A stretch of DNA of 41,856 nucleotides from Candidatus Woesearchaeota archaeon (GCA_043803105.1 JAZDKJ010000004.1:1-41856); one strand, 5' to 3'; shown: positions 1-41,856, counted from the first letter of the stretch. Notes: generated from the sequence alone by a model not told the origin. Made by a program: numbers and translations.

Positions 1-1422
1 GAAAAAACCTGCAGACTTACAGGTGTAATTATCATAGAGGTCAAGGTTTGTAGTCCAATTGAATGAGCTGGTACAATAATACAATGCGTCGTGGTTACTA
101 ATATTATGTATAATAAATTCACCAGTCTTTTTTCTTATGCCACCATAGGTAAGAACACCTGAGGTTGTTCGCTTGGTGGAGTTGCATGTTGGCTGAGGAT
201 TTTTTTCTGTGCCACCGCAGCACTCAGCAATCCTTAAGGCACCATTATACATGCAAAGGTATTGGTGCCTTGAAACAGACAATGGATTGGAAAGCTCTTT
301 GCCTATACTCTTGCCTGCAAAGGACAGCACCTCTAGTTCGGATGGATTCAAAGAGCAGGAAACTGTATTGGGAAAGAAAAGCTTCTTGTCATAGGCATTG
401 TCGTAGGCAAGCGACGCTTCTGAATCAGCTGAGAGAGATATAATAAATTGGGAATTGGCACCATCAGACGCAGTTTCAATTGCAACATGCGCATTGTTAA
501 GGCTACAGCAAAGGCTATATGGATAATCAGTGACATCAGTGCCTGGCTGCAAAGATGCCGCCTGCTCAAAGTCTAGGGATGAAAGATACAGCACAGCAGT
601 TTCTGTAGACAGGCAAGGGCTTTGCTTAATGCTACAGGCGAGCTTATCAACAGACTCACATGAGAGCTTATCTTCTGCTGCAACAGAACAATCATTCAGG
701 ATTGCCTTTGACTGTGGCTGGCGGGCTTTAACAGACTCGGTGTTGCCTGCAGAATCAACAGAATAAAAACAAACCTTCTTTTGGCAATCCCTGCCGCAGG
801 AAACAGAGCCAGAAAGACCTTCAACATACGGGACAGAGGCATCAGAACATGAGGAAGAGATGTCAATGACCTTGAAAAAAGTGTGAGCACAGCCAGAATC
901 AGGATCAGAACAAGAAAGGGAGAAAGGTACTTCAGTTGTGGTAACAATGCCTACATTGATTATAGTGTTTGGCGCGACACTTTCAGAGATGGTCCAACTG
1001 CCTCTCCTATCAATTGCACAGTAACCATCAGCTGGCTTGCAACACCTATAAGCATTGGTTCCTTCACCGCAGACACAAACTTTCTTGTTACCGCAAGTCC
1101 AGCAATCAACCTTCTTTGAGCCACCGGGGCAGATGGAGACCAACATCTTTTTCCATTGAGGCGCGCAAGCAGAATCTGAGTTAGCGAAGAGCTTGTCAAA
1201 AAGCTTCTTAGCTGAATCCTGACTTGTCTCTCCCTGCACAACAGGGATAGAACCGCTCTTTCCAGTGCCATCAAAGCAGAAATTCTTCACAGTGCCAGTG
1301 CAAGCAGAACCGCTTTTTGGCTTACAGATGGTATCGGAAAACTGGAGGGAAAGCTCAGCACACACAGATAAAGCTGCGAGAACAAAAACCAGCAAGAAAA
1401 GAAAGAGGTGACAAGGTTTCAA
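1..1422 (-). CDS. Secreted Cys-rich protein with an Ig-like (YSVDxAGNxE) module; partial, runs off the left edge (>=474 aa)
   Basis: Not in ORF track. Manual translation from TTG at 1422 (TTGA overlap with upstream stop; GAGGTGA SD just upstream) is open to base 1: MKPCHLFLFLLVFVLAALSVCAELSLQFSDTICKP...FSLSCSDPDSGCAHTFF...VCFYSVDSAGNTESVK...YPYSLCCS...IAECCGG...LYYCTSSFNWTTNLD. Hydrophobic signal peptide, many Cys. Confidence 0.85.
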   Translation of the reverse strand, partial: MKPCHLFLFLLVFVLAALSVCAELSLQFSDTICKPKSGSACTGTVKNFCFDGTGKSGSIPVVQGETSQDSAKKLFDKLFANSDSACAPQWKKMLVSICPGGSKKVDCWTCGNKKVCVCGEGTNAYRCCKPADGYCAIDRRGSWTISESVAPNTIINVGIVTTTEVPFSLSCSDPDSGCAHTFFKVIDISSSCSDASVPYVEGLSGSVSCGRDCQKKVCFYSVDSAGNTESVKARQPQSKAILNDCSVAAEDKLSCESVDKLACSIKQSPCLSTETAVLYLSSLDFEQAASLQPGTDVTDYPYSLCCSLNNAHVAIETASDGANSQFIISLSADSEASLAYDNAYDKKLFFPNTVSCSLNPSELEVLSFAGKSIGKELSNPLSVSRHQYLCMYNGALRIAECCGGTEKNPQPTCNSTKRTTSGVLTYGGIRKKTGEFIIHNISNHDALYYCTSSFNWTTNLDLYDNYTCKSAGFF

Positions 1423-2480
1423 GGTGTCACCTCTACAAAATCAGTCTCTTCAGTCATCGAGAAAACACAGGAAGACTTTTTAACAGGGGTGCCTAAATTG
1501 AATGAGACATTGGTGCAGCCGACCCAGGACTGCCCAGTTGAAAGAGTTGGAGTTCCAGCGCAAGAAATGTTGAAAATCATACCTTGAGATTCTACAGCAT
1601 TAGCCCAAAACCATTTGCCACCAGAGTCTTGTGGTTGAGAAGAACCTGAACCCTCAGTCTCCTGCTCACACTCCTCGCTACTCAGACCGAAAGAGCAGCC
1701 TGCAGCAGCACCAGAACCAGCGCTTCTTCCTCCAACATCACCACATAGGAACTGGTCATTTCCGACAAGGGCAACGCAATCAGCAGAATCGTCACCGCAA
1801 CAACCCTTGTCAGATGCAATAGAGTTCACAGAATCTGACCAGAATCTCTTGCCGCCAACAGCATTCAAGCCAACAGGACAGGACTTGCAGGATATTTTTC
1901 CTATGTCAGGATCATCAAGCGCATGCTCAGGAAGAGTGCCGAAAGGATTATAGCCTGCGGGGTCATCACCACAGCACTCACCCTTGCCAGAATCAGCAGC
2001 AGGCTCCCAGACACCACCAACTGTGCCAAAACAGGCTGTTTCGGTAGGAGTCTTGCCCTGCTTGCAAAAAGACTGGTTGTTGTCCCAATCGACAGTATAA
2101 AGATAACAGTTGTAAACTTCAGAAAAATCACCTGAAACAGAACTGCATGCAGCACCTAGGGCATCCTTTACCTCTTCACCACCACCCATCTTTTCAGTCA
2201 CCTTGGTATACATATAGTAAGGGCCTTCATAACCGCAGGGCAATTGTGGTACAGGAAGTGCGTTCTCGCCCTCAGTTGAGAATGTCTGCAACACAAAAAA
2301 ATCAAATGGCAGGCCTTCTGCATCTTTCGCATAAGAAGTGCTGTCAAGCTGGTCTGAATGGTAGACAAAAACTCCCATGTTAACTGTGTTATCAGCGGCA
2401 GCTAGCACCAGGGAAGAAAGGATGACAAAAAGAGTTGAAAATATGACGAAACGCCTTGGCATTGAAAGAACATTAACCAT
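1419..2480 (-). CDS. Secreted Cys-rich protein with W-x(n)-CCGDD repeats
   Basis: 353-aa ORF; signal peptide (RRFVIFSTLFVILSSLVLA); GECCGDD and KGCCGDD; acidic, Gly/Ser-rich; TATA-like element ~25 nt upstream. Confidence 0.8.
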   Translation of the reverse strand: MVNVLSMPRRFVIFSTLFVILSSLVLAAADNTVNMGVFVYHSDQLDSTSYAKDAEGLPFDFFVLQTFSTEGENALPVPQLPCGYEGPYYMYTKVTEKMGGGEEVKDALGAACSSVSGDFSEVYNCYLYTVDWDNNQSFCKQGKTPTETACFGTVGGVWEPAADSGKGECCGDDPAGYNPFGTLPEHALDDPDIGKISCKSCPVGLNAVGGKRFWSDSVNSIASDKGCCGDDSADCVALVGNDQFLCGDVGGRSAGSGAAAGCSFGLSSEECEQETEGSGSSQPQDSGGKWFWANAVESQGMIFNISCAGTPTLSTGQSWVGCTNVSFNLGTPVKKSSCVFSMTEETDFVEVTP

Positions 2481-2502
2481 CCTCTTAAAACTGCCTGAAG
2501 AT

Positions 2503-2518
2503 AGTATTTAAAGTTTTC
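2503..2518 (-). promoter_or_regulatory. BRE/TATA promoter for the Cys-rich pair
   Basis: Reverse strand reads GAAAACTTTAAATAC ~23 nt upstream of ATG 2480; same motif class precedes many genes here. Confidence 0.6.
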
Positions 2519-2524
2519 TAAAAG

Positions 2525-2794
2525 TCAACAACTAGGATCTTTATTTGGATTCGCCAGAGTAATACTATGGTTGTGCATTGCCTTCAAACCAGAATTGGAG
2601 AATGAAAATGAAAGACCATTCGTATGCGTACAGGCATTAGAGTGAGCAGCAGCCTGGCTTGCAGCCAAAGCAGAAGCGACTGCAAAGGCAGACAACACAG
2701 AACCAACAGCAATGAGGGACTGCTTTGAAATCTTACCCTCTTCAGACAAGAGAAAACTTGAGATATTCCTCTTTGCCCTTGGAAAAACCATCAT
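2525..2794 (-). CDS. Small precursor-like/secreted peptide (charged leader, hydrophobic Ala-rich segment, His-containing core)
   Basis: 89 aa; ISSFLLSEEGKISKQSLI leader, hydrophobic stretch, AQAAA-like cleavage region, then HSN..HTN..HNHS; own TATA (AAATTTATATAC, ~2813-2824, minus). Confidence 0.7.
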   Translation of the reverse strand: MMVFPRAKRNISSFLLSEEGKISKQSLIAVGSVLSAFAVASALAASQAAAHSNACTHTNGLSFSFSNSGLKAMHNHSITLANPNKDPSC

Positions 2795-2826
2795 AGAATC
2801 CTTGAAACAGAAGTATATAAATTTTT

Positions 2827-3420
2827 CTAGAACTCTAAAGCGTCCTTGGCCTGTTTTGTAGACATTCCTAAAGTAATTGCAAATGCAAACAGGTCATGGG
2901 GGCTTCTCATGCCAAATGGAGACCTTGCAAATGAAGCAAGCACAGGCTTTGCTCCATACTTTCTACACAAGTCAATGTTCTGGGACAATCTGCCAAGAAG
3001 CACAATACGTTTATGCTCATCAGAACACAGCAAACTATGCAATGATATACCAAGAAGCACATCATTCTTGGCAAGCAAGGAACAAGAAAAATGATTAAGC
3101 CCTGAATTGCGATAGTGCATGAAATCCTTTCTTGTGGAATCTTCAAGGCCAAAGACAAGACTTGGCTTTTCCTTCTCTAACACATATCTTATATCATCGG
3201 TGGCATGAACAATAACAAAATTGGAGGCCTTTCTTGCTGTGCGCACATCTCTGGGAGGAGAGAGCACTGCAGGCTTGACATCAATTTTGGTGTCAAATGG
3301 CAAAGGAGGAATCTTCTGCTTAAGATTGTAAGCAAAATAGAGCTTTGTGTAGCCCAACCGCTCTGCAAACATGACAAACTCCTTTTCATTGTTGTCAGGA
3401 AAAACCAAATCTGCAGGCAT
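2827..3420 (-). CDS. rnp3: RNase P protein component Rpp30 (p30)
   Basis: Start moved to MPADLVFP (3420). DFMHYRNSGLNH, LLGRLSQNIDLCRKY, ASFARSPFGMRSPHDL match the Rpp30 pattern. Confidence 0.8.
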   Translation of the reverse strand: MPADLVFPDNNEKEFVMFAERLGYTKLYFAYNLKQKIPPLPFDTKIDVKPAVLSPPRDVRTARKASNFVIVHATDDIRYVLEKEKPSLVFGLEDSTRKDFMHYRNSGLNHFSCSLLAKNDVLLGISLHSLLCSDEHKRIVLLGRLSQNIDLCRKYGAKPVLASFARSPFGMRSPHDLFAFAITLGMSTKQAKDALEF

Positions 3421-3452
3421 AATAAGAAAAAAGTGAGAGACATATAATAATA

Positions 3453-4298
3453 TTATCCCTTTCGCAGGGCAGCGATAAGCTGGCAAGCCTTGCAGACAGA
3501 ACCCTTGGCAGGCTCTCCGCAAGACTCGCAACAATTAACTGAGTCATTATTATCAAGCGAACGCCTCAATTGGGGCAAGATACCCAAGAAATAATCGATA
3601 ATTGCCCTGGTTGTGCCAGGATGCTTCTGTTCATAAGCAGAAAGGAGGTTTCTTACACTGTTCCTATAGGATTCAGCTGAGCAAGGGCAGCGGCTGTATT
3701 TTACCGGGAAAAGCATAGAGCGGGAGTATGACTCAACAAGTTTTTCTTGAACAAAATAGAGGGGCTTGACTCGAGGAACAAATGCAGGATTAGTTATTGC
3801 ACCAGTCCTTGGGCCAAGCCTGGACAAGAGCAAAAGATTTGCCCGAAGCAAATTCATGACTATGGACTGAGCCTCATCGTCCATGTTATGACCGGTGACA
3901 AGCACAGAAGCCTTAATTTCTCTTGATTTCCTGTTCAAGAGATAGCGCTTCAACACTCCGCAGATGGCGCAAGAGTTTAGGCCAAGGCCTTTCGAGCGCA
4001 AGACAGATTGAAGATAACAGAGAGAATAGCCAAACTGCTCACGAAAGGAAACAACATGCAGCTTGATGGCATGATCATTACAAAAAGACTTCACATTCAG
4101 AAGGCACTCGTTGCTGTAGTTACCAATCGCTGCGTCAATAGTAATTGCCTGAACATCATCAAAAAGATTGCTTAGGATGGACAGCACAGCTGTGCTGTCT
4201 TTGCCACCGCTAGCAGCAACCAGAATCCTATCATTGTTTGACAAGAGCTTCCAGTCCTTAATAGTCTTCTTAACAATGGATTCAATTTTGGCAGTCAT
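3453..4298 (-). CDS. TtuA/NcsA(Ncs6/Ctu1)-type tRNA 2-thiolation PP-loop ATPase
   Basis: SGGKDS PP-loop, SCAICGVLKR, TGHNMDDEAQ, RVKPL, RCP, C-terminal CxxC...CxxC zinc finger. Confidence 0.9.
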   Translation of the reverse strand: MTAKIESIVKKTIKDWKLLSNNDRILVAASGGKDSTAVLSILSNLFDDVQAITIDAAIGNYSNECLLNVKSFCNDHAIKLHVVSFREQFGYSLCYLQSVLRSKGLGLNSCAICGVLKRYLLNRKSREIKASVLVTGHNMDDEAQSIVMNLLRANLLLLSRLGPRTGAITNPAFVPRVKPLYFVQEKLVESYSRSMLFPVKYSRCPCSAESYRNSVRNLLSAYEQKHPGTTRAIIDYFLGILPQLRRSLDNNDSVNCCESCGEPAKGSVCKACQLIAALRKG

Positions 4299-5137
4299 TG
4301 TATTTTGGAAAACAAATCATCAATCTCATTTTCAGAAAAACCGACCAGGGGAAAAAGAGTCAGGATATCAGGGAAAGGCTTTTTGAATGATGATGCATCA
4401 CCTAAGACCAGGGCTTTGGCATGACTCTTTATGATGAGCTCAGGCAAGTCAGAAATGTCATTTATCAAGGTGAGGTCGGGCTGTAAGCCAGGAGAGTATT
4501 TTTTCAGTGCAGAGATATCAATATCAGTTAAGGCTACAGGAACAACAACAAGACCTCTCCTCATTATAAGCCAGGAGGCAACGATGGAATGATTGCTGTT
4601 AATCAGGCTTACAACCCTACCACCAGTACCAAGGGGAAGACCGCCTGCACATTCAACCCTTTTTGTGAAGACAAACGAATGATCCCTAAGAATCTCAATT
4701 CCGATTTCCAAATCAAAGGAATGAAGAGAGACCTTGGCGTGGGAATTATGCACAACAAATGAACCAATCTCCTTGTCAAGCTCAATCGAATCCATCGGAA
4801 AATCCTTGCTTAACCTTTGGGCAGTAACCCTAAAGGTTGAGGCCTTATCAAGGTTTTTTGTGAGAAGGGAGACTGCATCCTTAATGCCCTCAATGGAGAG
4901 GGGGCAGATGATAGCTGGACTGTACGAGCTAATGCCAAAAACATGCTTGAGCTCAAGGCATTCCTTGTCGGTGTGAATAATTATGCGGTTTCGCACCCTC
5001 TCAATCTTTTCATAAGCATGAGAACATAAATTAAGGCAGGAGCCAATATTCTTCGCAAGCTTTCTCTCGAAAACAGACCTGTTGCTTCCCTTTAAGGCAA
5101 GCTCAGAGTACCTCACTAAAATACAATTCATCACCAT
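4295..5137 (-). CDS. ThiI-like THUMP-domain protein with degenerate PP-loop
   Basis: ILVRYSELALKGSNRSVFE, VFGISSYSPA, TFRVTAQR, GGLPLGTGGRVVSL and VASWLIMRRG are ThiI hallmarks, but SGGxDS is replaced by NSNHS; only 280 aa. Confidence 0.8.
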   Translation of the reverse strand: MVMNCILVRYSELALKGSNRSVFERKLAKNIGSCLNLCSHAYEKIERVRNRIIIHTDKECLELKHVFGISSYSPAIICPLSIEGIKDAVSLLTKNLDKASTFRVTAQRLSKDFPMDSIELDKEIGSFVVHNSHAKVSLHSFDLEIGIEILRDHSFVFTKRVECAGGLPLGTGGRVVSLINSNHSIVASWLIMRRGLVVVPVALTDIDISALKKYSPGLQPDLTLINDISDLPELIIKSHAKALVLGDASSFKKPFPDILTLFPLVGFSENEIDDLFSKIQ

Positions 5138-5184
5138 GATAAGCAGCCCAGCAATCGCAAGACACAGCCAATAGGCAATTCAGT

Positions 5185-5198
5185 AACCTTTATAAACC
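5185..5198 (+). promoter_or_regulatory. BRE/TATA promoter for rpl34e-rpl14e
   Basis: AACCTTTATAAACC ending ~15 nt before ATG 5214 (~21 nt before the in-frame ATG at 5220). Confidence 0.6.
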
Positions 5199-5213
5199 GT
5201 TCTCTATTTTCCG

Positions 5214-5486
5214 ATGACCATGGTAGAGGGAAAATTCAGATCCAGAACCTACAGACGGGTGCACAAGACAACTCCAGGCGGGAGAAATGTGCTGCACCAT
5301 GCACTGAGAAAACCAAAGATAGCACACTGCGCAGTCTGCGGGGCAAAACTAAAAGGGGTGCCGAGAGAGAGGCCTTACAAGATGCAGAACATGCCAAAAA
5401 CCAAAAAAAGACCAGAGAGGCCTTTTGGAGGATTTTTGTGCAGCAAGTGCTCAAGAAACAAGATAATGGAAGAGGCACGCAGATGA
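5214..5486 (+). CDS. rpl34e: 50S ribosomal protein L34e
   Basis: RSRTYRRVHKTTPGGR, CAVCGAKLKGVPR, KKRPERPFGGFLCSKC. Confidence 0.95.
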   Translation: MTMVEGKFRSRTYRRVHKTTPGGRNVLHHALRKPKIAHCAVCGAKLKGVPRERPYKMQNMPKTKKRPERPFGGFLCSKCSRNKIMEEARR

Positions 5487-5815
5487 TAGAAATAGGCAGA
5501 GTGTGCGTAAAGACTGCAGGCAGGGATGCAGGAAGGAAGTGCATCATAGTGGAAATCCTGGACAAAAACAGGGTGCTTATTGATGGACAGACAAGAAGGA
5601 GGCAATGCAACGTAGCGCACCTTGAGCCTCTAAACCAGACAATCCAGATAAAGCAAGGAGCAACTCACAGCGAGGTAACAGAGGCATTGAAAACCATAGG
5701 AATAGAAACCAGGGAAACAAAACCAAGGCAAAAAACAACCAGACCAAGGCAGATAAGAAAAAAAAAGAGCATTGAGCCTGAAACCAAGAAAGGCAAGACT
5801 TCTAAAGGAAAATAG
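5483..5815 (+). CDS. rpl14e: 50S ribosomal protein L14e with basic C-terminal tail
   Basis: Start at ATG 5483 (ATGA overlap). MIEIGRVCVKTAGRDAGRKCIIVEILDKNRVLIDG..RRRQCNVAHLEP. Confidence 0.95.
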   Translation: MIEIGRVCVKTAGRDAGRKCIIVEILDKNRVLIDGQTRRRQCNVAHLEPLNQTIQIKQGATHSEVTEALKTIGIETRETKPRQKTTRPRQIRKKKSIEPETKKGKTSKGK

Positions 5816-5922
5816 CTGCAGCAAAACCAAGGATCCAAAAACAAAAACCTATCAGAGCGCCTGCAGCAGTGAACTGGCCTCACCAGAAAAAATCAGGATA
5901 AGCGCCAGTATTGCAAAAAGCT

Positions 5923-7575
5923 TCATTTGGCAAGGACAGAATAAAGAGCATCTAAGCTTATCTCAAGGCAAGTGACAGGCATGTCAAGGTTCCAGTTACG
6001 AAGCACAGCAGGATGAAGCTCGCCAAGAAAGCCAACCTTCCTATGCTTGAGCATCACATTACCTACCCTGCCTTGGATAAATGAGTCATGGTCAGCCTCT
6101 TCAACAGAAATCTGTAGACCGATTGAGCGCATCAGGTAATCAAGGACTTGCCTAATGGAAGTGAAATCAGAGGAATCAGAACACAAAATCACGGAAAGTC
6201 TGTCAGTCTCTTCAACAGACGTCTCAAAGGACTCATTCTTCTTGAAGATAGTGCCAAAGCCAAAAATTTTCTGCGGATAATCATGATGCTTGTTGTTGGC
6301 GAGAACCTCGACAAGAGAGGGTATAAGCCAAGAGCGCAGGACATTGTACTCTGCAGATAATGAATTTGCGAGATGAATTACATCGGTTTTATGCTGCATT
6401 CTTGTTGTCTGGAACTCAATATTTGTCAGGTTGTAGGTGTTTACCTCGAGCAAGCCAAGACCTACAAGGAGCATAGAAAGCTTGGACTTGAAAACCTCAA
6501 ATGGATCCTCTGAAGCCACAGTGGCAGCATTGGGAATCAAGGCTTGGAAGTTTTCAAAGCCATAGGCTATTGCAATATCCTCCACAAAATCAATCTGATG
6601 CAAAATATCTGCGCGATAGGCAGGAATCAGGACAAACTTGTCTTTAAGGCCGAAGCCCATCCTTGCGAGCAAGGAATTCAATTCCTTGCGATTTAGCCTT
6701 AACCCAAGCCTTTTATTAACATAATCGAGGTCAATCTTCATTTTTCCAGGGCTTAGGTCTGGAGTAATGCGGGTCTTATCAGGATATTTGAGCTTCAAAG
6801 AGTAAACCTTTCCACCCATATCAGAGAGCGCAGTCACTATCATATTCAAGCACTTGTGCAAAACATCAAAATCAAAACCGCTGCACTCGATGAAAACATC
6901 TTTGGTAAGGTGCGTTATCTTGCCCGTTACATGTGAATTAATGATCGGCGGCATGGACAGAATGTTATCGTTGGCATCAACAAAAATGGGAAAGGAGTCA
7001 AGTCCGTCAAGCAGATGAGCATATTCCCTGCCTGCAGGATGGTCGCACAGGATTTGAAAGCCGTCAAGCACATGAGGAAATTCAAGGGGCTGGAACCTAA
7101 TGTCCTTCGGGTTCCTTGCCAAGAACCTTATTGGAAACCTTATCTTCTCCAGAGGATAAACACCAATGGCAGCCTTTTTCCTGTGACGGCCGTAGGTAAT
7201 GTGGAGCTTCTCTTGAATATCGACAACTTCCTTAATGGTTTCATCATCAAACTTCATGCCTTTGACGATAGCACAGGCAGTATATGGCCTAATCTTAGCA
7301 ACAGACTTGTCAACAATGACAGACTCACCTGAATCAGACACCTGATATTTTCTCAAACCAGGCTTCAAGCCTACAAACGAAGAAAACGCCCTTGCAAAGC
7401 CCTGCACAGAAAGCATGTCTGGACGGTTAGGGAAGACTTCGACGTTTATGTGGTTATCGTCAACAGAATCCAGGTCAGTGCCTAAATAACTAATCCGATC
7501 CTTCAGCTTTTCATTATCGAACTTTTTTCCTACATACTTTTCAAAAGACTTCCTGTCAAGAGAGATTGATGGCAT
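5923..7575 (-). CDS. pheT: Phenylalanyl-tRNA synthetase beta subunit
   Basis: PNRPDMLS, QEKLH, LSMPPIINS, PAYRADILHQIDFVEDIAIAYG, GELHPAVL; archaeal 550-aa form. Confidence 0.97.
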   Translation of the reverse strand: MPSISLDRKSFEKYVGKKFDNEKLKDRISYLGTDLDSVDDNHINVEVFPNRPDMLSVQGFARAFSSFVGLKPGLRKYQVSDSGESVIVDKSVAKIRPYTACAIVKGMKFDDETIKEVVDIQEKLHITYGRHRKKAAIGVYPLEKIRFPIRFLARNPKDIRFQPLEFPHVLDGFQILCDHPAGREYAHLLDGLDSFPIFVDANDNILSMPPIINSHVTGKITHLTKDVFIECSGFDFDVLHKCLNMIVTALSDMGGKVYSLKLKYPDKTRITPDLSPGKMKIDLDYVNKRLGLRLNRKELNSLLARMGFGLKDKFVLIPAYRADILHQIDFVEDIAIAYGFENFQALIPNAATVASEDPFEVFKSKLSMLLVGLGLLEVNTYNLTNIEFQTTRMQHKTDVIHLANSLSAEYNVLRSWLIPSLVEVLANNKHHDYPQKIFGFGTIFKKNESFETSVEETDRLSVILCSDSSDFTSIRQVLDYLMRSIGLQISVEEADHDSFIQGRVGNVMLKHRKVGFLGELHPAVLRNWNLDMPVTCLEISLDALYSVLAK

Positions 7576-8180
7576 CAGAACCCCAGCTCCTCATCAACTA
7601 TGATGACACTAATCCTTTCAAGCTGCTGAGCCTCGAGAATCACAAGCGAACTACAAATCCTGTCAGGGGAGGAACAATCAGAACATCTGCCAGTCTCTAC
7701 GCATGGAGTGTTCTTGTTGAGCCTTTTACAATTCAGGGGCGCTGCAACATTTCTTACACGGTCAATCGCATCATCAAGGTTTTTTGTTATCTTATTTTTT
7801 CCAACGACAAGGATTACCTTTTTGGGGCCGTAAAGCATTGCTGCAACACGATTGCCGCCACCATCAATGTTAACGATTTTTCCATCTTCGGTCACGGCAT
7901 TTGCGCTTGAAAGAAAAACATCACAAACAAGGGTTTGCCTACGCAAATCAAATTTCTTTTGCAGTTCGATCCCGGGAACAAACCAATCCAGAAAATTGTA
8001 GTTGGCCATTGCATCAATAATGCCACACTGCTCAAGAGTTGTGGAGCCACCCGCACCTACAACATCACTCTTACTAATCATTGACAAGACAAGATCTTTT
8101 GCAGCTAACTTATCATGGACCCTATGTGCCTTGATGCGATTCCTCTCGAGAGAGGCAATGGTCCTTGCTAGGGCATCCAT
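7575..8180 (-). CDS. LUD-domain (lactate-utilisation/YkgG-like) protein with C-terminal Cys cluster
   Basis: GAGGSTTL, DVFLSSANAVTEDGKIVNIDGGGNRVAAMLYGPKKVILVVGKNKI, APLNCKRL..TPCVETGRCSDCSSPDRIC. Confidence 0.85.
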   Translation of the reverse strand: MDALARTIASLERNRIKAHRVHDKLAAKDLVLSMISKSDVVGAGGSTTLEQCGIIDAMANYNFLDWFVPGIELQKKFDLRRQTLVCDVFLSSANAVTEDGKIVNIDGGGNRVAAMLYGPKKVILVVGKNKITKNLDDAIDRVRNVAAPLNCKRLNKNTPCVETGRCSDCSSPDRICSSLVILEAQQLERISVIIVDEELGF

Positions 8181-9697
8181 GTCTTGGCCTCCCTGAGCTG
8201 TTTTATGTCATTCTTGTACAGGTCGCGAATATCTTGAATCTGATAGTATTCCATAATGGACCTTTCCATACCAAGGCCCCAAGCAAGAACAGGAATCTCC
8301 TCTCCCATGAGGGTTTTTGTCACCTCAGGCCTGAAGACGCCAGAGCCGCCAAGCTCAACCCACTTTTTTTTCAAGGGATGCCAGTAATCGACCTCTGCGC
8401 TTGGCTCAGTATATGGAAAATGACCAGGCCTAATTCTGACTTTCTCGAAGCCCATCTTGGAGAAAAAGGCATTGAGGTAACCCTTAAGGTGCATAAAGTT
8501 TGCTTGAGGGTCAACTACAATACCCTCAACTTGCGTAAGTTCAAACAGATGGCTCCATGACAGTGTCTCATTACGAAATACCTTCTTCACAGAAAAAAAC
8601 TTGGCAGGAAGATCAGACTTTTTTAGGGCTGCAATAGCCTGCGCTGAAAGCACTGTGGTATGGGTCCTCAAGAGGTTTTCCCTGGCTAGAGATTCAGACC
8701 ATTTGTAGCGCCAGCCAAGGCTGCCAGTGTCGCCCCCATTCTCGTGCACTCTCCTTACACGCTCCTTAAGCTTCTCAGGAATCTTGCCGGACTTGGGATC
8801 TTTGATGTAAAAGGTGTCCTGCATATCTCTTGCAGGATGGTCTTGAGGGACAAAAAGAGCGTCCAGGTCCCAGAAAGCAGTCTGGACAAGAGAGCCTTTC
8901 ATCTCTGTAAAACCAAGGTCAAGCCAGATGCGACGGATATAATTAACAGCCTCGCTAACAAAATGAAGCCTGCCTCCGTTAATGCTTGGAACGTTAATTG
9001 AGACATCATAGCGGCGAAACTGTTTTGAATGCCACGCAGAATTTCTTATGATTATGGGGGTGAGCTTCTCAATGAAGTGCTCGTGGCTTAGTTTTGATGA
9101 TGCAACCTTTTTGCCAAGGTCAGTCAGAGAGGCATTCCAAATTTTCTTCGCAGAAATCTTAACCATGCCTTTCCTCACTTGTAGAATTGAAAGAGCATGC
9201 CTTTCCTCAGGCTCAAGAGATTCAACGTCTACTGGCTTGTGGACAAGTGTTTTTAGCAACTTGAGCTCAAGTGTGGGCTTTGAAGACAAATGTATTCCGT
9301 TGTCTGTGAGAGAAACTTTTTTGTCCTTGAACAATATTGCAGCTTTTTGCCTTAAAATGCCAATTGAAGCGTTTAGCTCTTCCTTTGAAAGATGGGCAAC
9401 ATGCTGCACTTCTTCCAAGGTCAACGGCTTTTCCAAGACTGCCAAAAGGAATCTTTGCTCTGGAAGTCCTTTGTCCAGGTAAAGCCTGCCATTTTCCTCC
9501 AATTCAACCAGCTGCGAGACCTTAGAATGAAGCTCGACGAGCTTCTTGTTCTCAAGCCACTGCAGTGCGCGCATGACCTCAATCTCCATAAGATTTGAGG
9601 ACTTGACAAGCTCATCAAAGCTTGATGATTTCAACAGCAAAGGCAGAACCTTCAACTCAATCTTGCTTAGGCCTGAGACAATCTTGTCAATCTCCAT
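8168..9697 (-). CDS. pheS: Phenylalanyl-tRNA synthetase alpha subunit
   Basis: FWDLDALFVPQDHPARDMQDTF, LLRTHTT, FRNE, FPYTEPS, ELGGSGVFRPE, AWGLG. Confidence 0.97.
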   Translation of the reverse strand: MEIDKIVSGLSKIELKVLPLLLKSSSFDELVKSSNLMEIEVMRALQWLENKKLVELHSKVSQLVELEENGRLYLDKGLPEQRFLLAVLEKPLTLEEVQHVAHLSKEELNASIGILRQKAAILFKDKKVSLTDNGIHLSSKPTLELKLLKTLVHKPVDVESLEPEERHALSILQVRKGMVKISAKKIWNASLTDLGKKVASSKLSHEHFIEKLTPIIIRNSAWHSKQFRRYDVSINVPSINGGRLHFVSEAVNYIRRIWLDLGFTEMKGSLVQTAFWDLDALFVPQDHPARDMQDTFYIKDPKSGKIPEKLKERVRRVHENGGDTGSLGWRYKWSESLARENLLRTHTTVLSAQAIAALKKSDLPAKFFSVKKVFRNETLSWSHLFELTQVEGIVVDPQANFMHLKGYLNAFFSKMGFEKVRIRPGHFPYTEPSAEVDYWHPLKKKWVELGGSGVFRPEVTKTLMGEEIPVLAWGLGMERSIMEYYQIQDIRDLYKNDIKQLREAKTWMP

Positions 9698-9718
9698 AGT
9701 GGCAAATAACTAGAACAC

Positions 9719-9746
9719 TTATAAAAAGGTTTTTAAAAAAAAGAAG
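9719..9746 (-). promoter_or_regulatory. T-tract terminator of trmB adjoining the pheS TATA/BRE
   Basis: Minus strand: CTTCTTTTTTTT after the trmB stop, then AAAAACCTTTTTATAA ~22 nt upstream of pheS ATG. Confidence 0.55.
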
Positions 9747-10562
9747 CTATTTGATAATTTCCTTTGCAGGCTTCATGCTCTTCCAGGCTAGCTCGAAAAG
9801 TTCCTCTAACGCCTTGGAAAAAAATGGGGTGTTAACCCAGATGCCCACATCATAAGTCGGATGCACTTCTGCATCATCAAGCACCATGAAAATTATCTCC
9901 TTGCCATCAACTATGCAGAAGCGAGCCTTGCTATTAGTGTGGCGCACCTCGGCAACGTCCTGGATATCCTTGACAGCATTCCTTGTCTCTTTGGTAAGGG
10001 GTGCAGCAATCCTAATCTTTACGCCTCTCTTTTTGACCTGCTCCAAAGTAGGTTTTAGACCCTCAACCTTCCTCATCAAGCCTTGCGAGGTAGTCATCAG
10101 AGTGACTGTCTCCTCAGCATTTCTTATTGTCAGCTCGAGGTGGTTGTACAGGTTGTGACGTCCACGGAGACTTCCAGACAAATCTGCGGGCTCGACCAAT
10201 TCGACACCCTGTGTATGCAGAGTGTTGAGCTCGCCGAGGATTTCGGTATTCTTCAGTTCCTCAAGCCTCTTAATCTTCTCATCTGCATCTGATTTCATAT
10301 TCTTTTTCACGCGTTCAAGAACCTCTGACGGCGGAACAGCAATATATTTGATGGGCTTGCCAAGCTTCATAATAACAAAGCCCTTCTTTTCAAGACTTTC
10401 GAGAACATCATAACTCCTGGACCTGGGCACATTGGCAATATCCGACAATTCACCAGCAGTAGAAACACCACGAGAAAGAAGCGCCGCCCAAATCTTTACT
10501 TCATACAAGTTCAATGAGAAATATCTTCGTAACTTGCTCAAAAACTCTTCTTTGACTATCAA
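9747..10562 (-). CDS. trmB: TrmB-family transcriptional regulator (wHTH plus PLD-like C-domain), paralog 1
   Basis: LNLYEVKIWAALL..STAGELSDIANVPRSRSYDVLESLEKKGF..GKPIKY; KRGVKIRI; ARFCIVDGKE; TTG start with GGGGGGAGGT SD. Confidence 0.9.
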   Translation of the reverse strand: MIVKEEFLSKLRRYFSLNLYEVKIWAALLSRGVSTAGELSDIANVPRSRSYDVLESLEKKGFVIMKLGKPIKYIAVPPSEVLERVKKNMKSDADEKIKRLEELKNTEILGELNTLHTQGVELVEPADLSGSLRGRHNLYNHLELTIRNAEETVTLMTTSQGLMRKVEGLKPTLEQVKKRGVKIRIAAPLTKETRNAVKDIQDVAEVRHTNSKARFCIVDGKEIIFMVLDDAEVHPTYDVGIWVNTPFFSKALEELFELAWKSMKPAKEIIK

Positions 10563-10845
10563 TTTAACCTCCCCCCTTTTTTGTTATGAATGGTGAATAA
10601 ATAAAAAGTACTACTATTAATATGTTACGATTTTTAACCCCGGTGTAGTACTTCCGATTTATTTTGCTGTACAAGGGGTTGGTACTGTGAAGTATTAAAT
10701 AAGTTTTATTATTAACGAATAATAAAAGTATCGCTACTATTTAAACTTTTAGCAATTAAATCATAACAATCTTAACATAGATACGAAAAAGAAGACAAAC
10801 ATGGCTGTCAAAAGTTTTAAATATGCTAGAAGTGAAGGCTAGGGC

Positions 10846-12324
10846 ATGGCCTACTATATGCCGGCACAGATAGACGTTGCGGGAGCATTCAGCTATGTAG
10901 GGGAATGGATAAATCAGATTTTCTCAAACGAATATGCGACATTTGGGGTAACAATCATAGTCCTTACAATACTTCTGAAATCAATATTTGCGGCAAGCCT
11001 TAGAAAGACCAAGTTGTTTGAGGGAGCAGGAGGAACAGGAACATCAGGACCTGGGAACGCAATCGCGTGGAGCTTTGCGATGCTTTCCAGCATAGGACTC
11101 TATTACCTGAAAGGAGACAGGAATGTTGGGGTGTTCCTGAGAAATATACTAGGGCCAGCAGGAATATGGGCAGCAATAGTTGCAACAATATTCCTGTTTC
11201 TTTGGCTAAAGGGAGCAACAGGATCAACCAAATGGGCACTTCCCCTCACAGGGTTAGCAGCAATAGCAATATCGAACATGGTCCAGTGGCCAATGCTTGC
11301 AAGCGGCGGGGTATTTATGATGATAGGAGGGGTCTTTTGGCTGATAGGATCAAGTGCGAGAGGGCCAAGGCCAATCAGCAGGAGAGATGTTAATCGCACA
11401 CAGAATGCTGACAACAGCCTTTCCAATACAACAAATAATCTTTTCAGAACACTGCAAAGAGACAATCAAGTTAACAGCCCTGTTGGAAGGACAGCGGTGA
11501 ATGCAGCAAATGCAGAAACCCAAGAAACCATGCAAGAAGAACAAAACCAGGCTGATGAAAACAGAAGGGTAAACAATGCAATTGCAGCAGCAGCAAGCGA
11601 CAATCCAGAAGCATTGGCAGTGTTGCACAGGGAAAGAGAAGGGCTATTCAGGGATTGGACGCAAGACCTGGCACAAATAGAACAAACCAACGCTCAAGTG
11701 GATGAAGACAGAAAAAACTTGGAAGCCTGCAGACAAGCGATTGGGCAACAGTTAAGCCAACTGGCAAAAGCAGAAGAACTTTCCAAAAAAGTAGAAGGAA
11801 AACTGCAATCTACAAACCCAGAAGAGCTTAAACGAATAAATAGGAATTATCCTGCGGACGTGAAACTCCACCTTGACCTCCTGAAGAAAGTATTTGATAA
11901 ATTGAGAGAATATCAGCAGCTCGAAACCAGGATTGGTGACATTGAAGCAGAATTAGAAAGCAAAGATAATCAGATAAGCCAAATAATTGGCACTGCATTA
12001 ACCCAGTTGCATGAAGACTACTTCACAAATAAGCAAGGAAGTATTGACGCACTTAAAGTTGTCAGAGATTTGGAACACAAGAAGAACATACTCCTTACAA
12101 ATAAGGAATCACTTATAAGGGAGCTGAAACGCAGTATATTCCATGCAGCCAATCTCTCTCGTGAAGTACAAGGAATGCAGCAAAGCATTTCTAGGCTTGA
12201 ACACGGACTCAGGATGGAGGAAGCAGATATGAAACTAAAGGCAGCTGAAGAGGAGGCCCTTGTTGCAAATGAAAAACAAAGAATTCAGGAAGTAGAAACA
12301 AGAAAAAGGGGCTTTAACATTTAA
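10846..12324 (+). CDS. Hypothetical membrane protein: ~5 N-terminal TM helices plus long coiled coil
   Basis: 492 aa; hydrophobic segments in aa ~30-170; Q/E/N/K-rich heptad-like helical remainder; TATA AAAAGTTTTAAATA at 10810-10823. Confidence 0.8.
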   Translation: MAYYMPAQIDVAGAFSYVGEWINQIFSNEYATFGVTIIVLTILLKSIFAASLRKTKLFEGAGGTGTSGPGNAIAWSFAMLSSIGLYYLKGDRNVGVFLRNILGPAGIWAAIVATIFLFLWLKGATGSTKWALPLTGLAAIAISNMVQWPMLASGGVFMMIGGVFWLIGSSARGPRPISRRDVNRTQNADNSLSNTTNNLFRTLQRDNQVNSPVGRTAVNAANAETQETMQEEQNQADENRRVNNAIAAAASDNPEALAVLHREREGLFRDWTQDLAQIEQTNAQVDEDRKNLEACRQAIGQQLSQLAKAEELSKKVEGKLQSTNPEELKRINRNYPADVKLHLDLLKKVFDKLREYQQLETRIGDIEAELESKDNQISQIIGTALTQLHEDYFTNKQGSIDALKVVRDLEHKKNILLTNKESLIRELKRSIFHAANLSREVQGMQQSISRLEHGLRMEEADMKLKAAEEEALVANEKQRIQEVETRKRGFNI

Positions 12325-12337
12325 GATAATCAGCAAT

Positions 12338-13120
12338 CTAAGCAAGCTGACTCTGGATAACCTTTCTCGGACAAACCTTGACACAATCAAGGCATTTATT
12401 GCATTTTGCAGGATCAATCTTCGCACAACTTGAGTCAATCGAAATAGCCTTGCTCTTGCAGGCCTTAACACACAAACCACAGGCAATGCAGCCATTTGAG
12501 CATGACTTGATGAATTCCTTTTTCTGATTGTGACAGGCTACAAAAACAGTGTCTGTGGCCTTGGATAACATAAGCACAGACTTGGGGCAGGCAGCAACGC
12601 AAAGATCGCAGCCAGTGCATTTCTTGTCATCAATAACAGGAAGGGAATCCTTCATTGAGATCGCACCAAATTGGCAGACCTTGAGGCAATCACCAAAACC
12701 AATGCAGGAGAAAGCACAAGACTTTGGACCATTTGAGAGAAGGCTTGCTGCCTTACAAGTTCTGATGCCGTGGTAGTCAAACTTTTCCTTGGAACCAGAC
12801 TTGCAGAGAACCCTTGCGAACATTTGGGCCTCTTGCTGCACCTTGACCCCTAAAACAGTCTCAATATCCTCAAGGACTTTTTTGCCTCCAAGACGGCAGT
12901 GGTTAGCAGCTTTAGGATCATGGACAAGGGCCTTAGCAAACTCTGAGCAGCTTGGAAAGCCACAGGCACCACAATTGCTTTGAGGCAGAACCTCAAATAC
13001 AGAATCGACCTTTGGGTCCTCCTTAGAGACAAAGCGTTTTGAAGCAAAGGCAAGACTAATTGCTAGGAGGAGCGCAATAACAGCAGCAGTAATCAGAGCA
13101 GTCATTATAGCTTGAATCAT
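12338..13120 (-). CDS. rnfB: Rnf complex subunit B (polyferredoxin)
   Basis: N-terminal TM, LPQSNCGACGFPSC, CIGFGDCLKVCQFGAI, CTGCDLCVAACPK, CIACGLCVKAC, CNKCLDCVKVCP. Confidence 0.95.
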   Translation of the reverse strand: MIQAIMTALITAAVIALLLAISLAFASKRFVSKEDPKVDSVFEVLPQSNCGACGFPSCSEFAKALVHDPKAANHCRLGGKKVLEDIETVLGVKVQQEAQMFARVLCKSGSKEKFDYHGIRTCKAASLLSNGPKSCAFSCIGFGDCLKVCQFGAISMKDSLPVIDDKKCTGCDLCVAACPKSVLMLSKATDTVFVACHNQKKEFIKSCSNGCIACGLCVKACKSKAISIDSSCAKIDPAKCNKCLDCVKVCPRKVIQSQLA

Positions 13121-13695
13121 TGAATCATCCCGCTAAAGGCAAGAAATGCCATGGACATAAGAGCAGCAGTAATAAATGCGATAGGAATGCCTTGAAAGTT
13201 CTTTGGCACATCACCAAGGTCAAGCCGCTCACGGACAGCAGACATCAAAAGAAGGGCAAGGAGAAAACCGAGGCCGCCGCCGATTGCATTAACAATGCTG
13301 CCGACAAGAGAATAATTCTTTTGTATGTTCAAGAAAGCAACGCCGAGCACAGCACAATTAGTTGTGATAAGGGGAAGGTAAATCCCAAGGGCATTATATA
13401 ATGATGGGCTGTATTGCTTTATAACCAATTCAAGAATCTGAACGAGGCTGGCTATAACGAGAATAAAAACGAGGATGTCCAAATACCCGATGTTTAACGG
13501 GATCAAGACCAGCTTCTCAATAACCCAAACAACAGTGGATGAAATCCCCATCACACCAGTAACAGCCAAGCCCATGCCTAGGGCAGGTTTCCAGCGGCGA
13601 GAAACACCTAAAAACGGGCAGATGCCAAGAAACTTTGAGAGCACAAAATTGTTAACAAAGATTGCCCCTATTATAATCACGAAAAGGTTTTCCAT
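13117..13695 (-). CDS. rnfA: Rnf complex subunit A
   Basis: NNFVLSKFLGICPFLGVS, LGIYLPLITTNCAVLG, RERL, FQGIPIAFITA. Confidence 0.96.
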   Translation of the reverse strand: MENLFVIIIGAIFVNNFVLSKFLGICPFLGVSRRWKPALGMGLAVTGVMGISSTVVWVIEKLVLIPLNIGYLDILVFILVIASLVQILELVIKQYSPSLYNALGIYLPLITTNCAVLGVAFLNIQKNYSLVGSIVNAIGGGLGFLLALLLMSAVRERLDLGDVPKNFQGIPIAFITAALMSMAFLAFSGMIQ

Positions 13696-13696
13696 G

Positions 13697-14296
13697 CTAG
13701 TGCCTCGCCACAGACTTGAAAGAGAAAAGCAAAAGACCCATCACAAGATAACCGCCAGGGGCCAAGAGAAGCATCCCTGCAGCAGGGGAATGGGTCTGGA
13801 CAATTGTGTGGCCAAGCAAAACAATCTGTGAGGTTCCTAAAAGCTCTCTTATTGAGCCGATAAGGGCAAGGGCGCAGACAAAGCCAGAGCCCATGCCAAG
13901 GCCATCAACAAGAGAATTCAGCACACCATTCTTGTAAGCAAAAGCCTCAGCACGAGCCATGATGATGCAATTGACAACAATCAACGGAACATAAATGCCA
14001 AGGCTATCATAAAGTGAAGGAGCATAACCTTGCATAAGCAGGCTAATGACAGTGACAGAGGTAGCAATTATCACAACAAAGAGTGGTATTCTGACATTGC
14101 TTGGAACAAAATTTCTCATTGAAGAGATAAGAACATTCGAGATTACAAGTACGAATAGAGTGGCAATACCCATGCCCAACGCGTTCTCCAAAGATATAGT
14201 TGTTGCAAGTGTGGGGCACATACCCAGAACTATCACAAATGTAGGATTCTGAGAGAAAAGACCTTTCCAAAAAACCTTGAGCCTTGAATCAGTCAT
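13697..14296 (-). CDS. rnfE: Rnf complex subunit E
   Basis: NPTFVIVLGMCPTLA, VRIP, LGIYVPLIVVNCIIMARAEAFA, GSIRELLG, LAPGGY. Confidence 0.96.
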   Translation of the reverse strand: MTDSRLKVFWKGLFSQNPTFVIVLGMCPTLATTISLENALGMGIATLFVLVISNVLISSMRNFVPSNVRIPLFVVIIATSVTVISLLMQGYAPSLYDSLGIYVPLIVVNCIIMARAEAFAYKNGVLNSLVDGLGMGSGFVCALALIGSIRELLGTSQIVLLGHTIVQTHSPAAGMLLLAPGGYLVMGLLLFSFKSVARH

Positions 14297-14796
14297 TTTA
14301 TCTCCTCGACCTTCAGGCGAACAGCCTCAGTAACAGCCTTTGATGATATTGTTGCGCTCGTAATCCCATCAATCTGACCGCCGTACTTTCTCAATGAGAG
14401 CTCTGAATCACTCTTGCCGATAAACTGAGAAAGAAAAGACTGGTCTTGAACCTTACTGCCCAAACCAGGGGTCTCTTGCTGAGAAAGCACAGAGATACCA
14501 ACAACCTTATGGTCAAGGCCAATAGCAACGAGAAGGCTGATGGTTGAAGAGTAACCTTTGGCAGATGTCAAGGCAGCATAACCAACAAGGTTGCCTTTCT
14601 CAAAGACTTGATAGGTTTGGTTCACAACCTTAACCTCATCAGAATTTGGAAAGAATTGCTTTAAATCATTGGACAAAGAAAGCTGTTTTTGGGCAGCAAT
14701 AATTGGAGCAGTCAAAGCGTAAACAAAAGAGAGCAGAGCAGTAGCAATCACAGTAACCAGAAACATGGACATAACCATTTTTGTAGTCTCTTTCAT
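14293..14796 (-). CDS. rnfG: Rnf complex subunit G (covalent FMN)
   Basis: Start set at MKETTK (track starts 14808). TM anchor, KGYSSTI, ETPGLGSK, DGITSATISSKAV flavinylation motif. Confidence 0.93.
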   Translation of the reverse strand: MKETTKMVMSMFLVTVIATALLSFVYALTAPIIAAQKQLSLSNDLKQFFPNSDEVKVVNQTYQVFEKGNLVGYAALTSAKGYSSTISLLVAIGLDHKVVGISVLSQQETPGLGSKVQDQSFLSQFIGKSDSELSLRKYGGQIDGITSATISSKAVTEAVRLKVEEIK

Positions 14797-14797
14797 T

Positions 14798-15715
14798 TCA
14801 ATAACCAAAAGGCTTTGGCTTTACAAGCCTGTCAATAAGCGGAACTGCCGCATTCATAAGCAGTATTGAAAAGGCAACACCCTCAGGATAACCGGAGTAT
14901 ATTCGCAAAATGACTGTGAGCAGACCGCAACCAATGGCAAAAAATATTTTCCCTTTCCTGCTAAGAGGGCTTGTCACATAATCAGTTGCCATGAAAAAGG
15001 CACCAAGCAATAGGCCACCGGAAAGCAGAGAGAAGAGCACATCATGTCCAAAAGCAAAAGAGAGAACGGCAACAGAGCCAAGATAAAAAAAGGGAATCCT
15101 CCAATCAATTACCTTGAAGCAGATCAGGAATAAGCCACCGATCAAAATAAGCATGGCAGAGGTCTCGCCAATACAGCCAGGCCTGTTGCCAATAAAAAGG
15201 TCAAAGTAAAGGTTGCCTGTAGTGCTGTACTGTGCAACCAACGAACTAAAGCCGTTAAGCTTTGCGACTGCGAGCGGAGTGGCAGAGGTGGTGCCGTCAA
15301 CAGCAACATAGGTTGACATAAGCAAAGGGAAAGAGACAGCAAGAAAGGTTCTTGCAGCAAGGGCGGGATTGAAAATCGCATTACCCGGGCCAAATGCATA
15401 TTTTACAATACCGACAGCAATGATCACACCAAAAACCGGAATCCACCATGGAACAGTCGGAGGAAGAACAAGGGCCAAAAGCAGAGAAGTAATAATTGTG
15501 GACAGGCTTAAATGGGGCTTTTTCTTCAGGATAAGTTGAAAAATAAAATCAAATAAAATAGCTGAAACAATACAAACTAGGATAACAAACAAGGCACTCA
15601 TGCCAAAAAAATAGATTCCTGCGGCGGTAGGAAAAAGCAAACCAATGATAAAAAGGAGGTAAAGCTTGTTGGTGGTAATCTTGTGCAGAATATGAGGGCT
15701 GTGCGAGACAATCAT
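14798..15715 (-). CDS. rnfD: Rnf complex subunit D (covalent FMN)
   Basis: SPH, IFNPALAAR, VDGTTSATPL, GCIGETS, GAFFMATDYVTSP, YPEGVAFSILLMN, PLID. Confidence 0.96.
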   Translation of the reverse strand: MIVSHSPHILHKITTNKLYLLFIIGLLFPTAAGIYFFGMSALFVILVCIVSAILFDFIFQLILKKKPHLSLSTIITSLLLALVLPPTVPWWIPVFGVIIAVGIVKYAFGPGNAIFNPALAARTFLAVSFPLLMSTYVAVDGTTSATPLAVAKLNGFSSLVAQYSTTGNLYFDLFIGNRPGCIGETSAMLILIGGLFLICFKVIDWRIPFFYLGSVAVLSFAFGHDVLFSLLSGGLLLGAFFMATDYVTSPLSRKGKIFFAIGCGLLTVILRIYSGYPEGVAFSILLMNAAVPLIDRLVKPKPFGY

Positions 15716-16998
15716 TTACGCATCCTCGCTGAGATTTCATGCTTTGCGAGCCTGATATGCTGCACAAGAGGTATCTTTGCAGGACAAACGAATGCACAGC
15801 AACCACATTCCATACATTCCATGGCGTGATAAGAATTGGCCAAAATAAAATCCCTATGCTCAGAAGCCTTGGCAATGATTGTGGGCATCAGATTGTAAGG
15901 GCATGCATCAACACAGCGACCACAACGAACACAATGCGAAGGTTCCAACAGTACTGGCTTGGACTGCACAAGCACGCAATTAGTGCCTTTAGTGACAGGG
16001 GCTTCATCTGTTGACAGGCAAGCACCCATCATCGGGCCTCCAACAATAAGTTTTCTAGGCTCTGAAGAATAACCACCGCAAAAGGCAATGAGCTCCTTTA
16101 TAGGAGTGCCAATCCTGACCAACATGTTCTGTGAATGGCGCACGTCGCCTGAGACAGTAACAACCCGTTCAATCAGGGGCTTCCTGAAAAACAAGGCATC
16201 AAAAACCGCTTTCACAGTGGCAACATTGCTTACAACAACGCCAACATCAAAGGGAAGCTTTGAATGAGGGCAGTCACGGCCAAGAACAGACTTAATGATA
16301 ACCTTTTCAGCACCTTGAGGATACTTTGTCCTTAAGACCTTTACCGTAATATTCCTCTCACCGTGCAACAATTCCTTAAAGAGATGTATGGCATCCCTCT
16401 TATTGCTCTCAATAGCAATATAGGCCTTGTCAACACCCAGAATCTGCATCTCAGCCTTAATGCCAGAGATAATATCTGGGGCATACTCGAGCATGAGCCT
16501 GTGATCACAAGTGAGATAAGGCTCGCACTCAGCACAATTGATAATCAGAGAATCAACAGCCTTGGGAGGCTTGAGTTTAATATGTGTTGGAAAACAGCTT
16601 CCGCTCAAGCCAACAATGCCTGCCTCACGAACAATTGCCAAAAGCTCATCAGTACTTCTCTTGAGAACAGAATTATCGCGCACAAGCTCAGGAGCCTTGT
16701 CCGGCTTAGCCTCGATGACAACAGAAATACATTCAGTCCCAGAAATGTCTGAGCGAATCAAGTCAACAACAGTACCGGAGACAGAGGCATGCACAGGAGC
16801 GCAAAGGCCTAACGAGGAGTCGCCAATCTTCTGGTAAAGGGCAACTTTGTCACCAATCTTGACCAATGGCTTGCACTCTATTCCCGTATGCTGAAGCAAG
16901 GGTATCATAACCTTGGAAGGCAAGGGCATAGCAACAATCTGGGAGAGAGTAGCAAGTTTTAAGTCTAACAGAACAACCCCTTTTTTGAAAGACAGCAT
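15712..16998 (-). CDS. rnfC: Rnf complex subunit C (NADH/FMN, 2x[4Fe-4S])
   Basis: PLLQHTG, PVHASVSGTV, AGIVGLSGSCFPTHIKL, NCAECEPYLTCD, KYPQGAEK, GGPMMG, CVRCGRCVDACP, CMECGCCAFVCP. Confidence 0.96.
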   Translation of the reverse strand: MLSFKKGVVLLDLKLATLSQIVAMPLPSKVMIPLLQHTGIECKPLVKIGDKVALYQKIGDSSLGLCAPVHASVSGTVVDLIRSDISGTECISVVIEAKPDKAPELVRDNSVLKRSTDELLAIVREAGIVGLSGSCFPTHIKLKPPKAVDSLIINCAECEPYLTCDHRLMLEYAPDIISGIKAEMQILGVDKAYIAIESNKRDAIHLFKELLHGERNITVKVLRTKYPQGAEKVIIKSVLGRDCPHSKLPFDVGVVVSNVATVKAVFDALFFRKPLIERVVTVSGDVRHSQNMLVRIGTPIKELIAFCGGYSSEPRKLIVGGPMMGACLSTDEAPVTKGTNCVLVQSKPVLLEPSHCVRCGRCVDACPYNLMPTIIAKASEHRDFILANSYHAMECMECGCCAFVCPAKIPLVQHIRLAKHEISARMRK

Positions 16999-17001
16999 CA
17001 A

Positions 17002-17073
17002 AGCAGCAAATAAATATGGGGTTATTTAAAACTAACGAAAGGTTTATATCAACGGTTAAAGGGCTATAGCCAT
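17002..17073. promoter_or_regulatory. Divergent archaeal TATA promoters for the rnf operon and apbE
   Basis: GTTTTAAATAA (minus, ~17022-17032) and AAAGGTTTATAT (plus, 17038-17049), each ~24 nt from a start codon. Confidence 0.6.
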
Positions 17074-18048
17074 GTGAAAAGAATCACAGTTCTTGCTGCA
17101 TTGATTTGTGCAATTCTTGCTCTAACAACAGGCTGTTCGACAACATTCTACAAGGCAACACAATCGCAAAACATGATGGGCACAACAGTGACAATAACCT
17201 TAGTGGACACTAACGCGAACAAGGCCAGGGCAGCCATAATAACAGCGTTCGACAGGATGAAGAAAATTGAAACGACCATGAGCATATACGATAATAAGAG
17301 CGAGATTACAAAACTAAACAGAAAAAAGAAGCTAACCGATGCATCAGAAGACCTTCTGACAGTCATTGAAGAATCACTAAAATACAGCAAAATGAGCGAC
17401 GGAGCATTTGACATAACTGTGCAGCCAATACTTGACCTTTTCACAAAAACCTACACGGAACTGAACAGACCGCCCACGGAGAAAGAGATTGAAACACAAA
17501 GAAATAGAATAGACTACAGGCAAGTGCAAGTTGAAAACAAGACAATAACAATAGGCAACATGACAATAATCACGCTCGGGGGAATTGCAAAGGGCTATGC
17601 AATCGACAAGGCAATCGAGAGCCTGCAGGAGAGAGGGATCAGCAGGGCGCTAGTCGACGCAGGAGGCAACCTAAGGGCGATAGGAAAGAAAACAGCAGAA
17701 GAGCCTTGGATTGTGGCACTGCAAAACCCCAGAAACAACAGTGACTACATAACCATGATCAAATTAGAGGACGAGTCTGTAGCAACATCAGGAGACTATG
17801 TTCGGTACTTTGACAAGAACAAGACAGCACACCACATAATAAACCCGAAAACAGGAACATCAGCAACAGACCTAATCAGCGCTACAGTCATCACAAAAAA
17901 AGCAATGGAGGCAGACGCACTCTCAACCACAGTATTTGTTCTAGGACCTGAGAAAGGGCTAAAATTAATAGAAAGCATGAACTGGACTTCAGCTTTGCTC
18001 ATAACAAGAGACAGAAAAATAATCAGGTCAAGCAGGTTCAAGTACTAA
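17074..18048 (+). CDS. apbE: FAD:protein FMN transferase (lipoprotein)
   Basis: Lipobox LTTGC, MMGTTVTI, GAFDITV, TLGGIAKGYAID, DAGGN, ATSGDY, HHIINPKTG, ADALST. Confidence 0.95.
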   Translation: MKRITVLAALICAILALTTGCSTTFYKATQSQNMMGTTVTITLVDTNANKARAAIITAFDRMKKIETTMSIYDNKSEITKLNRKKKLTDASEDLLTVIEESLKYSKMSDGAFDITVQPILDLFTKTYTELNRPPTEKEIETQRNRIDYRQVQVENKTITIGNMTIITLGGIAKGYAIDKAIESLQERGISRALVDAGGNLRAIGKKTAEEPWIVALQNPRNNSDYITMIKLEDESVATSGDYVRYFDKNKTAHHIINPKTGTSATDLISATVITKKAMEADALSTTVFVLGPEKGLKLIESMNWTSALLITRDRKIIRSSRFKY

Positions 18049-19093
18049 GCTTGTACCTCAGGATTGCAGCAATGCCACAGAGGCCTTGGAACCTTTTGCC
18101 AGCATCATGCTCAACAGAAATAATGCGCACAACACCCCGTAAATCCTCAACAAGCTTCATCAACTGCTCAAGCCTGGAAAAAGAACCAGACTCACGCATG
18201 GCCTTAATAAAAGAGTCAGAAACCAGCAAGGTCTTAACAGCACCAGCCTGTGCGCATGCAAGAACCTGATCAAAGCCATAAGATGCAGAACCTGACCTAG
18301 AAATCTCAAGGAAGAGCTCTTCAACCATTGCAGACTCCTGGGCGATTCGCTCAGAAACAAGTGCGCTCTGCACTTCAGGCCTTCGAAGCAGCTCAGAGAG
18401 GCCTGATTCTGTAACAGAAGAAGTGGTTGCCAGAATAAGTTTTGAGCGCAGGGCCTTGTCAACAATCAGCTTCTGCAGGTCCTCCTTCCAGAAAGAAGGG
18501 CTTGCAACAATAATCCTGGTGAAGCCGAACCTTGAATCGTAATCAACAAGCATCTTAACCAGCTCAGAAAAAAAAACCTTGTGCACTTTATCAGGAGAGT
18601 CCTTCTTCTGGACATCGCCCAGCAAATGTGAAAGGATCTCATAACCATGAGTCTTTAAGGCCGCAAAAAAAGCCTCTTCCCTGTCTAAGAGCAGAACAAG
18701 AACGTTAGTTGGCTTTGAGCGGTATGAATCCTTTAGCTTATCAAGCTGATAGGACAACCAATGCTCTTTAACAACAGTAAGCCTTGAATGCTCTTCAAGG
18801 TCAAGGGTGTGATACACACCCTTTGGAATGTCTTCAGGGGCTTCAACAATCTTTCCGGACAAACGAAGGCTGGAGTTCAACTCGACCTTCTCAACGCTGA
18901 TAGTCACAAACACAACCCTCTTCACTGCAGAGGTCTGGCGGTCATCAACAGAACCTACCTTGAGCTTGCGGACAGTCTTCGCACTAACAAGATCATTTGG
19001 CTCAATGAGCTGGCTCAAAACCCAGAGGTCATCATTATTTTCAACCTGAAGTTTTACCAACCCTTTCCTCAAATCAGCGTGCACCTGAATCAT
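18038..19093 (-). CDS. pelA: Pelota/Dom34 ribosome rescue factor
   Basis: ENNDDLWVLSQLI, LRLSGKI, GVYHTL, GAVKTLLVSD, EHDAGKRFQGLCGIAAILRY. Confidence 0.95.
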   Translation of the reverse strand: MIQVHADLRKGLVKLQVENNDDLWVLSQLIEPNDLVSAKTVRKLKVGSVDDRQTSAVKRVVFVTISVEKVELNSSLRLSGKIVEAPEDIPKGVYHTLDLEEHSRLTVVKEHWLSYQLDKLKDSYRSKPTNVLVLLLDREEAFFAALKTHGYEILSHLLGDVQKKDSPDKVHKVFFSELVKMLVDYDSRFGFTRIIVASPSFWKEDLQKLIVDKALRSKLILATTSSVTESGLSELLRRPEVQSALVSERIAQESAMVEELFLEISRSGSASYGFDQVLACAQAGAVKTLLVSDSFIKAMRESGSFSRLEQLMKLVEDLRGVVRIISVEHDAGKRFQGLCGIAAILRYKLST

Positions 19094-19150
19094 GGAAACA
19101 TTTATATATGGTTAATTATCAGGAAAAAATCAAAGGATATTAAAAACATT

Positions 19151-20809
19151 ATGAAAAAAGGGCAAGAAAAAGCAACTGCTGCAAGCCTGGTAGCAACAAT
19201 CGCAGGCCTGATAATCCTTTACATAATATTCCTACCTCCCCAGGACAGGGCAGAACTCTTGGGAGAGCAGCCGTCAAGCATCAGCGGAGGGGGCAGCCCT
19301 ACCACACATGAAACAACAAGAAATGATAGCATATTCTCTGCAAGCCCGGGAAAGATTTTCTACCAGAAACTCGATGAATTTGAATACGACCTTTCTGCAT
19401 TCACCCTGATGAAAACAACAGGGGCAAGCGTGATATCAACTGCAAACAACTTCAGGGTAAGGAATGGCTGGTTTGACAAGATTACAAAAAATGTAACATT
19501 CACAATCGCAGACGCAGAAAACACTGACAACGTAATGCTGTCGTTTGGAGCGCAGAGGCACACTGGAACACTCACAATCAAACTGAACGGAGCAGGAATA
19601 TATGATTTTGAGATCGACACACAATCGCCAAATCCGATAAGCCTGGATAAGACACTGCTAAAGAACGGCAAGAACACGCTGGAATTTTCGGTATCAGGAG
19701 TTGGACCAAGATTCTGGACAACGAACGAATACAGCCTGCATGACATCAAGATAGTTGGAGATGTGACAGACACGACCAGGCAGGAGAGCAAGAACACATT
19801 CTACATCTCGCCTGAAGAAAGCCAAAACCTTGAAAAGGCAGAGCTGAAATTCAATCCTGATTGCAGGCCAAGCCAGACAGGAATCCTGGATGTTCTACTC
19901 AACCAAAGAAGCATATTCTCAGGGATACCGGACTGCGGCACACTCAACAAATATACATTCTCACCAAGCCTCCTTAACATCGGAAAAAACTCAATCAATT
20001 TCAAGACCGGGGCTGGAAGCTACCTGGTAGACCAAATAAGCGTCAAGACCTTCCTAAAACAGCCAGTACAGCCAACATTCTACTTTGATTTGGATGAAAA
20101 CCTGTTCAACAAGGACAAAGAAAGCGTGGCCAGGTGCGGAGATGTTGACGGAATCTGCCCAAACGGCTGCGGAAAGGACCTTGACAAAGACTGCTGCTTC
20201 GAGGAATTCCCGACAGGATTCTTCTGCAAGACAAAAACAGAATACATAGGGGACAGGTGTGTGGGATTTGTGGACAAAGGAAGCTGCAACAGGTGCTCAT
20301 CAGGCTACAAGGATAAAAATGGCGAGGGTGCATCAGCATGCGAAGACCTTTGCGGAGATGACTCAGATGGTTCTTGCCCACACGGATGCCTCGCAAAATA
20401 TGACAAGGACTGCTGCTTTGAACTAAGTGAAGAGCAATTCTGGTGCAAAGACCTGCCAATAACCGGCGAGGATTTCATATGCATGAACGACCTTACAACC
20501 AGCACATGCCAGAACTGCGAGACAGGTTACGAGGCAGAGGGAACTGGATTTGACTGCAAGCCGATAACAGAAGAGAAAAAAACAGACTTAGAAAAGGGAA
20601 CAGACATAATACTAATTTTCAGATTCACGGAGTCGAGAGAAGACAAGGAAGCAGAGGTCTGGATAAACGGCAAACAGACAAGCTTTGCCACAAGGGAATC
20701 AAGCTACAGGAAAAACATAAACGAGTTTGTAGAGCCAGGGACAAACTCAATATTGATAAAACCGAAAACAGATCTTGACATAAGGGAACTACAGGTAAAG
20801 TTTGACTGA
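19151..20809 (+). CDS. Surface protein with class III (pilin-type)-like N-terminus, beta-sandwich domains and duplicated Cys-rich module
   Basis: Start moved to MKKGQ (19151); the track extension is antisense to pelA. MKKG|Q..hydrophobic helix LVATIAGLIILYIIFLPP; repeated 'GxNxxxF' beta motifs (NGKNTLEF, IGKNSINF, PGTNSILI). Confidence 0.8.
   Translation: MKKGQEKATAASLVATIAGLIILYIIFLPPQDRAELLGEQPSSISGGGSPTTHETTRNDSIFSASPGKIFYQKLDEFEYDLSAFTLMKTTGASVISTANNFRVRNGWFDKITKNVTFTIADAENTDNVMLSFGAQRHTGTLTIKLNGAGIYDFEIDTQSPNPISLDKTLLKNGKNTLEFSVSGVGPRFWTTNEYSLHDIKIVGDVTDTTRQESKNTFYISPEESQNLEKAELKFNPDCRPSQTGILDVLLNQRSIFSGIPDCGTLNKYTFSPSLLNIGKNSINFKTGAGSYLVDQISVKTFLKQPVQPTFYFDLDENLFNKDKESVARCGDVDGICPNGCGKDLDKDCCFEEFPTGFFCKTKTEYIGDRCVGFVDKGSCNRCSSGYKDKNGEGASACEDLCGDDSDGSCPHGCLAKYDKDCCFELSEEQFWCKDLPITGEDFICMNDLTTSTCQNCETGYEAEGTGFDCKPITEEKKTDLEKGTDIILIFRFTESREDKEAEVWINGKQTSFATRESSYRKNINEFVEPGTNSILIKPKTDLDIRELQVKFD
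20135..20563 (+). repeat. Two ~70-aa Cys-rich protein repeats
   Basis: CGDVDGICPNGCGKDLDKDCCFE..FFCK..C..C..CSSGY vs CGDDSDGSCPHGCLAKYDKDCCFE..FWCK..C..C..CETGY. Confidence 0.85.
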
Positions 20810-20829
20810 AGCCTTCTTTGCCAGCAGAA

Positions 20830-22959
20830 ATGAGCTTTAAGAGCAGAGTTGTGGATATTCTAAAGAAAAGCCCCAAGTACACTTTAGGGTCGCCTTACTA
20901 TGCTGGCAAGGCAGTAGCAAGAGGGAGTTTTGGACCTTTATTTCTTGCAGCACTATTGGTGCATGCAATTGATGCATATTACCTTCAATTCAGCCAAGGC
21001 GCAGCAGGAGTAAGGGTTGCAATGTGGTTTGTGGTCTTCTTGCTAGGCTGGTTCACATTAAAGGACTATGGAGTGGACTTCCAGACTATGGGAATCGCAG
21101 CTGCACTTTCAGCATTCAGCTTAATGATGCCATACCTCAAGGCATGGATTGACCTGATGCCAATAACATTCAAGATAGGCAACTTCCTTGTCTTATTCGC
21201 ACCAGTATGGCTCATGTATCTATTATATTTCTGCCCGCAGTCACCTCATTGGGTGCAGGTTATAGGAAAATGGTATCTTATAGCGTGGATGATAATAGGG
21301 ATGATGTATGGGTTCCAGACAGGATGGTTCCAGCAGCTAGAAACACTAAAGACAGGGTACATAGATGTATGGCAACCATTGGTTTCTGTCTACAACCTGG
21401 TGGTTCAATCGGTCAAGAATGCCTGGGAAACAATATGGGAATTATCAAAAAAAATCAACGAGACAAAATCAAGCTATATGAACTACGCTACTGGGGGGGA
21501 CCTATACACTGGAAAGGTAGACCAGAATGCAAAGGAAAAACTAGGGGTGTACTTAGAGGATGTCAAACTGTCCCAGGCAAATTTCTTCAAGGATGAGCCA
21601 GTCAACCTTTGGGCAACAATCGTTGCAAAGACATTTGATAAATCAATAATAGTCAATGCAAACTGCATAGCAGACAAGGGAACAAAGCAGCAACGCAGGG
21701 CAGACAGGGTAATACCTGGCACAGGATACGAGGTGTTGATGACTGACGAGACTGACCTGGACTGCTCATTTGACCCAAACAGCCTGCAGCTCGGCAGCCA
21801 TAGGATATCAATAATAGCAAATTTTACATTCCAGACACTTGCTTACCAAAAGGTGTACCTCGTTGACAAGACAAGAGCGCTTGCACTCGCAAAAGACAAC
21901 ATAGACGTACTTGACTATTACAAGATCACTGACAAAAGGCCAACAGCAGTATATACAAACGGGCCAGTAATGATAGGCATGGACGTAAAGGGGCTGCCAA
22001 TAAAGCTCGGGAACGAAGGCAATGACCTGTTTGTGCTGGGCATTACAATCAAGAACCAATGGCAAGGCAGGATAGTGAACATCACAAGGCTTGAACTGAG
22101 GATGCCATCTTTCAGCGAACCAGAAAAGTTAACATGCGGAGGATATAAGTTCATACCGATAGACAAGGGCGTATACTTGCTGCAAAATACGATGGGGGAG
22201 ATAAAGGACTATCGCACACTAAGGTGCCCGATACGGATAACCAGCCAGACAGACGCACTTGGCAACACCCCAATATCAATACAGTACTATAAGGTCAACG
22301 CAGACTACATATACGAACTGGAGAAGAGCGTCACAGTAAGCGTGCAGGAAACAGACGCAGACAAGAGACTCGCAGAAGAGACAAAAAAGACAGCACCCCA
22401 AATAAAAGGGCTAAATGACATAATGATGCAGCAAAGCAGCTCTTACAATCCAATCAACCTGCTTGACTATGCATCAGACAAAGAAACCCCTAAAGAGCAG
22501 CTCAGCTTCAGGATAGTATCTCAATCAAGGCCTGAGGTAGCAGAATGTGTATTAAGCGGAAGCGCAACTCTCTTATGCAGTGCAAAAAACACAGTTGGTT
22601 TTACTGAGGTAGTAGTTGAGGTCAATGACAAGGCAAGAACAAACACAACAAAACTCAGGATAACTGTGGGCAGTGAACAAAGCAGCACAACAATAACACC
22701 GGGCACAAGCAGCACACCCGCATCATGCCAACAGAGAGAAAACGAACTGACAGGCTGTGGCGGCTTAGACAACAGTGCAATGATCAAAAGCACAGGAGAA
22801 TGCGTAAGCAAATGCGAGTATTACAGGGGATGCTTTGGCATAGGAACTGATTGGGGGTGTTACTGCAGCCAGGCAGAATGCGCTGCAAACCCCCTACTGT
22901 GCAAAACCCAATATTGCCCAGATGACAGATACTGTTGTGCAGTACAGGCGATGATATGA
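20830..22959 (+). CDS. Multi-TM surface protein with the shared lipoprotein-family domain, a cadherin/Ig-like domain and Cys-rich tip
   Basis: ~5 N-terminal TMs; ANFTFQT, NGPVMI, ITIKNQWQG, LRC, ADYIY echo the downstream paralogs; PQIKGLND..INLLDYASDKETP..LSF Ig-like; S/T linker; Cys-rich C-terminus. Confidence 0.8.
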   Translation: MSFKSRVVDILKKSPKYTLGSPYYAGKAVARGSFGPLFLAALLVHAIDAYYLQFSQGAAGVRVAMWFVVFLLGWFTLKDYGVDFQTMGIAAALSAFSLMMPYLKAWIDLMPITFKIGNFLVLFAPVWLMYLLYFCPQSPHWVQVIGKWYLIAWMIIGMMYGFQTGWFQQLETLKTGYIDVWQPLVSVYNLVVQSVKNAWETIWELSKKINETKSSYMNYATGGDLYTGKVDQNAKEKLGVYLEDVKLSQANFFKDEPVNLWATIVAKTFDKSIIVNANCIADKGTKQQRRADRVIPGTGYEVLMTDETDLDCSFDPNSLQLGSHRISIIANFTFQTLAYQKVYLVDKTRALALAKDNIDVLDYYKITDKRPTAVYTNGPVMIGMDVKGLPIKLGNEGNDLFVLGITIKNQWQGRIVNITRLELRMPSFSEPEKLTCGGYKFIPIDKGVYLLQNTMGEIKDYRTLRCPIRITSQTDALGNTPISIQYYKVNADYIYELEKSVTVSVQETDADKRLAEETKKTAPQIKGLNDIMMQQSSSYNPINLLDYASDKETPKEQLSFRIVSQSRPEVAECVLSGSATLLCSAKNTVGFTEVVVEVNDKARTNTTKLRITVGSEQSSTTITPGTSSTPASCQQRENELTGCGGLDNSAMIKSTGECVSKCEYYRGCFGIGTDWGCYCSQAECAANPLLCKTQYCPDDRYCCAVQAMI

Positions 22960-23894
22960 AAAACATCTATGTAATGATTTTTTTGATGCTCATCCTGATT
23001 ACAGGCTGCGCTGGAACAACCTCGAGAAAAATCGTGGAAACAAATGTCAAGGAAGGGACGAAAGGCATAGAGATGAGTTTTTTCGATGGAACACCGCCAA
23101 ACACAGTATTTGAGGCAAGCGACTTCCTTATTTCTGCACAAATATCAAACCAAGGGGCAACAGACGTCACGGCAGGCTACCTAACAATAAGCACTGAAAA
23201 AGAATATATGGGGCTGATAGACTGGAAGAGCAGTATCATAAGCTCAAGCACGCCTGAGAACGCAATGTTTGCAATCCAAGGCAAGTCACAATCAAATCCG
23301 GCAGGGGACAGCAGCGTAATCACAATCAGAGCCAAAACCCTAACCATTGACCCTCAAAGCGAAACACACACAAGCACAATTGTTATGACAGCATGCTATC
23401 CATACAAGACAACCTTCTCAACTGATGTCTGCGTTGACCCAGACATGTACACAATGAAGGCAGAGAGAAAAGCCTGCGTTGTGAAACTGATTGGGCTATC
23501 AAGCCAGGGAGGGCCGGTCGCTGTAACCAGGATAGAGCCACAGATGCTCATCGGAGATGATGGACTGGTAAGGCCCCAATTCACATTATACCTGAGAAAT
23601 GAGGGCAATGGAGCAGTGTTTGACATAAACAGCATGGAAACAGTATGCTCAAGCGCATCACTAAGAAAAGAGGATGTGAATTTTGTACAGGTAAAAGCAA
23701 AACTCTCAGACAAGACCCTAACATGCAAGCCGACAAGCATACACTTGAAGGATACAGATAACATGGTAAGATGCTCGTCAGAAAACGGTTATACTGGAGG
23801 AAGCAACAGTTTTGTGGCACCGCTGGTTGTTGAGATCAGCTATGGATACTCTTTCTCGATAACAAAGGAGATAATCATAAGAAGGGTCAAATAG
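22956..23894 (+). CDS. Putative lipoprotein, paralog 1
   Basis: Start MKNIYV (ATGA overlap); lipobox ITGC; GTKGIEMSF..PP, ACYPYKT, CVDPD, SQGGPVAV, LRNEGNG, PLVVEISYGY. Confidence 0.85.
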   Translation: MKNIYVMIFLMLILITGCAGTTSRKIVETNVKEGTKGIEMSFFDGTPPNTVFEASDFLISAQISNQGATDVTAGYLTISTEKEYMGLIDWKSSIISSSTPENAMFAIQGKSQSNPAGDSSVITIRAKTLTIDPQSETHTSTIVMTACYPYKTTFSTDVCVDPDMYTMKAERKACVVKLIGLSSQGGPVAVTRIEPQMLIGDDGLVRPQFTLYLRNEGNGAVFDINSMETVCSSASLRKEDVNFVQVKAKLSDKTLTCKPTSIHLKDTDNMVRCSSENGYTGGSNSFVAPLVVEISYGYSFSITKEIIIRRVK

Positions 23895-23957
23895 AAACAT
23901 TTAAATAATAAAGTCATGACAAAAGCATCATCAGTGCGCATTGATGAGTGAATAAAG

Positions 23958-24908
23958 ATGAACAAACAGTCCATATACTTTCTTCTCGCAATAGCGTGCC
24001 TACTGCCACTAAGCTCTTGCACTGCGGGCAGAAGCCAGGCAATCAACGCAGGAGACGAAAACTTCAGGACAGGAACCCAAGGGCTACAGTTGAGATTCCT
24101 TCCTTACAGCCCACCTGACAAGATTTTTGATAACGAGGAGCTACACGCTAGAATCGAGGTCTTCAACAAGGGAGCAGAGGACATAACAGGCTCAAACAAC
24201 AGGCTTTACCTGAGCGGATTTGACACAACAATCATCACAGGAATACCTACGATGGGATTCCAGATACCCGACCTTCAAGGCAAGAAATTCTTCAACCCGG
24301 AAGGAGAATTTGACAACGTGGATATCACAGGATTTGTACGAGACCTAAAATCAAGGAACATTGACTTCTACAACACAATACTCATGGCAACCGCATGCTA
24401 CAAATATAAGACGATCGCTGACCCGAGCGCTTGCGTGGACCCTGACCCTTTCTCAACATCAGTCCAGGACAAGGTATGCGACTTCAACAGCCAGCCTGCA
24501 TTAGGAAGCCAAGGCGCTCCAGTCATTATTGATTCTGTACAGGTTGAGGCGATGAACGGAAAGGCGAGGTTCAAGATCAGCGCGAGGAACGCAGGCGGAG
24601 GAGACGTACTAAAGGACGGAGCTGACATTTTGGACAGATGCAACCCGTACGACCCTAAAGGACTAGACATCAGAGACCTTGACTATGTACATGTGGACGA
24701 AGTGGTATTGGGAGACACATCAATACTCGGGAACTGCAGGCCGCTAGAAAATGGATACTTAAGGCTTAGGACAAGCGGCTCTGGCGCAATGATATGCGAG
24801 GTAGATGGATTAAGTGGGCCAGCATACCTGACGCCGCTAAGAATAACAGTCTCGTACAATTACAGAAGCATAATCACACAAAACCTAAGAATACTACAAG
24901 CAAATTAA
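23958..24908 (+). CDS. Putative lipoprotein, paralog 2
   Basis: Lipobox LSSC; GTQGLQLRF..PP, ACYKYKT, CVDPD, SQGAPVII, ARNAGGG, PLRITVSYNY; TATA ACATTTAAATA at ~23897. Confidence 0.85.
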   Translation: MNKQSIYFLLAIACLLPLSSCTAGRSQAINAGDENFRTGTQGLQLRFLPYSPPDKIFDNEELHARIEVFNKGAEDITGSNNRLYLSGFDTTIITGIPTMGFQIPDLQGKKFFNPEGEFDNVDITGFVRDLKSRNIDFYNTILMATACYKYKTIADPSACVDPDPFSTSVQDKVCDFNSQPALGSQGAPVIIDSVQVEAMNGKARFKISARNAGGGDVLKDGADILDRCNPYDPKGLDIRDLDYVHVDEVVLGDTSILGNCRPLENGYLRLRTSGSGAMICEVDGLSGPAYLTPLRITVSYNYRSIITQNLRILQAN

Positions 24909-24924
24909 AAGGGAGGTCACAGAA

Positions 24925-25860
24925 ATGAAAAACATAGTGTACGCAATTGCAGTCATCCTTGTTCTTGCAGGGTGCACAACACAACAAGCAAACCCGCCAA
25001 AGGCACAGCCATTTGTTGGCGGGATAGAAGGAGTAAATGTTGCATTCTCGGCAGACTCGCCGCCACAAGAGGTCGATGATGGAGGACAGTTCCCATTTGA
25101 TGTAGTGGTAGAACTAAGAAACAAGGGAGAACATACAATACCTAAAGAAGAAATGACTGTCAAGATTATGGGAGTAAGACCAGAAGAGTTCGGAAAAACA
25201 GAATCAGAACTTACAAAGCATCCAGATGATGAGGTTATTGCAACCATCAAAGACCCAGAAGGGTTTGTGACAGAAGGGCCGCCAGTATTTGTCACCTTCT
25301 CAAACTTCAACCACGAGGAGCACCTTGTGGGAAACAAGGACTTCATATTCAGAGTAGAGGCATGCTACAAGTACCAAACAACAGCGATGGCACAATTGTG
25401 CGTGAGAAAGAATAACATAGACCCTGAAAAGAACGGAGTGTGCGAACCAACAGGCGACAAGATAATACAAAATTCTGGAGGACCAGTGCAAGTGACAGAC
25501 TTCAAGGAATTTGGAAGGGCAAAAAACAAAGTAGGCTTCCAGTTCACGATAGAACACAAGGGCACCGGCAACATATTCCAGAAAGGAAGCGACTGCGCAG
25601 TCGAAAGAAAATATGAAAACAGAATCTTTGTCAAAGTCAAGACAGATATCAACTCAGGAATGACGTGCTCAGGGCTTGACGAGGGCGATGCCACAAGCGG
25701 ATATATAAAGCTCTTTGGCGTGAGCAGGATAGTTTCCTGCACACAAGAAGTAACCAGCAACAGCGACTATGAAACACCAGTAATTGTGGACCTTACATAC
25801 GATTACAGAAACGATGCACAAACGGTCGTACTTGTCAAACACATACCTGAAGAGGACTAA
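24925..25860 (+). CDS. Putative lipoprotein, paralog 3
   Basis: SD GGGAGGT; lipobox LAGC; GIEGVNVAF..PP, ACYKYQT, NSGGPVQV, IEHKGTG, PVIVDLTYDY. Confidence 0.85.
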   Translation: MKNIVYAIAVILVLAGCTTQQANPPKAQPFVGGIEGVNVAFSADSPPQEVDDGGQFPFDVVVELRNKGEHTIPKEEMTVKIMGVRPEEFGKTESELTKHPDDEVIATIKDPEGFVTEGPPVFVTFSNFNHEEHLVGNKDFIFRVEACYKYQTTAMAQLCVRKNNIDPEKNGVCEPTGDKIIQNSGGPVQVTDFKEFGRAKNKVGFQFTIEHKGTGNIFQKGSDCAVERKYENRIFVKVKTDINSGMTCSGLDEGDATSGYIKLFGVSRIVSCTQEVTSNSDYETPVIVDLTYDYRNDAQTVVLVKHIPEED

Positions 25861-25872
25861 TTCTTTTTTTTT
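25861..25872 (+). terminator. Oligo-T archaeal terminator
   Basis: TTCTTTTTTTTT directly after the stop, between convergent genes. Confidence 0.6.
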
Positions 25873-25877
25873 ATTAT

Positions 25878-26834
25878 TTATTGAGAACCAACCAAAGAAA
25901 CATAGGCAAGATAGGCCTCAAGCTGGAGAAACTCATCAGAGCCTTCAACGATATGGAACTCGGCATCAGCGCACTTCTCTACAAGCATTAGCTTTTTTTT
26001 GTCAGCAATGTCAAGGCTCCAGACAGACTTCTGTATCTGCTTAATAACATCAATGCCTGAAAGCCCGTAATTCAACATCACCTCAAGAAGAAGGTTCCTT
26101 GACTCGATGAACTTGCCAGAAATCGCGAGCTCGAGAAACTTCTTGACCTCAGCAGGCTGAGCTACTGATGCCAGAGAGTATATTGTCTCTGATTTCACAT
26201 GAGAATTAAGGGCGGCAGCGCTCTGCAGAACATTTTCCATCCTGCGACAATCGCCCTGGCAAACTTCATAGAGAGCGTCTCTTGCAGCCTCATCAATCTT
26301 CAGGTCTTCGGTCTTCACTATCCTGTCAACAATCTTAAAGAGCTCCTTTTTCTCCAAGGGCTTGAAGCGAAAGACCGCACACCTGCTCTGGATAGGATCG
26401 ATGATCTTTGAAGAATAGTTGCAGCTTAAGATGAAGCGGCAGGTCTGGGTATAATTCTCCATGGTCCTGCGAAGAGCCTGCTGAGCCTCCTTGGTCAGGG
26501 CATCTGACTCATCGAGATAAATAATCTTGAATGGAAAATCGCCAATAGAACGGGTTCTGGCAAAATCCTTGACCTTCACACGAACAACATCAATGCCTCG
26601 CTCATCAGAGGCGTTTAACTCAAGAAAATTCTCTTTCCAGCGATCCTTGAAAAGCTGCCTTCCGATGATAAGCGAAAGTGTAGTCTTGCCAACACCTGCA
26701 GGACCTGCAAAGAGCAAATGAGGCATGTTGCCTTGCTCAACAAAGGCCTTAATCTTCTCGACAATCTCCTTTTGTCCTTTGAACTCAGAGAAGTCCTGCG
26801 GTCTGTATTTCTCAGTCCAGATAGTGCTAACCAT
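25878..26834 (-). CDS. rfcS: Replication factor C small subunit
   Basis: WTEKYRP, PHLLFAGPAGVGKTT, LELNASDERGID, LDESD, AQQALRRTME, IQSRC; no intein. Confidence 0.97.
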   Translation of the reverse strand: MVSTIWTEKYRPQDFSEFKGQKEIVEKIKAFVEQGNMPHLLFAGPAGVGKTTLSLIIGRQLFKDRWKENFLELNASDERGIDVVRVKVKDFARTRSIGDFPFKIIYLDESDALTKEAQQALRRTMENYTQTCRFILSCNYSSKIIDPIQSRCAVFRFKPLEKKELFKIVDRIVKTEDLKIDEAARDALYEVCQGDCRRMENVLQSAAALNSHVKSETIYSLASVAQPAEVKKFLELAISGKFIESRNLLLEVMLNYGLSGIDVIKQIQKSVWSLDIADKKKLMLVEKCADAEFHIVEGSDEFLQLEAYLAYVSLVGSQ

Positions 26835-26858
26835 GCGTTGTGGTAATAGAAGCCTAAT

Positions 26859-27368
26859 TTAAAAAGGTTTTGTATAGTTTTTTGTTTTTTCAGTATTCAG
26901 ATATTGCATAAGAGTACCAATCATGTGATTGGCAAAAACAACCTGTTCTGAAGAGAGAGCTGGTGTTTTTTCAAGAAGAACCTGCAAATTAGTTTTCAAT
27001 TGGGCAGAACATTCATTCTTAGCATTTCCGATGGTGTTAACAAGGCTGTCTAAATCAAATAGCCAAGGGTAATCCTTGTCAAATCTGTTTTTAATTTCTT
27101 CGCGTTCAGAATCAGACGGTTGCAGTGCAAGGAGGTAAAGGTTGATTAAAGCCCGATATTTCTTGTTGTTAGCAAATGCACGATAATAGGGATGCACAGA
27201 ACTCTTTATTTCGTTAGCAAACTGAAGCATTGTGCCTTGCCTGTACTTTGGCCAGGCAAAGTGCATGCAGTCTGCAATTTCGCGGGTATTCAGGCCTTTC
27301 TTTCGAGTTAAACGACACAGGTAATTTGAAAACAACTCTGGATTGCAGCGCGCATTATTCAATTCCAT
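26859..27368 (-). CDS. Hypothetical helical protein (no family recognised)
   Basis: 169-aa ORF filling the gap; TATA-like AAATCTTTAAAA ~23 nt upstream. Confidence 0.6.
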   Translation of the reverse strand: MELNNARCNPELFSNYLCRLTRKKGLNTREIADCMHFAWPKYRQGTMLQFANEIKSSVHPYYRAFANNKKYRALINLYLLALQPSDSEREEIKNRFDKDYPWLFDLDSLVNTIGNAKNECSAQLKTNLQVLLEKTPALSSEQVVFANHMIGTLMQYLNTEKTKNYTKPF

Positions 27369-27424
27369 GACAAGGAAATACCAAGTGCACTTTTAAAGAT
27401 TTCCCAAAAAGAAAAAAACCAATC

Positions 27425-27688
27425 CTAGATAATATCCTCTTCAGAAATCACAAGAAAATCACCAATTGCAATAACTGCACTGAATGGGATAAGGATATTG
27501 TTCTCCTTGTCTTTCTCAAGCTCAAGCCTTTCGGTATATTGGGTGGGATTAACAAGGACTATGTGAATCAACTCGCCAGAGCGCGTCTCGAAAATAATGT
27601 CACCAACTTCGCCAAAGCGCTTTCCTCCTTTGCTTACTACAGTCTTTCCGATGAGCTGCTTTGAGAATTTCTTGTCATCATCTACCAT
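27425..27688 (-). CDS. PRC-barrel protein (CdpB-like candidate)
   Basis: SKQLIGKTVVSKGGKRFGEVGDIIFETRSGEL..ILIPFSAVIAIGDFLVI is a single PRC barrel; SD GAGGGG. Confidence 0.85.
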   Translation of the reverse strand: MVDDDKKFSKQLIGKTVVSKGGKRFGEVGDIIFETRSGELIHIVLVNPTQYTERLELEKDKENNILIPFSAVIAIGDFLVISEEDII

Positions 27689-27820
27689 TTAGTCCCCTCG
27701 TGAGCTTTCTGTATACTGCTTCCAATATTTTCTTAAGTTATATTTAAAACTTTTGTTTTGTATAGACGCAAATCCGACTAGGCAAAAAGCTTTATATATG
27801 GCTTAGGCACAAGTTCGCAT

Positions 27821-28849
27821 ATGGACTTAAATGAGAGATATGAAACAATAAAGAGGAACACTGAAGAGATAGTGACAGACGAAGAGCTAAGGGAACTGCT
27901 CAAAACGAAAAAAAATCCGTCAGTATACCTCGGAACGGCAATTACAGGAAGGCCGCACGTGGCATACTTTGTATGGGTGATAAAACTATCAGACTTTCTT
28001 AAGGCTGGCTTCAAGGTGAAGCTACTCCTGGCAGACATGCACGGAGCGCTTGACAACACACCGTGGGAGCTATTGGACAAGAGATATGAATATTACAGCA
28101 TAGTCATTCCGGCAATGTTTAAGTCAATAGGCGCAGACATACAAAATTTTGAGATAGTAAAAGGCTCAGACTTTGAGAAAAGCGAGAGCTACTTCTTCGA
28201 CCTACTTAAGATGTCAACAATAGTGTCAATACATGACTGCAAGAAGGCAGCATCAGAAGTAGTAAAACAGTCAGACAATCCAAAACTCTCGGGGCTGATC
28301 TATCCTGTAATGCAGGCACTGGATGAAGAATACCTAAAGGTAGACATACAATATGGCGGAGCAGACCAAAGAAAGATATTCATGTTCGCGAGGGAAAACC
28401 ATCCGAAAATGGGATACAAGAGAAGAGTGGAGGTAATGACCCCATTAATCCCTGGCCTCATAGGAGAAAAAATGAGCGCATCAGTGGAGGAATCAAAGAT
28501 TGACCTCATGGACAGCACAGAGACCATAACAAGAAAGCTAAACAAGGCATACTGCCCTGAAGGAATAGTGGAAGGCAATGGGATAATGGCATTTCTCAGG
28601 TATGTGATAATGGTGATCAAACAAGACAGAAAAGAAAATTTCATTATAGAAAGGCCACAAAAATGGGGTGGCAATGCAAGCTATAAAACATACGAAGAAA
28701 TAGAAAAAGATTACATTGACAAAAAAATACACCCTCAAGACCTAAAGAACTCGCTTGCAATGGAAATCAACAAGCTAGTGGCACCGGTCAGGCAGGCAAT
28801 GGCAGGAAATGAAAAACTTGTCAAGGAAGCGTATCCTATTTCTGCTTGA
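27821..28849 (+). CDS. tyrS: Tyrosyl-tRNA synthetase
   Basis: VYLGTAITGRPHVAY, LLADMH, IYPVMQALD, GGADQRK, KMSAS, IHPQDLK. Confidence 0.95.
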   Translation: MDLNERYETIKRNTEEIVTDEELRELLKTKKNPSVYLGTAITGRPHVAYFVWVIKLSDFLKAGFKVKLLLADMHGALDNTPWELLDKRYEYYSIVIPAMFKSIGADIQNFEIVKGSDFEKSESYFFDLLKMSTIVSIHDCKKAASEVVKQSDNPKLSGLIYPVMQALDEEYLKVDIQYGGADQRKIFMFARENHPKMGYKRRVEVMTPLIPGLIGEKMSASVEESKIDLMDSTETITRKLNKAYCPEGIVEGNGIMAFLRYVIMVIKQDRKENFIIERPQKWGGNASYKTYEEIEKDYIDKKIHPQDLKNSLAMEINKLVAPVRQAMAGNEKLVKEAYPISA

Positions 28850-30032
28850 CGAGCGCCAAGGAATAACCCTTGCCAAGATATTTTCTTGCAACCCTCTTAA
28901 CATCGGCAATCCTAACACGCCCAATATTTGCCACATAGGCTTTCAAGCCAGTACCCAAACCAAAGTATTCCCATAGGGAAATGGCAACAGCATAGCGTTG
29001 AGGGTCCTCAGTCTCCATTACAAATTCACCTTCTAAAAAATTCTTTGCCTCGGTGAGTTCAGAAGGAGAAATATTGTTCAGACCGCGTATCTCCTGCCGG
29101 ATTATCTGCAGGCATTTAGGCAGGCTCTTCTTATCAGTGTTAAGGTAAACTGCAAAAAATCCATACTTCTTGTCTGACTCATGATGACAGCCAACCTCAT
29201 AAGCCAAGGCCCTCTTGGTTCTTATTTCGTGCACCAGCCTTCCTGAAAGACCCCTGCCAAGCAGTGAGCGCACAACATCAAGGGCGTAACTATCTTTGTT
29301 ACTGCGCGCAACTGTGCGAAAGCCAAACATCAGATATGACTGGGACATGTTCCTCAATACTGTTGATGACCTATTCTTTCTGGCAGGAAATACAAAGGCT
29401 TTTCGCAATGATTTTCTAGCAGGCACCAAACCGGAAAAGAATTTTTTTATGAGAGGTTCTGCTCCCTTGTTAGGACCAACATATGCAACAATCATGTTGT
29501 TCGCAATAAAATTCTTTTTGTAGTAATCCACAATCATTTCTTTAGTGATGGACGCGACAGTGTCAAGAGTGCCACTTATTGGAGAACCTACGGGATGATT
29601 TGGAAAGAGGGTTTTCATGAACAATTCCCACTGGAAGAACCTGGGCTCATCATGCTTCATCCTAATCTCGCTTAGGATTATCTTCCTTTCCTTCTCGATA
29701 TCAACAAAACTTGGATTCTTTAAGATGTCGGAGAGCACATCAAGGGCAGTAGCAAGATGCCGGGGGAGGACCCTCACGTAAAAGCAGATCTCCTCATTGG
29801 TTGTAAAGGCGCCAATCTCTCCGCCGATGCCTTCAATGGCACGGGTGATTTCGATTGCTGACCGAGTCTTCGTGCCTTCAAAGAGAATATGCTCAACAAA
29901 ATGAGAAACACCCTTCTCTTTAGGGGACTCAAAGTTTGAGCCAGTCTTCACTGTAACAAGCACATTCGCAGTATTGGCAGGACGCTTCTCTACAAGCAAG
30001 GTAATCCCATTAGAAAGCAGGCTCTTTTTCAT
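28836..30032 (-). CDS. M16B (pitrilysin-family) zinc peptidase
   Basis: Start moved to MKKSLLSNG. GVSHFVEHILFEGT (HxxEH), EIGAFT, RLVHEIRTKRALAY. Confidence 0.92.
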   Translation of the reverse strand: MKKSLLSNGITLLVEKRPANTANVLVTVKTGSNFESPKEKGVSHFVEHILFEGTKTRSAIEITRAIEGIGGEIGAFTTNEEICFYVRVLPRHLATALDVLSDILKNPSFVDIEKERKIILSEIRMKHDEPRFFQWELFMKTLFPNHPVGSPISGTLDTVASITKEMIVDYYKKNFIANNMIVAYVGPNKGAEPLIKKFFSGLVPARKSLRKAFVFPARKNRSSTVLRNMSQSYLMFGFRTVARSNKDSYALDVVRSLLGRGLSGRLVHEIRTKRALAYEVGCHHESDKKYGFFAVYLNTDKKSLPKCLQIIRQEIRGLNNISPSELTEAKNFLEGEFVMETEDPQRYAVAISLWEYFGLGTGLKAYVANIGRVRIADVKRVARKYLGKGYSLALVKQK

Positions 30033-30076
30033 GATACGAGAATAGTTTATATAGTATAAATAGTTTGCCTTAAGCC

Positions 30077-31105
30077 ATGAAGATAAAGGCGTTCCAGGAA
30101 TACATGAGAGCCCACTCGATAGGATACGCAATACTGTACAACTACAACAATCCAAGGCTGAGAGCAAATTTCTTTTATTTCTCACAATCTGAAGAGGAAG
30201 GGGCAATCATAATACCTAGAGAGGGAGAGCCCAAAAAGATTTCAACGCCTCTGGAAAGCACCAATGGCAAGATTGTATGGAGGAAGGGAAGGTTCTTTGA
30301 CTTCATAAAAGGGCAAGCTGGAAGAACTAAAAGGATAGGGCTTGACAAGGAAAACCTCACATTAAATGCGGTGAGAGCTATCAGAAAGAGCTTCCCGAAA
30401 ACAGAATTGGTAAACGTAACACAAGAATGCCTGAAATTACGGAAGACCAAGACAGAGGAAGAGATTGAACTAATCAAAAAAGCATGCAAGGCAAGCGAGA
30501 AAATCATAGAAGAATGCATACAAGAGTTCAGAAGCTTCAAAACAGAGACAGAGGCCAAAAAATTCCTTCTAACGAGGGCGATTGAAGAAGACAGCGAGAC
30601 AGCATTTGAACCTGTTGTGGCAACAGGAAAAAACGCTTCAATACCACACCATAAGCCGGATAACACCAAAATAGGAAAGGGATTTGCCATAATAGATTTT
30701 GGAGTAAAACACAAAGGGTATTGTGCAGACCTGACAAGGACAATATTTGTCGGCAGCCCAAACAGCAGGGAAAAAAAGCTCTTTGAACTTGTGCAAAAAA
30801 CACAGGAAGATGCAATCAGACTGATAAGGCCTGCTCTCTTGGCTGGGAAAATGCAGGAAACTGGAAAAAAGATGCTCGGAAAAAAACTTATTCACGCAAT
30901 AGGCCACGGGGTTGGAGTAGATGTGCATGAGGGTCCGGCAATAACAGAAAACAACAGCGAGCGACTTCAAAAGGGAATGATACTGTGCGTAGAGCCAGGC
31001 TACTACATAAGAAATCAGCTTGGAATAAGGATAGAGGATATGGTCTTAGTCACGGACAACGGCTATAAAAGAATATCAAGGCAAAGCGAACTATTCATAG
31101 TTTAA
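30077..31105 (+). CDS. M24B Xaa-Pro aminopeptidase/prolidase
   Basis: IPHH, IDFG..GYCADLTRT, HAIGHGVGVDVHE, VEPGYY, GIRIEDMV. Confidence 0.93.
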   Translation: MKIKAFQEYMRAHSIGYAILYNYNNPRLRANFFYFSQSEEEGAIIIPREGEPKKISTPLESTNGKIVWRKGRFFDFIKGQAGRTKRIGLDKENLTLNAVRAIRKSFPKTELVNVTQECLKLRKTKTEEEIELIKKACKASEKIIEECIQEFRSFKTETEAKKFLLTRAIEEDSETAFEPVVATGKNASIPHHKPDNTKIGKGFAIIDFGVKHKGYCADLTRTIFVGSPNSREKKLFELVQKTQEDAIRLIRPALLAGKMQETGKKMLGKKLIHAIGHGVGVDVHEGPAITENNSERLQKGMILCVEPGYYIRNQLGIRIEDMVLVTDNGYKRISRQSELFIV

Positions 31106-32168
31106 TAGTAAATTTGCCATTCTTCTGCAAAAGAAAATCATCCACCCAGACCTCACCACCATATCGCAGATCCTTTACCATATCCCAATGCAATGCAGAC
31201 TCATTCCTGCCACCGCCTTCCTTGTAAGCCATTCCGAGAGCCAAGTGAATAGTCCCACCCATCTTTTCATCAAACAAAATCTGTTTTGTAAACTTGGGGA
31301 TCAAGTAGTTTGTTCCAATGCCAAACTCTCCAACATAGCTTGATCCCTTGTCCATTGCCAGCATGGCAGAAAGGTAAGCCAGGTTCTTTGTTGCAGAATG
31401 TCTTATCACCTTGCCTTTCTTGAAGCTAAGCCGCACTCCGTCAACCTCTACATCATCCTTTATTGTCGGATAACTGTAGTAAATACTACCCTCGACGGTC
31501 TTCTCCTGCGGAGCAATGAAAACCTCGCCATCAGGCATGTTATGATGGCCGTCGGCCTTAATAGCAGTCCTGCCCTTGATGGAGAAGCGCACATCAGTCT
31601 CCTCTCCCAGAATCCTCACAAAAGAACCTTTGTCAAGAATCGCCTTTATCTTGTCTTGTTTTTTGGACTCTTTTTGCCAGTCCTGGTTTGTGGCTGTAAA
31701 CAAGAAATCCTCAAACTCAACAAGTGACATCTCAGCATCCTGGGCAAGCGAGTAAGCAGGGTAGTCACAACCGACCCAATTATTGGTCTTAAGAATGACA
31801 TTGGAAATCTTCCTCACAACCATACTTCTTAACACAACCCTTTGAGGGTCAATATTTGAGAACTCGCGGCTATTGTAATTCCCACCAATGGAGATTGAAC
31901 CGTTGACATGTCTTGCCTCATACATAGTTATACTTGGAAAAGACTTGAGCTGAACAAGACTAGCATGCTTAAAGAAGGCGTAGGAAAACCCAGGAACAAT
32001 AGCCTCAACCCTTGGAAGCGCGCCCTTTTTGACAATCAACCTGTAAACCTCAAGAGCGAGCTCTCTTGCCTCAACACCAAAGTTAATCTTGATGACATCA
32101 CCCTTGCGAACCCTTATTGAATGATTAACAAGAATGTCAGCCAATCTAGCAACTCTATCGTCGACCAT
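31095..32168 (-). CDS. M29 aminopeptidase (AmpS/AmpT type)
   Basis: Start MVDDRV. LAQDAEMS, NMPDGEVF, GEFGIG, LFDEKMGGTIHLALG, NESALHWDM. Confidence 0.93.
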   Translation of the reverse strand: MVDDRVARLADILVNHSIRVRKGDVIKINFGVEARELALEVYRLIVKKGALPRVEAIVPGFSYAFFKHASLVQLKSFPSITMYEARHVNGSISIGGNYNSREFSNIDPQRVVLRSMVVRKISNVILKTNNWVGCDYPAYSLAQDAEMSLVEFEDFLFTATNQDWQKESKKQDKIKAILDKGSFVRILGEETDVRFSIKGRTAIKADGHHNMPDGEVFIAPQEKTVEGSIYYSYPTIKDDVEVDGVRLSFKKGKVIRHSATKNLAYLSAMLAMDKGSSYVGEFGIGTNYLIPKFTKQILFDEKMGGTIHLALGMAYKEGGGRNESALHWDMVKDLRYGGEVWVDDFLLQKNGKFTIKL

Positions 32169-32255
32169 TTGCAATGGAAGCAAAAAAGCTTATTTAAATG
32201 TTGCCAAAAGCGTTACGTAAAGCTTTATAAACACGTAAGAATTTCTAGAAAAAGG

Positions 32256-33395
32256 ATGACAGTGAACAACAAGGCTGACAGAGGTGTTATTTACGGATAC
32301 GCTGCCGATGTGCCACAGCTTGAAGAAGAAAACCGAATTCTAAAGGAAACGCTTGACAACCTGAGAAGCGAGATAAACAGGATAAAGAGCTGCCCGCTCA
32401 TGGTGTGCGAGGTCAGAGAGGTGCATGGGAAGACAGCAGTCATAAGAATACCAAACGGAAGCCTGTTCATGGTAAACATAGCAGATGGATGCGAAAAAAT
32501 ATTCGCAGGAGACACTGTGCTGGCGGAACAAAAAAACCTCACAGTGCTAAGGAAGATCCCGAGCAACAAATACTTTGACGTTGAAAAATATGTCATCATA
32601 GAAAAACCAAACATCGTATGGGAAGATGTTGGCGGGCTCGAGAAGCAGATGGAAGAGATAAAAGAGGTAATCGAGCTACCGCTAAAAAAACCAGAGCTAT
32701 TCAAAAAAGTCGGAATAAAGCCTCCAAAGGGAATACTGCTGCACGGGCCATCAGGCACAGGAAAAACACTGCTTGCAAAGGCAGTGGCGTCAAGCACCAA
32801 CTCCACATTCATCCAGGTTGTGGGCAGTGAACTTGTCCAAAAGTTCATAGGCGAAGGAGCAAAGCTTGTCAAAGAAATATTCCAACTGGCAAGAGAAAAA
32901 GCACCGTCAATCATATTCATAGATGAACTAGACTCGCTAGCAGCAACAAGAATCGACCTTGGAACATCAGGAGAAAGAGAGGTACAGAGAACATTCATGC
33001 AGCTATTGGCTGAAATAGACGGCTTCAAGCATTTGGGAGATGTCAAGATAATCGGATGCACAAACAGGAAAGACATACTCGATCCTGCAATACTAAGGCC
33101 TGGAAGGCTTGATCGGCTAATAGAGGTTCCATTGCCAAACGAAGAGGCAAGGACAGACATTTTCAACATTCATACAAGGAACATGACCATGGAAAGCGAT
33201 GTAAATCCCACAGAGATTATCACAAAAATGAAAGAGTTCTCAGGGGCAGAGATAAACGCAGTATGCACAGAGGCAGGGTATTTTGCAATACGGGAAAACA
33301 GGACAAAGATAAAACACAGAGACTTTGTAAAGGCAACAGAAAAGGTAAGCCAGAAAGAACATAAAGACATGAATTATGTGTCGATGTTCGGATAA
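32256..33395 (+). CDS. pan: Proteasome-activating nucleotidase
   Basis: Start MTVNNK after TATA AGCTTTATAAA. Coiled coil/OB, PPKGILLHGPSGTGKT, IFIDELD, DPAILRPGRLDR, C-terminal MFG. Confidence 0.95.
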   Translation: MTVNNKADRGVIYGYAADVPQLEEENRILKETLDNLRSEINRIKSCPLMVCEVREVHGKTAVIRIPNGSLFMVNIADGCEKIFAGDTVLAEQKNLTVLRKIPSNKYFDVEKYVIIEKPNIVWEDVGGLEKQMEEIKEVIELPLKKPELFKKVGIKPPKGILLHGPSGTGKTLLAKAVASSTNSTFIQVVGSELVQKFIGEGAKLVKEIFQLAREKAPSIIFIDELDSLAATRIDLGTSGEREVQRTFMQLLAEIDGFKHLGDVKIIGCTNRKDILDPAILRPGRLDRLIEVPLPNEEARTDIFNIHTRNMTMESDVNPTEIITKMKEFSGAEINAVCTEAGYFAIRENRTKIKHRDFVKATEKVSQKEHKDMNYVSMFG

Positions 33396-33636
33396 AATTT
33401 AATTCTGCAGCTTTAATTATTCAATAAGCAATACAGCACAGTTATATCTCTTCCTTTGATATTCTTTGCTGTATCGCTTGGACCATACTTCTGTTGTGAG
33501 TCTCGCAAGAAACAAACGAATAAGATAAAGCGTGCTCGTAAGTTACTTCCGTTCTTCATTGGCATGGCCTCAGCGGGTGTTCACTAACTCATCGCACGCA
33601 GAGCACAATAAGACAGAGAGCTATTTAAAGATGAGC

Positions 33637-34308
33637 CTAAAGCAAGCCAGATGACTTTGAATAGGCAGGAAACACTGCCTTCCAGAACAAAGCGAGATTC
33701 TGTACTGTAGTCAGTGGCACGATCCTTGCCAGCTCAATATTCTTGTCTGGATGCATCTGGTCAAAAACCTTCTCATAGTCAGGCTTTTCATTAGAATTAA
33801 TTGTCACAGAAAGTTTATTGTTTGTATTTTGGGCATGCAAATACAGTCCATTAACCCTGCAGGCAAGAGTCTCCTCATGGAATGGTTTTCTAGAAAACAG
33901 CTCATGAAGTTTATCCTGGAGCATTCCAGGTTTTTCTTCAAACAATCCAGGCAAGAGATTTGGGTTGATTGCATAAAGACCACAAAAGGTTGCGAAATCC
34001 CTTTCGCTCGAAAAAAACGACTTGGTGTAATAAATTGAAGTGACTGTCAATCCGTTCCGGTAATTCCTATCATGACGAAGATTTGGAAGAAACAGAGGAA
34101 AAGAATCCTTGTCTTTATCATTAAGGGCTTTTGGTGCCTGCAGGACTACAGAGACTGGATAGTCAGGAACCTTAAGTTTTGAAGCAGTATCTAACGCCAA
34201 TTTGTGCAGCTCGGTGCAATGACACATGTAAAAACGCTCTGGTTCCATATGAAGAGCCACTGGAACTTTCTGCCCATTTTTACTGATAAAATCCTTAGAT
34301 ACCTTCAT
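33637..34308 (-). CDS. Hypothetical protein (no family recognised)
   Basis: Likely start MKVSKD after AGGTAGGTG SD; ~223 aa; TATA-like CTTTTTAAAG upstream. Confidence 0.65.
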   Translation of the reverse strand: MKVSKDFISKNGQKVPVALHMEPERFYMCHCTELHKLALDTASKLKVPDYPVSVVLQAPKALNDKDKDSFPLFLPNLRHDRNYRNGLTVTSIYYTKSFFSSERDFATFCGLYAINPNLLPGLFEEKPGMLQDKLHELFSRKPFHEETLACRVNGLYLHAQNTNNKLSVTINSNEKPDYEKVFDQMHPDKNIELARIVPLTTVQNLALFWKAVFPAYSKSSGLL

Positions 34309-34387
34309 GACACCTACCTTAAATAATTGTAAAAAAGTAAGTTGCATGAAACTTTAAAAAGCTTATCCAAAAAGCAGTATGGACAGC

Positions 34388-35221
34388 CTAGGTTATTCTG
34401 GAGTCAACACAAATCCTGAAAATCCTAGGAGAGAACTGGCCGCATTTGACAGTGCGCAGAATTGTGCATTTTCTCTTCAACTTCCTGCAGGCAGAGCGAA
34501 TCTTGTCAGCTGCAAGCGGGAAATCAGGCTCAGCCAAAAAATCATAAAAGTGCAGAACACCATTGCGCTTAACACAAGGAATGGCAACCGAAAGAAAATC
34601 CTCTGCGCCCTTTGGTAGGGGCATAAGCACGCGGTCAAATCTCAGACCAAGCGCTGGGATAATAGACTTGACATCACCCCTCTTAAGGATTACATTGGAG
34701 AGCTTGTTTAGCTTGAGATTCTCGAGAGCATACTTATGTGCCACTGGATTTTTTTCTACGCCATAAACCGCCTTGGCCTTTGAATTCTTTGCTATCACCA
34801 AGAGATAAGGGGCAACGCCGGAGAACATAACAAGAACTGTCTCATTTGGTTGAACTAGCCTTGCAACCCTTAATCTTTCGTTGCCCAGCCTTGGTGAAAA
34901 ATAACATTTCTCGACATCAAGCTTCATCAGGCAATTGTTCTCCTTGTAGACAGTCTCTTTTCTTTTCTCGCCCGCGATGATCGCAAGCTTTGGGGTGCGG
35001 TAGACTCCAGAATACTTTCTTGTCTTAACGCAAACAACCTTGACTTGCCTATACAACTTGAGGAGAGCCTTACCAACAAGCTTCTTTTTTTTTGACAATT
35101 CTTTTGGAAAATCAGCAAAGATCAATATATCGCCGACAAGATCAAATGATGAGGGGAGGACAGACAATTCTTTTGACGACAATTTCCATTTGAGTGATTC
35201 TTTTAGACCCGGCATTTTCAA
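34388..35221 (-). CDS. Trm5/TYW2 (Met-10+-like) SAM-dependent tRNA G37 modification enzyme
   Basis: SFDLVGDI, ETVYKENNC, YFSPRLGNER, VMFSGVAPY, EKNP, RVLMPLP, GVLHFY; lacks the N-terminal D1 domain. Confidence 0.88.
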   Translation of the reverse strand: MKMPGLKESLKWKLSSKELSVLPSSFDLVGDILIFADFPKELSKKKKLVGKALLKLYRQVKVVCVKTRKYSGVYRTPKLAIIAGEKRKETVYKENNCLMKLDVEKCYFSPRLGNERLRVARLVQPNETVLVMFSGVAPYLLVIAKNSKAKAVYGVEKNPVAHKYALENLKLNKLSNVILKRGDVKSIIPALGLRFDRVLMPLPKGAEDFLSVAIPCVKRNGVLHFYDFLAEPDFPLAADKIRSACRKLKRKCTILRTVKCGQFSPRIFRICVDSRIT

Positions 35222-36243
35222 AAAAAGTCAGACAGGCCTTTCTGCTGCTTACCCTTAAGGTTCTTAAGCGAGGAATTCACTCTTTCTTCAGAGAAATTGT
35301 GCTCAGTGACGAGCAGCTCCTTTATCCTGGATTCAGTTGGTTCGCTCCACTTTAGCACATAGTTGTCAGTTATCGGGATGTTCTTTACAGTGTCAAAAAC
35401 CTTTTTCCAAGGCAGATTTGGAAAAGAACTGTCCCAACCTGCAACAGAGAACAATACGTCAAAATCATTGCCGTGCTCCTTCACCAGCTTCAAGGCACCC
35501 TTTTGGCCTATGCCCTTAATGCCTCCGGTGTTGTAATCAGTACCAACAATCATGCAAAGAGCAACAAGCTGGTCTTGAGTAATGCCTAGAGCAGACAGGG
35601 TGCTGGAGAGCTCAACAAGCTCGGGCTTAAATGACTGAAAACCAAGCTTGCCAGCCATCTTCTTCTTCCCAGAAAGCGAAAGATTGCGGACAATCTTTGC
35701 TGCACCAAACATAAGTGCATCAGCGTCTTGCGTTGCAACAGCAAAGGCATGCTTTTTGTTCACAATATAGGCTGCTTGGGCCTCAGCCTCTGAAGGGGCC
35801 TCTACAACAGGTATGCCTAAAGCAGAGAGGAGATCCTTGGATTCTGCAATCATCTCCTTGGTAAGTCTAGAGGTCCGGCCTGCAAACTTTCTCATCTCTT
35901 CTACGTCTTCTCTTGCAACAGCTTGTTCATACTGAGCAGCAGCATGCTCCTTTAGCTCATGCCTATGGGCCTGCTCATGCTGCTTTAGCAAAGGCGGAGT
36001 GCCGTCGAAAACATAAAGGGGCAGAATACCAAACTGCATCAATTTAGTAGTACGTGAAAAAAGGCCTATAAGGTGAGATGTAACCCTTCCCTTAGAGTCC
36101 TTTAGCGGAGTACCGTCAGGCTGCCGAATCGTTGTCAGGAACTGGTACAAAAACAGGGAAGCGTCAATTGCAACAGCCTTGCCTGAAAGGAGAGAAAAAT
36201 CAATCTCCCTGCAAGGCACAAGCTCGGTAATCTTTACACCCAT
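35218..36243 (-). CDS. fen1: Flap endonuclease 1
   Basis: MGVKI, AIDA..LYQFL, TSHL, YVFDG, APSEAEAQ, QDAD, GTDYN, PIP box QKGLSDFF. Confidence 0.97.
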   Translation of the reverse strand: MGVKITELVPCREIDFSLLSGKAVAIDASLFLYQFLTTIRQPDGTPLKDSKGRVTSHLIGLFSRTTKLMQFGILPLYVFDGTPPLLKQHEQAHRHELKEHAAAQYEQAVAREDVEEMRKFAGRTSRLTKEMIAESKDLLSALGIPVVEAPSEAEAQAAYIVNKKHAFAVATQDADALMFGAAKIVRNLSLSGKKKMAGKLGFQSFKPELVELSSTLSALGITQDQLVALCMIVGTDYNTGGIKGIGQKGALKLVKEHGNDFDVLFSVAGWDSSFPNLPWKKVFDTVKNIPITDNYVLKWSEPTESRIKELLVTEHNFSEERVNSSLKNLKGKQQKGLSDFF

Positions 36244-36244
36244 C

Positions 36245-37075
36245 TTAGACCTTTTTCACAGCAACCTTCTTGAAGTCCTTCTCAAGCGCGAGCAGTGCAG
36301 GCTTGGTCAGCTCCCCCGTGGTCAGGAATAGGATTGGAAGCTTGCGGTTCTCTCCTTTCACATAAGCGCTTGCAAGGTCTGACTCGTTAATCCTTTTTTT
36401 GTCAATGGCCTGGCAGTAGTAAGTAATCTGGCCAACAGCAGTAGGAAGGCTAAGCACAAAATCAAGACTGTTCTTCCTGACATTTGACTGCTCAATGACA
36501 GAAATATCATTCTTAGCAAAATAATCAAGGACTTTTTTTGCAAAACCATCGCTGGAGGGCTCATGCTTTTTCTGCTGAACAAGCTTATGCTGTTCAGGCT
36601 TCTTTTCAGCTTCTAACACCTGCTTTGGCTTCTTTTCGCCAAGCACATTTTTTATCAATGCCTCTGTCTCAGCAGAGGACAGAATATAATATCTCCAGAA
36701 AAGCTCAGTCTCGGAGTCATGGCTCACCTCAAGAGGGATGGCAAAATCTTTTATTTGGCGCAAAGAGACACGAGTCAGGGGCTCCTGTTCTGAATCCTTC
36801 AGAATATTCCTTTCTTTTAACAAAGCAACAGTCCGCCTGTCCTTCTCGTTCAAGTACTTAAGAAAGTTTTCTAGCAACTGCTCCTGACCAGGAAGATAAT
36901 ACAGAGGAGAACTACCAAACTTAAGCGAGCTAATCTTCAACCGCTTAGAGTCAACTAGGCTCGAGAGCATAGCCGAGGCCATAAAGCTTTGCACCTGAAG
37001 CTCTCTAGCAATCTGTGTTGGCGTTACAGGACCCAATTGCTTGATTATAGAGAGAATTTTTGATTCTGAATCCAT
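36245..37075 (-). CDS. Hypothetical protein: N-terminal wHTH, C-terminal PD-(D/E)xK-like fold
   Basis: GPVTPTQIARELQ..ASAMLSSLV (HTH-like); LDFVLS..YYCQAIDKKRINESDL..ILFLTTGELT (Mrr-like topology). Confidence 0.7.
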   Translation of the reverse strand: MDSESKILSIIKQLGPVTPTQIARELQVQSFMASAMLSSLVDSKRLKISSLKFGSSPLYYLPGQEQLLENFLKYLNEKDRRTVALLKERNILKDSEQEPLTRVSLRQIKDFAIPLEVSHDSETELFWRYYILSSAETEALIKNVLGEKKPKQVLEAEKKPEQHKLVQQKKHEPSSDGFAKKVLDYFAKNDISVIEQSNVRKNSLDFVLSLPTAVGQITYYCQAIDKKRINESDLASAYVKGENRKLPILFLTTGELTKPALLALEKDFKKVAVKKV

Positions 37076-37113
37076 AAAAATCAAATAGAAAATACTGTAT
37101 AAAAAACTTTGGT

Positions 37114-37725
37114 TTAGGGCCTTTTCCAGGCTATCTCATAATAGGTCACGTCATACTCATCATCAACAATGCCTATAAGGAGACGCTTCCTTGTAGAATG
37201 GGCAACACGGTTCTTGGCAGCAAACTCATACCAGCTAAAAACATTTCCTTCATGGACAGGATAAAGAATCCAGCGGGCATGATCCTCACCAGGCTTTACA
37301 CCCCTATCATAAACCCGAAAATCTGCGCCAAACTTGAGCGCAGTCTTAACAATATAGCCACGATTACGCATGTCCTTGTAAACACAATAGCGGACCCAGA
37401 CATTGGGCTCCACCTTCCTGGCCTTCTTGATAAATTCCTCAAAATTGACAGGTTTGTTCCTGCCGTCGAGGACCTCGATTTTCTTTTTCTCCAAAAGATA
37501 CAACGCCTCGATAAGTGAAAGCTGGACCTTGCCCTCAGGAGAAAGAGAGCCAAACCTGCTTTGATTATAAAGCTCACGAGCAGGATCAGAATCCTCTGTA
37601 ACAACCTGCTCATTGGCAAAAAGGGTTTTGATAACAACCTTAGGAAGCTCAGGCTTTTCCTCAACAGGAACAGCAACCTCTTGAACCTCTTCTTCTAGCT
37701 TCTTGGATTTTTTCTTCTTACTCAT
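37114..37725 (-). CDS. endA: tRNA-intron endonuclease (single-unit, alpha4-type size)
   Basis: LSLIEALYL, VYKDMRNRGY, ALKFGADFRVY, EDHA, AHSTRK: catalytic Y/H/K present. Confidence 0.93.
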   Translation of the reverse strand: MSKKKKSKKLEEEVQEVAVPVEEKPELPKVVIKTLFANEQVVTEDSDPARELYNQSRFGSLSPEGKVQLSLIEALYLLEKKKIEVLDGRNKPVNFEEFIKKARKVEPNVWVRYCVYKDMRNRGYIVKTALKFGADFRVYDRGVKPGEDHARWILYPVHEGNVFSWYEFAAKNRVAHSTRKRLLIGIVDDEYDVTYYEIAWKRP

Positions 37726-37838
37726 GCGAAATCAATTTAGAGCAATGCTTAAAAATGTTTTGCTCGAAGTATTATTTTCTATATAGAAAATAAATAAGTG
37801 CCAAAAGAATTATAAAGAACACGGGCAACAACAAGTCT

Positions 37839-38729
37839 ATGCAACTTGTGTTTTTAGGAACGTCATGCATGACACCAACAAAGGAGAGAAATCACACAGC
37901 CACGCTGCTGTTATTCGAGAACGAGGGATTTCTTGTTGACTGCGGAGAAGGCACACAAAGACAGCTAAAAATGGCAGACATAAAAATAACAAAAGTAACC
38001 AAAATACTCATCAGCCATTGGCACGGAGACCATGTATTAGGATTAGCAGGGCTAATGCAAAGCCTTGGTGCAAGCGACTACAACAGAAAACTCGAGATCT
38101 ACGGACCAGAGGGCACAGAGGAAAAAGTCAAGGAAATGCTCAAGCCATACATTTTTTACAACAAAGTGGAGTTCAGCGTGCATGACGTTGAAAAAGGCAT
38201 ATTCCTTGATGCAGAAAAATACTATCTTGAAGCAAGAGAGCTTGAACATGGGATACCGACACTAGGCTACAGCTTTGTGGAAAAAGACAGGCGCAAGATA
38301 AACCTAGCTTACACAAAGAAGGCAGGGATACCAGAAGGACCTCTTTTAGGAAGACTACAAGAGGGAAAAGACATTATGTTCAAGGGCAAGAGCATAAGCA
38401 CTGATGATGCAACATACAAAGTAAAGGGAAAAAAAATCAGCTTCATTTCAGACACATTACTTACAAAGGGGTGTTATGAACTTGCAAAAGACGCAGACCT
38501 ACTTGTATGCGAGGCAGCATTCAGCTCAAACCTACAAGAAAAAGCAACTGAGTACAAGCATATGACAGCAAAACAAGCAGGTTTGATAGCATCGCAATCC
38601 AATGTGAAAAAATTGGTACTCACGCACTTCAGCGCAAGATACAAGGACTTAAGCGAGATAGAGGAAGACGCAAAGAACGTTTTTGAGAACACAACAGCTG
38701 CATTTGACCTTATGAAACTAAAGGTCTAG
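37839..38729 (+). CDS. rnz: Ribonuclease Z
   Basis: FLGT, DCGEGTQRQ, SHWHGDH, exosite GIPEGPLLGRLQ, SDT, HMTA, LTHFSARY. Confidence 0.95.
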   Translation: MQLVFLGTSCMTPTKERNHTATLLLFENEGFLVDCGEGTQRQLKMADIKITKVTKILISHWHGDHVLGLAGLMQSLGASDYNRKLEIYGPEGTEEKVKEMLKPYIFYNKVEFSVHDVEKGIFLDAEKYYLEARELEHGIPTLGYSFVEKDRRKINLAYTKKAGIPEGPLLGRLQEGKDIMFKGKSISTDDATYKVKGKKISFISDTLLTKGCYELAKDADLLVCEAAFSSNLQEKATEYKHMTAKQAGLIASQSNVKKLVLTHFSARYKDLSEIEEDAKNVFENTTAAFDLMKLKV

Positions 38730-38935
38730 GCTTTTGCAGCAAGCCTTATGTCGCCAGCCTTTACAGTCTTTCTACCGGCGTGCAAGGCAAGCTTGACAGA
38801 ACTAACAGCGATCTCTTCAGCAATCTCTTCAACAACTGCCTTCAGTGCAGACTTGGCTTTTTCAGAGACCCGTTCTGCACCACAATTCTTGAGAAGCTTT
38901 TCCATTGCGGCAAGCGGAATAAGACGTTTTGACAT
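38726..38935 (-). CDS. Archaeal histone (HMf-like)
   Basis: IPLAAMEKLLK.GAERVS..A..HAGRKTVKAGDI. Confidence 0.93.
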   Translation of the reverse strand: MSKRLIPLAAMEKLLKNCGAERVSEKAKSALKAVVEEIAEEIAVSSVKLALHAGRKTVKAGDIRLAAKA

Positions 38936-38982
38936 GAACCTAAACCAAAAATTTAATAGTATATAAAGTTTTGGTCTATATT

Positions 38983-39378
38983 ATGAGCAGGAAAAGCAAG
39001 GGCATAAACGCTGAAAGAGAGTTATTGCACCTGCTCTGGAAAAACGGATGGGCTTGCATTAGGGTAGCTGGCTCAGGAGCATCAAGGTATCCGACACCAG
39101 ACTTGGTTGCAGGAAACAAGAACAGGGTGCTTGCAATAGAATGCAAATCGGGCAAGGGGCCATATCAATATCTTGAGCAGGAAGAAATAGAACATCTGGT
39201 TGAATTCTCCAAGATATTTGGGGCAGAGCCGTGGATCGGGGTAAGATTCAACAATGAAGATTGGAGCTTTTATTCGCCTAAAGAACTTGGAACAACAAAA
39301 ACAAGCTTTGTTGTAACAAAAGAATCAAAGGGAAAAAACTTTCTTGACCTAATCAACGAAACATCCAAGGCTTTCTAG
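38983..39378 (+). CDS. hjc: Holliday junction resolvase Hjc
   Basis: KGINAEREL, GWACIRVAGSG, PDLVAG, AIECKS. Confidence 0.93.
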   Translation: MSRKSKGINAERELLHLLWKNGWACIRVAGSGASRYPTPDLVAGNKNRVLAIECKSGKGPYQYLEQEEIEHLVEFSKIFGAEPWIGVRFNNEDWSFYSPKELGTTKTSFVVTKESKGKNFLDLINETSKAF

Positions 39379-40258
39379 CCTTAAGCTCTTCAACCAAGAC
39401 CTCGGGCTTGTATACACCAACCTCAGTTATCATCCCTGTAACAAGGTTGGGATCAATCATCTCGAAGACATGGTTATCAATCGTTACATTCTTGGGAGGA
39501 TTTTGCCAGATCTCCTTAACAGAACGGGCTTCGATTTTCTCCTCAAAGCCAATAACGGTACGCGCGTCAAACTTGAAGGTTGTGGAACAAACATAAACAG
39601 GAATATCGCGCTTGTAAGCGACCTCAGCAAAAAGCTCACTGCCAACCTTGTTCACTATCTTGCCCTCGCTTGTAAAGGCATCGCAACCGATAAGCATCAA
39701 GTCAGCATTCTTTAACGCCAAGCGGGCTGCAGAATCAATGAAGTGAACAACCTTTATGCCATGCCCTGCAAGCTCTGTCGCAGTGATCCTGCCCTGAAGA
39801 TTAGGGCGCGTCTCAGTATTGTGAACAACAAAGGACTTAGCCTCATCCTTAGCAGCCTTTAGCACCGAGGTCACGGTTGAACTATGGCAATGGGTAAAGA
39901 CAACCATGCCTGACTTAATCTTCATGGCACCGATCTTTGAGAGCACTTTTTCTGCCTCGTCCAATTGAAGCATTACCTTATCTACATTTGCACATAATGA
40001 GGTCTTGAAATCAGACAATGAATCGCCCCTAGAATTTGAAACAACAAATTTTAGCACATTTCGCAGGGTTGGCTCAGTTGGCCTTGAACGCTCAAGGAGG
40101 GCAACTGATTTGGCAAGTTCATGCATAAAGGCAAGCTTTGAATCTGCCCTTGAGGATGAGGCAAACTTGCCAATTGCATCAAGAGCAGACTTTGCGATGT
40201 TTTCTGCTCCCTGAATTTTTAGAGATGCAATTGCCTGAGCAGTTTTTTGAACAGACAT
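39353..40258 (-). CDS. Ribose-1,5-bisphosphate isomerase (eIF2B-like family)
   Basis: IQGAENIA, RPTEP, THCHSSTV, ETRPNLQG, IGCDA, NKVGS, FE, ITEVG. Confidence 0.85.
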   Translation of the reverse strand: MSVQKTAQAIASLKIQGAENIAKSALDAIGKFASSSRADSKLAFMHELAKSVALLERSRPTEPTLRNVLKFVVSNSRGDSLSDFKTSLCANVDKVMLQLDEAEKVLSKIGAMKIKSGMVVFTHCHSSTVTSVLKAAKDEAKSFVVHNTETRPNLQGRITATELAGHGIKVVHFIDSAARLALKNADLMLIGCDAFTSEGKIVNKVGSELFAEVAYKRDIPVYVCSTTFKFDARTVIGFEEKIEARSVKEIWQNPPKNVTIDNHVFEMIDPNLVTGMITEVGVYKPEVLVEELKARKPWMFR

Positions 40259-40261
40259 GAT

Positions 40262-40453
40262 TTATTTCTTCTTGTGGATAGAGTGCTCGATGGTCAGCTC
40301 TTCCTTCAAAACGCGCGAAACCATCTGCTCAAGATGACCTTCCATTCTTGCCACGCGGCGTTCCATCAAAACAAGAACACGCAGGCTGTAGACAATGGCT
40401 GCCAATGTTGCTATAATAACGCAGAGGATAAGCTGTTCTATAGTAAGACTCAT
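40262..40453 (-). CDS. Small single-TM protein with coiled-coil tail
   Basis: Strong SD AAGGAGGT and TATA; LILCVIIATLAAIVYSL TM, then MERRVARMEGHLEQMV. Confidence 0.75.
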   Translation of the reverse strand: MSLTIEQLILCVIIATLAAIVYSLRVLVLMERRVARMEGHLEQMVSRVLKEELTIEHSIHKKK

Positions 40454-40508
40454 TACAATCAACCTCCTTTTTACAAGCCTAGGTAAGGAGTAATATAAAA
40501 AGTTTTCC

Positions 40509-41318
40509 TTAATCAGTTTTTACAGCCTTCATTCCAGGCCATAACTTCTCAAACATAGTCTCCATTGCACCAGCAAGGAAAGGCGAATTAATCCAGATAC
40601 CCATATCATAGGTAGGGTGGGTGTCCTTGTCATTTAATGCCATGAGGACAAGTTGCTTACCGTCAACAACGAGGAATCTTGCCGTAAGGTCATCTGTCTG
40701 CTTAACCTGAGCAATCTTTGCAAGGTGCTTAGCGGCCTTGAGGGATTGAAGGTTCATTGGGGCCGCAATCTTAATCTTTACGCCCCTGTCCTTTGCCCTT
40801 TTCAAATGAGTGATAAGAGAATCAACCTTTCTAACAAATCCATCCTCAGTAGTCATTACGACCAGGCTCTTTTCTGAATTGTTTATCATGGATTCAAGAT
40901 GACAATAAAGGTTATTTCTTCCCTTTAACATACCTGAGAGCTCGGATGGGTCAACCATTTCTATACCCTGATTATGCAAGGCGTTAAGCTCCTGTAAAAT
41001 CTCACTGCCAGTAAGTTTTTCAATTATCAGCGTCTGCTTATCTGAATCCTCCCTAATCTTTTTCTTCACCCTATCAAGAACCTCAGATGGCTGGACAGCA
41101 ATGTATTTTATTGGTTTTCCCAGCTTCATGATGATAAAACCCTTTTTCTCAAGGCTTTCCAGAACATCATAACTCCTGGACCTGGGCACATTGGCAATAT
41201 CTGATAATTCGCCTGCAGTAGAGATACCGCGAGAAAGAAGAGCAGTCCACAATTTGCTTTCATAGGTGTTGAGTCCAAAATCCCTGAGTTTATTCAAAAA
41301 ATCTTTTTGTACAATCAT
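40509..41318 (-). CDS. trmB: TrmB-family transcriptional regulator, paralog 2
   Basis: GLNTYESKLWTALL..STAGELSDIANVPRSRSYDVLESLEKKGF; colinear with 9747-10562. Confidence 0.9.
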   Translation of the reverse strand: MIVQKDFLNKLRDFGLNTYESKLWTALLSRGISTAGELSDIANVPRSRSYDVLESLEKKGFIIMKLGKPIKYIAVQPSEVLDRVKKKIREDSDKQTLIIEKLTGSEILQELNALHNQGIEMVDPSELSGMLKGRNNLYCHLESMINNSEKSLVVMTTEDGFVRKVDSLITHLKRAKDRGVKIKIAAPMNLQSLKAAKHLAKIAQVKQTDDLTARFLVVDGKQLVLMALNDKDTHPTYDMGIWINSPFLAGAMETMFEKLWPGMKAVKTD

Positions 41319-41335
41319 GTAGTATCAACCCCAAT

Positions 41336-41510
41336 CTGATTATATCAGTCTGCTAGGCTTAATCAGATATTTTAGTTTACCATTTACTGATTTAAGCCTA
41401 AATTATCCCTTTTTTCTGTACAAATAGCTTTAAATGAACTTTAATTTAAATTTCACTTGTAAAATCACTCCATAACAGCAATAAGGAGCTTCAATAAGGC
41501 TGATTAAGCC
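41336..41510. repeat. CTGATTAAGCC-type inverted/direct repeats
   Basis: CTGATtatATCAG (41336-48), TAGGCTTAATCAG (41354-66), CTGATTTAAGCCTA (41387-400), GGCTGATTAAGCC (41498-510). Confidence 0.7.
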
Positions 41511-41856
41511 CTGAATAATGTTACTATTGTTTAGTCATAATGTGTATATAAATGTTTTGACAATTTGTTATTTACCAGTAATAAATATATATTATTGAAT
41601 ATTCTTCTAATAACCAGATTATTACAAAATATTCATTGAATATTGTGAAAGACCTATTTTGGTGACAATACTACAGAGAAGTGACCCCTTGATTTCTTAT
41701 GGAACTGTTGTTAAAAAATATCATTTTGTGTAGCCTGATGCAAAAAATGGTGTTTTTACTAATATAAATGTTGACATTTGGATATTTTTTTTGTTATTTG
41801 CGGTAGGTTGGACCTCATGAACCAGAAACTATAATAATAATTGTATAACATATTTG

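Follow-up and report, generated by a model that had tools for sequence, protein, structure and literature searches.

What would a bacterial-type ion pump do in an archaeon in whose genome no ATP synthase is found? The question is raised by a locus in the window, by which we mean the whole 41,856-nucleotide stretch analysed here from a Candidatus Woesearchaeota archaeon (GCA_043803105.1, JAZDKJ010000004.1:1-41856). Our reading, to which we give a probability of about 0.6, is that an rnf operon passed long ago from bacteria to an ancestor within this DPANN order and has come down by inheritance, with losses; Rnf would pass electrons from ferredoxin to NADH and onwards to H2, with the resulting ion gradient spent on transport and not on ATP synthesis.

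ORF calling placed six intact genes on the minus strand at 12338-17001, in the order rnfC-D-G-E-A-B, with adjacent genes overlapping by 4 or 11 nt or spaced by 1 nt. apbE (17074-18048, plus strand) is divergent from rnfC, and the whole locus occupies exactly 12338-18048; none of the seven ORFs contains an internal stop or frameshift. rnfC (15712-17001, minus strand; 429 aa as listed) encodes the NADH/FMN-binding subunit with two 4Fe-4S motifs, in which a Pfam search found PF13375, PF01512, PF10531 and Fer4 domains; its first codons are TTG-ATG and the probable ATG start is at 16998. rnfD (14798-15715, minus strand; 305 aa; PF03116, 343.6 bits) encodes a membrane subunit with a covalent-FMN site. 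rnfG (14293-14808, minus strand; PF04205, 64 bits) gives 171 aa from a TTG start, with an ATG four codons downstream, and its product, the sole FMN_bind domain protein of the genome, has a membrane helix at the N-terminus followed by an outward-facing FMN-binding domain. rnfE (13697-14296, minus strand; 199 aa; PF02508, 201.5 bits) and rnfA (13117-13695, minus strand; 192 aa; PF02508, 208.5 bits) encode membrane subunits carrying Cys27 and Cys110, and Cys26 and Cys114, respectively. The product of rnfB (12338-13120, minus strand; 260 aa; PF04060 and Fer4 families) is of the long form and is the ferredoxin-side entry; it has a membrane anchor, an FeS domain and a series of 4Fe-4S motifs of the ferredoxin type.

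Membership of the Rnf family was set by the curated score cut-offs of NCBIfam TIGR01943-01948, and all six subunits lay above them: rnfC (TIGR01945) at 474.8 bits against 245.95, rnfD (TIGR01946) at 276.1 against 207.05, rnfG (TIGR01947) at 111 against 102, rnfE (TIGR01948) at 237.8 against 213.4, rnfA (TIGR01943) at 267.1 against 229.3 and rnfB (TIGR01944) at 98.8 against 68.7. In Pfam, each of the seven proteins matched its own family, with alignments spanning the models nearly end to end. Among solved structures, the six subunits matched best, at E values between 3e-110 and 3e-16, the Rnf complexes 7zc6 and 9eri, which we take to come from Clostridium tetanomorphum and Acetobacterium woodii, respectively; 9eri is deposited as a Na+-translocating ferredoxin:NAD+ oxidoreductase. 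RnfC matched 7zc6_C best (3e-110), RnfD aligned end to end with 7zc6_D (3e-75) and RnfB aligned with 9eri_B over residues 1-256 (5e-56). ORFs, Pfam and NCBIfam scores and solved-structure matches agree, and they bear out the preliminary description of this locus, which had reported a complete rnfCDGEAB plus apbE of the clostridial/Acetobacterium type.

That description had also reported flavinylation sites in RnfD and RnfG together with their maturase. The covalent-FMN threonine motif has the consensus D-x-x-S/T-G/S-A-T, and candidate sites were found as DGTTSAT in RnfD (15278-15298, minus strand), aligned with DGVTTAT of 7zc6_D, and as DGITSAT in RnfG (14350-14370, minus strand), aligned with the ITGAT stretch of 7zc6_G. 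In 12/12 RnfD sequences of the order, the residues D, T, A, P and L of the motif region do not vary. RnfA C26/C114 align with cysteines of 9eri_A and 7zc6_A, and RnfE C27/C110 with those of 9eri_E and 7zc6_E; from NQR and Rnf structures, these paired cysteines presumably hold an intramembrane Fe-S cluster. Together, the six genes specify a canonical Rnf of the clostridial type, with a predicted activity as membrane ferredoxin:NAD+ oxidoreductase.

The predicted maturase, ApbE (324 aa from a GTG start), is an FAD:protein FMN transferase by its PF02424 score (282.9 bits, cut-off 25.6), and fell below the cut-off of the E. coli-type equivalog NF007774 (140.8 against 498). Its N-terminus is signal- or lipoprotein-like (...LALTTGC, Cys codon at 17134-17136). 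Each of the 22 ApbE homologues encoded next to rnf in genomes of the order has a hydrophobic N-terminal segment; a strict lipobox pattern fits 8/22, which is an undercount, since others such as ITAC and LASC can be recognised on inspection. apbE is the divergent neighbour of rnf in 22/35 loci of the order and in few bacterial loci (among the best 80 of 596 bacterial matches). Between the two genes lie 72 bp (17002-17073) with two TATA-like boxes, TTTAAATA (17023-17030, minus strand) some 28 nt ahead of the ATG of rnfC and TTTATATC (17043-17050) some 27 nt ahead of the GTG of apbE, each a putative promoter. Upstream of rnfC, about 27 nt from its ATG, a similar box stands in two of the three relatives examined, G001 (locus L062) and G221 (L061), and no clear box precedes rnfC in the third, G042 (L067). 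The earlier proposal of archaeal TATA promoters is thereby strengthened, and both boxes probably act as promoters.

PFOR and a hydrogenase, two partners that had been suggested as worth seeking, are both encoded in the genome. PFOR is present as porGDAB. A four-gene NiFe hydrogenase has its best matches in sulfhydrogenase alpha, gamma and delta, with AsrA giving a slightly higher score for the beta subunit, and the subunits score below the equivalog cut-offs; the enzyme is probably cytoplasmic and sulfhydrogenase-like (group 3b-like). A type I GAPDH gene adjoins it, and an ATP-grasp_5 acetyl-CoA-synthetase-like gene, which we read as an ADP-forming acetyl-CoA synthetase, is also present. The FeFe hydrogenase profile (PF02906) had no match in the genome. 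Among 36 rnf-bearing genomes of the order, 35 encode PFOR and all 36 a NiFe or FeFe hydrogenase.

The A/V-ATPase, likewise proposed for a search, was not found. Neither the ATP synthase A/B profile (PF00006) nor that of the c subunit (PF00137) matched in the 1.56-Mb genome, and both matched in all 14 control genomes; tblastn of the genome with the ATP synthase A/B subunits of relatives gave no hit. The ATP/ADP translocase profile (PF03219) matched no control genome. We found no H+-PPase in the genome and no Mrp- or Nuo-like module among 47 proteins scanned, comprising most ORFs with at least eight predicted membrane helices, some with six or seven, and cluster neighbours. Multi-helix clusters on three contigs (C6, C12 and C13) had been candidates for such a module and were rejected as glycosylation/polysaccharide genes. 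A P-type ATPase, with best matches to Ca2+ types, is present, so Rnf may not be the sole primary pump. Candidate users of a gradient comprise three CPA antiporters, MatE, MFS, Nramp, CitMHS, two TctA, SecY and SecDF. Of the chemiosmotic energy conservation that the preliminary description had deduced from Rnf, the ion-pump genes are thus in place; a partner for ATP synthesis is not among the genes found.

We therefore favour a scheme in which, with neither ATP synthase nor H+-PPase found, the gradient would energise the membrane for secondary transport and for the export of proteins and would not drive ATP synthesis. PFOR would reduce ferredoxin, and the ADP-forming acetyl-CoA synthetase would make ATP by substrate-level phosphorylation. 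Rnf, the only route of ferredoxin re-oxidation found in a non-exhaustive search, would pass electrons to NAD+ while moving Na+ or H+ outward, and the NiFe hydrogenase would dispose of NAD(P)H as H2. ApbE, exported or anchored outside the membrane, would transfer FMN to the motif threonines of RnfG and RnfD. Which way the electrons flow, which ion is moved and what the gradient serves are all predictions of this scheme. Separately, we note that H2 formation from NAD(P)H, the presumed donor to this hydrogenase, requires a very low H2 pressure.

Our assembly consists of 13 contigs and is 96.5%, not 100%, complete, and its gaps could conceal an ATP synthase operon. Classical chemiosmosis would then apply, with the Na+ or H+ gradient of Rnf driving an A/V-type ATP synthase whose genes are missing from the assembly. 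Coupling of this kind is proposed in passages of PMC8421398, and ATP synthase A/B was found in 23/36 rnf-bearing genomes against 9/32 rnf-negative families (a one-per-family sample, the compared genomes being kin and not independent), which suggests that ATP synthase is the usual partner of Rnf in the order. We nevertheless regard it as an unlikely account of this genome, given the empty profile and tblastn searches and the failure to find ATP synthase A/B in several relatives as well. ATP synthase A/B was not found in 13 of the 36 rnf-bearing genomes, our own included; among these are a genome of the same genus and all three genomes of family f83 (93-98% complete), all four of which keep intact rnfCDGEAB and apbE, and four more rnf-bearing genomes at least 93% complete. 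For this subset of Woesearchaeota (this genus, f83 and others; 13/36) we offer, tentatively and at somewhat below even odds, the wider proposal that ATP synthase was lost or never present and that Rnf acts as the chief primary ion pump, with reduced ferredoxin from fermentation energising the membrane for transport and export and no ATP synthesis involved.

Rnf could also run in reverse, an existing ion gradient driving electrons from NADH to ferredoxin for biosynthesis. Bacterial Rnf is reversible, as is well established and as passages of PMC8359207 describe, and the type I GAPDH would supply NADH. We consider this improbable here: no generator of such a gradient was found in the searches for ATP synthase, H+-PPase and, among the 47 proteins scanned, Mrp/Nuo-like modules, reduced ferredoxin would already come from PFOR, and a non-exhaustive search found no other enzyme that re-oxidises ferredoxin.

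How old, and how well kept, is the operon? An rnfD above the cut-off occurs in 38/401 genomes of the order, about one in ten. The neighbourhood is common to three families: apbE-pelota-orf673 and PheRS-beta also adjoin rnf in three genomes of family f31, and pelota, orf673 and RFC adjoin an rnfCD remnant in family f28. In Rnf trees all 28 sequences from the order fell in one cluster (the bacterial sample being the best 80 of 596 pattern matches). In the free tree (IQ-TREE), four bacterial sequences nested among those of the order, and at least one of them, L080, is truly bacterial (GyrA, a bacterial TyrRS, 56% GC); a single clade for the order had a slightly better fit than the free tree (lnL +5.08) and was not rejected (p-AU 0.543, AU test). 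The sister group, again among the best 80 of 596 bacterial matches, was Omnitrophota/Planctomycetota/Leptospirales by FastTree (SH 87) and unresolved by IQ-TREE, and because it shifts between methods we do not name a donor lineage.

PheRS beta was tried as a species-tree marker and rejected: the order contains two deep types (33-41% and 46-64% identity to the contig's protein), families f10 and f16 each contain both, and each type also takes in genomes from other orders. Used for a clustering count only, and not for a history of gain and loss, the PheRS beta tree placed its 31 rnf-positive entries with 14 changes, compared with a shuffled mean of 25.4 (0/500 shuffles as low). The spread over 38/401 genomes, the possible single clade and the three-family synteny point to an old, largely inherited acquisition, which accords with the old transfer proposed earlier. 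Common, vertical inheritance, which the preliminary description had named as a refuting finding, holds at least for a sub-lineage of the order.

Such an inheritance might have left a decaying relic, of no further use to a reduced cell that depends on a host. Partial sets do occur, as G151 (0.9 Mb) retains rnfC-rnfD only and two genomes of family f24 retain only an rnfD-E-A-mini-B set. For the locus in the window we hold this to be very improbable, as all seven genes are intact and each catalytic motif checked is present, and the genome of the same genus keeps six intact genes whose proteins are only 58% identical to ours, which indicates long purifying selection.

The host is an archaeon of a DPANN class (NCBI Nanobdellati; Candidatus Nanoarchaeia), as the preliminary description had supposed: the flanks of rnf are archaeal housekeeping genes, with pelota overlapping the end of apbE, and a genome of the same order is publicly labelled Candidatus Nanoarchaeia (lineage Nanobdellati/Nanobdellota). 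Its claim of a host-like codon skew stood for GC3, which is in the host range, and not for synonymous usage, as only 2.4% of random same-length gene sets deviate equally. That a chimera or bacterial contamination in this metagenome-type assembly put a bacterial operon on an archaeal contig, as the bacterial type and somewhat atypical codons might suggest, is effectively refuted by the archaeal genes on both flanks, one overlapping the locus, the even GC along the contig, the matching neighbours in other families and the nearest Rnf sequences being those of the same order (against the best 80 of 596 bacterial matches).

Rnf in a DPANN archaeon is already published and not new. Passages of PMC8421398 (Nat Commun 2021) report rnfCDGEAB of bacterial origin in Woesearchaeota subgroup J, with four MAGs named, and passages of PMC11606122 (Microbiome 2024) report expression of rnf in a Woesearchaeota MAG; both pair Rnf with [FeFe] hydrogenase and a V-type ATP synthase, as well as with Etf/Bcd. 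Passages of PMC8359207 and PMC6704655 attribute Rnf to bacteria only. The earlier suspicion that the trait may already have been reported was thus correct for the lineage, and its being uncommon is qualified by the recurrence in 38/401 genomes. With Rnf in DPANN already in print, the picture of DPANN metabolism is unchanged. The proposal of Rnf as main pump in cells lacking ATP synthase is not put forward in these passages, and a narrow phrase search turned up no paper that connects the Rnf complex with a missing ATP synthase. What is added here is scale and context: Rnf is an old, syntenic and mostly inherited trait in a sizeable minority of the order, and in about a third of the genomes that carry it no ATP synthase was found. 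Should this absence prove real, Rnf would serve redox balance and membrane energisation, not ATP yield, and would offer a concrete, testable answer to how some ultra-small DPANN archaea lacking ATP synthase keep a membrane potential.

Methanosarcina-type Rnf shares with this complex an archaeal host and ferredoxin as donor. Its acceptor is methanophenazine, not NAD+. All six *_Methano equivalog models scored below their cut-offs here (rnfC, for example, 295.9 against 650), and the cluster holds no multihaem cytochrome gene, nor any further ORF, in line with the preliminary description. Na+-NQR (the PDB 7xk3 family) has a homologous core (RnfD/NqrB, RnfA/NqrE, RnfE/NqrD and RnfG/NqrC) and likewise depends on ApbE for flavinylation; in contrast, Nqr equivalog cut-offs were not reached here, and the cluster has RnfB and RnfC instead of an NqrF-type subunit. 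The Woesearchaeota Rnf described in PMC8421398 and PMC11606122 is alike in host lineage (at class or order level), in rnfCDGEAB order, in inferred bacterial origin and in its pairing with PFOR and hydrogenase, but in our genome no ATP synthase or FeFe hydrogenase was found and a sulfhydrogenase-like NiFe enzyme is present instead; compared with the four MAGs named in PMC8421398, rnfD is here above the cut-off in 38/401 genomes. The bacterial complexes 7zc6 and 9eri share the gene order, the long multi-cluster RnfB, the threonine sites for FMN and the two cysteines each of RnfA and RnfE, and all six subunits align with them almost end to end; the operon described here differs from theirs in its archaeal host, its archaeal-type putative promoters and an apbE fixed as divergent neighbour.

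The rnf genes follow one another on the minus strand as rnfC (15712-17001), rnfD (14798-15715), rnfG (14293-14808), rnfE (13697-14296), rnfA (13117-13695) and rnfB (12338-13120), with overlaps of 4 or 11 nt or a 1-nt gap; apbE (17074-18048) runs in the opposite direction, 72 bp from rnfC. All products matched their expected Pfam family and the Rnf subunits scored above the curated NCBIfam Rnf cut-offs, bearing out the complete six-gene rnf plus apbE of the preliminary description, while every score against Methanosarcina-type and Nqr equivalog models fell below cut-off. The ORF listing of the window held no further frame inside the cluster, which therefore contains no cytochrome gene, in keeping with the claimed lack of a multihaem one. 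The closest solved relatives of all six proteins were the Rnf complexes 7zc6 and 9eri, which we take to come from Clostridium tetanomorphum and Acetobacterium woodii, respectively. The enzyme is an ordinary Rnf.

RnfD carries the putative flavinylation motif DGTTSAT (all 12 RnfD sequences compared from the order share this stretch's D, T, A, P and L) and RnfG, with a membrane helix at its N-terminus, carries DGITSAT close to its C-terminus; both stretches aligned with the matching stretches of the solved chains. RnfA C26 and C114 and RnfE C27 and C110 aligned with cysteines of the solved chains, presumably those that hold the intramembrane Fe-S cluster in the structural literature. The ApbE N-terminus, VKRITVLAALICAILALTTGC, is signal or lipoprotein-like; all 22 ApbE homologues adjoining rnf in the order have a hydrophobic N-terminal segment, with a strict lipobox pattern in 8 of the 22. 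RnfG is the sole FMN_bind protein of the genome, which makes Rnf the obvious client for this ApbE. The reading frame of rnfC opens TTG-ATG; of the two codons, the ATG (16998) is more likely to be the start. TATA-like TTTAAATA (minus strand, 17023-17030) lies ~28 nt upstream of that ATG and TATA-like TTTATATC (17043-17050) ~27 nt upstream of the apbE GTG; rnfC has a box at a like distance in two of three relatives examined (G001 and G221; G042 has no clear one). From their sequence and spacing, these putative promoters would fit the archaeal leaderless type, in line with the archaeal TATA promoters previously proposed.

The window is an entire 41,856-base contig of a 1.56-Mb genome (13 contigs, 96.47% complete, 1.51% contaminated). 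A genome ranked in the same order, G347, carries the public label Candidatus Nanoarchaeia, a class that NCBI puts within Nanobdellota, kingdom Nanobdellati (DPANN). GC is uniform along the contig (0.41-0.46), which also encodes pelota, RFC small subunit, FEN1, Hjc, tRNA-splicing endonuclease, RNase P p30, PheRS alpha and beta, TrmB regulators and aIF-2B-type proteins. A LUD-domain (lactate-utilisation-type) gene (7575-8180) sits between the PheRS genes, and large ORFs of 311-713 aa flank the operon (10846-12324, 18788-20809, 20818-22959 and 22935-25860) with no Pfam or NCBIfam match; the 673-aa one, orf673, keeps its place next to pelota in the order's families f31 and f28. A chimeric assembly is ruled out by neighbours of the window's operon recurring beside rnf elsewhere: apbE-pelota-orf673 and PheRS beta adjoin rnf in three f31 genomes, as in the window, and pelota and orf673 adjoin rnfC-rnfD in both f28 genomes, one of which (G151) also has the RFC small subunit there. 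The insertion thus predates these families, and the proposed transfer is old at least to that extent.

In G151 (~0.9 Mb; locus L059, 6930-9171), rnfC and rnfD alone are left, followed by a ZIP transporter gene; the locus has no rnfGEAB and no ApbE match, with pelota, orf673 and the RFC small subunit close by as in the window, and has the look of an operon partway through reductive loss.

On an 85-row PheRS-beta tree, the 31 rnf-bearing rows required 14 changes against 25.4 with shuffled labels (0 of 500 shuffles were as low as 14), on a marker that has two deep types and is no reliable species tree. These types of PheRS beta (window 5923-7575; loci L186-L273), both present in this one order, show 33-41% and 46-64% identity to the window's protein even inside single families (f10, f16), and sequences from other orders fall into both, which suggests ancient replacement or transfer of this aminoacyl-tRNA synthetase subunit. 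The description of codon skew as host-like held in part: GC3 of the six rnf genes lay at the 13th to 43rd percentile among 762 long ORFs, but an equal distance of synonymous usage from the genome mean was reached in only 2.4% of random equal-length gene sets.

Of 596 matches to an RnfD alignment pattern, the best 80, all in named genomes, were taken; 79 of these loci were labelled bacterial. We removed loci that had three or fewer of the six subunits, together with L076, which duplicates L041, leaving an alignment of 100 rows and 1556 columns. FastTree placed the order's 28 rows, including the window, inside a 31-row clade (support 90), and IQ-TREE (LG+G4, 68 of the 100 rows) gathered them in a cluster of 32 rows (support 91), the other four being bacterial rows, of which L080 is truly bacterial. 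Constraining the 28 rows to one clade slightly improved the likelihood (+5.08; p-AU 0.543), so a single acquisition by the order is not rejected. Given very short backbone branches and bacterial sampling as thin as those best 80 matches, we name no donor. The nearest relative of the window's Rnf, from a same-genus genome, shares just 58% identity over 1523 columns.

In a profile search of 401 genomes sampled from the order, 38, this one among them, had rnfD above cut-off; excluding unpublished G132, G207 and G209 gives 35 of 398. All 14 matches above cut-off among 401 genomes sampled across the phylum belonged to the same order (one being G209); other orders gave weak matches only, to short RnfD-like proteins. 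Full CDGEAB order was present in 18 of the 35 loci fetched from published genomes, most of the remainder being interrupted by contig ends, and apbE adjoined rnfC in 22. Listed RnfD ORFs reach 397-569 aa at several L031-type loci of the order (such as L036, L044, L049 and L052) against 305 aa in the window, through either genuine extensions or start codons placed too early.

Reduced clusters of rnfD, rnfE, rnfA and a mini rnfB (81-115 aa, PF04060 FeS domain only) occur in family f24 (G317, L070 2205-4983; G218, L275 2589-4882), with neither rnfC nor rnfG adjoining. They adjoin a DUF7121 gene, with ribosomal protein L10 nearby in both and additionally L12 and L1 in G218, and could represent a minimal Rnf relative made up of the membrane core. 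At L276 4115-4888 (G407, another order), L277 3969-4775 (G102) and L278 4209-4970 (G272), a short RnfD/NqrB-family protein of 253-268 aa (72-86 bits to PF03116) stands alone, with small redox proteins beside it: a cupredoxin-like protein plus glutaredoxin, a Rieske protein in the vicinity, or a Fer4_15 ferredoxin immediately upstream. Comparable weak matches were seen in several further orders of this class.

Of the energy-metabolism partners proposed for a search, PFOR and hydrogenase were found and ATP synthase was not. A four-subunit PFOR adjoins fibrillarin and Nop56. The four-gene NiFe hydrogenase adjoins a type I GAPDH; for its alpha, gamma and delta subunits the top matches are sulfhydrogenase subunits, none reaching the equivalog cut-off, and its beta subunit scores slightly higher with AsrA. 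The genome also encodes an ATP-grasp_5 (ADP-forming acetyl-CoA synthetase-like) protein in an 889-aa frame. ATP synthase A/B (PF00006) and c subunit (PF00137) gave no match here and were positive in 14 of 14 control genomes; tblastn with relatives' A/B subunits gave zero matches, and searches of the genome found no H+-PPase, FeFe hydrogenase, acetate kinase or Ldh_1_C.

There are 74 ORFs with at least six predicted helices. A scan of 47 proteins (most with at least eight helices, some with 6-7, plus cluster neighbours) found three CPA antiporters, Nramp, MFS, MatE, CitMHS, two TctA, SecY and a P-type ATPase best matching Ca2+ types, and no Mrp- or Nuo-like module. Three big clusters of many-helix proteins and glycosyltransferases (C13:86419-100500, L184; C12:47715-59558, L180; C6:471390-480735, L175) contain PMT_2, GT1/2/4/9, Polysacc_synt, an exosortase EpsH-like protein, a B12-radical SAM enzyme and several 450-690-aa membrane proteins without a family match.

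The absence of ATP synthase is read from an incomplete assembly, yet it recurs in independent relatives. Among 36 genomes (35 with rnfD above cut-off, this one included, plus G317), PFOR was present in 35, NiFe hydrogenase in 22, FeFe hydrogenase in 19 and at least one hydrogenase in all 36; ATP synthase A/B was present in 23 and not found in 13. These 13 (completeness in brackets) are this genome (96%), its genus mate G001 (84%), all three f83 genomes (98, 93 and 93%), which retain complete rnfCDGEAB and apbE, G119 (97%), G149 (97%), G028 (94%), G162 (93%), G347 (89%), G377 (86%), G258 (79%) and G141 (59%). In a one-per-family sample of genomes that are kin and not independent, ATP synthase was above cut-off in 6 of 9 rnf-bearing against 9 of 32 rnf-negative genomes.

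We infer the direction of electron flow, the ion and the gradient use in this genome. Rnf would likely re-oxidise PFOR-made ferredoxin and pass electrons to NAD+; NAD(P)H could be discharged as H2 through the cytoplasmic NiFe hydrogenase, with ATP coming from substrate-level phosphorylation. Since neither ATP synthase nor PPase was found, ions exported by Rnf would drive antiporters, symporters, efflux pumps and SecDF, not ATP synthesis. The suggested chemiosmotic energy conservation would then keep its intact Rnf and have no ATP-making use of the gradient; overall, the preliminary observation is confirmed and its interpretation partly supported.

Rnf in this lineage is already published. The comparative study 'Comparative genomic analysis reveals metabolic flexibility of Woesearchaeota' (PMC8421398) describes six-gene rnfCDGEAB operons in four subgroup-J genomes, and PMC11606122 reports a complete, expressed rnf cluster in a Woesearchaeota MAG. 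The present genome is a further carrier, whose context, Rnf without ATP synthase, is possibly instructive beside the published operons, which PMC8421398 likens to that of Acetobacterium woodii, traces to transfer from bacteria and proposes to be coupled to a V-type ATP synthase.
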